Shown: positions 1 to 64,000 of the stretch, piece after piece
Layout of the letters: every line of letters starts with the position of its first letter
Numbering within the stretch: the stretch's first letter is position 1
NCBI GenBank assembly: GCA_044892525.1
Contig: CM097888.1
Span: 2,666,001 to 2,730,000, forward strand
Source of the DNA: Schmidtea polychroa
Lineage: Eukaryota
DNA length: 64,000 bases
Direction of reading: 5' to 3'
Notes under the pieces: generated by a model
What the model saw: only the letters and a program-made list of their open reading frames with translations
Told to the model about the DNA's origin: nothing
Databases searched by the model: none
Program-made: the position numbers and the translations under genes

Positions 1-269
1 TCCTTCCTTTCCGTTTTCTTCGCCAAGTTTCAAAATATTATCTCAATCACCCTTTCAGTCCCCCCTCGCCAAGTTATTTTAATTCTTAATTATTATTTAG
101 GCATCCTCAACATTATTTATNNNNNNNNNNNNNNNNNNNNNNNNNNNNNNNNNNNNNNNNNNNNNNNNNNNNNNNNNNNNNNNNNNNNNNNNNNNNNNNN
201 NNNNNNNNNNNNNNNNNNNNNNNNNNNNNNNNNNNNNNNNNNNNNNNNNNNNNNNNTTATTCATTTCAG

Positions 270-470
270 GTCCGACGATCTAATCATAAAGATCTTTGCC
301 CAGTTCATTTAGTTTCTTTCAAAGGATATTTTTCTATTTTGCACTACCTAATTCAGTCTGGGGTCGATGTCAATCAATCCACGACCACCCTCTTCCGTCA
401 GCCTTTGCACCATGCTGCCATGTCTCATCAACTGTCTTGCTCTCAGGTGTGCTTATTATTTGCAATGAAT
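270..470 (-). mobile_element. Non-LTR retrotransposon RT/thumb-region remnant (R4/Dong-like)
   Basis: Minus strand reads RQLMRHGSMVQRLTEEGGRGLIDID, resembling the RLYLPRxxGGRGL motif of R4/Dong-type RTs. Stops nearby and an N gap adjacent. Confidence 0.45.
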
Positions 471-1006
471 AATTTCATTTGTAAGTACATCTAGAATAAA
501 TTTATAATTATTATAAACATTCTCAGTCACCACATTTCCATAAAATAATTTCCACTCAATATGATGGGGTTTTAATCATATTAATCATCCTAATTTTGTC
601 CAGTCAATTTATGGTGCATATTTTGTTCAATTTAACCCAGTATTTCTTTTTAAACTGTAACAATATATTTCACAGAAAATAAGACCTAACCAAAAAATAA
701 GCTCTAGCATGATTTGGAAGAGAATTATAATTGTATTTCAATAAATATAGGTTTGTGAACATAAAAGAATAAGGTATGTTAAATGTTAAAAACTTCTCAA
801 TTTGAAGTTTTGTCTAATAGTCATGGTAACTGTAAGGACTTCCTAATGAATTAGTATAATTATTAATATTATTACACAGCTTATTATTAAAAGATTACAT
901 ACTATTTAACAGTTATAAAATATTTATAAAATCTGTTGTAGAATCCATCTAAAAAGGGTGATTAATAACAAGAAATTGATATTAATGATAATAATAATAA
1001 TAATAA

Positions 1007-2050
1007 TGTTGAGGTTTTAAAAGTAAATTATTAAATTTTATTATCAAATATTCATTATATATTCATGACTTCTTCCTTTTATTTTATATAAGTGTTGAGG
1101 TTTTAAAAGTAAATTATTAAATTATATAGTTCAGATTAAAAGGAAAACCGAAATTGAATGGCGGTCAAGCAGAGAAGCAATGGCAAAGAAAGATATGATA
1201 AAAACAAAACTATAAAAGGGTACAATCAGACATAAAATGGAAAATGCGCAAACCTGAGAAAGTGGAAAAAGTGAAAAGTTATCGAAATTGAAGCTGGAAA
1301 ATTGGAGAGGATAGATTAGGGGATGTTGAAGAAGACAGTGAGCAAGACATTGTTAGAAAATGTTTAGAAAGGGTCGTAAAATAGGCAAATATGAAAAAAC
1401 GCAAAATATTAATTAACTAATTAATTAATTAATTGGCTAATGGGAAACCCGAGCCAATGGAGAACCCGAGCAACGAAAAAATCCGAGCACGGCAATTTGG
1501 AAAGATAAACAAACGAGGAATTCAGAGCCGGATAAACGAGAGTAAACAAAAGAAGAGGAATTACGAAGAGAGTCAACAGAAATAGGTAATTAGGGAATGA
1601 TAACCAAAGAAGTCAAAACCAATTAGGTCAAAAATGGGTCAATTACAACGATTACGGGAGTATATATGGAAACTCCAAATTCACATTATCGGCGGTAGCC
1701 TTAGGTAGGGAAGAAGAAACAGACGATAGGAGTCCGAGGAATAAAATAAAAGAAGAAAAAGAATTATAAGAGGAATTGAGGAGTGAAAAGGAATATTAAA
1801 ATAGTTCGGATCAGAGAGCAGAATCAAACAAAACGGTGAAACTTAATTTTAAATCGTAAAAGGTCGAGACCTTCCAGAGCGGAGTTCGATTAGAAATTGT
1901 GAGAAAATTGTGGTTAACTAAAAGCGTCTTATTTATTGAGTTATTTATTGAGAATTGTAAATTTTCTGTAAAACAAATATACGTTGGGAGTTTTTGTTTA
2001 TTAATTTTTGGAACACGTGGAGTCAGAGTAACCAACGGTTGATTTTTGGT
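1007..2050 (-). mobile_element. Degenerate retroelement (LTR/gag-like family) remnant
   Basis: Purine-rich plus strand. 1485-1605 is the reverse complement of 41575-41716, and 1400-1460 resembles 5600-5670. Begins with tgttgagg after (taa)n. No intact ORF. Confidence 0.35.
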
Positions 2051-2830
2051 ATCATAAAACCCAACAATAAATATAATAATAATAATGATGTTGAGGCTCG
2101 TCTAGAGTGGAGCAAAAATAAATTTGAATGTGCAAATCGATAAAATACCAAAAATATAAAAATTAAAAATTGACGTATTTCCCGTATGTACGAATAGCAA
2201 ATAATGAGACGAACACAAATACAAGAACAAGATATTCGTAAAAATGGAAATTGATTAAAAATAAATAAATAATTTATTAGCTATGTAGGAAATATGAGTG
2301 GTAAATAAGAAAATAATGATATTAGGCTTCCTCTAAAATTAATAAAGATGATCAGTTTCGAATTAACGTCTGCTTAATTGTTTTGCTTTGAGGAAATTTT
2401 GGTTGCTGTCTAATTCAATTTTTTAATTGGAGAATCAAGATAAAAAGACACGACACTGGTAGCCAAGTGCCAGTTTGATCGAAAAATAAAGAAGTCACCA
2501 AGAGATTCCTACGAAAGAGAATAGAGAAAATAGTTGAAATTTGAACAAAAGGAGATCAAAGTGTAAGAAAACGAAACTCTTGTCAAATAAAATTTATAAA
2601 AGGAAAAATCATATTCAAAATTCAAAAAGGTGGTTTCTAGTTGAGTTACTTACTTTATTAATTTTTATAGAAGAGTGAAGGTAACACATGCANNNNNNNN
2701 NNNNNNNNNNNNNNNNNNNNNNNNNNNNNNNNNNNNNNNNNNNNNNNNNNNNNNNNNNNNNNNNNNNNNNNNNNNNNNNNNNNNNNNNNNNNNNNNNNNN
2801 NNNNNNNNNNNNNNNNNNNNNNNNNNNNNN

Positions 2831-3005
2831 AAAAATCCTCAAATTTGTAGAACCCTTTGCATGCAGTTCTGACCATTAAACTAATTTCTACGCAAAACGA
2901 GCGGAATTTTTCTATTGTAACAGATTTTGTTATCAAAAAAGAACGAGAATGGGAGATTCAACTTTGGACTCTTTGTGTTTCTTAAAACATTACAAAAATG
3001 ATTGA
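2831..3005 (+). mobile_element. hAT transposase C-terminal dimerisation-domain remnant
   Basis: Reads NERNFSIVTDFVIKK / RTRMGDSTLDSLCFLKHYKND* with one frameshift. ttctcgagaa subterminal-type repeats follow at about 3100-3150. Confidence 0.7.
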
Positions 3006-3283
3006 CTTTATTATATTTTTATTTTTTATTTTGTGTATAATAAAAATGTGAATTTCAGTTTATATTATAGTGCATTGAATTTTTATTTTAATAAGTTATT
3101 TTCTCAAGAAATCTCGAGAAAACAAATATGTGTTTACTTTTCTCGAGAAATTAAAAAAGGATGAGAAATGTGAAACACAAAAAATAACAATAATTCTTTT
3201 ATATCCTAGTATTTGTATTCGCACTATCAAAATTGAAAATTTTCTGTATAAAATCTAGAGCTTTGAAATATTTATTCATTCAG

Positions 3284-6200
3284 TTACTCATAAATGCAGG
3301 CGGTCAAATTGACGCAAAAGATACATTTGGTAATACACCGCTTCATTATGCAGCGGAAGATGGCGAGAATAATTTATTAACCCTTTTATTGCAAAATGGA
3401 GCTAATTCGGATTCACAGGTTTATGCTANNNNNNNNNNNNNNNNNNNNNNNNNNNNNNNNNNNNNNNNNNNNNNNNNNNNNNNNNNNNNNNNNNNNNNNN
3501 NNNNNNNNNNNNNNNNNNNNNNNNNNNNNNNNNNNNNNNNNNNNNNNNNNNNNNNNNNNNNNNNNNNNNNNNNNNNNNNNNNNNNAAAATAATTATTTAC
3601 TATTGCGATAATTTAGAGCGTATTTGTTTCTCAGTTTTTTGGAAGACTGAATGTGATTTATGTTTGCGCCATTTCTATAGCTCAGAAATTAGAGTTGTCA
3701 TGGCAAAATTTTTCTATTAATTTGTATTAGTCGGGGAACAATCAAATCCAACCTCCATGCCATAAAGCCCCAACTAAAAGCTTGTATAATTATGCATGTT
3801 TTCATTGACCTTCATGTAACATTGCCGCTTCTGCATAATTTGTCCGCACACAGCTGGATTGCAGAAATATTTTCACTTTCTATTTCTTTTTTGACGTGGA
3901 GGAATTTGAGTATTCAATTTTTCATTTCTTCGAATGTTTTCAGGTCTTGTAATCTCGAATTTTCTGTTGTTCCAATCTTCAATAGTATTTTGAATGAAAG
4001 TACTTTCATATAATTTTCCATGAAAACTATTCTTTTCGTTACTACGTTTTTTTGCTTACTTTTCGATTTTTTAAAGAAACTTCGTAATCAAATCATTCTC
4101 TATTTGATATGATAAAGGAGCATTAATATCACTTGTCAAATTTGATAGTTTTCTTTTTGAAGTGTAATTCAACATCTATTTAATCAAATTTTCGAGTCGC
4201 CTCTATTGATAATAACGCCTTGATAAATATTTCTCCATTTGAATAAGTACTAGGAATTGCCTTTTTCTTCGATAACTTTTCCCATGTCATTATCAAGGTT
4301 CAAATGTTTAAAATAAATTGAAGAATAGGCATGGCCGCCATGCCATAAGATTTAATTTTATTCATAATAACAATATTTTTTGATATTCAAAAATGTATTT
4401 CCAAATCATATTTGTATAGAATGCTAATTAAATAACAACAATAACTTTATGAACAATGTCATCATTCAATTTCAACATACCACGAATCTCCAAATATTTA
4501 TATATTTATATATACATCTTACAGCTGCTGTTTTTTAAATCTTAGTATGCTAGATATTTCAAAATGGTATTCAGTTGGGAATATATCTGGTAAATAAATG
4601 TAATGATACAGAATTTTTCATGTCAGTTTGTGTCATTATCAAGATTGAGTCGCCTTTCGTACTTTAGGAATCGTATTTGAATTATAATCAACTTTTGAAC
4701 ATATTTATGGTTATTCTTGTCTTGCTTTGATGATGTTATTGTGATCCAGGAGTTAACATGATTATCTTATATAAAACTACTTTAGTATTATTTTTCTAAG
4801 CTTCAATTTCTTCGTAATAGCTCCATTTAATGATGAAAGTAGTGTATGATGCGAATTTTTCATTACATAACACAATTCATTCAGGATATGAATTGTTTAT
4901 AACAGAGGCCCTAAATTCTTTATTTGGTTTTTATCGGGTTTTTGTTAGAAATTATCGAAATCAGTAACTATGTTATTGGACACCAGAATCGGTTCACTTC
5001 ATTGTGCCACGTTTATCAAATGTATATAAATACATTGGATATCTTACAAACTAGGCGTATAAAAAACTCATTATCCTTGTGTACAAAATAGATGCAAACT
5101 CACTCAATATTTATAATAGCATTAGGCAAAGATAATAAATTTAGTAGAATTAAATTATTTTTGTTTGAATGTTATATTTAACATGTCTGCTCGCCTCCAA
5201 ATAGGATTGATTTTCTTACTAAGTAATGACAAGAGCCAAATAATTTCGAAACTAGTTAGTCATTAGAAGTTGCATTGAATATCATGGAAAACTTTATTTC
5301 AAACAGCACCAATTCAAAAAACAAAATCGTTTGATTATAGTTTTCATAGTTTGATTCATCTTAGCATTTTAGGTTACACTATTTAGGTTATATGTTGTGT
5401 TGGGGTTCAACAAGGGAGGTACAAAAATGAGGTGAAAAATCAATATAAACACCAAATTCAATATTAATTAAAAATCCAAAAAAAATTAAAAATGACTATT
5501 TTCCGGGGAAAACTGGTATAGGTGGATGTTGTACAATGAGACAAGTTAAAAAAAAATAAAATAAAATAAATGGGGGGGTCCCTAGAAGGAATTAATTACA
5601 AAAATTAAAATTAATTAAAAATTAATTAGCTAATAGAAAACCAAAGCAGTTTGAGAGAACCCGAGTGGTCAATCAAATTGGTTAGAGGCAATTAAATCAG
5701 CTGACGAATAATTAAATTGGGGCAAGCTATCAAAAAGAAAAGAAAATTGCTCAAACTAATTAAGTAGATGAGGAAGCCTGGGGCAAATAGAATCAAAATA
5801 ATTTGAAAGGGGAAAATCAAATTAGGAGATGGGTATAAAACAACCGGCAAGTAAACAGGATTGCCAATAGGTCGAAGAAACGCAAAGGGATAATCTAGCG
5901 AGAGGAAGCAAAGGAGAATTGAACTTAGTGACAACTATATATTTTCAAATCGAGCGTACCAGAAAGGGACATCTCCCGTCAGAATATTAATCCTCGTGTA
6001 AGATTCAGATTGATATTGAAAGGTGCAGAGCAAAAGAGTTGTTTAAAGTTGTGGTTGTTTCATTTAAGAGTGTAATCAAAAGTGTAATTGTATTAGTCTC
6101 GAATAAAGATTATTGTGTTGGGTTGGTTAAGTTAATTTCAAAAAGGACATCAAGGAGTCAGACCGTGACACCACCTTGCACAAAATACACAACAGTTGGA

Positions 6201-9200
6201 ATATTTTTTATTTCCAGATATTTATTGAAAAACAATGCATCTATTTTTGTTTATTCACAAAAAAGTTACCGTATATGCTTGCGTATAAGTCGTAGTAAAA
6301 AAAGTAAAAAAAATTAAGATATTTATTGTTAAAAAATTTGACATCTTCAAAAAGTTCAGATCAATCATCAAAAAGTTCATTGTAGAACTCATCTGAAACA
6401 TCTCCAACATGGTCCTCTGTGTAATCATTACTGTATAATTAAAAAATTAATACTACAAATTATAACCAATTTAATAATTTCGTTAAAAGTTAATTTGTAC
6501 TTTTTTTGACCGTGTATAAGTCGAAGTGGCTATTTTGACTTGAAAATTTGACGTAAATTTCTCGACTTATACTCGAGTATATAAGGTAATTAAAAATTAA
6601 AACATTAAACTACATTAATATTTTATTGAATTGTTGAAAATCAATGTAAAAATCTATAAATCCATGCTTAAATAAATTATTTCAATAATTTTCATATTAA
6701 TGTTTGAAGATCATATTAACTATAGATCATATTATATTAGGTACTCGATATTTCGGCAGAGCCTTTAATGATATATTACAATAATAAACTGATAAATTGT
6801 CAGTGTAGATTCAGATCCATTGTGAATTAGAAATTCGATTTTTGGTCTTCCAGCTTCGGTTATAACATCAAATGACCAGTGTTTCATGTCACTTTGCACT
6901 GATAGTTCATCAAACTTTCTACCAAATAATCTTTTAGCATCAAATACAGTATTATTAGAATTCATTGCAACTTGATTCTGAGCCGCATCGCCGATTAAGC
7001 GTTTTTACATAACTTTAATTTCAGTAGATAAATTCCAAATCCAAGAATATCCAAAAATAAATACTGAATCTCGAATTAAAACTAAAAATGAACCAAATAA
7101 AATCCCTATCATAATCATCCCTTAGTTGTAAATTAAAAATTATCTAAAAGAAATCAGTCAGCTTTAAGTGAACTTTTACTGCTATTTATTTCCATTGCCC
7201 AAAAGATGAATTCAGAATGTATCATAAAAATCTATTTCAGTAATCGTTGAGTAGATAAGTTTCTTTATCTCTTTGCTCCAGTTTCATGCAACTCTGGAAC
7301 AATTAACACATAATTCTCCNNNNNNNNNNNNNNNNNNNNNNNNNNNNNNNNNNNNNNNNNNNNNNNNNNNNNNNNNNNNNNNNNNNNNNNNNNNNNNNNN
7401 NNNNNNNNNNNNNNNNNNNNNNNNNNNNNNNNNNNNNNNNNNNNNNNNNNNNNNNNNNNNNNNNNNNNACGACAATAATTATTATGAAGGTCTATACAGT
7501 TTACTTGACTTCTTCCGACATCCAGATTACAACTGCGTACATTTTTATACCATACGTAACGAAGTAGTAATTTATTAAAAGTTAACCATCCATATAACTC
7601 CCATAGAGATGTATCATAAGTACATTGACATGCATTCTTTCCAAGTATCTTTGTACGAGTATATTTTATCATTATCCAATTAAAAATTGTAACGACTCAA
7701 AAATTGCAAGCATATTAACGAACTTGAACATTAAATGGTTCAAAATTGTCCTAAATGTAACCAATATTATTGTCAAGGATATAACCAACAAAACCCCTCT
7801 GATGAAAGCTACCAGAAGTGGCCGCATTGGTGCAGTTAAAAGACTTCTAGTTGTCGGATGCAATGTCAATGTCAAAGATAAAAATGAAGACACTGCGCTA
7901 CACTACGCAGCTAGACAGGGTTCAGCAGATTTAATTCTAATGCTTTTAAAAGTGAGATTATTGGTTTGCATTTTACTTTCTCTGGCCTGTACTTAACGTA
8001 TTATTCCCTTCATTAACGTGTCTTTCTCACAGATTTCCCTTAATCAATATTTAGCATCAATTGTTGGGACTCTTCACAATATTCCTCTTTAATTAATGTC
8101 TTACAAATGATCTTCAATGAACTTTCAATTAATATTCACTTCTGGTTTACATATTCAAAACTTCTTCCAAATTCTTTCTTTTATTAATCCATTTCTTTTT
8201 ATAAATTCTCATTTTACTTAATCTCTTTTGATTCGTATTTCTCTATCTAAGACTTAGAGCTGATTTCTTTAATAGTTCATTAATTTTGATAACCAGCAAA
8301 TCTCTATGCTGAGATTCTGCAAGATTTTTTCCACTACAAACTGGAAAGAAACCAATGGAGTAACGTTGTTGTATGATTATGATAATATGTATGATAATGA
8401 CCATACATATTGGACTTTTCTTCTAACTAATTAATTTATCATATTCTCTTTTGGCATCTGTTCTTTTATAACTTAATTCTCACTCTACTATTCGCTATTA
8501 TTCCCCCCCCCCCTGTCAAGCCCATTTTTCATTATTTAATTCGAATAATTAATTATTGTTGATTTTCTGTAAATCCAAATTTCAGTACTTTTCCACTTAA
8601 TTACGAACTCTTCCATAATTCTGTTCTCATTCCATTTCTCCCTGCTTTCAATTCTATCTACGACCATCTCTACTACATCTCTCATTCATCTTGTTTATAT
8701 TCATTTTTATTTTAAAATTATTTTAATTTTACAATTTTAACATTTTCAATAAATTGCATTTCCCACGTTATATATTTCCATTCAGTTAAATAAAATACAA
8801 AGAAAATTTAACAGGAATCCACGACAATCCAGTAGACAATTATTTCCCGGGACAGTTAATACCGATTTTTTGAAATATTTATTTATTTATTCATTCTTTA
8901 TTTGTTAATTATTATTAATAATTATTACACATAACTGAAAGGGGTTTATTGTACAATTTGTACATGCACTCATTCAATTTACTGTTAATCATATGAAAGT
9001 CTCCAATAAATATTATTGAGATTAATGCAGGGTCGGAACCTTGTCATTGCAAAGAGCCACATGAAAAAATACCATTGTATAAACCCCATTCAATATGCAT
9101 ACAGTGTAACTTAAATAATATAACAAACAGAAAAATAAATTGCAGTTTTATTACAGTTTGACAAATAATTTACAAGTTAATTAAAATAAAATAAATCAAT

Positions 9201-10587
9201 TTAATTTAATTAAATGTTAATTAGAAAAGTAATCAATTTTCAAAAATATCTATGTTATTTATTAAAACTAAATTTGAATGGGAACATTTTTAAATGAACC
9301 AATTTCGCAAAATATTATCCAAGAGCCACATGGTGAATTTATTTCGGCAAAATACCCAAGAGCCACGTGATAAAGCTCAAAGAGCCGCAGGTTCCCGACC
9401 CCATGGATTAACGTATAAATAATATTTTATTATTAATGGCACAAGTAATAATGTCATACATAATTAAACATTAACTTTCTAGTGTAATAGATGAGCCATT
9501 TCTTAAACTGGGATTAACTGTTTCAGATCAAGTGTATGTAGCAAGTTCCATAATAATTTTATAAATATTTTATTCCATTTGATGAGGGGTATTTCAATAA
9601 ATTTAACCCTTAACGGTTGTAAATCACCTCTGACCTGACAACAATATATACAATATACAAAGATAGCGCCTGATAAGGGTTAAAATCGAAATAATGACTT
9701 CAAATTAATTTTATTTTCAATTTTATTAATATTTAGTGACTTTTAAATATTTCTTTTGTAATATTTAAATATTAAATCTAGTGATAAATGTACATAATTA
9801 CTAATTCAATATTATAACATACAAAGTTGAGTTTTGATAAAGGGATTTCTGAGCCGAAGGCTCGTTGTGGCATTTAATCATCCTCATTGCCATCACCGAT
9901 TTCTAAGGTTGTCATTCCAAATTACGTATGAATTTAAATTTCCAGTACGATGCCAGAATAGATGCTCAAAATCAGTGGGGTCTTACTCCCCTTATGGAGG
10001 CTGTGTCATACAGCCAACAATCAGTCGTTCAAATTCTTATCCGCAGCAAGTGTGATCTGTATAAGCGAGACTATAGAACAGGAGACACTGCATTGCATGT
10101 GGCTGTAAGAAAGAATTATGTTCATCTAGTTGAGATGCTTTTGAAAGCTGGCAAATGGTACATAGAATATAATTTCAATAACTTTGGAGAATCTTTCGTT
10201 CATGACGCTGTCTGGTACAATCGATGTGAACTTGTTCGTCTGTTCCTAATGCATAATTATAATTTTGATTATCCCGCAAAGAAGTTGGCATCGGGGACAG
10301 AAAAATCTCCATTTCAACTTGTTCTTGAACGGGGACATTTGGAACTTGCAAAAGTGTTGTCACGTGTTTGTTGTTATTGGAGTAAAAATTCTAACACCAT
10401 CAAACGAATCGAGTTTCAGGAACTTGAAGAGGTAAAAAGTTTGAGACAATGGTGCAGAAAAATAATCCGAAGGCAATTAGGATTTCATATTTATGAAAAG
10501 CTGCAAAAAATCAATCTGCCCCCCGCACTGATTGAATACATTCAATTGGAAGATATCAAATGGGGCCCGAAAATTTCGGTCAAGTGA
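3284..10587 (+). CDS. Ankyrin repeat and SOCS box protein (ASB family), 5' end not found
   Basis: Exons 3284-3418, 7778-7951 and 9946-10587, all phase 0 with AG/GT sites. The joins restore ankyrin repeats (GANSDSQ|[11 protein letters not shown]; LMLLK|[19 protein letters not shown]). C-terminal SOCS box [17 protein letters not shown]...[11 protein letters not shown]. Confidence 0.92.
5560..6010 (-). mobile_element. LTR retrotransposon gag-like remnant in ASB intron
   Basis: Minus frame [16 protein letters not shown] resembles the start of a Ty3/gypsy gag. Shares the gagaacccgag block with about 1460. Confidence 0.4.
6834..7004 (-). pseudogene. hsp70: HSP70 N-terminal ATPase-domain fragment, intronless, antisense in ASB intron
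   Basis: [57 protein letters not shown] matches cytosolic HSP70. Preceded by an in-frame stop and followed by unrelated sequence. Confidence 0.9.
9028..9405. mobile_element. hAT (Charlie/Buster-type) MITE
   Basis: TIRs cagggtcggaacc / ggttcccgaccccatg. 8-bp TSD gattaatg / gattaacg with central TA. Internal agagccac repeats. Confidence 0.8.
9607..9679. mobile_element. Tiny piggyBac-type MITE candidate
   Basis: TTAA on both sides (9603-9606, 9680-9683). Ends ccctta...taaggg. Confidence 0.45.
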
Positions 10588-11879
10588 ATTTGCCTACATA
10601 TCCGACATATTTTATTTATTTTTTGAGTTTCACAGTGATTTTCGATTAATGTTGAATTTGGAATATATTTTATTGCATAGCAACACGGACCGAGGGGGGA
10701 TATCTAGTATTTGCAAGTCTGGAGTGCTGCATGAGTCGATATTTTTGATTGAGATTCAATTTTATTTTTTAATTAAATATACTGATTTTCAAATTCAATT
10801 CCCATTTTGATTATTTTATTATCAATTTATTAATTATCGATTAGTAAATTATAATCAATATTATTAATAATTTAATAAATGATTGTGTGAATGTAGTTGT
10901 TGATAGTAAAAATTGATATATTTATATTATAGGTTCTCATTTCCCGCAAAGTTCGAATCCCGGGATAAAATATTCACATTAATTAGCACAAATTTAAGGG
11001 TGCGTGTCTTTATTTATCTTTATTCTTGTTATTGGTTTCTTTTTTGTAGTTATTAAATTTTTCCGCTTTCGAATTTTCTTTCTGGTCTTCTTTTTAATGT
11101 TTTCTCTTAGTTATTTGTTATTGATTTATTTTTGATTTACTATATAGAATTACTATATAGTTTCTTTTTGTTGGGTTGCAGGGGATATGACCCGAATAAA
11201 GATAAATATTACAATTTATAATTGTATTTAAAAAAACTACATGCAATCAATTAACGCTGCACTACAGTGCGATTCAAATGTTCAATATTTTGGATGAACC
11301 TTTCAGTAATTGGATTAAGATGTTCAGTAATTTGAATAAATAATAGTAATGGCATGTTAAAATTCATGAATTTGAACGCATTTCTGTCTGGTTTGTTATA
11401 CTGCCAAATGAGAAGTCATAGTGGGAAAGAGGAATCTGTAATCGCTTAACAGTTTCCAAGAAATACATATACAAGAATGTTGTTGGGTTTGCAATTATGC
11501 TGAAATTTTGTAGTCCACCACTTGCTGCTAAAATATTGATCAAAAGAGGAAGCGTTGCAAACCCTCAAAAGCCAAAAAAGCATTGCTAACCCTATAAAAT
11601 TGCTATCATTTAAATATTTTCAATAAATTTGACTATGGGTTTCACTGACATTTTTTGGGAATTTGAATTTGAATTTATATTTTATGTATTGCAATTATTT
11701 TTACTGAGTAAATTTCTATATATAAAATAATATTTAAAACGTTTACTACTTTGCATTATAATCTTTTTCACTGAACAAAATTATCTTACTTACTGAAACA
11801 TAATTTACTGAACATTTAATATTGGCTGCGAATTTAATCAATTAAATTTTTTGAAGACAAAAGATAAACTTTAATTAGA

Positions 11880-12486
11880 AAAACAAATACAAATGATTTC
11901 AAAGAAAATAGAAATCATAAAATTTATTAGATGGCTTAAAGAAAGATAAGTTGTCAAAATACTTAATGAAGACCGAATTTTCGCGATGAAAAGATTTTTT
12001 AAAGAAAACACTCTTAATTCAATTGATGCCGGTGCGATAGTCATTAATGCATTGAATATTTTAGTTACTTGTGCATTTCCATGTAGCTTCAAAAATATTC
12101 ATTTCTTCTGTGAAATATGCTGTAGAATCACGCTAGCTCTCCTTTGATTCAAAACAGTTTGGAAGCTTTCGCTTTCTCGCGGGTGTAAGGAAGTAGAATA
12201 TAATAACTACTCTCATTTTAGAGATATTATCATCCAAAGTCTGGCTATCCACTATTTCGATTTTAAAGAGGAACTTGATGTTTTCAGACTTCATCATCCG
12301 ACCATTGCTTTTTCTTATATAGCAAGTCGGGATTACTAAATTGCCATGCCTCAACTCCTCTAGAGTCATTTAGGTTGCTTTTGTTTTGATTCATTATCGC
12401 ACCATCCATATGAAAAAAAATTCAGTTGATATCAAACTTATCTACATGGGTTTCCTATCACATTGGGAGGAGTTGTAATAAAAGTT
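11880..12486 (-). mobile_element. hAT transposase pseudogene, 3' half (split by the foldback element)
   Basis: LMTIAPASIELRVFS..NLFIAKIRSSLS is the hAT dimerisation motif. Upstream DSQTLDDNISKMRVVI fits the hAT core. Confidence 0.65.
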
Positions 12487-15400
12487 AAGGTGAGTAGGTA
12501 GTTAGTGGCCCCCCGCAGCAATGACCCCGGGGGGGGGGTTCTGCTGCAACTTTTGATTACGCAATTTTTCAGACTATAGTGAGGGGGTCTCCTTGGTCCT
12601 GGGATTTTCAATACAAAAATTCGACTACCACTAAAAAGCCAAGGATTATTCACACTATAGTGAGGTGAGTCTCCTTGGTCCTGAGAAATAGGTGGTCTAC
12701 ACTAAAAAAGCCAAGGATTATTCACACTATAGTGAGGTGAGTCTCCTTGGTCCTGAGAAATAGGTGGTCTACACTAAAAAAGCCAAGGATTATTCACACT
12801 ATAGTGAGGGGGTCTCGATGGTCCTGGGATTTTCAATACAAAAATCCGACTACCACTAAAAAAGCATGGTAATTTAAGGTCTCAGGATATTTTCAATACA
12901 AAAATCCGACTATCAATAAAAAAGCATGGATTTTTCGAATTAAATTAAGGTGGGTCTCCTTGGTCCTGAGAATTTCAATACAAAAAGCTGGTCTTCAATT
13001 AAAAAGAGTGACAATTTAAGGTCTCGGGATATTTTCAATACAAAAATCCGACTATCAATAAAAAAGCATGGATTTTTCGAATTAAATTAAGGTGGGTCTC
13101 CTTGGTCCTGAGAATTTCAATACAAAAAGACAGTCTTCAATAAAAAAGCATGGTAATTTAAGGTCTCGGGATATTTTCAATACAAAAAGGCAGTCTACAC
13201 TAAAAAAGAGTGGCAATTTAAGGTCTCAGGATATTTTCAATACAAAAAGACAGTCTTCAATAAAAAAGCATGGATTTTTCGAATTAAATTAAGGTGGGTC
13301 TCCTTGGTCCTGAGAAAAAGGCGGTCTACAGTAAAAAACGTGGTAAATTTTTCAATTAAAGTAAATGATGGTTCAAATTTTCAAATAAGGTAATTATGGT
13401 CCTAAAAAATTAAATTACAGTAAATTATGGTCCAAATTTTTCAATTAAAGTAAATTATGGGTCTAAAAATTGAATTAAAGTAAATTATGGTCCAAATTTT
13501 TCAATTAAAGTAAATTATGGGTCTAAAAATTGAATTAAAGTAAATTATGGTCCAAATTTCTCAAATACAGTAAATTATGGTCCAAATTTTTAAATTAAAG
13601 TAAATTAAGGTTCTAAAATTTAAATTAAAGTAAATAATGGTCCAAATTTTTAAATTAAAGTAAATTTAGGTTCTAAAATATTAAATTACAGTAAATTATG
13701 GTCCAAATTTTTCAATTAAAGTAATGAATGGGCTCAAATAACTAAATTAAGGTTCTAAAAAATTAAATTAAAGTTAATTAAGGTCCAAATTTTAAAATTA
13801 AGTAATCAATGGTCAAAAATTTTAAATAAGTAAATTAAAGTAATAATTTTTAAATAAGTAATATAATAAGTATATTAAAGTAAGATTTTAAAATTTATTA
13901 ACAAAAAGTTGAAATAATAGAAGGTGTTTGAGAATTGAAATTTTTTAATGAAAATTTTTATGAAATAATTTTTTAAGTAATTTTTAATAGAAATTTTTAT
14001 GGAATAATTTTTTAAGTAATTTTTAATGGAAATTTTTATGAAATAATTTTTTAAGTTAATTTTTAATGGAAATTTTTATGAAATATTTTTCAATGATAAT
14101 TTTAGATGAAAATTTAAATGGAAAATTTTTTAAGTTAATTTTTATGAAATATTTTTCAAAGACAAATTTTAATAATAATTCAACAACAAACCAACAACTT
14201 AGTACCAACATGTATTTACAACCAGATACCTACAACTAGTTACTAACAACCAGTTACCTGATACCAACTACTCACAACCCACAACAACCAGCTAACAACT
14301 AGCTACCAAGTACTAACAACCACCATCAACCAGGTACTAAGCCTTAATTACCAACTACTAAGTACCTACAACTAGTTACTAACAACCAGTTACCTGCTAC
14401 CAAGTACCTACAACTAGATACTAACAACCAAAAACATGCAACCAACTAGGTACTAGATACCAAGTACTATCAACCAAAAACAACCAGCTAACAATCACCT
14501 ACCAAGTACTAACAACCAACATCAACCAGGTACTAAGCATTAATTACCAACTACCAAGTACTAACAACCATCAACCAGCTAATAACTAACAACCTGATAC
14601 CAACTACTCACAACCAACATCAACCAGGTACTAAGCATCATCAACCAACTACTAAGTACCTACAACCACCTACCAAGTACTAACAACCAAAAACAAGCAA
14701 CCAACTAGGTACCAGATACCAACTACTAAGTACCTACAACCAGCTAGGTACTAGATACCAAGTACTTACAACCCACAACAACCAGGTACTAAGCATTATC
14801 AACCAAGTACTAACAACCACCTACCAACTACTTACAACCTACAACCAACTAGCTACCACCTACCAACTACTTACAACCAGCTAACAACTAACTACCACCT
14901 ACCAAGTACTAACAACCAACAACAACCAGCTAACAACTAGCTACCACCTACCAAGTACATACAATCACCTACCCATTAACTAGCTACTAAGTACTATCAA
15001 CCAGCTACCACCTACCAAGTACTAACAACCAACAACTAAGCATTATCAACCAAGTACTTACAACTAGTTACTAACAACTAGTTACCTGATACTAAGTACC
15101 TACAACCACCTACCCATTAACTAGCTAGTAGAAACTAACAACTAGCTACCTGATACTAAGTACCTACAACCACCTACCCATTAACTAGCTACAACCAGAT
15201 ACCTACAACAAACTACCAAGTACTAACAACCAACAACTAAGCATTATCAACCAAGTACTAACAACTAGATACCAAGTACTAAGCACTGTCAACTAGATAC
15301 CAAACACTTACAACCAGATGACCACATGAAATTATTGGTTAAATATGAAAATAAGGGTTATATTTAGTTGTTAAGTAAATTATGGTGTAAAATTAAGTAA

Positions 15401-15787
15401 TAAAGAATAATTAGGTAAATTAAGGATAAATTAAGGAAAATTAAGGTTCAAAATTTAAAATTAAGTAACCAATGGTCCAAATTTTAAATTAAAGCTAAAG
15501 GAGTAAATTAAAGTAATAATTTTTAAATAAGTAATGTAATAAGTAAATGTAATAAGTAACCACCAACTTTTTTGAGAAATGTAATTTTTAATGAAAATTT
15601 AAAATGAAATTTTTTTTAAGTTAATTTTAAATGTAAAATTTTTTAAATAAATTTTAATGAAATAATTTTTTAAGTTAATTTTAATGAAATTTTTTTTTAA
15701 GATAATTTTAAATACAAATTTTAATGAAATAATTTTTAAGTTAATTTCAATGAAATATTTTTCAAAGTCAAAGTCAAATTTTAATGA

Positions 15788-15852
<65 letters not shown>
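15788..15852. repeat. (AAT)n microsatellite
   Basis: Pure aat run inside the foldback left arm. Confidence 0.95.
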
Positions 15853-15853
<1 letters not shown>

Positions 15854-16322
15854 TCAACAATCAGTTACCAACAACCAGATACTAAATATTTTTCACTATG
15901 TGCTAAGAAATAAGTTTCAAATACTTACAACATGATACCATGTACTAACTAACTCTCAAACAACTAGATACCTACAAAAACCTACTAAATATTCTTCATT
16001 GTATTTTATGAAATGCATTTTAAATTAATTTTTTATCTGTCTTCAAAAATATGTTTAATTACAATCAATAGAAAACCTTTTCAAATTTAACAAAAATGTT
16101 GATTTTCATCAAAAAACCACAACTTAATCACTTTAAAACACTACGTGAAATTCAAAATAATTTAAATTACAATGAAAGACTAATGAATTCTAATTTACAA
16201 AACATTCTTCTTTTAATTGATAACTTATTATTGCAACGTAAAATCGCATTCAATAAATACTTATTGTTGATCAGTTTTATTATATATACTCTGAGTTTAT
16301 CCGACAGGATGTTTTGACCCCC

Positions 16323-16409
16323 TAAGGGTACTGGTCGTAAGGGTACTGGTCATAAGGGTACTGGTCGTAAGGGTATTAGTCGTAAAGGTACTGGTCGTAA
16401 GGATATTGC
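16323..16409. repeat. 15-bp minisatellite (taagggtactggtcg), about 5.8 copies
   Basis: Direct tandem units visible. Preceded by gagtttatccgaca, which recurs with the same unit at 43551-43620. Confidence 0.9.
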
Positions 16410-19168
16410 TAACTCTCAATCCCTTACCTACCCATTAACTAGCTACTAAGTACTAACAACCAGGTCTCAAACAACTAAATACTAAACACTTACAATCAAC
16501 TAACAATCAGGTACTAAGTATTAACAACCTACAACTATATAACAACAATCAGTAAACAACACTGTACCAACTACCAAATACAAGATACCAACAACTAGAT
16601 ACCAAGTACCAACAAACCACACATAAAAATAATAGCAATTAAATACAAAATATTCTTCATCACATACACTATCTGCTTATCAAAATCTAAAAAGTCAACC
16701 AACTACTTACAACCAACAACTATGTACTAACAAATTGATCTTTAAAAGCAAATACTCTTCACTTGAAAAATTGGATGAAAAATTAATTGAACTCAAGACA
16801 TCAATAACTTGATAAAAATTGATTAAATAATTTTATTTCAATTAATTTATTCAATCTAAATCAATTATTTATTAGATCTTATTTCAAAATTTTTATTAAT
16901 TTATTATCTTAGTGGATTCAACTTGAATGATCAATATTTTTTTATTTACTGGATGATTAATGATTCAAATTCTTTCTTGTCCATTAATTACATTTTTATA
17001 ATAATTATTTGGTATATTTTGAATAATTTAAATTTTTACAATTATTTAATCAATTTTTATCAAGTTATTGATGTCTTGAGTTCAATTAATTTTTCATCCA
17101 ATTTTTCAAGTGAAGAGTATTTGCTTTTAGAGATCAATTTGTTAACTAGTTAATGGATAGGTGGTTGTAGGTACTTAGTATCAGGTAACTAGTTGTTAGT
17201 ACTTAGTAGTTGGTTAATAATGCATAGTACCTGGTTGTTGACGGTTGTAAGTACTTGGTACCTAGTTGGTTGCTTGTTTTTGGTTGTTAGTACTTGGTAG
17301 GTGGTTGTAGGTACTTAGTATCAGGTAACTGGTTGTTAGTAACTAGTTGTAGGTACTTGGTATCTGGTAATTTGTTGTAGGTACTTGGTTGTTTGAGAGT
17401 TATTTAGTACGTGGTATCTAGTTGTAAGTACTTGGTAGCAGGTAACTGGTTGTTAGTAACTAGTTGTAGGTACTTAGTAGTTGGTAATTAAGGCTTAGTA
17501 CCTGGTTGATGGTGGTTGTTAGTACTTGGTAGCTAGTTGTTAGCTGGTTGTTGTGGGTTGTGAGTAGTTGGTATCAGGTAACTGGTTGTTAGTAACTAGT
17601 TGTAGGTATCTGGTTGTAAATACATGTTGGTACTAAGTTGTTGGTTTGTTGTTGAATTATTATTAAAATTTGTCTTTGAAAAATATTTCATAAAAATTAA
17701 CTTAAAAAATTTTCCATTTAAATTTTCATCTAAAATTATCATTGAAAAATATTTCATAAAAATTTCCATTAAAAATTAACTTAAAAAATTATTTCATAAA
17801 AATTTCCATTAAAAATTACTTAAAAAATTATTCCATAAAAATTTCTATTAAAAATTACTTAAAAAATTATTTCATAAAAATTTTCATTAAAAAATTTCAA
17901 TTCTCAAACACCTTCTATTATTTCAACTTTTTGTTAATAAATTTTAAAATCTTACTTTAATTTACTTATTATATTACTTATTTAAAAATTATTACTTTAA
18001 TTTACTTATTTAAAATTTTTGACCATTGATTACTTAATTTTAAAATTTGGACCTTAATTAACTTTAATTTAATTTTTTAGAACCTTAATTTAGTTATTTG
18101 AGCCCATTCATTACTTTAATTTAAAAATTTGAACCATTATTTACTTTAATTGAAAAATTTGGACCATAATTTACTGTAATTTAATTTTTTAGGACCATAA
18201 TTTACTGTAATTTAATATTTTAGAACCTTAATTTACTTTAATTTACTTATTTAAAATTTTTTACCATTGATTACTTAATTTACTTATTTAGACCATAATT
18301 TACTTTAATTTAATTTTTTAGGACCATAATTTACTGTAATTGAAAAATTTGGACCATAATTTACTGTAATTTTAAAATTTGGACCATAATTTATTTTAAT
18401 TGAAAAATTTTGACCATAATTTACTGTATTTGAAAAATTTGGATCATAATTTACTGTAATTTTAAAATTTGGACCATTATTTACTTTAATTCAAAAATCT
18501 TAGCCCATAATTTACTGTAATTCAAATTTTTAGACCCATAATTTACTGTATTTTAATTTTTTAGAACCATTATTTACTTTAATTGAAAAATTTACCACGT
18601 TTTTTAGTGTAGACCACCTTTTTCTATTGAAATTCTCAGGACCAAGGAGATCCACCTGAATTGACCTAGAAAAATCCATGCTTTTTTAGTGGTAATTCAA
18701 ATTTGTATTGAAAATATCCTGAGACCTAAAATTACCATGCTTTTTTATTGAAGACTGTCTTTTTGTATTGAAAATATCCTGAGACCTTAAATTACCATGC
18801 TTTTTTAGTGTAGACCACCTTTTTCTATTGAAAATCCCAGGACCATCGAGACCCCTTCACTATAGTCTGAATAATCCTTGGCTTTTTTAGTGGTAGTCGG
18901 ATTTTTGTATAGAAAAAAATTTTTTGTATTGAAAATCCCAGGACCATCGTTTTTGTATTGAAAAAAATTTTTTTGTATTGAAAATCCCAGGATCATCGAG
19001 ACCCACCTCACTATAGTCTGATAAAAAAAAATTTGGACCAAAAATCCCTGAAAGCAAAAAATGTGAGTTGGAAAAATTGCGTAATTAAAAGTTGGAACAA
19101 TTTTACCCCCCCCCCCCCCGGGGGGGAGGTAATTGTTCCAGTGGGCCACTAACTACCTACTAAGGTGA

Positions 19169-19620
19169 ATAAGATGAAAGGTCAGACGATGCGATTTGTG
19201 AAAACAATTACTGGGGAAACACAAGCACCTTAATGCAGACTTCAAAATTAAATTTATCAAAGCTTAGTATCAATCACGTCAGATAGTCTTACGTTCATAG
19301 CTGAGTGACGATGAGAATGGTGCATCAACTTTCAGTTTGCTCAATAAGATTGTATAAACTATCAATTCATTTTTAATAATAGCATGTAATCCCGTTTGAT
19401 TCGTAAATCAGTGTTAGTTATTTTTAGCAAAACGATTACTCCGTATTTCCAACAGAAGATTCTTTAATTCTATATGGAAATGAACACTTAGCCGTTTGAA
19501 CCATCTGAAAGGGTTTAGAGGCCAGGTCCCAGTCCCCAAATCAACGTTGTGCAATCTCATTGAAATAAAGATTTTATGAAAAGGAAATAGTTCACCTGTG
19601 TAGCTAAGTGAATTCATTTA
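19169..19620 (-). mobile_element. hAT transposase pseudogene, 5' half
   Basis: ELFPFHKIFISMRL...PLNP and KVDAPFSSSLSY resemble the DG(L/F)PF..FS.SLDEWT region of hAT transposases. Collinear with 11880-12486 once the foldback is removed. Confidence 0.5.
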
Positions 19621-19919
19621 CGTCGAACCAAACGTCATACGTCTAAATTGATTGAAGTAGACATGTTGAACTGCGTTAACGTGGTTTCTCATCGAAATGA
19701 GTGTTGGAGAATAATTATATACAACTGTAATGTTGCAACTTATTCTATTATTCTAATTTTGTTTTATACTTATTTGTGAATTTTATAAGAACCACTTTTA
19801 TGACCCTATGCCTATTTTAGGGGTTCGAAAATGTTTACATAGTGAGAATTATCCAAATAATAATAATAATTTACAATATTATACATAATTTCAAATCCTG
19901 TTAGATTAATTCTCTATAG

Positions 19920-20289
19920 TGTGGTGCTTAAGGAGTGTATAGTAGAAATGTTCTATGGTTGCTCATAGATGTGGCACCTTCTGTGTACCCATGGCGACGA
20001 TCATGTACAAGCTGATGAAAATCAATGAGTAGGTGAGCCCCCATACTAGAACTACTCCTCATTGCATTTTCACTTTCATGTTCCTGACTGCCAATAAAGG
20101 ACTTACGTTGCTTTATCACTATACACCCATTTCTTCGCTTATTGTCTTTTCTTGTTCATTTAGTTTTTTTTACTCTGTGAAATCAGTGTGCATAATGCTA
20201 TAAATTTTTTGATTGGGAACACACACATACTCGAGTGCTACCAGTATTATGTACTCCTGATTGTACTGAATAAACGCATCTATAATACA
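19920..20289 (+). mobile_element. Possible solo LTR
   Basis: GC-richer island starting tgt and ending aataaa...aca. No convincing TSD or PBS. Confidence 0.25.
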
Positions 20290-21698
20290 AGTTGGTGTGT
20301 TATAAGTTTATAATTTATAATTTTATTTATTTTAGCCATTTATTTATTTATAATGAAATTTTGCAGGGTTTTTAGGCTTTTATTAATAAAAATTTGGAGT
20401 TTTTTCGATACAACGTATGTCCTATTATTTTAAAAAGTAATTAATTAACAAATATAATTTATTAATCTCCCCAAAAAATAACTGGATATTTTATCAAACC
20501 TGAAGGTTGAAAAATGCGAAATTACTATTAATGATATCTACGAGGGAAAATAATAAACAAACTGGGTTCAAAATCGTCTGGAACATATATTGAAGAAAGG
20601 AAAATCAGACACTAACAAAAAATTCCCATTTAATAATTAAAAATTAATAAATCTTGATTTCCCAACAACATTTTTTATTCTTTGGAATAAAATTACATGT
20701 ATAAAAAAATAATTGTTAAATTGTAATTTATTAAGATTTGTTAGCTAAAGAAATAATTCAATGTACAAAATCTTGTAAACTCGAGAGTTGAATATATTCA
20801 ATACTAGATTTACGAAACTCGATGGCTTAAACCAGATAAAGAAAAGAGATCACCGTGGAGGCCAAGAGATGACGTTTTCTAAAAATTATATATCTCGAAA
20901 GCTGTCAGAAATAATAAACAAGCTGGAAATTACCGAATATAATGTTCGAGAAGAAATAATTGAAATTGAAGTCAATGAAGACTATAAAATAAAACACAAC
21001 CTGAATCAAAGGACATAATTTGAAAATTAAAACGGAGACGTAAGTCTAAAGACTAAAGATAAACATAATTTAAAAAGAAGACAGACAAGAAAACATAATT
21101 AAAACGAAACCAAAGTGAAGCACGAGTTAAGGCTACGAAAACAACTAAATCGAATCTACCGATCCTTGCAACCAGAAACCGTAGCTAAGTGTTCGTGAAT
21201 TCCAAGTTGTATTGTAAACGTGCTATTCCTCTCGCGTCATTATTATAATATTGAATTATTGGTGTCTCTGTAAATTAGTAATCAATCGTGTTATGCAAAA
21301 ATGTTTATCTTGTATCGAGTTCATTATTGTTATTAAGCAAGGCAGACTTTGGAGTCAGATCAACAAATAGTAATATTTACTTTCATCGACAACCGCAACA
21401 ATTAGAACGTGTCAATTATCATTCGAGCCAAAGGGAGTATATTATTCAAATAACATTGCAAATTGTTGGAGAATTAATGTCTTCATATTTTGAGCAATTG
21501 ATCATAATTTATTCATTCCTCACATATTACAATCATACATATATAATTATAAATATACAAATCAATATAATTAATAATAAAATAAATATATAAATATTTG
21601 CCTAACGGTCGGAGCTAAATGCAAATAAAGGACAGTAAGTGTATTTCATAACAGGCTTACAATAGTTTCTTGCCAAAATAAATAAATGTATTGAATAA

Positions 21699-22056
21699 TT
21701 ATTTGTGTTTGGGGTCATGGAGAGGAGGAAAACGGTTCACTCGAACCGGTTCCTCATAAACCGGGTTGTGATAGATTCCGTATTTTACCGGTTCTATGTT
21801 TCCCTTTATCGATTCCGGCTTCCGAGTTACATTGTTAATTTCCCTAAACACTGGACGATTATTTTTAGGAAACACTTGGCCGTATGTTTGAAACTGGGTC
21901 GGCTTGGCATATTGATCATAATGCCAATCCATAAATTTTAGGTCAGCTCCTCTAATGTACTCCCTTTTCCGATGGTACCAATCGGGTTCGACCGCGGTAC
22001 TACTCATGGCGTGCATATCCCAGTGACCTGCACTGTTCCATTTGCGCCAGCCACCC
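21699..22056 (-). CDS. Probable terminal exon of an unidentified gene
   Basis: Open frame GGWRKWNSAGHWDMHAMSSTAVEPDWYHRKREYIRG...FPPLHDPKHK* after the acceptor tttcacag. Codon-like, GC-richer than the flanks. Confidence 0.7.
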
Positions 22057-22338
22057 TGTGAAATAATTATATTTATTATTCATGATACAAAATCGAGATG
22101 GCAATATAGTTACGTGAGGTTCCTAAAGGATTCTAAAGGATTTAAAAATGATAAAATAATTCCTAAGAATATTAACTTGTCTGGTTACGCATTTCTAGAC
22201 TCAATGTTTCGAAAATCTTCTTGTACATAATATTTTAATAAAATCGGTTGTTGACTGCAATGTTCACATTTCTTGGAACTTGATAGTCAATATTCAAAAG
22301 ATGGAAAAGTAATACTTTAAGTAGAAACATAAAATACC

Positions 22339-22434
22339 TGTGTCACCTGAAACTCTTTCTGAGTTTGCTGCCCCTCTCAACACATATGAATAGGCATAAT
22401 ATATATAATGGCGATCATAAATAATTTTAAGTCC
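22339..22434 (-). CDS. Candidate internal exon (LKIIYDRHYIYYAYSYVLRGAANSERVSGDT)
   Basis: ttttag acceptor and gtattt donor, one open frame. Phase link to the downstream exon is ambiguous. Confidence 0.3.
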
Positions 22435-23651
22435 TAAAATTCTTTGGCAATAAACATGTTACCCTTTCATAAAGCGAAAAACAAAAAATGAGATATTGTG
22501 CCCAATTATGGTTTGTGCAAATGAAGTTTCCCAATTCAACTCACTTAGTAGGGAACAAGTCAAAACGATATGAAGTACAAAAATAAGACACCCTGTTTAT
22601 TTCTAAAGTAAAAAAATTAACTTTTTTTCGTCTCTTCTATTCCTACTAAACCATTAAATTGTTGGGGTTATACAAAAGATACGAAATAAAATGTCAAATT
22701 TTACTAATTACCAAAATCAATTAAAATTAATTAAAAATTTGGAAAAGTTAAAAATCAATATTTTTCTGGTAGGAGTGGAATAAAGTAGGAGACGAATAAA
22801 GTAATTTCAAATTGATAAGAGGTTCATAGAAGGGTCAGGGATTTCAAAACAAATTAATTAAGTTTCAACAAAAGGCATTAATCAAAGAATATCTAACTGA
22901 TTGTCAGGGAATTAGGAGAATCGACAGAGAAGTCTTCAGCCAGATGAAGGAAAGATAAATATAATCAGCTAGCAGAAAAGCAAAAAGCGCCAGTTAGTGG
23001 AAACGAGAAATCAAACTAAAATAATTTAGGAAGCAGTCGGAGGTGAAATCAGATTAACTTTATTTTATTATGATGAATTTAGTTAATGCTTCCAATTGTT
23101 CTCAGAATTCCGAAAATATGTCAAATCATTCACAAACAGATATTGGAAATTCCTTAAACACTAGCCTAAATGGGCGATCATTAACGAATAATGATCAACT
23201 AGAACACAATTATAATCAATCAAATATCACGTATACTCTAACTCATTCCAAGAGTCAATAAAAATTCATGCAATCAGCTAATATTTCTTATTATCAATCA
23301 GGCTCTATAAATCAATCTCAGACGAGCAAAGTAAATTCGATACCATGTTATTATTATCAAGATCAACTGTATCCGGCTCGTAATAGTGTTAGCTCTCATA
23401 GACAACACCTTCATCCATTCCCCATTCACAATCACCCAATTTCATATGGGAAATACACAGTCAAATTTAGTTCAGCAAAGTAATTCTGTTTCAGAAGTAA
23501 TTCAGCCAAGTAGTGTAGAATCTTGGAGTGGAATTCATGAACATGTAAATTCCTAAAAATCTCTCCAAATGAGCCAAGATGTTGAAATGGTTCCGTATTT
23601 TCAAAGATTTCCATATGCTTTAATTCTCAAAATAATATAATAAATCCTAAC

Positions 23652-24306
23652 TGTTAGACGCAATAAAATTCAAATCTTCTTCAAGCATTTATTTTTATAA
23701 CAACTTCAAAATTGTGCCGTTTACTAGCGTATTTTTAGAATTTAGAATTTATTGATTTTTTTCGGATTTTTGCCTTTCGTAACTGCTTTTGCTATTTCCT
23801 AATTCTGTTTCCATCATACTTTCTTTTGCTATCAATCTTGTGCATGACCACAATTTTATTTGTCTTTTTCATTCAATCTATATTTTATTTAAATTTTCTT
23901 TTAATTTACTGACCCCAACAATGAGCTATTAGTGAATTCACATTGCTTAAGTATTTAAAAAAAATTTGTTTCTATAATTGCTTTTTCAGTTTAAAAAGTT
24001 TAAGTGTACAAAAGAAAAGTGAAAAGTTAAAATTTTTTTAATAATTGTGTCTGCGTAAAGGTTTGTATTTATATTTTCATTTTATAAGTTTATTTCTAGT
24101 AATGAAGATTTACTAAAAAATCCACTTAGCAGAAAAATACGCTTAATTATCATGTACTTTAAATACTGACACTTACTTATGAAATATTATTATTAATATA
24201 TTTTTATAAAGTGGCTTTCTTGTTGTTAGACGCAATTAAATTCAAGTCTTCTTCAAGCATTTATTTTTATAACAACTTCAAAATTGTGTCGTTTACTAGA
24301 GTATTT
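23652..24306. repeat. 83-bp direct repeat pair (23652-23734 and 24224-24306)
   Basis: Near-identical tgttagacgcaa...tttactag.gtattt copies. The minus strand reads aataaa...aca like an LTR 3' end. Confidence 0.8.
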
Positions 24307-25696
24307 AAACACCGAGGCGTGATAATTATTAATATTAATGTAATTACTGGTCATACATTTAATTGATTTAATTTAATATAATTTAATATAATTTAATTGA
24401 TTGAATTTAAATATAAAGCTTTACCAGAAATAATTATTGCTACTAACTGATTTCACTTCTACCATTTGACCATAATAATTTTATATAGAGATTTACTAAC
24501 TCCTTACACTAACGATAATGTGAACCCGCATAGATTTGTTATCCAACCAGTATATAAATCAAATATGGATCCAAGAAATAATAACATCACATTATTTGAA
24601 GGTTTTCTCATTTATCTTGAAGATAAAAGAGCTGTTATTATTTATATATATACAACAAAAACCTCCATGTGACTTTTGATAAAAACTAATTTACTATAAA
24701 TTTTAAAAAGTAATTGTTATAAAAATTGAATTTTTTTGTTTAAATAAGATTTGAATTTGAAGTCGTTTATTTTTTTCCTGTAAGAGTCAATGAAGAAGCT
24801 TATCATTATCAAAAGGTTAATTGTAAAAATATTCAGTTGATTTAATTTTGCTACCAATAAAGTTGTTTTGTTGAAATTGAAGTTTTATTGATTTACTCAG
24901 TGAACCCGAGGAGTCGGATCAAGATTTAGCCCCATCGATAAACATTCCATTATCCCATCAATATTGTACTGTAAAAGCTCCTTCAAACTTCAGAAAAGCC
25001 AGTAACTCATTGTACATCTTAAGTGATCAAGCAAAATGTTCCCCTCGACTGGACCACTTTTTTACGATACAAAGTCTCCATATTTTTAAAGTTAGGCTTA
25101 AATTTTTATTACTTATTAAATTTTACGTCCTGTACAATTTCATATTTATAGTTTTCAAAAGGCTCAATTTTCCCGACTGCGAACGCAGGGTCACTTGTAA
25201 GGGTAACATTACATGACGGGGCCAAAATTTTCAAATATAACAGCTGGTAAAACCAAATTTACTAAGATAACGAGAGAATTGATAAAATAAATATTGAAGG
25301 CCCTTACAATTATAATATAAATCAATAAATCACTTTTTATATAACACTGACCTAGACAACAGTTACCCTATGTATAAAAAAATATCTAAAAAAAATATTA
25401 AACAATTCATTCTATTTTCCAATTATAACGAATTAAAATATAATAATTGTCGGTATTTATTAAGAAATTGGCTATATAATGCATTAGCCAATCAAATTCA
25501 TCCATTTAATTTATTAGCCAATCCTATTCATGGATTAATCATATTAACTATTTGACCTTGACTATTATACGGGATATCAAAATTTAGGTTAAATATATCA
25601 GAATAAATATAAAATAATTAATAATAATAAAGTTTTCAAAAAATAAGCGTTTTAATAAAATATTATATTATTCTTTATGATAAATTCAATTTCAAC

Positions 25697-25911
25697 CTGA
25701 CAATAATCAACTCCACTTGAATTGTATACGTCCAAATGATTCAATTTTGGCATCCTATTTATATATAGCATCAATAAATCGCTTTGAGAAATGATAATAA
25801 ACGATAATTTATAATAAGTGAAACCTTACCACATACTGCCGATTTCATAGAGAGGAGGGGGCATGAATTGCATGGGATAATGTGACACATAGCCACGGTG
25901 GTAATTCATTC
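25697..25911 (-). CDS. Two candidate exons (25830-25911, 25697-25781) of an unidentified gene
   Basis: GT-AG 48-nt intron, phase-compatible. Reads MNYHRGYVSHYPMQFMPPPLYEIGSMCDLLMLYINRMPKLNHLDVYNSSGVDYCQ. Confidence 0.45.
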
Positions 25912-27939
25912 CTATAATTTTATTCAATTTCATTTTATATATAAATGTTTAACTTGTTGAATTTGAGTTCATAATTTTAAATTGAGAAAAACTTATAAAC
26001 TCTTAAATTTAGCTACTAAAATTTTATTTATAATTGACTGTTTTGAAATATTATTTAATTATCTTCATAGAAACAAATATTTAAACAAATCTGAAAAAAT
26101 TACATTATTTTGCTTCAAATAATTTGATCATTTTTGAAAATTATTATTAAGAATAAATTTTGAAAATTTGTAATGAGAAATAAAATAATAAATTAATTAT
26201 AAGAGCTTAGTTTTTTTAATGCAAACTTATTCAATCAAAGAACAAGACAAATGTTGACTAACTTTCGATGAAAATTGTTGTAAAAATCTGGCCATTTATA
26301 AGAATTTATTAATTTATTTTCATTTAGCACAAAATCGTATTTTGTTAAAATAGAAATCAATAAATTATAAAAGTTAAATTTCCATATAATCTTTGACCTC
26401 AAACCCCAAAATGATTGTTTCCTACCATCAATGTGACAATAGTTACATGTCTTTAAATTCATGTTGAAAGTGTTTAAGTGTGGTGGAGAAATATTGGGCA
26501 GTTGAGCTTCGTTACTAAAATTATTTTAGTGAATTCTTCTTTCCGTTTATAAGACTAACGCTAAAGGAATTAATGCAGTTGTGTAGTTCTATGAAGTCAT
26601 ATCCCTGTCACAGTTAGTATATCTTATCATACCCAATCAAATAAAACCTGTAAGGTTTGACATAATCAATTCTCGTTTCTAAAACGTTTTTTAGATTGAA
26701 TTAATTTAATTAAAAGTTGCTTTAGTTTTTCCGCCCTTTTCTTTACTAGTTTTAAATTTCATTTCTCTTAGAAATTTAAAAATTTTTCTTTTGTCTTAAT
26801 ATTTTAAAATTAATGCAATTATTTTTGCATATATTTCTTACATCAATGCTTTAATTGTTTGAATTGTTATTTTAAATAATTTTAAGTTCTTTAAATTTTC
26901 TATTTTCTCTTTAGTGTAAACTTGTTTAAAAATTTTTATTTAACTATTTTAATTTTATTTCTTTTTATGTTCCTGTAGTATATTATCATGTAGTTTGGTT
27001 ATAACAAACTTATAACAAAGAATTTTTAACAATATTAGAATTTATTGATCAACACAATTACATCAACTGTTTTCCCACTTTCATTTTAAGACCCCGCTTC
27101 TTTAAATTTACAGTTAAAATATACGAATTCACTGTCATATTTTCTTAAATAATTTCTTCTCATCTACCATTAACTCTAGTTTTTATTTTTATTTTGATTC
27201 CAATATTTGATTAAAGTCTTTTTCTTATCATTTTTTTTGAATCACAACTGTAAAGACCACCAATAATTCAACTGTGTTGTTAGATTGTGTGGATCGAGTA
27301 TTAATTGTATCCATTAAAATTAATTAAAGATTCGAAATTCAAATTATTTATTCTTATTCACAATATTCAAACAAGAAGATTATTTTACGCCAACAATATC
27401 TTGAGCAAGCAAATATCATTCTACAATCAATATATTAATTTAAATTATATAATTATATTATAATTATATTTACATTTATATTATTAATATAATATTTACA
27501 ATTATTGCTTACATATCATGCTTATGAAATTCTAAATTAATTAATACATAATATTTAAATTTTATGTTTTCATAATGTTTTCCAATTCACAATTTGTAAA
27601 TGTTCATAAACTCATAACTTACTGTATTTTTTTCATCTTTTCTTCTCTTATTTCTCACCTTTTCTGGTTTTCAGTGATCAATAATAATATTCGTTTTCAA
27701 ATATATTTGTTTCTTATTTTTTCATAAAATTATTTCAATAATTTTCCTAATCATTTTAATTTTATTATTCACGACAAATAAAATTAAAATATAAAAATTT
27801 TTAAATTAAAAAATTTAATAAAAATTAAAAAAAACATTAAATTTATAAATTAAAAATTTAAATTTACCGTAAATTTCAATCTACAGCTAATTTATTCATT
27901 AGAACAAAAGTTGAGTTTAGCTCTTAAAAAATATCACAA

Positions 27940-30900
27940 TCACAGAATTGCAATGGGATGTTCCCTAGTCGGAGGATTTAGGCTAGGTATTGATGCTGTC
28001 GCTTCCTTAATTACACCAAGTGTACTGTTGAAGGTTTGTTTGATGACAGTGTCTGCAATTTTCTCCGATAGCTGCAAATATTACCCGTCAAATATAACCA
28101 ATTATCACCAACTAATGCAAATTTCATAAACAGTAAACAAACTATAACTGGAAACGCAAATAATAACTATTTAATAACTTCGATAATTTGTTTAAAATAA
28201 GATCTCTATTGCCCAGATAGCACTTTGCTCCTAGAGTGATGTTGAATTCACATCTTTCGGCACAACTTGTTCCCCTGGGTTTGATCTTAATGTGTTCAAT
28301 GTTCAATATTTCTAGCAATACTTCTTTAATTGATGATATAAATAAATATGAAACAGAAGAAATATAAGTGTGAAGGGCTAAGAGTTAAAAATCAACTCGA
28401 GAATCAGGTAATTTATCTAGGCATTTTATCAACAGTTAAAATTATCTATTTATATAATTCCCTTGATATGCATATCAAACTTTACATATTTTCCAATTAA
28501 CTTCCAATTAAGCTACTAATCATTGTAAGTAATGTATTTAGATTAAAATTTTATGAATTCAATATTCCTATGTCAATCAAGAGTACAAAGATGAAATACG
28601 CCCGTTTGTATAGAATAAAAACTTCTTTAATACCGGTTGGTGTGTACGCCAACTTTGTGATTCATCATTTTTGTTATTTTGACATTTTACATTTTAGAAT
28701 CCATTTTCTAAAAATGATTGGTAAGTAGGTAAAAAGTAACTTTTAAGGTTTGAATTTCGATTTTATATAGATATGAGATCAGCGCTATGCTGTAACTTTT
28801 GGGGACCCTATACAGACACTAAGATATCTTTTTTTATTGATTTTAATTAAAAAATACTACAAGAAATTATAAAGCGATTTTTCGAGCTCTTGCTGGTAAA
28901 TTCATCAATTATATCATTGTAATCAATCGCTCTGGCTGTTGCATTTTCATTCGACAGTATTGCTAATCCAAAAAGTCTTTCCTGTGACATTGTAGACCGA
29001 AGATAATTTTCAATTAATTTTAGTTTTGAAAACGATCGTTTTTGAGAATTTTCATTGATGGTATTTTCTTTCAATTCCTGATATTTTCTTGCTATTGGAG
29101 AAATTTTTCTAAAGTATTTAATATTTGGGACGCAGTGCGATATCGATAGTACGGCACTATATGAGATTATTATTCAAGCTCATAAATATTCAATATTTAT
29201 ATTAGAATTTATTTTTAAATACTTTTTTTAGCAATTTTATAAATTTCTGTTTATAATTTTGGATTAATTTCGATTTAATGTAAATTAGATCAATTTTAAA
29301 TTATANNNNNNNNNNNNNNNNNNNNNNNNNNNNNNNNNNNNNNNNNNNNNNNNNNNNNNNNNNNNNNNNNNNNNNNNNNNNNNNNNNNNNNNNNNNNNNN
29401 NNNNNNNNNNNNNNNNNNNNNNNNNNNNNNNNNNNNNNGTTGCATGCGTTTTTTCTATCGCGCCTGTGTGCGCGGTCTGGTTAGACCAATTCTGGTTGGT
29501 GTGCGCACACAGACGCGAGCAATGGAAATTCGATTGAATTTTGTAAGTAGAAATGATTTTGTAGAAATTAGATGGAATTTTTGAGTTTTGTGAATTCTGG
29601 AACTTTTTGTTTTGAAACCGGAGGTTGGAAATAATTGAATGGATCCAGATTGGGACTATTTCGTCAAATCCGCTGATGACTATTATGCTGAAAATTGTGA
29701 TACAATGACATTGCGCATATGGGATACGGCAGATCAAGCAAGATTTGGAACTATAACCTCGTCTTATTACAGAGGAGCTCATGAAATTATTGTTGTGGTT
29801 GATGTTACCGATCAAGATTCGTTTAACAATGTTAAAAATTGGCTTAATGAAATCGATAGATATGCAAAAGGAAAAGTTCCCGATAAAATGATTGAGACGA
29901 GTTCAGCTACGAGATTGTTTAATATTACTGAAAGTACTGGAGGTGTTATGACTGGTATGATCCCTGATTGTCGATCGCAAGTTTATCGTGCACAAATGGA
30001 AGCAGCTCGATTAAAATCTGACATTGGACATGACATTGAAATGGACAAACTGGTATTAGTCAAAACTGATCCACGCGGCCCTGTAGAGGCGGAAAATAAA
30101 ATTGTTCTTGGACTTATTCAATTATTATTATTATTATTATTTTATTATATTGAGACAATTTTTTTTGCAGTAGTAAATTGCGAATTTTTTCCTGGGAAGC
30201 ATACAAATGTGATTCAACAAAATTCAATAAAGTATTTGTTTGCCACCATCTTTTTGAATATTATATTATTTTTTTACTGAATTTTTGGAGATTCCCAATA
30301 ACATTCCAAAATTATAGCCAACATTTATGGAACTGTCGAAGGTTCTAGTTCAGTTACTTCAGAAATGTTTGAAATATTATAACAATATTAAATCAATTGC
30401 AATTAAAAGAACAAATCATACGTTATGTAAAAAGGCAAAGTTTAAATATTTTTCAAAATCATAAAAAATAAAATAATTTCAAATTTTAAAAATTCATTTA
30501 AATTTTTTAAAAATTCAATAAATATTTTATTATGTAAAATTAAATTAATTAAAATTTATTTTTGTTAAATAAACATTTTTAAAGAATTTTAATTTTTTAT
30601 GTTAATAAAACTTAATGAAATGGAAAAAAAATTTGTAAATATTTAAAATCAAATTTTAAAAATTCGTTTAAATATTTTCAAAAGAAACAAAAATTTAAAA
30701 AAATATTTTAAAAATTAAAACCAAACATAAAAAAATTTTTAATTTAAAAAAATAATTTTATAATCTTATTTAAAAAAATTAAAACAAAGCATAAAATATA
30801 TTTTCAAATAAAATAATTTCGCTATAATATTTATAAAATTAAAACAAAATAGATAAAATAATTAATTAAATATTTTAAAAATAAAAAAACCTCAAAACAT

Positions 30901-33900
30901 TTTCAAAAAATTAAAAAAATTTGCCAAAAAAATTGTAAAATTAAAACAAAATAGATAAAAATTATTTTGCAATGTTATAAAAAGTAAAATATTTTTAAAT
31001 TTAAAATTTGAAAAATTCATCTAAAGATTTTTTAATTTTAAAAATCGAAATAATATTTAGAAAATTAAAACAAAACACAAAATATATTTCCGAATTTTAA
31101 AGGTTTGCCAAAATAATTATAAAATTAAAACAAAACGGATATTAAAAAGTATTAAAAATATTTCCATCCATAAAGAGATATATTTGCTTTTTGATAAATC
31201 TTACGAAAATATCTCTTCATTTTCTCGACAACTCAAAGTATAGTTCAAAAAATTTTCCTTGGATATTTTCCCGAATTAATTTCCCTTTACTCGTCCAGTA
31301 TCAATATTGTATAATATGTAAATTATTAAATTAATTAACTTGAATATTATTTATTGAAATATTGATTTATAGTTTGAAATGAAAATATTGGAAATTGATA
31401 ATATAATATATAATTAATAAATCCATTATATTTGCCCGAATGGTTGGAATTTAATATAAATATCATATAGTAATGTCAATATAAATTACCTCATATTGAC
31501 CCGGGCCGGGAGTTTCCTCGATGGCGTCATTGAATCGCTTTTCTCGGAAATAGAATTTCCCAGTTTTCGTATTTAAGTAGGTTTTGTGGTCATAACTTGC
31601 TGGTCCTGCATCGAAACGTGAGATAATTAATAGGCAGTCTTGCCAACTCTACCTGGCAAACTTGGATCCACACAATCCAAAGGAGAACCTTTTGCATATC
31701 GACTGGCATTAGAAAGGAAACTGCAATGTCTTCTTTTAGCATCTTTAGTTCTTGGTTCCGTGTAATGTTTCTTGCCTTGAGACTTCTTGAATGCGCTTAT
31801 TACATCATATTGCGTTGCGTCAGGCAAATCCTATGTGCAAGCAAATTTTTTATTTTTCCCTGGAGTACATTTCAATCAGTCTTACGAATTTCCCTTGAAT
31901 AACAGGATCATAATCGCGATTGGTCAGAGAAGCAAACATGGATGACATAGGTTGATAGAGTTTAGATGCGTTAGCTAATTGTTTGGGTTGATAATGAGAG
32001 GGTCCAGGAATATCATTTGCGTTTCTATTTCCCAGATCTACGTCTCTTATACTAGTTGAACCAAAACCACCTTTTTTTGTCATTGATATATAGCTGGGCT
32101 TCTCTCTTGTTGCTTCTGAGACGTTGTAAACTTGTGGGCCTAAGGTTTATGAAAATAAAATAGACAGTTGCGGTTTATTAGAAACACTCAAATTATTATA
32201 TATTGATAAGCCAGTGAGATTTCCATGAAATTGTGCTATGAAACATTTTTTCTTTATCGTTAATACTATGTAAATAATCCACATGGAAAATTTTAAATTT
32301 TAATTTTAATCGATTAAATGACATTTTTTAATGAAATTAACCAATTAAATTATCAGATATTAATCATTGAAATTATCAATGAAATTATGAATTTAAATAT
32401 CAATTCAAATATCAGTTAAAATATCAATTAAAATATCAATTAAAATATCCATTAAAATATCAATGAAATTATCAATGAATTAATCGATGAAACTAATCAA
32501 TGAAATCAATGAAATTGTCAGTGCAATTATCAATGAAATTGTCACTTAAAATATCAAGTAAAATATCAATTAAAATATAGTTAAAATATCAATTAAAATA
32601 TCAATGAAATTATCAATGAATTAATCGATGAAATTAATCAATGAAATTATGTGCAATTATCAATGAAATTGTCACTTAAAATATCAAGTAAAATATCAAT
32701 AAAAATATCAATAAAAATATCAATAAAAATATAATTCAAATATCAATTCAAATATCAATTAAAATGTCAATGAAATTATCAATGAATTAATCGATGAAAT
32801 TAATCAATGAAATTATCAGTGCAATTATTAATGAAATTGTCACTTAAAATATCAATAAAAATATCAATTCAAATATCAATTCAAATATCAATTAAAATAT
32901 CAATTAAAATATCAATGAAATCAATGAATTAATGAAATTATTATCAATTAATTTATTGATCCACTATCATGTGAAATGAAATCAAGATAAAGGATAGAAT
33001 TAAATCGACGGCATGTAGCTGATAATATCCAGTTGAACATGATCATTAAACAAGCAAATCATAGGAAATACCTGGAATATCAATGTCCACCTTCTCTGTA
33101 AATCGAGTTGCAGTCAGTCCAAACGGACTGCGCTTCATTCCAGTTACTTTTTTCAGTGAATTAAGAGCCGTTCGGGGATCATTATAACTTCCTGGGCCGG
33201 GAATATCATCAAACTGGCTGCGGAATCTCTTAAATAGATATAGAAACTAGCATAGGGTAACCAATCAATCACTTGGGCTTGAACCCCGAATGGGGGGTGT
33301 TCAATCTTTTCACCTTCTTCATTGAAAATCGGCTTTGGACATTCGATGAGTCCCGAATGCATGTAGGATGCTGGTCCGGGAATGTGCTACAATATGACAC
33401 TTTCAAAATGGAGTTTTGTTATCTACCGCAAAATTACATCTTTTATAGCTTTTCTTTGTAGGTCATCGATAAATCTTGGAATGCGCAATTGGGCAAATTT
33501 TCCGCTTTCCCGGCTCTGGTAGTACTCTGTCATATCTGTCCAGCGATCTGAGAACGGATCATATTGCCCCGGCCCTGGGCCCTTTGAGCCACTGAAATCA
33601 GTCCGCCGAGCTCTCTATACTCGAGTTATTAATCATGGCCCATGATAAAACAGTTTCTACATCATAACTCCAGAAGCATCCTTTGTATTTATCTGTTATT
33701 GCGTTTTCTCCAATTTTCGGAATGTAAAACGCTGGACCAAGACTAATATCTCGCTGTGGAGGGCCTTGTTTAATTAACTTCCCATGTGGTCCTTCTTCAT
33801 ATCCAAACGCAGTTTGTGCATTTGGAATGCTAGGTGGCATCTCTTCTCTTTTGTAAATGATTTTGTTTTTATCCAGAATTTTCTTTTTCAATACGTACAT

Positions 33901-34118
33901 GAGATTTATAATGAAAGAGCGAGAGATGATTTACTTTTCTAGAGTCGGCTGAGTAACACTTAATTTTATCTTCAACACAATATTGACCGGGACCGGGAAT
34001 TTCCGATTTGATCGGTTTAAAGCGGGCGTCACCATTGCTTATTGAGGATCCACCCTTTAAATGATTATTTTATTCCAGAAACCTTTGAATTTAATATTAT
34101 TAAGTAGTTTTGGCACTC

Positions 34119-34200
<82 letters not shown>

Positions 34201-36713
34201 ATTACTGTGTAATGATTATTGGGACTACCAAATATACATATTTTAATTTTATTGCATTCATTTTTATTGATTTTAATTATAAAAAAATAATACAAAGAAA
34301 TTATAAAGCAATTTTTCTAGGTCTTTTGCGGGTAAATTCATCAATTAAATCATTGTAATCAATCATTCTGGCTGTTGCATTTTCATTCGACAGTATTGCT
34401 AATCCAGAAAGTCAGGGTTACCAACTCGACCATTTTCACCCGAAGACTTCTGGTTTGATGTGATAACTTCGGGTTTGTCAAAATATTTTCAAAATGTTTG
34501 CAGGTTTAGTTTTTATTTAATTCTGCAGGGATTATTAGTTATTTTTTGCTGGGATTATATAAATTGTTGGTAAAGTTAGCTGGGATAATAATATGAGTTG
34601 TCAATTTTCAATTTCATTTTGCAGTTGAACGTTGCGTGAAGGTGAAGTAATGTAATTGTGTAATAAATAAAAAAATTAAAACATGTAAGTAATATAAATA
34701 TAATCAATAATACAAGCAACACAACTTAATAACACTCTTAAAATTATATTTTCTGGAGTTCCTAATTTTTTTTATGTTTTCTTATTGAATAGATTTTGTT
34801 ATTTTATGTTTTATTGTTATTGAATAAATATATTTTGTTTTATATTCATATGTATTTATTATTTATTATTAAATCTTCGGATGTAAAAATAATTTCTTCG
34901 GGTCTGAGTCGTTCCAGAGTTGGTAACCCTACAGAAAGTATTTCCTGTGACATTGTAGACCAAAGATAATTTTCAATTAATTTTAGTTTTGAAAACGATC
35001 GTTTTTCAGAATTTTCGTTGTTGTTTATTTCTTTCAATTCCTGATATTTATTGGAGAAAAAGTGGTATTAAACAAAAGGCGTAGAGAAAGGAGAAAAGTT
35101 GAAAAAAGAAATAATAAATAAATGAAGCGTAGATTTATTACAACGGATGGAAGATGGAAAAGGGATATTAAAAAAAGACTTAAATCCTGAAATTAATATA
35201 AAAGAATTTAATGGAATCTATGGTGAAATTATATAAGCTCTTGACGAACATATGTTGGTTACAGCTGATGGGGGAGAGGCGAAGCTTTTCCTGGGAAATG
35301 AAAGAAGACTAAGAAGAAGTGATCTAAAATAGAATATTTAAATAATGAAGAATTAGGGACTACATTAATACTTATAGTTATTTATTGGACCTTGTCTACA
35401 GAGAGATATGGAACTATTCGAATAGAATATCACTGTTTAAAAGTCAGGCAAAAATCAATTAACAATCGGATATCTCTCTATTAGTAAAATCCCGGGATAA
35501 AGCAGAAACATTAATTTCCATGAGAAAGAAAAGTAAAAAATAAATAAATATAAAAATTGGATGGTGAAATTTTGGTGTAACATTTAACTTAAATAAAACC
35601 AATGAAATATTCGCCAGTTTTATTAAGTGATTTGTCGGATTGCAAATTGACGAAGTTCAAGGGGAGGAAACCTTTTTGGAAAGGTTCTATTTCGTGATGT
35701 CATTTCTGCTCTAATAGATTTCTAATTGCTTCTTAGTCATTGTGTTATTTTATACAAGTAAATGATAATATAAGCAATTTGCTGCAAACTTTCTAGTAAA
35801 TGATAAAGTTTCGATTATNNNNNNNNNNNNNNNNNNNNNNNNNNNNNNNNNNNNNNNNNNNNNNNNNNNNNNNNNNNNNNNNNNNNNNNNNNNNNNNNNN
35901 NNNNNNNNNNNNNNNNNNNNNNNNNNNNNNNNNNNNNNNNNNNNNNNNNNNNNNNNNNNNNNNNNNNNNNNNNNNNNNNNNNNNNNNNNNNNNNNNNNNN
36001 NNNNNNNNNNNNNNNNNNNNNNNNNNNNNNNNNNNNNNNNNNNNNNNNNNNNNNNNNNNNNNNNNNNNNNNNNNNNNNNNNNNNNNNNNNNNNNNNNNNN
36101 NNNNNNNNNNNNNNNNNNNNNNNNNNNNNNNNNNNNNNNNNNNNNNNNNNNNNNNNNNNNNNNNNNNNNNNNNNNNNNNNNNNNNNNNNNNNNNNNNNNN
36201 NNNNNNNNNNNNNNNNNNNNNNNNNNNNNNNNNNNNNNNNNNNNNNNNNNNNNNNNNNNNNNNNNNNNNNNNNNNNNNNNNNNNNNNNNNNNNNNNNNNN
36301 NNNNNNNNNNNNNNNNNNNNNNNNNNNNNNNNNNNNNNNNNNNNNNNNNNNNNNNNNNNNNNNNNNNNNNNNNATGAAGGTAATGACATGGGATTATTAA
36401 AATTAGTAATTGACAAAAGCGAAAATATTTGCGAATATAAATTTCTCAGATTAAATTGAGAATGAAAATCTAAAACTCTGATTACCAGTATTTTGTTTGA
36501 CATTAATTTCGAATCATACTGTGCCGGTCCTGGAAGAACTTGCGCATCGTCGTGTGCAAGATTAAAATCTCTAGATGCTAACGATTGAAATGGTGCATAT
36601 CCATCACTCTTAGTATTGATAGTGCCAAAGTGTTGGTAAGATCCAGGTCCGATCTCGTAAGGTGTTCCAACAGATGATTGAAAAGTAAAATTTCGAGGAG
36701 CTCGGTCATACAT
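27940..36713 (-). CDS. STPG2: Sperm-tail PG-rich repeat-containing protein 2 (SHIPPO/PGP repeats), about 565 aa
   Basis: Exons 36713-36486, 34054-33935, 33882-33661, 33614-33438, 33386-33273, 33228-33072, 32139-31886, 31830-31653, 31605-31490 and 28071-27940; total 1698 nt, phases consistent. N-terminus MYDRAPR, repeated PGPGxY, YNDPRTAL, and C-terminal [20 protein letters not shown] match STPG2. The exon 2/3 boundary is the least certain. Confidence 0.93.
28780..29159 (-). mobile_element. Internally deleted hAT (ZMYM1-type transposase C-terminus), 380 bp
   Basis: Perfect 8-bp TSD tatgagat (28772-28779, 29160-29167). Degenerate TIRs cagcgctatgc / gtacggcacta. Encodes [29 protein letters not shown]...IIDEF. 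Confidence 0.88.
29639..30280 (+). pseudogene. Intronless chimeric ORF: deleted Rab1 fragments fused to proteasome alpha-6 (PSMA6) fragments
   Basis: aa1-76 Rab1-like ([37 protein letters not shown]...WLNEIDRYA). aa77-147 PSMA6-like ([39 protein letters not shown]; KTDPRG). Antisense in STPG2 intron 9. Confidence 0.85.
32360..32940. repeat. Degenerate AT-rich tandem array (aaaatatcaatt / aattatcaatgaaatt units)
   Basis: Repeated 12-16-bp units with a recurring larger block, in STPG2 intron 6. Confidence 0.85.
34121..34200. repeat. (TA)n microsatellite
   Basis: Long ta run in STPG2 intron 1. Confidence 0.95.
34240..35050 (-). mobile_element. Second copy of the ZMYM1-type hAT fragment, interrupted by a nested MITE
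   Basis: 34240-34412 plus 34932-35050 align to 28830-29100. Confidence 0.85.
34413..34931. mobile_element. Nested hAT-type MITE, 519 bp
   Basis: TIRs cagggttaccaactc / gagttggtaacccta (14/15). Perfect 8-bp TSD cagaaagt (34405-34412, 34932-34939). The empty site is visible in the copy at about 28965-28990. Confidence 0.92.
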
Positions 36714-37989
36714 TAAATTGAAACTATTGCAATTAGTACACAAATTATATTATGTAATTTTATGTTATTTAAACTATTTAATTCATTAAATTATTGATAT
36801 ATATAAATAATAAAAGAATTTCTATTTTTAATAATAATTACTTGAAATCTGAAAATGTTCAATATTGCTATGGTGATGGCAATATTAAAACAATTTCAGA
36901 TAAAACTTTTGCAACAATATGTTATTAAAATTAATAAGAAATTGAAAAATATTTTATCAGATATCATATTTTGATTATTTAATTTATAACTAACTAAAAT
37001 GAATTCGAAAATTTTGAAAATGTTTTTAAAAATAATTAATAATTAAAGAAATGACGTAATGACATATTTTACATAATAATTAATTAAAGAATATATTTTT
37101 TAGAAATATAAATTTGATATTTTGTTGCATAAGAGAATGCTTTGAGTGAATATATAGGGAAAATATTTAATCGGGATAAGACAATTCAACACTATAAAAA
37201 TAATAAAAATAAACACTATATAATGCACGCAAAATGTGTACGAAATTGCACAAATCACTTGTTCAACCTAAAAGAGCAATTAAATTTTTTGTAAATTTTT
37301 GTTTAAATTTATTGTTAAAGGTCCTTCTGTATTATAATTGTAATTATGGAATACGTTTTTAAGTTATTTAACCTTTTGAAACATTTTATATTTTGCTGAT
37401 ACAATAGAATAATGGGTTTGTCCAAAACAGTAAACATTGACAATAATACATTTTTGTTCAAGCACCAAGTTTGAATTACAAATGATTCATTGACGCCAAA
37501 TAATGCAAAATAAAATAACCCAAGCGGCAAGTGCTGAGTTCTGGTAGATATATATTTTTTTGACCTTATTTCTATATTTACCGTGCAAATGAGTGCAAAT
37601 CCACTCATGTCACTTTTTCATAATTATTATCTTTTTTTTCATTATATGAATTCTATCATTTTTACTTATTATTAATTTAACACTCAATTTCCAGAATTTT
37701 AATCCTAATTTTTAAATTTAATTTTTATGTCATTTGTGTGCCGCACTTGATGAATTTTCATTCATTTTAATAATGTTATTTGTTATTATCTTAATATTTT
37801 ATTTTACTTTGTACTACTTGGTGTTGATGAATTGCTTTAATTCAAACTTGATTTTTGGGCCAGTGTATATGTTATTGTCTTAATCAGCGACGCTTTGCCA
37901 AAATTTCGCTAGCGGTTCGCAGTGATTATTTTTTCTAATATTAATGTTTTAATTCGTCAATTTGTTTATAGCTAGTATATATATGTCGT

Positions 37990-38120
37990 AGGCAAATGGT
38001 AATTTTAGGAAAATAACATTTGGCTAGGCAAATGCCATTTGCCTGGTCAATAGCTTTAGCTATTATTTCATTTCCATTTGACTAGGAAAATAGCATTTGC
38101 CCAGGCAAAAGCCATTTGGC
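37990..38120. repeat. Array of about 19-bp quasi-palindromic units (aggcaaatgccatttgcct)
   Basis: About six related units, each self-complementary. Confidence 0.7.
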
Positions 38121-38379
38121 TAAATCTTTGTTGGGCAAATAATTATTTACAAATTAACAACTGTTAACAACATAACCTTAAAATCTGATATTTAAGCAAT
38201 ATAAAATTCTATAATTAAAATATGGTAACATCACTAAAATAATGAAGTATTTACTAACTTATAAAATCGATTTACTATTATCTAATCTAATATTAAATTC
38301 TTTTCTAAATAGTCTTTGAACTAAACCGACACTTTGTCGATAATATAGAAACGTGGCGGTCTTTAGTATTTCCTTTATA

Positions 38380-39410
38380 TTATGGAATTTTGAAATCATA
38401 TTTTGAAAAAAATAGTACTGGAATCAGAATGGGTTTGTCCGGGAACACCAAATTTTAAAATCTTTAGGGAAAAACTTCAGTGCCGGAGTATTTTGCGTGA
38501 ACAACATGTAAAAGAGTTTTAAAAATTGGCGCAAATTTTCAAGCGTCTTTCATAAGCACGTCATCGAGACATTCGAATATAAGGATGAAGATACCTACGA
38601 AGAAAATACAGAATCTCCAGTGAAGCGTAGCTATCAAGAAAACTCCAAAAATGCAGCTATTATTACAAACGATCTCGATTTTTTGCGATGACTCTCTTGA
38701 AACGGTGTTGGCTTGTATGACACTAGTTGATGGTTTACCAATTAGCATTTTCATAATGTCAACTAAGATGCTCAAATCCCTACTGGGTCATGTATTTGAT
38801 GTGATAGAATTGCCAACTACTATTAGAGACGTTGATGTGAAATATAGACATATTTGATAAATAGATAAGACGGAATTCAAAAGGCAAAAAACAAAAGTCA
38901 AACTTTCAGTTTCACCTTGGACAAATAAACTTCAAATAATAAGCTTCTTTATTTGTACATTAATATACACATAAAATTCAGTTTTGGGATCCGGGACTGG
39001 TTTGAGTGGAGATAGCTATGTTAAACTTTTCAAAGAAAGGCCAGAATTCTTTGGATTAAATTTACGAAGTGTAGCACGACGGACATTGGACTTGTTATGC
39101 AGAAGGTGGGGAAATTACTTTCTTGTGACCAGGAATTTTGTTTCGCACTTCTAATCCATCTAGTAATATTGTATGTCCTCTACAAATCGTATGAATTCAT
39201 ACCAAAAAGATGGAGCTAAAGAAGACACTCACATCGCTTCTAAATACAAATATGAATGCGATGGATTTCATTATTGATGAAGCTAATAAGTTTGGTGAAA
39301 ATAGCGGATAGCTTACAAAGAGTACGAACCTTTGTTTCGAAAATTGTTAACAAAAGATAATCTTCAAAAACACATCAAAGAACAATTCAACAAAGAAATT
39401 CAATAAGAGC
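38380..39410 (+). mobile_element. hAT transposase pseudogene
   Basis: SLETVLACMTLVDGLPISIF...LP..IRD..VKY, FWDPGLV, DIGLVMQKVG and TKDNLQKHIKEQFNKE across frames. Many stops. Confidence 0.75.
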
Positions 39411-39677
39411 TTGGCGTGAAGATTCAGTAAAAACAGACTGTGGCAACGGCTTTATCGTGTTAAGAACTGTATTAGAAAATCGCTGATTGATGTAGGGCCA
39501 CTTTTTTGTTTGAAGAAAAAAAATCAAACTTGATTTATAATTTAGTGGAAACGCTTGTAAGCTAGCTGTTAATGTCATTGTGGCGTAACACCTCTCACCT
39601 GACACAACAATGCCTTTTGGACAATAAATGGCCGTTTTTTCATTGAATAAATAAGCATTGAATTCGTCTTTCTTCAT
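39387..39677 (-). mobile_element. pogo/Tigger-like DDE remnant
   Basis: DEF...KTAIYCPKG..SGERCYATMTLTAS...LIFFLQTKK resembles the DDE_1 segment. Confidence 0.4.
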
Positions 39678-40510
39678 AATTTTAGTTTTTTCTTAAGGGC
39701 AAACAAAACAAATTGAATATAGACCCATTGTTAACCTTTGTGTAAGTAAACAAGTAGACAATCACATACATGGTTATTTGATTGACGAGACCACTGGGAA
39801 ATAATTCCTCTTCTTAATTAGAAAGAAAAACCGTGGATTTAGTCAAGCCACAAAAGTCCCTACAACAAAGGTTTTAACAAAGATATCTCAAATGAAATGG
39901 ATGCAAAAATTACTTCTACAAACGCAATTCACCCAGAAAATAGAATCGACACGGATGATTACGTACATTCACATATTTTATGCTATGCACGCGCAGACAA
40001 TCCATAAAATCATCTCTGCTAGAAGAAGATAAAGGGGTACACAATAATGTTCGGACTAATTCGAATAAATCAGTACGTACACAGGTGGAGTAGATAGATT
40101 TTCCAGCTCCATATAAGGTTATAATACAATCTCAGTCGTAGAAATACGCTAAGGCGAATGAATCTGAGTAATAGAAATCATTGGAGCAAAGAATCAGTCG
40201 GGACACGATTATTCATTCCAGAGCAGTAAGCGTTCTCTAATAATTTATTCCATTAGATAATATAATAAGCAAATGCCAAGGGATATGCGATCAAAACCCA
40301 GAACCGACGACGAACTCCAAAATTTATGATATGAACGATCAAGAGGCTATGCTCGTAGTAGACCAGCGGTTAATTTGATTATTCTATGCGAAATCCGGCT
40401 TGGGTTCGTGATCACACATATCCAAGCCAGGAGTAGGAAACCGAACAATTTCTTTATCATATTATAAGAACTTTTTTTTCAAATTTCAACACTGATTTCT
40501 TTTCCATTGT

Positions 40511-40602
40511 ATTTATTAAAAAGCTTGAAGACTATGAATAAGTAAATATGTCGACGTTTTTGAGATATTTACTGATTTATAGTCTTCAAGCTTTTAATAA
40601 AT
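40511..40602. repeat. Isolated about 38-bp-arm hairpin (micro-MITE or hairpin RNA)
   Basis: atttattaaaaagcttgaagactatgaataagtaaatat versus the reverse complement of 40565-40602, few mismatches, 15-nt loop. Confidence 0.85.
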
Positions 40603-41459
40603 TTCTTTATCGTTGTTGTTGTTGTTGATATCATAATGGTAAAGTTAAAATTATTTTTTCTTTTGTGTATTTTACCTATTTCAAGTTGTTAAGTGAAATA
40701 GGACAAAATGTTAGGTTGTTGTAGGGATAGGGGTTAAATGGGTAAAATACGAGCTTGAGCGTCCAACGTTTTATTTATATATATATAGATCATAAAGAAC
40801 AGATACATAGATTAAGTCATTTCAGCTAAGCACAATCATTTGTTTATTTAATAGAACACGTGTTAAAAAACTTTTAAGCTGACATGCTTTCCTCATTTAG
40901 ATAGGTGAAAGAGTATCAGTTATGAGCAGAAAGATTAAAAATATAATGTAGAATGATGGAGGCCACTTTGTTTCACCCAGAAACAATGAAGAAACAGAAA
41001 GTTCTCAGGTCTCAACTACAGGAACTGGCGACACGGGTATCAGTTGCAAATAGGAGTGTGCAAATGAAGAGTCCATCGACTAGCGATAGCTGGCAACCAG
41101 ACGTTCAACGACTAATACATCATAAACAAAGTGCCGTCTGAACCTTACTTCTGAACCTCAAACCTAGCTAGTCAAAGAGTGACAGAATAAAATACTTATC
41201 CGCCAGTAACGATAAAGCGATGTAAGTTGAGTGAGAAGGAGAGAGCTCGAATAAAGACCAGCAAAAAAGCCCATCGAGTCCAGCTTGCCAGAAGATGTAA
41301 CAAAAAAATAAATGGTGAGTGTAACTTTAATCTTATAATTTTTCATTTTGATAGGGATTGCAAATAATTTTAGACTTTTTTGAGTAGAATTTATAAAAAA
41401 ACGAAACATTAGACAACCAAAATATTTGTTATTTTCGACTAATAATATCATTTACCAAT

Positions 41460-41716
41460 TTCCGCCGAACAAACTATCGAGGAGCTACGCGCCAGGCTAC
41501 ACTTAACATCCAGAAAAGTAGGGGAACTCCAGTTGAACTTAAGAACCGTCGCGAAAAAATAGAATTTGAATGTTAGTTATCATTCCCTAATTAGCTATTT
41601 CTGTTGACCCTCTTCGTAATTCCCCTTCTTTTGTTTACCCTCGTTTATCCGGCTGTTTGGATAATTACTCTCTGAATTCCTCGTTTGTTTATCTTTCCAA
41701 ATTGCCGTGCTCGGCA
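41460..41716 (+). mobile_element. LTR gag-like remnant, same family as 1007-2050
   Basis: AEQTIEELRARLHL gag-like stretch. 41575-41716 is the reverse complement of 1485-1605. Confidence 0.45.
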
Positions 41717-42573
41717 AGGTTCGAATGTAAGGCATTTAATATAAGTCTTTTTTGGACTTTAAATGAATTCTTTTTTTATGTTTGATTAAAACTTCATTGT
41801 AAATGAAAAGGTAACTTTTTATTTATCTGGTTTCTATCTAATCTGAAAATTGGATGATTATGGTGTGCTGAACTCATTTTATTCGACATTTAATGAATTT
41901 GAACACAAGTAATTTTGAAATGAATGTTAAACTTTTTTTTTGATTCAGACACAGTCTACTGGTTTCCAGAAATTTGTAAAGCTCACGACTTTGCAATTAA
42001 AAGAGTACTCATTATTGTGTTAGTATTCACTCATTAGACACATTACCAATTCATTTGTGGCCGGTGTATAGCAATTAGGAGATACCCCGATCTTAGGTTA
42101 GGATAGGAAGGGACCTTAAAATAAAATGAACATTTCGAATTAGCTAACCAAAAATATCAAATGAAAAAAGAACTTTATAAATGACAATATCTTTTTAATT
42201 TTTTAATTTAGTTTCATTTAATAATTTTAATTAATTACAATTTTTAATTTCGTTTTTTTTGAATTTAGACCACACAATTTTAATTTTCAATTAATCTTAT
42301 TACTTATACTTTTGCAAATCCAAAATTTTATAAAAGAAAGAAAAAATAAATTGAAAATATTTTATTAATGAGAAGAATTTCAAAATATTACTAATAATAA
42401 AATAAAATTTATGTATCATTATATTAAAATTAAAATTCGATTTTTACAGAATGTAAAATTTATTATTTACTTTCTATTAATTAACCAAAGATTTTATTTA
42501 TTGAATGCATTTAATTTTATCCATTTTTGTTTTATTGTTTTAATACAAATATTTTGCGGATTAATAACAAATA

Positions 42574-45500
42574 ATGTCATACAACAATAATTTTAGTTAT
42601 TTTAATGGTTGGATTTTCTTTGATTTTAGTTATGTTTATATATAATTTTAAAAGCTCCAACATCCAATAATGATTGGTGGGGTTCTAAGGATACAAAGAA
42701 ACCAAGCACTTTTGATGAAAGTCGAGTGGTCAAAATTGGTGACTATTTTGAAATACTTAACTTGTTGAAATTGTTTATTCTTATTTAGATTACAACAATC
42801 AACCATATGCTCAAAATTATTTGCAAAACTATGCAAGTATGATTTTACCCAGTGAAAACCGGACCACCGAACCAGTTCATCCTCGACACGAAGTACTTCA
42901 AGGCACAGTAACCCAATTATTTGCTTCCTTTGGATACATCAATGACAACATTATTTTTTCCAAAACGTAATTATATTATTCCTAAAATACATTACTGCTG
43001 ATATTTATAATTTAACCACCAGTTCATATATTCTTTGATTTCTTTATTTTACTGCAAGTTTATGAAAACTGTATTTAGTGCGCTATGAAAAGATATTGCT
43101 ATTAATGAAATAAGATAAAATTGCAGTTTGAAATATTTGAATTAAAGCTGAAATGGCCAAAATTTAATGTTTTTTATTATTTTGAAAAACAATTTCTGGC
43201 AAAAACTATTAAAACACAATTCTGTGATTGTTTACGTTTAAAAACTTGTTAAAATTAAAATATAAACCTATGAAATCGAACAATTGAGAGCTATTTATAA
43301 GATAAAATGGCTTTGATGGAAAACAATAATTAGTTTACAAAAATTATAATTATAAAATAAGTCAATAAATCTATTATATAAATTTTTATTGATTTACAAT
43401 ACAATGGATATTTTGAATTTTTGAATTATATATTTTATAGGTTTTGTATTATGCGGATCTTAATATTTTATCAGATTCGTTACTAAGATTAAAATAATGT
43501 TTTGTGATTCGAAACTATGGGTAAACTGAACTATACCCCCCATATAGTAAGAGTTTATCCGACAAGATATTCTGTCCGCCCTATTGGTGCGGCTCACAAG
43601 GGTAATGGTCGCAAGGGTACCGCTTTGTTGTGGTTGTTGATGATTTGTGGTTCCGAAATTGTTTTGCCCGTGGATCCCAGGTGCAAAATTACAAATGAAT
43701 AATGGAAAAATGTCAAATTTAACTTTGATGTCTCAAATGGTAAATGGTAACGTAAAAATAAAATATAAATAAAACTTTTAAAAGTAGTTATTTAAAATTA
43801 TAACTTTTGTTTCAAAATACAAAAAAATAAATGAAGTTGATTGGATGTGATAAGTGGATTTATGTCCGGCTCAATGTTTGTGATGAGGATCAAACGGCAC
43901 GCTCTACCAAAGAGGAAGACGGGAAAGCAATCAACAGCTTATGTACAATAACTCATAATGCTGGATATAAAATAGGTAAAGTACTATTTCCTGGTGACGG
44001 AGTAAAGCCATATTTCTTATATTCAACACTGTATTGTCTGCATCTATTTTTCAGCTCCCTCATACTGTTATNNNNNNNNNNNNNNNNNNNNNNNNNNNNN
44101 NNNNNNNNNNNNNNNNNNNNNNNNNNNNNNNNNNNNNNNNNNNNNNNNNNNNNNNNNNNNNNNNNNNNNNNNNNNNNNNNNNNNNNNNNNNNNNNNNNNN
44201 NNNNNNNNNNNNTTTTTTGCTGTTGACAAAAAAATCATGTTAATTCATATCGGTAGTGATTCCCCGTATTTCGATGCATATATAATGTTTTCTATAGTTT
44301 TAATGTTTATATTAATGTAAATATGTAAATTAGTCGTTGAATAAAGACTTATTATATTTGCTATTTTCTAATATCTTGAACCTAACCTCATAATTACATA
44401 TAAAATCGGGTTCACAGTTCGCATTATTTCGGTTTGCGGGTTGTTTAGTGGAACGTATTTTTTAAATTTTATATTAAACCTTGCGTTGTTCAGGGACCCC
44501 AAAATCAAATTTAATTTCCCACGGGCCGCCCGAATGATCCCGGGATCCGTAAGGACCATTTTGGGAACCACTGGTTAAGCTATGCTATAATATAAATCTG
44601 CAATGGTCATGGCATAGATTATTGAATGGTGGTGTAAATATTAACAGTTTGGAATTATTAACATTCTAAGGAGTCTATGATGCTTTTGTCTTCCGAGTCA
44701 AGTAAATATAAAATTATCAAATTACTATCAAATCAAAATAACATTAATAAAAATAAATAATTTATTGAATTATTCCCTTTGCCATCTGTATACTTTTTCA
44801 ACTCAATTTCCCACGTAGAATTAATTCCCTGAGGTATTTTATAGACCTTGTAAAATCAATAAAACCCTTCAATTCTAGCTAGATGAGAGATTTTCTAAAA
44901 ATATAATTAAGATTCTAAAGGGTAAAATAATCTCCATTTTGGCAAGATTATGCGGAAATATTTCATAAATGGTTTTCGATAATCGATTTTCATTGGTTTA
45001 TATTGATAAATTGAGTGCTAATTTTGTCCAACAACTTCAATCTATTCATTATTAAATAAAATATTTTAATTTCCTTATTTATTGTTATAAATCAACCAGC
45101 AAATATCATTAAGCGCTTTATCAACAGAATCATCATGATCATTATCATAGTTATATTGTCTAGGGATGTGTCCGGTCCAATGGTGAAGGTTGGTGATAGA
45201 GTAGCAGTCGATGCAACATACCAACCTAACAATCCTACCAAATACAAAGGGGAAAGAGTTTGTAAAATCGACGATTCAAGATTTAGTTCAACGACAAACA
45301 GCTTATCTAAAATGAAACCGCTTTCTAGAGATTTATCCTCAAGAATTGATATTCCTTTGACATATCGCTCAGATTCTGGGAAATCCGACAAGAAATCCGA
45401 ATCGAAACCCGAATCGAAACCTGAATCGAAACCTGATAAAATTGCTAACAAGAAAATTAAATCTCGGAGGTAATTTAAAATAATTAATTCATTTTGACCA

Positions 45501-46754
45501 ATAAAATAAAAGTTAGAACATTCAATCCTTAATAATAAATTGCTGCTATATTAATATAAATCATTGTGATTGTGCCTGTCGGAAACGACAAATTGATGTA
45601 TTTATTGAACAAATCCTCAGTTATAAACATTTATCATCTAGATCTAGTGAACCAAAAGGAAGAAAGAAATTTGAACCGAAAAAGCAAGGAAAAATAAATT
45701 CTGGTGCCGGAGTGCATTCACCAATCGATCTCACAAATTCAGAAAAATCCGGATCTGTGAAAGGTCCATCGCCAGTATCATTGAAGCGTAAAACAAGAAG
45801 TTCATCAAAAAATCACAAAACTAGCAGCACCAAGACGACAGCTCCCGAAACCTCCGAAAAGACAATAGCAAAAATTAGCGTGGAAAAGTTACCAAAACCA
45901 ATGGAAAGCTTTTCATTGCGTGAATTGGACTGTGCAGCCTTGAAGTTTAGGTGCAAGAATCTCAATCCGCCAAATCAATTCTTTCACGTCTCATTGAAAT
46001 ATCAACAGGCGTTTCCACTTAATCATCCAATGAAATTAGGAAATGCTTGTCACTTTAAAGTAGGCTAAATGTGGTGGTTAATATATCTATCTCAAATGTC
46101 CTCTCTTTGAACGTTGCTAGGTGTTGGATAGAAAGGTGAAGAGTATTGATAATTTCATCAACGAGCAGCTAAATCGTGACATCGACCCGGAAGATGCCGA
46201 TACGACATTTTCAGCAAAAGTTATGCTGCTGTCCACAGCCGAATTGTCAGAATTCTACAAACAAACATTGATCCTAGCAGAAGAGTTTGACAGCAACAAT
46301 AAAATTCCCATTACCAAGGCAATCAAGTTCCTCGTGGGTAACACTGGTCCCAACAAGGAGTTTGCATTTGGTGGTGCGTGGTCTCCGTCACTAGATGGCG
46401 TTGATCCAGATACGAATCCTCGGGTTTTGATCAACACTGCCATCCGCACCTGCAAGAATTTGACTGGGATCGATTTATCTGGATGCTCGTCATGGTGAGT
46501 TGGATTCTTGGATATGCTCAGTGTGCTGCTGTGTTGTTAATCGATATTATTATTATTTATTATTATTATTATTATTATTATTGTTATTGTTGATATGATT
46601 AATTACACCCGAATAGCACCCCAGCGCACTCATGGAATATCGATTATCCATCGCCTTGTTGATCCGACTGACCAAATTCAGCAAAATCATTATGATATAA
46701 ATCAAGCGGACCTCCTGATATCTATCTGTATTTGTAGATATTCAGTTCCAATAC

Positions 46755-46792
<38 letters not shown>

Positions 46793-49700
46793 ATACATAT
46801 TGATACATACACTAATACTCACTGATACTCATAGCGGCATTATTACATAATCAACAGCTAACACCAATTTACCGGTTAAATGGGATCTGCAGAATTTCAC
46901 CAGCACTTTCCGCGTTCCTGAAGAACAGCCTTGCAGTTCCATTCAGTATAAATGCTTCAAACGAAATTTATTGTCCAGCCTTGTATCGTAATGAGGTTCC
47001 TCGGATTTCTGGCCAAACTTTCATGTTTTTGGGAACGGTTTGCAATTGGAGAATGAACTCGATTCTAATCAGTAGCGGCAGCAGCGGCAGCAGCGGCAGC
47101 AGCAGCAGCCACTAATACCATGGAAACCCCAATATTGGAATTGCCATAATAATTATTACAATATAAAAATGATTGCTCATCTAATGTTGTGTATGAATTG
47201 ATATATAATTACAATGCTTTATTTGACATGCAATAAATCAATTGGGGTTATTTTTCCAGGCCAAAATTCCTTGAAATCCATTACTATAGGCCATTACAGA
47301 AAATTCAAAGGAAAACTAATTGCCAAGATACCTCAAAAAGTGACAACAAAATGGAAACGGAATCCGAGGAACGATTTGAATACATAGAACCAAGAATGGA
47401 AACAGTTGTGTACTATGTGCCGGATATTTGGAATTGTGTCCCGTCACAAGATAGCTGGAACGATATTAAAAGAATGTACCAAGGACAATTGACAAGCCTG
47501 ATGTGCCCTCCTCCAAGCGTCCCGGGACCAGTAAAACCAGCCGCTACGACCAGCAACAGGACTGCAAACATGGATGAAGCTCCCACATCCAAGAAATCAA
47601 CCAATGATACTCAAGAAGAGGAGGACTATAACTTTAATGAAAACGAGGAAATTGATGAAAAGTCCAAAGATTCTGTAATTGATATTTAATAGAAATAGGA
47701 TTTGATTTGATTTAATGAAGATATTTTACTCCACCGCTTTGATGACATTAATGCCTTGATAGATGTATTGATTTAGGAACCCATTCTCGCCACAGATGAG
47801 GTACCAACGCATTTTGGCAGTTTGAACGTTGATGGAATGAAGGTGAATGGATATATCCGTTGATTACAACATGAATTTATGGTTACATTTGCAATAGATC
47901 ATAGAAATTAAGCGGGAACTGGAATTGCGCAAACTTTCTGCTAAAGGCGTTATGGAACAGCTGAAAGCTAGATTGAAAAGTGCTCTTGAGAAAGAAGAAA
48001 TGGAAGAAAAAATGAAAGGTAAACTTAGATCAAATTACATTGGCCAATTATTGATTTTTTCATAAATTCTGAATGCTATTATTAATTAATATAATCTTCG
48101 GATCAATATTATATTTGAATCAATATAATAATTTCTGAATCAATATGCTATTCTAAAAAGGCGCCCAAATGAAAACCGCATAATTCGAGGCTAAGAATCC
48201 ATACAAAAAGGGTTAGGGGGTTTGGTACATCAGATATTGATATTTATCATATTAACAAGCTCACCATTTCACCATTATTTGTAAATAAAATTATTTCATT
48301 CTATTCTAACTTTGTTAAAGAAATAATTACTCTTGAATAGAAAAATTGCAAAAAATGATTATAATGTTGTGCAATAAAACTTGTGCAAGCCGATAATACA
48401 GTTATGCATAGAATTCATTCAATTTTTATCACTTATAAGAATTTATAAATTATTTTTATATTCTTAATCTGTAATCTTTTCATCGTGCTCGCGTTTCTGG
48501 GAGATAACCAATCATTAGTTTCTCTAGGTGTTATTATGACCCTTTCTGCACTGGAGCAGGCGCAGTTCTGTGACATATAAAATTTGTTATTAATGATTGC
48601 TTTTTAGAGAGATCTGGATGATTTCTGTTTTCAAAACACGGTTCCATACATTATTGTAATCGGCACTGAAATTTTAGCCCTTTAAATATCTGCATCATTG
48701 TCTTTAAATAAACGTTGTAGTTGATTGGAAATAGCTATTCCTTCTGATAAAACTTTTGATGTAAAAGATGGCGTTGTTTTGGATTCGTCATTCTTATCAC
48801 CTAATTCTTGATTTGCACTAATTAAAATATGAATAAGATCTTCATTTAGGTTATGATCATAATTTATAAATTCTTGAATATCAGTGAAAGTTATTTAATC
48901 AAATCAATCTCCTCCAATAGAATCTACGACATGGCATAGGTCAACTAGAACCTCTGTTACTTCATTTAATATATCGACTCCGACTGGCGTTGGCTTATTC
49001 CAAGAGCGCTTGATTGTAGATTGCGTAAATGATATAATAGAATTTGCTATAAACAACGTTAACAGCATACAAATTTACCATAAAATTTAAAATTAACATA
49101 ATTTCAATTTATCATGTGGTTTAACATTTTATTTCCCCACCAATCGAATATTTAACTCTCAAATAACATTTGAAGTGTTTTTGTTAGTACCCCATGATTC
49201 CATTTTTTCAGATCCGACATCAACTGTCAAAACTGTGACAGAAGCGAAGTCCATTTCAGATCTTGTGTTGTCAGAAGCGGAAAAAAAAGAATTGAAACAA
49301 CTGTATAGCTTACCCGATGATCCACATATCATTGTGCATCACAATAACAAGCACCAAGATGGTAAAATAAGGATAAAAACGATGTCGCTACATGTAAATA
49401 TCTATTTAAACATCTCACTGGTGTCTAATGACCATTTCTAGTCGTTATTGAGCTATTATGATGTGAAATTCGATGAAACAACATTCGAGGTTGCGTTGTT
49501 TGCTAGGCAATTTTTGGAGATGTTGCGCAGGGATGCTGTGTTTAATGTTTACAAGTCATTGGTTGTAACTCCAGAGTCGGATTTGGTGTCCAAGGAAGAG
49601 TATGTCCATCAATAATTTATATTTACCCATTATTTCTAATCGATTTTCTTACTTTTCCTCCCTTCACAGTTAGGGCTTACAAAACCGGGTTTTCGGTAAA

Positions 49701-52700
49701 ATTGTCCAAAATTGAAATTAAATAAATTTTATTCAACTATAATTGATGGTTTGAGCCCCATTAAAGTAACAGCGGAGAGCTTATGCTCTCAGAATCAGGA
49801 ATTATATCGAGCAGATATTGCTTTGCAGTTAAACTATTTAAACAAAACAACTCATTTAGTACAGATCTGAAGATAGTTCTATTGAAGCGACGTTTTAAAT
49901 ATGCTGATCATAAAGTAGATATAAATACAAACAATTATTATTTATTCATTAAACCACCACAGAATAATTTAGTATGACAAATTTATGAACTTTTTCAGAG
50001 ATATATAGTTTATGGATACTTAGAAACCATTCTACCAACAAGTGTTGAGTCGGAACGATCATTTTCTTCAGCCTCACATTTAGTAACAAAAGTACGATCA
50101 CCTTTATCTAATCAATCGATAAACCATTTATGCTTAATCCGAGCATTTTATAATAATAAAAATAAGACATAATTTGTTTTTAATTATATTTTTTAATAAA
50201 TTACATGAATTTGGAGGCCAAAAATGATACTGTGTAGTAATTATCCATTACTAGCTTGTGATTACTTGTGAAACTCACTAACCCATATTTAAACTAAACT
50301 CGATGTAATATCGCCTTGAATAGTCATTGTTTTGCTCTACGATGTTGCTAGGACCACACAAATAAAACAGATAAAGAGTTTTAATGATATTGTAATACAG
50401 ATTTATAAAATCCGCCGAAATTTCTTTGATTGTAAATTTGTAATGAATATTTATTGGATAAACACACTATTGAAATGGAACATTCTAAATCATTATTGAT
50501 GAAGTATTTCAACCGAAAGTTGATTGGTCTATATTAGTTGCTGATTTCAAAGCTTCGGTGAAGGAGTAAATGGAAAACTAACAATAAATCTTGGGAATCT
50601 CTGTAAAAGTTAAATTTTAGTCAAATTTAAAGAATAGAGGCTTTTAGTGCCTTAACTTAAGTGTGCTTTCCAAAACATCTAAGTACAACTCATGGAGTTA
50701 CATTAGCACGTTAAGATTCCAGAAAATCCTAATTTTTGTTGATATTTTTTCACATAAATTCATACAATCAAGAGCGGATTTTAACCTTTTTACTTCACCG
50801 ATTCATTTGGCAGTGCAAACCGCTTTTACTAACTGTCACATCCCAAAATTCATTTCCCCATTTTAGGAATTCCGCTAAAAAGCCCAAACTTATGGTGACA
50901 ACATCAAAAAGAACTATCAACCGGCCTTTACTTTTCTCATGTACAATTTTGGATCGAGAGAGGACAAATAATATTTCACTTGATGATTTGAAAGGGTTGA
51001 TTGAAGGTTTGGGCATTTGTCTGTCATCAGATCAGGTAACAAAATTTGAAATTGTTATTGGTTATTATCGGTGGAATTAACAGCTTTCGGCATTAATTAA
51101 TAAAGTGAAAGAAAGCTCAAAATGCCTGAATTACAGGTTGCTCACGGATAAAGAAATAGATGACAACGATATGTCGAAAATGCTGATTATTGACCAGACT
51201 GATGATTTGGATTATATTCGTGAATTGGCAATGGGCAATAAGGCGTTATTTGATGATGGAATCGCTATTGACTCTTCGTAATTTGATTATAATTGGCTGA
51301 TTGTTGTCCTATCTGATGTGTATATTCTATACTAGTGTCGACATGGAGGAAATTGACAGGCTGAAGAATGAGTTGGATAAATCAGAGAGGTGTCGGCAAA
51401 CATTGGAATTGAGATTTGCGGAAATCAGAGAAGAAGCCGGTAATAAATATTTGATGGAGTATCCTGTTACAATCACTCATTGGTTTTTGTTCAGGGAAGA
51501 ACACGCAGCTGATACAATCACAATTGAAAGAAATTCAAAAGTGTAAAGAACAAATTTCTGAATATCGGACAAAGTATCACCATGAGCAAGATCGTGGAGA
51601 TTTTTACAAGAAAGACTTTGATAAGATTTATAGAGACCTGAAGGAAATTGATAAGTTATCAACTGGGCTTGGGAAATATGTAATTGAATCAGTAGAACGA
51701 TTTAAGAAAATAGACAAACCAGCAGAAAAGGGCGATAAGACTGAGAAATCTGTTGAGAAAACGCTTGCGAAATCTGAATCTAAGCCACTGTCCACCATTA
51801 AACCGAAACCGAAAGAACCGAAACCATCAAATAATAAATCAAAATCTACTGTCAATCACGCTGTAACAGAGAAATCAGAAGAACCCACACAGCAAATTCC
51901 GAATTTACCAGTCACCCCTTCACAAATCGTTGATGAGCTGCCATTGGATGTTGAAATGAACGATGTCACCATAGAAACTACAGAAACTAATGAGGACAAA
52001 GAAGAAATGGTTAAAATTGATTTATTGCTATCATGGCTAATAATATCGTACATTTAAGGAAATACACAATGAGGAGAAATCCGAGAAATATCCCGAAGGT
52101 CAAAAGGAGGTTGGTTATATATTTATTGTTTTCTTGGTTTCATTCGTTACTCTTGAACTATATTTTTATGTTTATAATAGCGTTCCGTTTTTTTATTGAT
52201 TGTGGACATATATCATTCATTATTGATGATTGATTATGATTTGATATTCATTATTGATGATTGGTTGTGATTTGGTATTCATTATTGATGATTGGTTATC
52301 ATTTGGTGTTCATTATTGATGATTGGTTATCATTTGGTATTCATTATTGATGATTGGTTGTGATTTGATATTCATTATTGATGATTGGTTATCATTTGGT
52401 ATTCATTATTGATGATTGGTTATCATTTGGTATTCATTATTGATGATTGGTTATCATTTGGTATTCATTATTGATGATTGGTTATCATTTGGTATTCATT
52501 ATTGATGATTGGTTATCATTTGGTATTCATTATTGATGATTGGTTATCATTTGGTATTCATTATTGATGATTGGTTATCATTTGGTATTCATTATTGATG
52601 ATTGGTTATCATTTGGTATTCATTATTGATGATTGGTTGTGATTTGATATTCATTATTGATGATTGGTTATCATTTGGTATTCATTATTGATGATTGGTT

Positions 52701-53479
52701 ATCATTTGGTATTCATTATTGATGATTGGTTATCATTTGGTATTCATTATTGATGATTGGTTATCATTTGGTATTCATTATTGATGATTGGTTATCATTT
52801 GGTATTCATTATTGATGATTGATTATGATTTGATATTCATTATTGATGATTGGTTGTGATTTGGTATTCATTATTGATGATTGGTTATCATTTGGTATTC
52901 ATTATTGATGATTGGTTATCATTTGGTATTCATTATTGATGATTGGTTATCATTTGGTATTCATTATTGATGATTGGTTGTGATTTGATATTCATTATTG
53001 ATGATTGGTTATCATTTGGTATTCATTATTGATGATTGGTTATCATTTGGTATTCATTATTGATGATTGGTTATCATTTGGTATTCATTATTGATGATTG
53101 GTTATCATTTGGTATTCATTATTTATGATTGGTTATCATTTGGTATTCATTATTGATGATTGGTTATCATTTGGTATTCATTATTGATGATTGATTATGA
53201 TTTGATATTCATTATTGATTATTGGTTGTGATTGGGTTCGTTATTAATTGTGATCAACTGCTAGTATATTGGTTATAACCCCGCGTGATTATTGCTCGTG
53301 CGAATAACTAATTAATAATTTAAATTGTTTTAGGTATCCAGCGATTCAATAAATCAGGGTCCAGAGGATTTTGAATTATCAGTAATTGTTTTTTCATTAG
53401 TCAATGATTTGTAATGTTTGCATATTTATTGTAGAAGCCGTCGGATTACGAGATAATTATTTTGGACGAGACGGAATAA
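42574..53479 (+). CDS. CCAR1: Cell division cycle and apoptosis regulator 1 (S1-like, DBC1, SAP, EF-hand-like, coiled coil), about 1153 aa
   Basis: Exons 42574-42607, 42655-42738, 42789-42966, 45164-45469, 45642-46059, 46121-46494, 47260-47674, 47777-47842, 47898-48018, 49212-49393, 49442-49599, 50867-51035, 51084-51277, 51336-51439, 51495-52009, 52059-52109, 53334-53381 and 53435-53479; total 3462 nt, phases consistent. Motifs VGDRVAVDATY, FSAKVML, GGAWSPSLDG.DP, TAIRTCK.LTGIDLS, KRELELRKLSAKG (SAP) and FEVALFA. First and last three exons are inferred from splice logic only. Confidence 0.92.
43646..44573 (-). mobile_element. hAT (Buster/SCAND3-type) deletion derivative in CCAR1 intron 3
   Basis: Minus frame LYPAL*VIVHKLLIAFPSSSLVERAV (about 43870-43980). 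TIR ttgggaaccactg at the right end and a degenerate gtggttccgaaa at the left. No TSD match; contains an N gap. Confidence 0.6.
46756..46789. repeat. (AC)n microsatellite
   Basis: Pure ac run in CCAR1 intron 6. Confidence 0.9.
48560..49080 (-). mobile_element. Tigger/pogo transposase C-terminal remnant
   Basis: STIKRSWNK...FTDIQEFI..L.EDL...FTSKVLSEGI..LF.DND fits TIGD1/Tigger1-like C-termini. Contains stops. Confidence 0.6.
49671..50170 (+). mobile_element. hAT remnant with left TIR and dimerisation domain
   Basis: Starts tagggcttacaaaaccgg. Encodes LETILPTSVESERSFSSASHLVTKVRSPLSNQSINHLCLIRAFY. Confidence 0.75.
52213..53236. repeat. 31-bp minisatellite, about 33 copies, in CCAR1 intron 16
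   Basis: Unit atgattggttatcatttggtattcattattg, with recurrent variants. Confidence 0.97.
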
Positions 53480-54549
53480 TATATAAATTATATATAATTA
53501 TAAATATTATTTACAATTGTCAATTTGTTAATTTGTTCCTAATAAAATAGTTGTCATTTTATCGTACTACATTGATATCTTGATTAGTGTTGCTATGGCA
53601 CTCGTGTTGGTGCTGCTTGGTAGCGGATATGTAATATGTCTGTTGCATCATCACCCAGTGTGTCTATTGGTAACGCCTCTTGTCGCCAGTTTGTCTCCCT
53701 GCTCCACCATCATATATATAGCCTCGTGAATTCTCGTTTATTATTTGTCAATTTATTGATTATTTTCAATTTGTTCATCCATTTGTTGCATTTGCACTGA
53801 TCAATTATGTTTGGTTTTGGATTGAGCTGAGTGGCAGTTCTGTCTTATCATCACCAATATTGTATGGCAATTATTATATGATTTTATTGGTTCAGGTTGC
53901 CATCGCTGCTATCAAGGAGAAATCGACATTAATTATGTCAATATTATATCTAAATACAAATTGCTCACTAATTCATTCAGGGTCCTTCATAAAGTGCGTC
54001 ATGTCACAAGGTAGGGTGTACTAAAATGTGACAAGGAAAGGGGGGTTCAGACCATGTTTATTTTTTAAAATTTTATTTCCAATTTGTTTTCATTTTTCGA
54101 TGTGTATTATATAACTGTCTAGTCTAATTTTTCGGATAATGTTATATTTTAATGCTCCTACGTTATTCAACTACGTTAATAATTCATAGCGCAGTAGCCT
54201 TTGCAAAGCATAATGTATGTTGCAGATGTGTTGAATATATCCGAGAGGATTGGTACATCTTTATCTTCGTTTCAACATCCGATTTGTAAAATGAAAGCTT
54301 CAATCATTGATACTCGCTCTTTTTGAGGACTCGAGCATTTCAGATATTTATGATTTTTTTTCGTTTAATAACTTTTGCATCTAACTTGATTGTATCAATT
54401 AGACATGTAAAAATTTATTGTTTCAGATTTTGTACAAATGATACATCATTTTCTTGAATAATAATATAAATTATTATATCATGTTGGTTGAATTAATTCA
54501 TATCGAACTTCATCTTAAGATAAATAGTAGAGCATTAGACTAGTATCAT

Positions 54550-54696
54550 GAGCCGGCGGGCCGCAACATAAATAATTGTTTTTCAGAACATGTGGAGTCT
54601 GAAACACCGACGTTAGTATTTATTTAATTAAAAACTCAACAAAACTAAAAACATTTTTTTATTATTAATAGTAATAATAATAATAAAATAATAGTA

Positions 54697-54741
<45 letters not shown>

Positions 54742-55198
54742 TTTGAAGAAAATGTGGTAACATTTGAATGCATTAACTTGGTCACACATGTTTGTAATGA
54801 TTTGATCCTTTCCTTGCAGTTTCAAATTTAAATCGGATAAGTTTTTCGTTATATCAACCATAAAAGATAAATCTTACCCCCACACTGTATCAGAAAACAA
54901 GGCGATGTCTTGTTTTTTTTATGTTAAAAACTGACATATTTCGTCTTTCAAATCCCAAAATTGTTTGAGAACCTTGGAGCAGGATAACCAACGTACCTCG
55001 GTATAGTACTTCAAACCAGAATTTATTTTCGCACCCCAACTAGATTTTTGGGGTTTGTTTCCTTAATTTTTTGTTTAATGGACGATAAAAACTAAATGTA
55101 ACAGTTATAAGAAGTGATTAGAGAGAAAATTTTATTTTTAAGTTTTGTTTTGTTTTTTGTACTGATATATCAAGTGGGCCGCAAGTTTGACATATCTG
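54550..55198 (-). mobile_element. hAT Charlie/SPIN (GTF2IRD2-like) transposase remnant
   Basis: YYTEVRWLSCSKVLKQFWDLKDEICQFL and FMVDITKNLSDLNLKLQGKDQII. End gtttgacatatctg and gggccgca motifs. Interrupted by (taa)n. Confidence 0.8.
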
Positions 55199-55967
55199 GC
55201 TTACATCATTGTTGACTAATGTGGCTTCAGATTTCTAAGCAGGCAAGAGTGGGAATGAAAAGTAAATGGTGAAGAATCGATAAAAGGAAACTATAAGTTA
55301 TTTAGAAATAACGAATAGTCGGTTAATTCATTGTAGTGCCTGAAATATGTACTTACAATTTTATTATTTTTTAATTATTTAACGTAAAATTACAAATACG
55401 TTTTAAAATATAACAAATATTAAAATTTACTGCATAAAAGAAAAATAAATGTAGTGAAAACTGTGGAATTATAACAATTTGTGTAACATGGTACTACTTC
55501 ACCTTGATATAAGATATATAATTGCATCAACATAAATATTTTTACTCTTCATATATTTATGTATCATCAGTGTTCAACGTTCACCTAATAGAAATATCAG
55601 ATTCAAATTTAAAAAAGCAAGATCAAACCATTGTTCTATTTAAATAATTTTTAACTTATATATATTATTTTTATAAACTTGTTTATATTTATTGCATTTT
55701 TATTATGGGTCACATATTTTCATATTGAAATTTTTCAGTTCATTTTTTCAAATTTGTAAATTATAGACCAAAATGAACTATTTGATATTCACCATAATTT
55801 ATCAAAATGAAATAAATTATAATCATCTAATATATTAATATTTTGATTTTCTTGACACTTTTTTGACTAGTAAAATTAAATTGATTAGAGTTTTCGGCAT
55901 TAAATTCTATATATTAAATGTCATTTTTATAAAATAAAATTTAAAATGACTTTATTCGTGTGTTGAG

Positions 55968-56535
55968 CAGTGGCGTAACTTCAAATTCTGGGCCACCCTG
56001 CAAGATTTTCAAAATAACCCCCAATGACAATCTGATAGACAATAATTTTATATTTTTAATTATCAAGTCACTTTTGAGAAATACATTTTAATGATATTAT
56101 ATTTTTTTATTATTAATTTGTATTTTTATGTCACAACTAAAAATTGTTTTCGATTTAAAAATGATTTAATGTTATAAATGAAAATGTTACTAAATATTGT
56201 TTTATTCAATGTTATGAAATCATAAATCAATAACAATTTCGTATTTAGTACAGTACTGTCAATACAGATGAGTATTCTAAGACAAGTTCTTGTGATGACT
56301 TTATTAAGGTAAACAGGTCTATGAGCTGGTCAACATCCATAACTTCTGCCTGTAAGGCTTCAATGCTCATCCTGGTTAAACCAGTAAGGCGTCGAATTAC
56401 GAAGATGAACACTAACTTTCGAAAATGACCTTTCTGCTGTGCATCTATTAATTAAAATATTTCTTTTTTTCAAACTTGAAAATTGGCCCCTTTTACCAGG
56501 ACCTCCCACAGTTGCGACTCATAATTACACTACTG
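55968..56535 (-). mobile_element. Internally deleted hAT, 568 bp
   Basis: TIRs cagtggcgtaact / aattacactactg. TSD gtgttgag / gggttgag (7/8). Internal AERSFSK..RLTGL..MSIE remnant. Confidence 0.8.
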
Positions 56536-57029
56536 GGGTTGAGTATAATTATATTTCAATGGGATAAATCTGTTAATCTGACTTTTCCATTAAATTTTAA
56601 TTTTAAATTTTCTTCTTAATTTCTTCGACTAGTTATGATGATTTGGATGAGTTCAGAGCTCATTTTAAAAGGAACTTAGCTGATATTTCGTTTACCAATT
56701 TCAGGATCACTTCCTTCATTTAATTTATTTGTTTCCTCATCTTTTTTTCACTCATATCCATTCTCCTCGAAAACTATTATTTTTTCAATTTTTCTACTTC
56801 TATTATTAAAATTGTGTTTTACTATTTTGCACTGCACATAGATTTTTGAGTAATTGGACATTATTTTCCCATCAATTTAGATAGATCCAATTTATCTCGT
56901 CTTTAATTTAGATTCCTCCTCAAATCGTTATTAATAATAATTTTAGTAATAATAATAATTATAATAATATTGAAAATAATAATTAATTTAAATAATAACC
57001 GAAAAAAAGAGGCTTTCGAAAAAATGTTG

Positions 57030-57328
57030 TCTGCTACATTACATGGAATGTATGGAAAGAAATATGCATTGGAAGTACACTCATAACCTTGCACCAAAGA
57101 GTAAAAGAACATCTATATCCTAGTGGAAAATCCTCAGTATACGGATATCTCCAACAATATCAACCAAGGAAGGAAAGAAAAAACAGTTCAATTGAAATCT
57201 TAGCCAATGTAATTCAGCAAAAGAAAAATATCAGATTTAAAGAGGAAATTCTCACCATAGGCCGACAGCTAAAAATCAATACTAAAGAAGAGACCAATGA
57301 AATAATCAGTTTAATTTGTTGTTATTGA
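57030..57328 (+). mobile_element. Penelope-like element GIY-YIG endonuclease remnant
   Basis: CIGSTLITLHQRVKEH...SSV...IEILA...FKEEIL...INTKEE. Confidence 0.7.
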
Positions 57329-58462
57329 CTTTGAGAATATTTTCTTTTAAAAAATAATAGTTTAAAAATAATAAAGAGAATAAAGAAAAGGTCAAAAGCA
57401 TTTGAAAATTGAAGCAAATAAATTCCACGAAATTGAAAATAACTATTTTTATAATTAAAAATTCTTTCATTTTATTAGAAGGTTAAATTATCATTTAATT
57501 GTTTAAAAAAAATAATTATAATGATGATAAATTTATTAATTTAATTCCCATTTGGGAATTTTATTTCAATTTCCCAAATTGGAAATTTGTTGAAAATTTT
57601 TTCATTGTAATTTAATTCTAATTTAAAATGAGTTTTATTTGCTATCGCATCAACATTTATCATTAGAACTTACATGATATTTTATAATATATTTTGTGAC
57701 ATCGACGGATGAACGTTTTTCAAAAAGACTTTCTAGAGTCATGCCTAGACTTTTGCTAGGCAACCGGTTAAAGATTTCTACAAATTTCCGAAAATTTTTT
57801 TTTAAATTAATTCTTATAATTTAAATTTATTTAGTTTTCATACAGTAAAACCTCCATATAAAGTACACCATATTTACAAACAATTCTTCTTCGAGGTTTA
57901 CTTATAAGAGAAAATTTGAAAAATCAAAAAAGTTTGATATACCATATTCAATAAAAATTGATGGTCTTTATCTGGGGCGCTCCAGGCAGGCTGCAACGCA
58001 CGCGTTGTACGCTGGCGGCCGTCTGAAAGGGCAGCAAATTTAAAATCAAAACCATTTGCAAAAACAAATTTCATTTTTGTAAAATAAAAAAAAATTACGA
58101 CTTTTTTGTCATTGAACGCACTCCAGCCTAATTTTCATATACCTGTCATTATCTTGTCAAAGTCATTTAGTGTTTTAAGTTTTGAACCAAATCAACATTT
58201 CAAGTTTTAAAATTTATAAAAAATAATAAAAAGATTTTTATTTAAGAAAATAGAGATATACATTACGATTTGTTAGATTAGAAAGCAAGGTTATAATATA
58301 GAATTTGGTAAGTATAATGCAATGTTTTCTAAATTTTTGCTAACCAATATTATTATGATGTACGTTAGATATTTATTGTTTGTATGATTTGCATCCTTTG
58401 ATATGCTCCTGGAACGTTGTGCAATTGAACATGAAATCTTAGGTAATTTAGATATACATGAC

Positions 58463-59662
58463 TAGAGTTGGGTATTTCCCGAGAAAATCACATTCTTGAG
58501 ATTCGGGATTTCCCGAAACAAATTCTATAGAATTCTCGAGAAGTCGAGAAAATTTAAAAAACCTGTGAAAAATTCTAAAATCAATGTAAAATAAAGAAAT
58601 TCGAAAAATATGTTTTTTATTTAAGTAAGAAGTACTAAACAATTAATTAAAGTCGTAAAAAGTCGTAAACAAAATAGAAGTAGTAAAACAAAAATAGTTC
58701 AAATCATTATTATTAAAATAGAATAGAATATTAAAACAAAAATAATTCAAAAATATTATTTACTAAAATAAAATTTCAGAAAACACAGACTGTCAATGGC
58801 TGCGTCTGACAATCGCGTACGCTTTTGCGAAACAAAATTCCCCGTCATCTTTATCGCTTCGACTGCCTTCCTCATCCGAATCCTCACCGCAATCTACATC
58901 GTTTTCATTATTATTTTCACCATCGGTGGTTCCATCGCTTACATCACTTTCATATATCCTGTTTGTACGTTTTCGTTTCTGATACATTACCTCCATAATT
59001 GCCAAGTGTATGCCGTGATTGTAGCATAACTGTTGATGCAATGGTGATAGTTTCCCGAATTTGATCATCACATTGACACCGTCACTTGTAATAGAGACGA
59101 TGTCCGACTGGAACCGATGCTATTGCTTATGAACTCACTTTTTGTTATAGCGTTGATTGAAATTCCATCTTTTGCCGCCAATTTTGCTATGATTTGTTCA
59201 AGCGATACAGAAGACGTAATTGTAGAACGTCATATTCGTTTTCCGAACTCATGATATTAAATGCTGAAAATTTAATATTTATGTATTTGAATTTGTTTTA
59301 AATAGAATTAAATTTAACTTACCGATACAAACAGACTAAACAACACAACCGCTTACCACAAAATAAAAATTGAAATGAAATTATAGCTAATGATGTTACA
59401 TTTCATACAATGTGTCATTTTTCCAAGCAAGGAAAGACGTATACTTATTTATTTCAAAAAAGTTATCTTTCAAGTTTTAAAAAAATTGTTTTTTAATGAA
59501 TATTTGATTAAAAAAATTAAAAAAAAACCCCGATTTCTCGAGAAATTCTCGAGATCCGGGATTTCCCAAAATGTTAAAAATTTAAATTCTCGAGATTCGG
59601 AATGGAAAATCTCGAAATTTTCTCGAGAATTCCCGACGTGAAATTCTCGAAACCCAACTCTA
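58463..59662 (-). mobile_element. Internally deleted hAT with both ends, 1200 bp
   Basis: 11-bp TIRs tagagttgggt / acccaactcta. Perfect 8-bp TSD tacatgac (58455-58462, 59663-59670). Subterminal ttctcgaga/tcccga repeats. Internal SITSDGVNVMIKFGK...QLCYNHGIHLAI (catalytic D and CxxH). Confidence 0.93.
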
Positions 59663-60049
59663 TACATGACTAAATTTCACAATTTGCTTTGAACAAGGCA
59701 AGAAAGTCTCTTCTAGTGAGTAGTAAACTATTAATTTCATAAAATTTCTATTTTTTGTGTGTACTAAACTATAAATTTCCTATACCTCTCTGTTTTGTGA
59801 CTAATAAACTATAATTTTCATAACCTATTGCATGTGATATGTGTTATTCTGTAGTTAGTTTAATTTTTACTTTAATTAAAATGTTATTTTTATTTTGTAT
59901 AATTGAAAATTTTTTTTAAGAAAAGACCGGAACGGCATGAAATTATTTTGCATACAGGCGGCCTAAACGGCTCGGCGCGCCTCTTGCTTTTATATATGGT
60001 AAATGTCGTGAAGTTTAAATTTCTAGCAAATAAATTGTTTCAGTCATCA

Positions 60050-60620
60050 AAAAAGATATAAAAATTAAGTACTCCCTCAGTCCAAAAATGATAGTCCAGT
60101 TTGACTTTAAATCGTAATTTCTTTGCAACCACTCAAAATTACTTAAAACAGATTGCATAATCTTATTCAGTATCATCGAAAAAAGATTGATATTAACTTT
60201 TAGCCATATATTTTCAATAAAACACATTTTATTTTTTTAAACAACATTTTGGCGCCAGTTTTGTGTTATTCTGTACTAAATGCAACTGGACTATCATTTT
60301 TGGACAGAGGGAGTATAAAGGATACAACAATTATTTATTATTTAAAAATTCATCAAGTAACTGTAATGTGGTCCTTTCCTTGTTTGCCACCTTTGCAAGA
60401 ATCTCACGTTAATGCAAGCTTTTTATCTGGTATAGCTCTAAAAAAATATCCTCCATTTAGCAATGGACATTATTTCCGACTGTTTGGCTTTCACCGCTTG
60501 AACACATTCCTTATACACATCAAAATATTTATCACTTCGTATATATTCTGTAATCTTTATCTTCTTCTGAATATCAACAAACTGTCCTTTTGTGGCTGTG
60601 GTTTTGTTACGATTTTCCAT
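60050..60620 (-). mobile_element. Tigger/jerky-like DDE transposase remnant
   Basis: FFRAIPDKKLAL..SCKGGKQGKDHITV and FEWL fit the DDE_1 domain. Contains stops. Confidence 0.65.
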
Positions 60621-61405
60621 TTTTCTATGGCCTCATAAAAATTTAATCATGAAATAAATTTCTTAATATTAAAACAACTTAATTGTTTTTAGTATTTAAC
60701 CTTTTAATAATATTATAAATATATTTCACTAATAAATCTCCAAATAGAATTTTAAAGATTATAAAAAATATAAGATATTTAAAATAAATCTATTGATATT
60801 CTTGCTGTCGGGTTAATTAATATTTTTTCAAATTATGCAACACAATTATTAACACGAAATTATTAACACAATGAGAAAAATTGTCGAAAGCACAGACGTT
60901 GTCAGTGTTTTGTACACCAACAGAACAGTATTCATTTAATAACTTAGTCTGAGGAACCATAATCAGTCTTATATTGATATATTTGTGTTCGTCTCATTAT
61001 TTGTCACTCATTTATCCATTTCACCCGAAAAATATTTAATTTTTCAATTAATTTTTATTAAACTTTTTATTATTTTGCACACAGTTTTCTGTGCAATTAA
61101 ATATTAATCTGACCGCCCCAACAAGTAATCATGATACCATTTCCCAGAGTACCTTAGAGATGTAAAAGAATGAAAATCATGTTTTTTAATTTGAAAATTT
61201 AAAACAAAAGATATCAATTACGCTATAGTTGGCTATTATCGCGTTCATAGGATGAAATGGAAAGGGTCTCCGGGGAGGAATGACATTCAGCCAATTGCAA
61301 GTCAAGCGTGATGAATGTGGAACAAAATGGTTATGCATTATTAATGAAATTGTCGCATTAAACTTTTATTTTTATTAAAATTTTAATTTATATTTCTACT
61401 GACTA

Positions 61406-62206
61406 ATGATTACTGAGATATTACTCTTCCTCATTTTCACCCCTCCCTTCCTGACTGTGCCACAGCTGGCCAATGATGTAAGATGTACAGCTGATGCATT
61501 TATCAAGAAATTCAGCTATATTGTAATGGTCAATGGAACTTGTTACCATCCACAAACGATGACACCCCAACCGTTTCAAATGAATTCTCAACTGATCTAT
61601 ACAAAGATACCGAATCAACTGATAGTTTTTAGGTTATATACTGGCAGTGGATTAAATTCAGTAATGTTTTTCACGACAAAAATGGTGCAAAACGACGTAA
61701 TATTTGCGGAAGATAAGAGGATCATCCCAGCAAATTTCAGAAGTCCCATACTAGATGAATGGAATAACATCAAACCTATTTATATGAATGTTACAATCAA
61801 GGATTCGGCTGCCATGGCAATTGGATGGCTGTTTTTCAAGGTTGCCATATCTGACTCCTCACAGTCATGGTTCTCCAAATCCAATCTACTAAAATCATTC
61901 CCATGGGACATCAACCAATTATTAAGCAACAATTACGTCTATTTCAATGTGACTGGTGACGTACGTCCAATTTTAGAGCGAAATTTCTTTATTAATACAT
62001 ATTATTTAAATTGTAATTCTGACATTGGGATTCTTTGTATTTATGATAAGGCAGATGCGTGCCCCTATGGTATTGACATTTTAGGGTACCCATTAATAAA
62101 ATATGTGATAAATAATGGCAACGGTGGGACCTGGACTACCTCAAAGGTAGCAAAATCTCTGGAAATCATAGCAACATATGATGAGTTCATTACAATATTC
62201 TCATAA
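61406..62206 (+). CDS. Intronless 266-aa probable secreted protein with an uncharacterised lophotrochozoan-type domain
   Basis: Hydrophobic N-terminus, NxT sequons and Cys residues. The motif series VFR..G.G, FRS.ILD.W, WFS...L..S.PW.D, RNFFIN..Y..C..D.G.L...D recalls an unnamed mollusc/annelid extracellular domain. Confidence 0.8.
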   Translation: MITEILLFLIFTPPFLTVPQLANDVRCTADAFIKKFSYIVMVNGTCYHPQTMTPQPFQMNSQLIYTKIPNQLIVFRLYTGSGLNSVMFFTTKMVQNDVIFAEDKRIIPANFRSPILDEWNNIKPIYMNVTIKDSAAMAIGWLFFKVAISDSSQSWFSKSNLLKSFPWDINQLLSNNYVYFNVTGDVRPILERNFFINTYYLNCNSDIGILCIYDKADACPYGIDILGYPLIKYVINNGNGGTWTTSKVAKSLEIIATYDEFITIFS

Positions 62207-62951
62207 AACTTCAAATTTTGTATAAATCTTTCCTCTATATTTTTTATTTGATTAATTTGATTTGTTGCTCCATTGGAGATTGGTTACCATTATCCGTCAC
62301 GGTTCATTTGCACTGTTCTCCCCGACAGAGAATCTTTACAATATAATCCATTGTTTAACCAATTTTATAAGTTTATATTTTCCCATAAATGAAATATTTT
62401 GTTTCAGAATATTTTATAATTCATTTAATTATTTTGCTTCGTAGATTTTGGGAGAGAATTTCGAAGTATCAATTGTATGAGGATCCTGCTTATTGACACC
62501 GTGAATGGCACGTGCATACCCTTCTATCTGGATTCTTGAGATACAAATTTCCAACATGATTATTTAGTATGAATTAGTATGTCATAATAAAGGAACGAAT
62601 TGATTGGTTTACACAAATAAAGGCGCTGATAAAATGGCGGATAAAAATAATTGAACCTTTCAATGCCAACTAGTCTCTCAAGTACGTTTTTAAAAGTCAA
62701 ACTGTTGGCTTATTTATATTACTTTTCCAAATGATTAACATTTATTTCTGGAATAGACATTAAAAGCCGATATATGGCTGTATATCCATTGATACATTAT
62801 TTACAAAGACCAGAAAACCACCATAAGGCAGGCTCAGAATAGGGATAAGTGGACCATTTAGCAGAAAACCTTTTGATTGGGTGAACAAAAACAGGATTAA
62901 TCCACATTACGATTTGTTCGATACGTCACATCAGTGTCCATTTTGATTTAA

Positions 62952-63183
62952 CCTTTTCGCACCGTCTTTCCGCTAATGACACTATGCTAAATTTATATAT
63001 TGGAACTTGTTAATATTGACCTAAATATGAAATATTCTCATTTTTGTAATCGTGGCGCTTCTGAATATCCTAGAAAGTCCTGGGATAATAATAAACTTTA
63101 ACACCGCAAATTGCTTTGAAAATATCCCAGTAGGATCATGATGAAAGTTTCTGGGACGTATTGTCCCAATAGGGGCGAAAGGG
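62952..63183. mobile_element. piggyBac-type MITE, 232 bp
   Basis: TTAA on both sides (62948-62951, 63184-63187). TIRs ccttttcgcacc / ggggcgaaaggg (10/12). Confidence 0.75.
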
Positions 63184-63539
63184 TTAAGGCGTTGAGTCAT
63201 ACAATGATTCATGTAGGAGATATACATATTTTAACTATTTATGTCTTTCTCATTAATTGTTATTTCTGATGTTTCTTTACTTTAAAAGCGTCTTTTATGA
63301 GCAAGATGGACAAAACAGCATGGAGATAAAGCCCCTAGTCGAGTACAAATCAAAAACAGACAAACATAAAATAAACACCCCAAAGAGACCACATAACATC
63401 AAAATGAAGAAACAAAAAGTAAGGTAAACGAAATAACAAAATAAAGAAGTATTGTAATATCAGTACGTAAACAAATTCTAATTCATATCGATAAAAGAAA
63501 ATAAAAGTCGAAAATAGAAAGAGTACAGAAAGATAATGA

Positions 63540-64000
63540 AATGCTTACTTACAAAGGAACATCCACAAGCACCCTCCACAATCATTTAAAAACAGTCCAC
63601 GAAAATATAACCGAAAAAAATCATCCGATGCCCGCCTGAGTTCACAAACACAGCCCGCATCTTTAACGTTTTGAAAAGGACTAGTTTAGAAGAAATTGTA
63701 TCGAAGCCTGCTTCCTTGGATGGCTTATCTATTAATTGCATTACAACTAGTTGGTTTATACGAGAGTCATTACAACAGCAAGATAACTCAAGTAATGAAT
63801 TTCATTCATTCATTTGATGAAACAATAAATGAATTAGATTATATGAAGAATGGAAGGGAAACCTCCTCAATAACTAGATGAATGAACCAGCAATTAATCA
63901 ACTCTCTCATTCACATGCCATACAATCAGCAGTGACTGACATATTAGATATTTCACATGCTACTAGGAACATCTTATAAGTTGTTTTGAAAAACATTTTC
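63540..64000 (+). mobile_element. hAT transposase N-terminal remnant (end of BED finger)
   Basis: GTSTSTLHNHLKTVH and SLEEIVSK.ASLDGLSINCITTS.FIRESL. Frameshifts and stops. Confidence 0.75.

What the first reader, a model, noticed from the sequence alone, without database searches (positions are those of the whole stretch)
12493..19161. 6.7-kb modular foldback element made almost entirely of mirrored tandem arrays
Seen: the left arm runs terminal block, then GC-richer 55-75-bp units (a 72-bp period at 12639/12711/12783; about 12560-13340), then 30-bp units aattaaagtaaattatggtccaaatttttc (about 13340-13870), then an AT block (about 13870-14180), then G-poor accaactactaagtacc-type units (about 14180-15330). 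A second partial round of the last three modules follows. After a centre at about 16860-17000 the same modules appear in reverse complement to 19161. There is a 19-bp perfect TIR, a flanking duplication and no transposase. Known: Drosophila FB, Galileo and sea-urchin TU elements have long modular TIRs and drive rearrangements. Inference: this is a large non-autonomous foldback family that may be undescribed in this lineage.
Basis: partly seen in the sequence, partly recalled or inferred. Interest (0 to 1): 0.8.

Follow-up and report, generated by a model that had tools for sequence, protein, structure and literature searches.

The report
Non-coding foldback transposon of mirrored arrays
This is a real 6.7-kb mobile-DNA insertion in an AT-rich animal (probably flatworm) genome: it has no genes, folds back on itself, is two-thirds tandem repeats, and belongs to the known "foldback transposon" type, with ends that could also fit a virus-like Maverick element.

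Summary
Window 12494-19160 is an inverted-repeat element. It has a perfect 18-bp terminal inverted repeat found nowhere else in the window and a perfect 8-bp flanking duplication (TAAGGTGA). The same bases can also be read as a 19-bp repeat plus a 6-bp duplication. Four tandem-array modules run in mirrored order around a 124-bp loop (16875-16998). Arrays cover 67% of the element, and no ORF has a family match.

The arms are not equal: the left is 4.4 kb and the right 2.2 kb. Arm identity is about 86%, except for a 708-bp tract with 2 mismatches, which suggests inter-arm conversion. Units of the innermost array resemble the terminal 15 nt but point the opposite way.

Best reading: a non-autonomous foldback-type DNA transposon, inserted as one unit by an enzyme supplied in trans. 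The superfamily is unresolved. It is either a cut-and-paste type (8-bp duplication) or a derivative with Maverick/Polinton-type ends (6-bp duplication, 5'-AGTAG...CTACT-3').

I could retrieve no other copy, so "family" and "undescribed" remain untested. It is a new member of a known kind, of moderate interest.

The parts
12486..12493 (.). Left copy of the target-site duplication, TAAGGTGA (8-bp reading). In the 6-bp reading it is 12487-12492, AAGGTG.
   Evidence: Read directly. Chance of an 8-bp flank match is 5e-5.
12494..12511 (+). Left terminal inverted repeat, 18 bp and perfect. It is 19 bp if position 12493 is included.
   Evidence: 2 matches in the window against 0.01 expected.
12512..12570 (+). 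Left flanking domain. It holds a C-run/G-run hairpin (stem 12515-12520 / 12542-12547), followed by a box conserved between the two ends (12548-12570).
   Evidence: Identity to the right end falls to about two-thirds immediately inside the perfect TIR.
12571..13344 (+). Module A: the GC-richer arrays, with periods of 72, 60 and 142 bp.
   Evidence: GC 0.36.
13345..13870 (+). Module B: 30-bp array.
   Evidence: 12.7 copies or more. (GC 0.18).
13871..14180 (+). Spacer plus module C: 39/79-bp AT array from 13942 (GC 0.10).
14181..15330 (+). Module D: G-poor array with periods of 7/14/21/42 bp. Its units resemble the terminal 15 nt of the TIR but lie on the opposite strand.
15331..15853 (+). Segment found only in the left arm: a partial second B/C-like round (about 76-80% identical to B'/C'), followed by (AAT)22 at 15788-15853.
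15854..16727 (+). Segment found only in the left arm: mostly unique AT-rich sequence with D-like patches and a 15-bp x 5.3 array at 16323-16402.
   Evidence: No Pfam match for its ORFs.
16728..16874 (+). Innermost part of the left arm (P).
   Evidence: pair I21 (108 nt, 98%)..
16875..16998 (.). Central loop and centre of symmetry, 124 bp.
16999..17144 (-). Innermost part of the right arm (P').
17145..17620 (-). Module D', G-rich on the + strand. It is 476 bp, against 1150 bp or more on the left.
17621..17900 (-). Spacer plus module C'.
17901..18600 (-). Module B': 30-bp array, 20.4 copies.
18601..19025 (-). Module A', shorter and differently arranged than A.
19026..19142 (-). Right flanking domain. 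It holds about 50 bp specific to the right end, the conserved box, and a C7/G14 hairpin with stem 19139-19131 / 19102-19094.
   Evidence: -21.6 kcal/mol, z -3.3.
19143..19160 (-). Right terminal inverted repeat.
19161..19168 (.). Right copy of the target-site duplication, TAAGGTGA.
13714..14421 (.). Left side of a 708-bp tract with only 2 mismatches to 18121-17414 (longest perfect run 534 bp). The neighbouring sequence is about 86% identical.

Best explanation
This is a genuine non-autonomous class II (DNA) transposable element with foldback architecture, and it was inserted here as one unit.

**Shown**
- The terminal repeats are perfect and flanked by a perfect target-site duplication, in otherwise single-copy flanks.
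- Nearly the whole element is one imperfect palindrome around a 124-bp loop.
- The arms are stacks of four tandem-array modules in mirrored order.
- The element has no coding capacity.

**Inferred**
- An enzyme encoded elsewhere in the genome recognises the 18-19-bp ends. It joins them to a staggered cut in the target, and repair of that cut produces the duplication.
- The arrays carry extra binding sites for that enzyme. This applies especially to the D units, which resemble the terminus. Such sites have been proposed for Galileo and other foldback elements.
- The palindrome arose by inverted duplication of a half-element. Since then the arms have drifted through unit gain and loss and a left-arm insertion or duplication, and were partly re-homogenised by inter-arm conversion.
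- The arms had already diverged when this copy inserted. The TIR and TSD are perfect, yet identity drops sharply immediately inside them.

**Favoured enzyme type**
A DDE cut-and-paste transposase that makes an 8-bp duplication. The foldback/Mutator-like range of 8-10 bp fits best. The general claim (a mobile foldback-type non-autonomous element) I hold at about 0.85. The 0.55 given here is for the cut-and-paste, 8-bp version.
For: - **TIR.** Unique in the window and perfect.
- **TSD.** An 8-bp perfect duplication (P = 5e-5).
- **Flanks.** Unique within the window.
- **Arms.** 1639-bit inverted alignment and mirrored module order. All 25 longest inverted repeats listed for the window belong to this element, as do 26 of its 30 strongest tandem arrays.
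- **Strand-specific motifs.** For example, TGGTCC occurs 15 times on + in the left arm and 10 times on - in the right arm, and never on the other strand of either arm.
- **D units resemble the TIR.** There are 21 internal matches to the terminal 15-mer, against 0.65 expected for the window. None of 1000 permuted 15-mers reached 21.
- **No coding capacity**.
- **Published foldback anatomy.** The scheme fits, and TSDs of 8-9 bp (Tetris) and 8-10 bp (Tm1) are on record.
- **Precedent in Galileo.** Unequal array copy number between the two arms of one copy, and arrays proposed as secondary binding sites.
Against: - Only one copy was seen, so mobility rests on the TIR and TSD alone.
- No transposase was found in the window.
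- The 8-bp reading is not forced. The same bases also read as a 6-bp TSD with a 19-bp TIR.
- I obtained no reference terminal motif for hAT, P or Mutator elements from a tool or paper, so the ends could not be matched to any cut-and-paste superfamily.
- The D units point the opposite way to the TIR of their own arm, which a simple model of auxiliary binding sites does not predict.
Confidence: 0.55

Rival explanations
1. The element is a non-coding derivative that uses Maverick/Polinton-type ends. Read as 12493-19161, it begins 5'-AGTAGG and ends CCTACT-3' and is flanked by a 6-bp duplication (AAGGTG). It would then be inserted by a Maverick-type integrase supplied in trans. Its short terminal reiteration could serve protein-primed replication. 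The giant palindrome could be the trace of a copy-back event during strand-displacement synthesis.
For: - Mavericks are described as having long TIRs and 6-bp TSDs.
- Vertebrate Mavericks have the end motifs 5'-(AGT)2//(ACT)2-3' or (AG)3//(CT)3. The repetition is thought to allow 'jumping back' in protein-primed replication.
- This element matches the (AGT)2/(ACT)2 motif at 5 of 6 positions at each end, with a perfect 6-bp TSD.
- Its terminus is reiterated: GTAG, GTAG, TTAG.
Against: - No Maverick gene or gene remnant is present.
- No Maverick is present in the window.
- The motif comes from vertebrates, whereas this host is probably a flatworm.
- The sixth base of the motif differs at both ends, so the trinucleotide reiteration is imperfect.
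- Under this reading the extra matching bases at 12486 and 19168 are coincidences.
- I found no description of a Maverick derivative with foldback arms made of arrays.
Confidence: 0.3
2. The element is two copies of a shorter one-armed element lying head to head, or one copy nested in the other. It is not a single foldback unit. Each arm would run from its TIR to the TIR-like D array.
For: Each arm carries a true TIR at its outer end and TIR-like units in inverse orientation at its inner end.
Against: - The centre is a clean palindrome. P and P' are 98% identical over 108 nt around a 124-bp loop, with no terminal sequence and no inner duplication.
- The only perfect duplication flanks the outer ends.
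Confidence: 0.05
3. It is a local, non-mobile inverted duplication of a satellite-rich stretch. The terminal repeat is simply the edge of the palindrome, and the flanking match is chance.
For: - There is only one copy.
- The arms are divergent and unequal.
- The window holds other minisatellites.
Against: - The identity profile is wrong for this model. It is 18/18 at the very tips, then about two-thirds over the next 30 nt.
- An 8-bp perfect flank match has P = 5e-5.
Confidence: 0.06
4. It is an assembly fold-back artefact: a chimeric long read or mis-join that created the second arm.
For: - Palindromes are a known artefact class.
- The 708-bp near-identical tract could come from read mis-assignment during polishing.
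Against: - The arms differ in length by 2.2 kb, in unit numbers and in sequence (about 86% identity).
- The right end has its own flanking domain and joins unique flank sequence that repeats the 8-bp target.
- An artefactual arm would be near-identical and would not recreate a TSD.
Confidence: 0.04

Closest known systems
Foldback-type transposons as a structural class (Drosophila FB, Tetris, Tm1 of root-knot nematodes, sea-urchin TU elements)
   Same: - Very long inverted arms built from tandem repeats.
- A short unique flanking domain at each tip.
- A non-coding middle.
- Arms of one copy that differ in repeat number and are only about 90% identical. Tm1 averages 93%.
- TSDs of 8-10 bp in Tetris and Tm1.
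   Different: - Sequence relatedness to these families could not be tested.
- There are four different array modules per arm, whereas Tetris has a single 220-bp repeat.
- The innermost array consists of terminus-like units in inverse orientation.
- A 9-bp reading of the duplication fails here.
- The features of FB proper and of the TU elements come from my own knowledge.
Galileo (P superfamily, Drosophila)
   Same: - Foldback-like long TIRs with internal tandem repeats.
- The longest TIRs occur in non-autonomous copies.
- Repeat numbers differ between the two TIRs of one copy.
- The repeats are proposed as secondary transposase-binding sites.
   Different: - Galileo copies are bounded by 7-bp duplications. 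Here a symmetric boundary gives 6 or 8 bp.
- No THAP-type transposase or binding site could be tested.
Maverick/Polinton virus-like elements
   Same: - Long TIRs.
- A 6-bp TSD under one reading of the boundary.
- Ends that match the vertebrate 5'-(AGT)2//(ACT)2-3' motif at 5 of 6 positions each.
   Different: - Mavericks are 12-25 kb and carry eight or so conserved genes, with TIRs of 46-1447 bp.
- This element is 6.7 kb with no gene.
- Its inverted repeat makes up nearly the whole element.

Membership tests
Foldback-type elements (structural class) | Long inverted arms make up most of the element | tested here: met
   Arms are 12494-16874 and 16999-19160 around a 124-bp loop.
Foldback-type elements (structural class) | Arms are built of tandem repeats behind a unique flanking domain, and copy number can differ between arms | tested here: met
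   TRF arrays cover 67% of the element. Module D is 1150 bp on the left and 476 bp on the right, and A/A' also differ. Published scheme.
Foldback-type elements (structural class) | Non-coding or short middle domain in non-autonomous copies | tested here: met
   No ORF exceeds 114 aa and there is no Pfam match.
Foldback-type elements (structural class) | Target-site duplication flanks the whole unit | tested here: met
   8-bp TAAGGTGA or 6-bp AAGGTG.
Foldback-type elements (structural class) | Dispersed multi-copy family with an autonomous partner | not testable with these tools
   The host genome is not available. There is no second copy in the window. Searches of the available collections came back empty.
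Tetris / Tm1-like (Mutator-Foldback) | TSD of 8-10 bp, most often 9 | tested here: inconclusive
   An 8-bp reading is perfect and a 9-bp reading fails.
Tetris / Tm1-like (Mutator-Foldback) | Phantom/MULE transposase in autonomous copies with the same ends | not testable with these tools
   No autonomous copy is accessible.
Galileo / P superfamily | 7-bp duplication | tested here: not met
   With symmetric ends the duplication is 6 or 8 bp, not 7. Galileo's 7 bp is.
hAT | 8-bp TSD and short TIRs with the family's terminal motif | tested here: inconclusive
   The 8-bp TSD is met under one reading.
Maverick/Polinton | 6-bp TSD | tested here: inconclusive
   A perfect AAGGTG duplication appears if the element is read as 12493-19161. 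The same bases also give 8 bp.
Maverick/Polinton | Reiterated end motif 5'-(AGT)2//(ACT)2-3' or (AG)3//(CT)3 | tested here: inconclusive
   The ends are 5'-AGTAGG ... CCTACT-3', which is 5 of 6 at each end. The motif is documented for vertebrates only.
Maverick/Polinton | Genes for protein-primed polymerase B, integrase, capsid proteins, protease and ATPase | tested here: not met
   None of the seven element ORFs scanned, up to 114 aa, had a Pfam match. The element can therefore be at most a non-coding derivative, not a Maverick.
Ginger2/TDD | TGTNR termini and an RTATAY 6-bp target | tested here: not met
   The termini and target differ.

The most novel reading that the evidence does not exclude
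The element is a gene-less parasite, or a copy-back derivative, of a Maverick/Polinton virus-like element. It keeps only the Maverick-type reiterated ends (5'-AGTAG...CTACT-3', 6-bp duplication). The rest is a giant array-filled palindrome, an architecture so far associated with cut-and-paste foldback elements. Foldback architecture would then have arisen on a self-synthesising, integrase-based element, in a flatworm-like host.
Probability: 0.3. Interest if true: 0.65.

Novelty: new member of a known kind. Interest (0 to 1): 0.4.

Why it matters
Foldback elements are small in number but large in effect. Their long inverted arms promote ectopic recombination, inversions and deletions, and their internal repeats can seed satellite DNA.

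A clean, well-bounded example in an AT-rich, probably flatworm, genome would add a lineage in which I found none described. It also gives ready search handles (termini, subterminal box, four array units) for annotating that genome.

Three details deserve a specialist's look:
- terminus-like units stacked in inverse orientation deep inside each arm;
- a subterminal hairpin that differs between the two ends by two compensated base pairs;
- ends that can be read as Maverick-type.

If the last point holds, it would link foldback architecture to virus-like self-synthesising elements.

Tried and rejected
**Other copies in the window.** BLASTN of the element against the rest of the window returned only (AAT)n microsatellite matches.

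**Relatives through spurious ORFs.**
- Exact look-up of nine ORFs, five from the element, one from its left flank and three from elsewhere in the window: none is in the collection.
- Word-indexed search with the 114-aa terminal ORF: nothing.
- Exhaustive search with the 66-aa A-module ORF: two weak hits. The first, P0014, was followed up. It is an ORF over an unrelated 20-bp tandem array in an ENA contig, with no DNA similarity, so I rejected it as a low-complexity chance match. The second, P0015, is a repetitive charged protein, which I judged a low-complexity match from its sequence alone.

**DNA scans.**
- The 18-bp TIR was absent from metagenome, viral and prokaryote genome contigs.
- A 24-nt subterminal box was absent from metagenome and viral contigs. 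It was written with one IUPAC letter, R, covering G at the left end and A at the right. It is a search pattern matching both ends as they stand, not a consensus of the element.

**Other searches.**
- Rfam: no match anywhere in the window.
- A transposase in the window: none. ORF pieces at 58756-59181 (-) looked hAT-like by eye, but Pfam gave nothing even at E = 10.
- Host identification: only partial. The ASB exon hits a Logan contig at 93% aa identity and Macrostomum lignano at 73%. The Logan contig is 52% GC and only 78% identical in DNA. The run and assembly accessions are not mentioned in the paper library.
- The Kapitonov & Jurka 2006 and Krupovic & Koonin 2015 papers are not held.
- The left subterminal hairpin is not more stable than shuffles (z = -0.08). 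Only the right one is.

Full report
**Context.** The window is AT-rich, about 28% GC, and is animal DNA.
- ORFs at 7625-7996 and 9928-10587 encode ankyrin repeats plus a SOCS box.
- ORFs at 45135-47689 carry S1-like and DBC1 domains.
- The ORF at 29639-30280 carries Ras and proteasome domains.
- The closest named relative of the ankyrin-SOCS exon is a Macrostomum lignano protein at 73%. An unnamed Logan contig is 93% identical in protein, but it is 52% GC and only 78% identical in DNA.
- I therefore call the host 'probably a flatworm' and go no further.
- Seven N stretches lie outside the finding and were left alone.

- The 18-mer GTAGGTAGTTAGTGGCCC occurs at 12494-12511 (+) and 19143-19160 (-) and nowhere else, even with 3 mismatches.
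- Immediately outside these repeats lie two copies of TAAGGTGA, at 12486-12493 and 19161-19168. The flanks are otherwise unique in the window. The chance of such an 8-bp match is about 5e-5.
- Inside, the self-comparison shows modules A (12571-13344; periods 72/60/142 bp), B (13345-13870; 30 bp), C (13942-14180; 39/79 bp) and D (14181-15330; G-poor, 7/14/21/42 bp). They are mirrored as D' (17145-17620), C' (about 17650-17900), B' (17901-18600) and A' (18601-19025).
- The best arm alignment is 89% over 1361 columns, 1639 bits.
- The 25 longest inverted repeats listed for the whole window all belong to this element, as do 26 of its 30 strongest tandem arrays.
- Short motifs are strictly strand-specific by arm.
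- Arrays cover 67% of the 6667 bp.

- The true centre is a 124-bp loop (16875-16998) between innermost arm segments 16728-16874 and 16999-17144, which are 98% identical over 108 nt.
- The left arm is therefore 4.38 kb and the right arm 2.16 kb.
- The excess on the left has two sources. One is a longer D array. The other is a left-only block at 15331-16727. That block holds a B/C-like partial round (76-80% identical to B'/C'), (AAT)22, about 0.9 kb of mostly unique sequence with a 15-bp x 5 array, and D-like patches.

**Further anatomy.**
1. *Identity is very uneven along the arms.*
   - The TIR matches at 18/18.
   - Identity is about two-thirds over the next 30 nt.
   - It is about 86% in A and B.
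   - The tract 13714-14421 against 18121-17414 has only 2 mismatches in 708 bp.
   - It is about 70-80% in D.
   - It is 98% next to the loop.
   - The 708-bp tract has sharp edges. It is best explained by recent conversion between the arms. A polishing artefact cannot be excluded.
2. *The TIR and TSD are perfect, but identity falls immediately inside them.* This argues that the terminal 18 bp were under constraint in the element's lineage, and that the arms had already diverged when this copy inserted.
3. *D units resemble the terminal 15 nt of the TIR.* There are 21 internal matches with 3 or fewer mismatches, against 0.65 expected. None of 1000 permutations of the 15-mer reached 21; the mean was 0.37 and the maximum 17. 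They always lie on the strand opposite to the TIR of their own arm.
4. *Each end has a C-run/G-run hairpin just inside the TIR.* The stems differ between the ends at two base pairs, both compensated. The right hairpin is clearly stable (-21.6 kcal/mol, z -3.3). The left is no better than shuffles. I treat this as a lead only.
5. *There is no coding capacity.* The longest ORF is 114 aa, and nothing in Pfam matches even at E = 1.

**What it is.** The anatomy matches the published scheme of foldback elements: flanking domain, tandem-repeat outer domain, inner domain and non-coding middle.
- Known examples show the same behaviour seen here. Arms of one copy differ in repeat number. Arm identity is around 93% in Tm1. 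Non-autonomous copies have the longest arms. The repeats are proposed as secondary transposase-binding sites.
- I conclude, at about 0.85, that this is a real non-autonomous foldback-type DNA element, inserted as one unit by an enzyme supplied in trans.
- The clean central palindrome, with no inner termini, argues for origin by inverted duplication of a half-element rather than by two independent insertions.
- An assembly artefact is unlikely. The arms differ by 2.2 kb and about 14% in sequence, and the right end recreates the target duplication in unique flank.

**Which enzyme?** This is unresolved, because the boundary is ambiguous. Position 12493 is A and 19161 is T.
- *Reading (a):* an 18-bp TIR with an 8-bp duplication. 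This fits the 8-10-bp range of Tetris and Tm1, both assigned to the Mutator/Foldback group. It is also the length I associate, from my own knowledge, with hAT and P elements.
- *Reading (b):* a 19-bp TIR with a 6-bp duplication (AAGGTG) and ends 5'-AGTAGG ... CCTACT-3'. Mavericks/Polintons are described as having long TIRs, 6-bp duplications and, in vertebrates, reiterated end motifs 5'-(AGT)2//(ACT)2-3' or (AG)3//(CT)3, thought to serve jumping-back in protein-primed replication. The element matches the first motif at 5 of 6 positions at each end.
- Each reading needs a small coincidence in the flanking bases, so the bases themselves do not decide.
- I favour (a) at 0.55 against (b) at 0.30. 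Foldback architecture with binding-site-like arrays is documented for cut-and-paste elements. No Maverick gene or remnant is present. The Maverick motif is documented only for vertebrates.
- A 7-bp duplication (Galileo) and a 9-bp one do not fit. Ginger2 features do not fit either.

**Relatives.** None could be retrieved.
- The window holds no second copy.
- The element's ORFs are not in the protein collections.
- Of the two weak hits from the exhaustive search, the one traced is an unrelated 20-bp array; the other is a repetitive charged protein judged a low-complexity match.
- The TIR is absent from metagenome, viral and prokaryote contigs, and the subterminal box from metagenome and viral contigs.
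- Full-text searches found no foldback element described in planarians or flatworms.
- Repbase and Dfam were not available.
- 'Family' and 'undescribed' therefore remain untested.

**Verdict.** This is a new member of a known kind. Interest is moderate (0.4), and would be higher if the Maverick-type reading proves right.

Noticed in passing
window 52215-53227: A very regular minisatellite: 31-bp unit x 32.7 copies, 95% matches. It is strongly G/T-skewed and lies just downstream of the DBC1-domain gene. It is unrelated in sequence to the element and has no flanking inverted repeat.
   Followed up: partly
window 32363-32920: A 12-bp x 46.8 tandem array (80% matches) with no inverted repeats around it.
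   Followed up: partly
window 29639-30280 (+): One 213-aa ORF carries a partial Ras-family match (aa 21-81) followed directly by a partial proteasome-subunit match (aa 77-138). It lies next to a masked N stretch (29306-29438). It could be a chimeric or pseudogene-like arrangement, or two adjacent exons read through.
   Followed up: no
window 7625-7996 and 9928-10587 (+); locus L001: Ankyrin-repeat plus SOCS-box gene, whose stop codon lies 1.9 kb upstream of the element. Its closest relative, a Logan contig, is 93% identical in protein but 52% GC and only 78% identical in DNA. This points to a large shift in base composition between related species.
   Followed up: partly
window 61406-62206 (+): A 266-aa ATG-started ORF, the longest clean ORF in the window. 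It has no Pfam match and no homologue in the 5.8-billion-protein collection.
   Followed up: yes
window 58756-59181 (-): Short adjacent ORF pieces that looked by eye like the C-terminal part of a hAT-type transposase. Pfam gave no match even at E = 10, so the resemblance is unsupported.
   Followed up: yes
window 45135-47689 (+): Exons of a gene with S1-like and DBC1 domains, of the CCAR2/DBC1 type.
   Followed up: no
window 12525-12538 and 19106-19126: C-run/G-run palindromes (C4G10 on the left, C7G14 on the right) sit just inside each terminus. Homopolymer lengths like these are error-prone in assemblies, so the exact run lengths need read-level confirmation.
   Followed up: partly

What the first reader, a model, noticed from the sequence alone, without database searches (positions are those of the whole stretch)
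29639..30280. In-frame Rab1-PSMA6 mosaic ORF with functional motifs excised
Seen: an uninterrupted 213-codon ORF with an ATG at the Rab1-like start. Compared with remembered Rab1 and PSMA6 sequences, it skips the P-loop (GDSGVGKS) and switch I (STIGVDF) and changes DTAGQ to DTADQ. It switches at about 29866 into proteasome alpha-6, then skips again to the KxDP.G segment, ending in a hydrophobic tail partly formed by (tta)n. Four recognisable junctions all keep frame (naively 1 in 81 if random). It has no introns and lies antisense in STPG2 intron 9. Inference: template-switching retroposition or element-mediated capture of abundant mRNAs; possibly an expressed chimeric gene or a source of antisense/small RNA.
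Basis: partly seen in the sequence, partly recalled or inferred. Interest (0 to 1): 0.7.

Follow-up and report, generated by a model that had tools for sequence, protein, structure and literature searches.

The report
Solo LTR carrying Rab1-proteasome gene patchwork
This is not a new gene but the leftover end-repeat of a very abundant flatworm jumping gene whose end-repeats carry in-frame patchworks of spliced host gene pieces, likely translated as a disposable front end that host enzymes would cut off at a captured ubiquitin to free the element's coat protein.

Summary
The ORF is real, but it is a solo LTR of a BEL/Pao retrotransposon family (at least 1,141 LTRs; 124 carry this exact Rab1/PSMA6 junction). 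Both pieces are spliced copies of host mRNAs, whose parent genes I found. The hydrophobic tail is flanking intron DNA, not element.

In full elements the LTR ORF runs without a stop through the tRNA-Met primer site into ubiquitin and Gag (or Gag-Pol). Sister LTRs carry other host patchworks (DUSP, LIM, cofilin, MsrB, ClpP). Inherited changes in the Rab1/PSMA6 cargo avoid stops and keep frame, but amino acids drift (omega 0.7-0.95, against about 0.2-0.35 in ubiquitin, Gag and protease). That explains the in-frame junctions and lost motifs. A distant relative from another data set (36% Gag identity) has the same layout with a DnaJ piece.

Translation, cleavage and expression were not shown. The scan found this family before on other DNA of this genome; the selection tests and the distant relative are my own checks.

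The parts
29439..30120 (+). Solo LTR of a BEL/Pao family. Its 5' terminus is not readable in the window; family copies begin TG and end CA and are about 0.9 kb long.
   Evidence: no primer site follows it, host flank does
29459..29518 (+). Long hairpin near the LTR 5' end, shared by Pol-less and Pol-bearing elements
   Evidence: z -3.2, 1 of 200 shuffles as stable
29613..29638 (+). Captured Rab1 5' UTR piece in front of the ATG
29639..29866 (+). Spliced Rab1 mRNA piece (codons 1-110) with two 51-nt deletions, at about 29667 (P-loop) and about 29693 (switch I)
   Evidence: parent at G000:C2 about 3.000 Mb (L075)
29867..30086 (+). Spliced PSMA6 mRNA piece from codon 52, with a 108-nt deletion at about 30035 (5-nt microhomology)
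   Evidence: parent at G000:C1 about 117.275 Mb (L105)
30095..30100 (+). AATAAA, the predicted poly(A) signal of the LTR, 26 nt before its end
   Evidence: AATAAA starts 35 nt before the end in 26 of 30 elements; background 0.05 per 40 nt
30121..30280 (+). Flanking (TAT)n target site and intron DNA that happens to extend the ORF by 53 hydrophobic codons; not part of the element
28078..31490 (-). Last intron (approximate limits) of the STPG2-like host gene that holds the LTR in antisense
   Evidence: the terminal exon match is weak

Best explanation
The ORF is the cargo of a solo LTR from a BEL/Pao retrotransposon family whose LTRs hold in-frame patchworks of spliced host mRNAs, and in full elements that cargo is likely translated as a disposable leader that host deubiquitinases would cut from Gag at a captured ubiquitin. 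Shown: LTR anatomy, mRNA origin of the cargo, one stop-free frame from LTR through the tRNA-Met primer site into ubiquitin and Gag, selection against stops but not against amino-acid change in the cargo, purifying selection on ubiquitin, Gag and protease, and Gly-Gly at the ubiquitin/Gag boundary. Inferred: transcription starts near the LTR 5' end, so the cargo lies in a long R region; translation starts at the cargo ATG; reverse transcriptase swaps cargo by jumping to co-packaged mRNAs or sister elements while copying R; only swaps that keep frame still make Gag and spread; the splice-donor motif 40 nt past the LTR would block the 5' poly(A) site. The window copy is an inferred recombinant of two subfamilies, left behind as a solo LTR, with no sign of a role of its own.
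For: Copy numbers: 1,141 exact LTR starts, 124 junctions, 94 LTR-end/primer sites; reversed-pattern controls 0. 5-bp target duplications validate 33 LTR ends and a primer site 8 more, of 105 copies tried. The primer site complements 18 nt of host tRNA-Met(CAT). In 30 of the 94 elements, the LTR is open for 100 or more codons up to its end in the ubiquitin frame in 22, and in 0 and 0 in the other two frames; 17 of 30 are open from primer site into ubiquitin. One 2,189-codon frame holds LTR cargo, ubiquitin, DUF1759 Gag, RT, Peptidase_A17 and DUF5641; a 1,395-codon frame holds DSPc, two ubiquitins and Gag. Junction-to-LTR-end distance is in phase in 33 of 41 copies and 13 of 21 distinct lengths (p 0.007); ATG-to-end in 12 of 17 distinct lengths (p 0.002). 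Indels shared by 3 or more copies are in frame in 9 of 11. Stops: 1 shared against 18 private (Fisher p 0.007). Cargo omega for shared changes 0.95 and 0.72; ubiquitin 0.24, Gag 0.23-0.35, protease 0.17. Eight host Pfam families in 13 of 20 cargo ORFs scanned. P0242, from another data set, starts with a DNAJA1-like piece (E 6e-5), then the same primer-site peptide, ubiquitin and Gag-Pol.
Against: No start site, ribosome or peptide data. Methionines occur in the linker and at the second ubiquitin, so Gag could also start downstream. Linker length keeps frame in only 9 of 16 copies and 4 of 11 distinct lengths, no better than chance by length. Two shared PSMA6 indels are out of frame, and 17 of 39 private indels are in frame too. 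Only 17 of 29 copies are open from ATG to LTR end. PSMA6 cargo omega of 0.72 leaves room for weak protein constraint, though shared and private ratios do not differ (p 0.24). The omega tests use different references and thresholds for cargo and Gag. The P-loop and switch-I deletions show no microhomology above background. The window copy's left target duplication could not be read.
Confidence: 0.72

Rival explanations
1. The cargo matters as RNA camouflage: pieces of essential host mRNAs make small-RNA silencing of the element costly for the host, and frame keeping is only the price of carrying them upstream of Gag. This can hold together with the best explanation and would explain why capture is so frequent.
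For: The cargo comes from housekeeping genes, sits in the part of the element present twice per copy, and turns over fast. Camouflage by captured genes is proposed for maize elements (PMC13317346, passages).
Against: Abundant mRNAs are also the ones most often co-packaged, so no selection is needed. The cargo drifts away from the parents at the nucleotide level. No small-RNA data were seen.
Confidence: 0.3
2. The released leader-ubiquitin proteins act as decoys or dominant negatives against host trafficking or proteasome assembly, or are conjugated to host proteins through their free Gly-Gly end.
For: Some copies keep a nearly whole Rab1 half with P-loop and switch I. Some DSPc-type cargo keeps its catalytic motif. 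Ubiquitin is under purifying selection.
Against: Functional motifs are lost stepwise (ATG-to-junction lengths 318, 267, 216 nt in 22, 18 and 21 copies). Cargo omega is near 1. Unrelated cargoes replace one another freely.
Confidence: 0.12
3. The window copy has been domesticated as an expressed chimeric membrane-protein gene or as an antisense regulator of the STPG2-like gene.
For: It is open from ATG to a stop, with a hydrophobic tail. It is the only one of 106 sampled Rab1/PSMA6 copies with the 108-nt deletion.
Against: 37 replacement against 12 silent changes, the neutral ratio. 17 of 29 sister copies are equally open. The predicted poly(A) signal lies before the tail. None of the best 120 of 2,454 protein hits covers more than 46% of the query.
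Confidence: 0.04
4. Assembly artefact.
For: No listed contig piece spans the LTR/flank boundary at 30120, where the tool skips repeats.
Against: The junction occurs at 124 places on several chromosomes. A contig from a second study's probable DNA run spans the 108-nt deletion with 1 difference (X5).
Confidence: 0.01

Closest known systems
BEL/Pao LTR retrotransposons (de la Chaux and Wagner 2011, PMC3118150; passages read)
   Same: DUF1759 Gag, protease motif, RT, Peptidase_A17 and DUF5641 in one frame; paired LTRs, tRNA primer site, polypurine tract, 5-bp target duplication. That paper reports BEL/Pao (Flow) families from a planarian.
   Different: The frame starts inside the LTR with exchangeable host mRNA cargo, and ubiquitin precedes Gag. 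The word ubiquitin does not occur in that paper's main text. The carriers of this cargo lack RT.
LTR-mediated retrocopies in animals (Tan et al. 2016, PMC5131818; passages read)
   Same: Partial spliced mRNAs, several parents in one chimera, template switches, further rounds of copying.
   Different: There the retrocopy replaces part of the internal ORF between the LTRs. Here it lies inside the LTR, upstream of the primer site, in frame with a Gag that stays under purifying selection.
Bs1 of maize (via review PMC13317346, passages; also in PMC5131818)
   Same: Pieces of three host genes in one chimeric ORF of an LTR element, reported as transcribed and translated.
   Different: One fixed internal chimera in a plant element. 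No swappable LTR cassette or ubiquitin spacer is described in the passages seen.
Cassandra elements with 5S rRNA inside LTRs (bioRxiv 10.1101/2023.07.14.548913; search listing only)
   Same: Host-derived sequence carried inside the LTR.
   Different: One conserved non-coding RNA that supplies a promoter, against many protein-coding pieces kept in frame.
Burro/GYPSM1 giant Gypsy elements of planarians (PMC6431247; passages read)
   Same: Flatworm LTR elements with host-like and ubiquitin-like domains in the polyprotein.
   Different: Gypsy superfamily, with fixed domains after Gag; not LTR-borne or exchangeable.
Yeast Ty1 (Gag starting in the 5' LTR) and pestivirus ubiquitin insertions (both recalled, not from any call)
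   Same: A primer site inside the Gag frame; captured ubiquitin used as a host-cleaved processing signal.
   Different: Neither carries a swappable host-gene leader of about 200 codons.

Membership tests
LTR retrotransposon (solo LTR) | TG...CA direct repeats flanking an internal region | tested here: met
   Paired LTRs 97.1-99.9% identical in 9 of 10 elements, 70.9% in one; the window copy ends in CA at 30120
LTR retrotransposon (solo LTR) | Target-site duplication | tested here: met
   5-bp duplications at 33 of 105 sister copies tried; not readable for the window copy itself
LTR retrotransposon (solo LTR) | tRNA primer site and polypurine tract | tested here: met
   18-nt complement of host tRNA-Met(CAT); purine tract before the 3' LTR in 10 of 10 elements
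BEL/Pao | DUF1759 Gag and Pao-type Pol (RT, Peptidase_A17, DUF5641) | tested here: met
   6 of 7 long elements have RT and RNase H motifs
BEL/Pao | RT present in the elements that carry the Rab1/PSMA6-type LTR | tested here: not met
   0 of 13 short (about 5 kb) elements have an RT motif; their Gag is 35-36% identical to the Pol-bearing type. They are non-autonomous members.
BEL/Pao | Placement in a named BEL/Pao superfamily by RT phylogeny | not tested
   No reference elements held
LTR-mediated retrocopy | Intron loss relative to the parent gene | tested here: met
   Rab1 introns 1, 2 and 4 and PSMA6 introns 1 and 2 are removed exactly in family copies
LTR-mediated retrocopy | Microhomology at switch points | tested here: inconclusive
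   5 nt at the 108-nt deletion (20 of 595 background positions reach this); a shared 4-mer at the Rab1/PSMA6 switch; 3 and 2 nt at the Rab1 deletions, which is background level
LTR-mediated retrocopy | Retrocopy internal, replacing element ORFs between the LTRs | tested here: not met
   The cargo is inside both LTRs and Gag is retained
Functional chimeric retrogene | Purifying selection on the protein | tested here: not met
   37 replacement and 12 silent changes against the parents
Functional chimeric retrogene | Locus-specific expression | tested here: inconclusive
   Only contigs of guessed library type, matching sister copies
Ubiquitin-fusion processing | Gly-Gly at the ubiquitin C-terminus directly before the released protein | tested here: met
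   Exact motif at the second ubiquitin in 11 of 13 short elements, 4 of 4 long elements, and both distant relatives
Ubiquitin-fusion processing | Cleavage by host deubiquitinases | not testable with these tools
   Needs protein data

The most novel reading that the evidence does not exclude
A lineage of BEL/Pao elements, wider than this one species, uses its LTR as a translated, exchangeable cassette for host mRNA pieces. A captured ubiquitin uncouples the cassette from Gag, so the element can sample host genes freely and use them as camouflage against small-RNA silencing. The result is a standing, frame-filtered exon-shuffling library of more than a thousand chimeric ORFs per genome.
Probability: 0.35. 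Interest if true: 0.82.

Novelty: new variant of a known kind. Interest (0 to 1): 0.62.

Why it matters
It gives a simple, testable rule for why gene-capturing elements can hold in-frame chimeras with no protein function: selection acts on reaching Gag, and ubiquitin removes the cost of the junk leader. It shows a route to mass exon shuffling, with more than 1,100 LTRs carrying promoter-proximal chimeric ORFs. It also warns that such solo LTRs will be annotated as Rab, proteasome or phosphatase paralogues and may be hit by RNAi against the parent genes. The window copy itself is an ordinary solo LTR.

Tried and rejected
DNA transposon or Helitron carrier: rejected; no inverted ends were found, while LTR pairs, primer site and purine tract were.
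Junctions at exon boundaries: rejected. Breakpoints (Rab1 about 29/80, 106/157, 330; PSMA6 154, about 320/430) do not match exon joins (Rab1 14, 87, 135, 279, 411; PSMA6 73, 314), although the 108-nt deletion starts within 6 nt of the join at 314.
My first idea of a spliced leader-to-ubiquitin mRNA (note): rejected; the candidate acceptor gave a short out-of-frame product in 15 of the 16 elements where one was found, while the unspliced frame is the open one. Whether any element RNA is spliced there remains open.
The loose LTR-end finder gave false ends; only its ATG-to-junction lengths are used, and ends come.
A degenerate pattern for the PSMA6 N-terminus found nothing; the gene was found by its C-terminus.
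Runs: no RNA holder listed. Contigs of a run guessed to be RNA cover family junctions but match sister copies; this is not evidence on expression.
No earlier scan note matched by sequence.
Literature: 7 searches answered; no listing described this layout, and one search returned 0 papers. Repbase entries and most subscription journals are not searched, and no supplements were opened; either could hold a description.
No fold was run: half-domains under neutral drift would give an uninformative model.

Full report
Observation. The 213-codon ORF is present at 29639-30280. It matches Rab1 over residues 21-81 and proteasome alpha-6 over 77-139. None of the best 120 of 2,454 protein hits covers more than 46% of it. 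It lies antisense in the last intron of a SHIPPO-repeat gene, with weak support for the terminal exon. The captured PSMA6 is closest to flatworm PSMA6, so the host is probably a flatworm.

It is a repeat. A DNA search of the own genome gave 2,001 candidates, of which 40 were scored, giving 101 matches. Copies begin TG, end CA, are about 0.9 kb long and are flanked by 5-bp duplications or followed by a primer site. Exact patterns give 1,141 LTR starts, 124 Rab1/PSMA6 junctions and 94 LTR-end/primer sites, with controls at 0. The primer site complements 18 nt of a host tRNA-Met(CAT). The window copy ends at 30120 and is followed by (TAT)n, so it is a solo LTR and the last 53 codons are flank.

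Origin of the cargo. The parent Rab1 (L075, five introns) and PSMA6 (L105) genes were found. Family copies lack their introns exactly, so mRNA was captured. Among 106 distinct chimera copies collected, ATG-to-junction lengths form a series of 318, 267 and 216 nt (22, 18 and 21 of the 75 with an ATG). Some copies keep the P-loop and switch I. The 108-nt PSMA6 deletion occurs at 40 places, mostly behind other cargo (18 of 20 examined lack the Rab1 junction), and in only the window copy among the 106. I infer that the window copy is a recombinant of two subfamilies. Breakpoints do not match exon joins. Microhomology is clear only for the 108-nt deletion.

The carrier. Elements with this LTR type are about 5 kb and encode two ubiquitins, DUF1759 Gag with zinc knuckles and a protease motif, but no RT (0 of 13). 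A 7.7-kb type with the same primer site and hairpin has one ubiquitin and BEL/Pao Pol (6 of 7 long elements); its Gag is 35-36% identical to the short type. LTR pairs are 97-99.9% identical in 9 of 10 short elements and at least 99.4% in the six long ones, so the family is young. Sister LTRs carry other patchworks: Pfam finds Ras, Proteasome, LIM, DSPc, SelR, CLP_protease, Myotub-related and Cofilin_ADF in 13 of 20 cargo ORFs scanned, chosen from 38 clusters plus two others.

Why the frame is kept. In 30 of the 94 elements, the LTR is open for 100 or more codons up to its end in one frame in 22, and in 0 and 0 in the other frames. That frame continues through the primer site into ubiquitin in 17 of 30. 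Four of the 30 are near-identical array copies, as are two others, so the independent count is lower. Pfam shows single frames from cargo to Gag or Gag-Pol. For Rab1/PSMA6 copies with validated ends (41 of 105), the junction-to-end distance is in phase in 33 copies and 13 of 21 distinct lengths (p 0.007). Indels shared by three or more copies are in frame in 9 of 11, two-copy ones in 4 of 8 and private ones in 17 of 39. Real stops number 1 shared, 2 two-copy and 18 private (p 0.007).

The protein is not kept. Shared changes give omega 0.95 (Rab1) and 0.72 (PSMA6); private ones 1.17 and 0.94. The window copy has 37 replacement and 12 silent changes. A similar count on 12 elements against one copy gives 0.24 for ubiquitin, 0.23-0.35 for Gag, 0.17 for protease and 1.14 for the tail. 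The references and thresholds differ between the two tests. Against my reading, linker length is no better than chance by distinct lengths (4 of 11), and downstream methionines exist.

Mechanism. AATAAA starts 35 nt before the LTR end in 26 of 30 elements, and a donor-like AAG/GTA sits 40 nt after it in 27 of 30. I infer a long R region that holds the cargo and is copied first in reverse transcription, where template jumps can swap it. I infer that the donor motif suppresses the 5' poly(A) site, by analogy to U1-mediated suppression in foamy viruses (PMC3694450, abstract read; there the donor lies upstream of the signal). Gly-Gly ends the last ubiquitin in both element types and both distant relatives. 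Cleavage of ubiquitin fusions by deubiquitinases is established knowledge, recalled; here it is untested.

Spread. Of 28 Gag relatives found, the two best carry ubiquitin. P0242 begins with a DNAJA1-like piece (E 6e-5), followed by the same primer-site peptide, ubiquitin and Gag-Pol. Its DNA was not seen, so its LTR location is inferred. It suggests that the layout is older than this family.

Reads. A contig of a probable DNA run from a second study spans the 108-nt deletion with one difference. The contigs cannot show expression of this locus.

Comparison. Capture by LTR elements is known (PMC5131818 and PMC13317346, passages), but there the retrocopy is internal. Cassandra carries 5S RNA in LTRs (listing only). 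Burro has fixed ubiquitin-like domains (PMC6431247, passages). Seven answered searches showed no description of an LTR-borne, swappable coding leader before ubiquitin-Gag; Repbase and supplements were not seen. Earlier notes of this scan describe the same family on other DNA. I recorded my reading before seeing them and do not count them as support.

Verdict. Observation confirmed; first reading partly supported. The locus is an ordinary solo LTR, but of an unusual family: new variant of a known kind, interest 0.62.

Noticed in passing
L055-L069 (e.g. G000:C2:59445976, C3:141536612): Many dispersed, decayed copies of a PSMA4-like N-terminal piece without this family's LTR start or primer site; probably a second gene-carrying repeat.
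   Followed up: no
G000:C1 about 79.32-79.39 Mb (L277-L280): Tandem array of tRNA-Met(CAT) genes with a 454-bp period; 1,238 pattern matches genome-wide. This is the primer tRNA of the family.
   Followed up: partly
L183: One element whose two LTRs are only 70.9% identical; a recombinant or a cargo swap.
   Followed up: partly
L195:491-1105: A DEAD-box helicase-like piece downstream of the primer site, so capture also occurs in the linker (weak hit).
   Followed up: no
L145, L156, L259, L267: Internal tandem repeats of a 25-codon PSMA6 piece inside cargo, again in frame.
   Followed up: no
many loci: Insertions often sit in (TAA)n/(ATT)n microsatellites; many target duplications read ATTAT or ATAAT. 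Not tested against background.
   Followed up: no
window 28847-29173 (-) and 58793-59119 (-): Fragments that look like hAT transposase (recalled motif; no Pfam hit).
   Followed up: partly
L106 (G000:C3:79.62 Mb); L087 (G000:C1:5.19 Mb): A broken PSMA6 duplicate, and a second intron-bearing Rab1 paralogue that is not the donor (76% against 88% DNA identity).
   Followed up: partly
window 90-10587 (+) and about 43800-52100 (+): Ankyrin-SOCS box gene and a DBC1/CCAR1-like gene.
   Followed up: no
G000:C1 15.5-16.1 Mb: Segmental array with a period of about 58 kb that repeats several family elements; these copies are not independent insertions.
   Followed up: no
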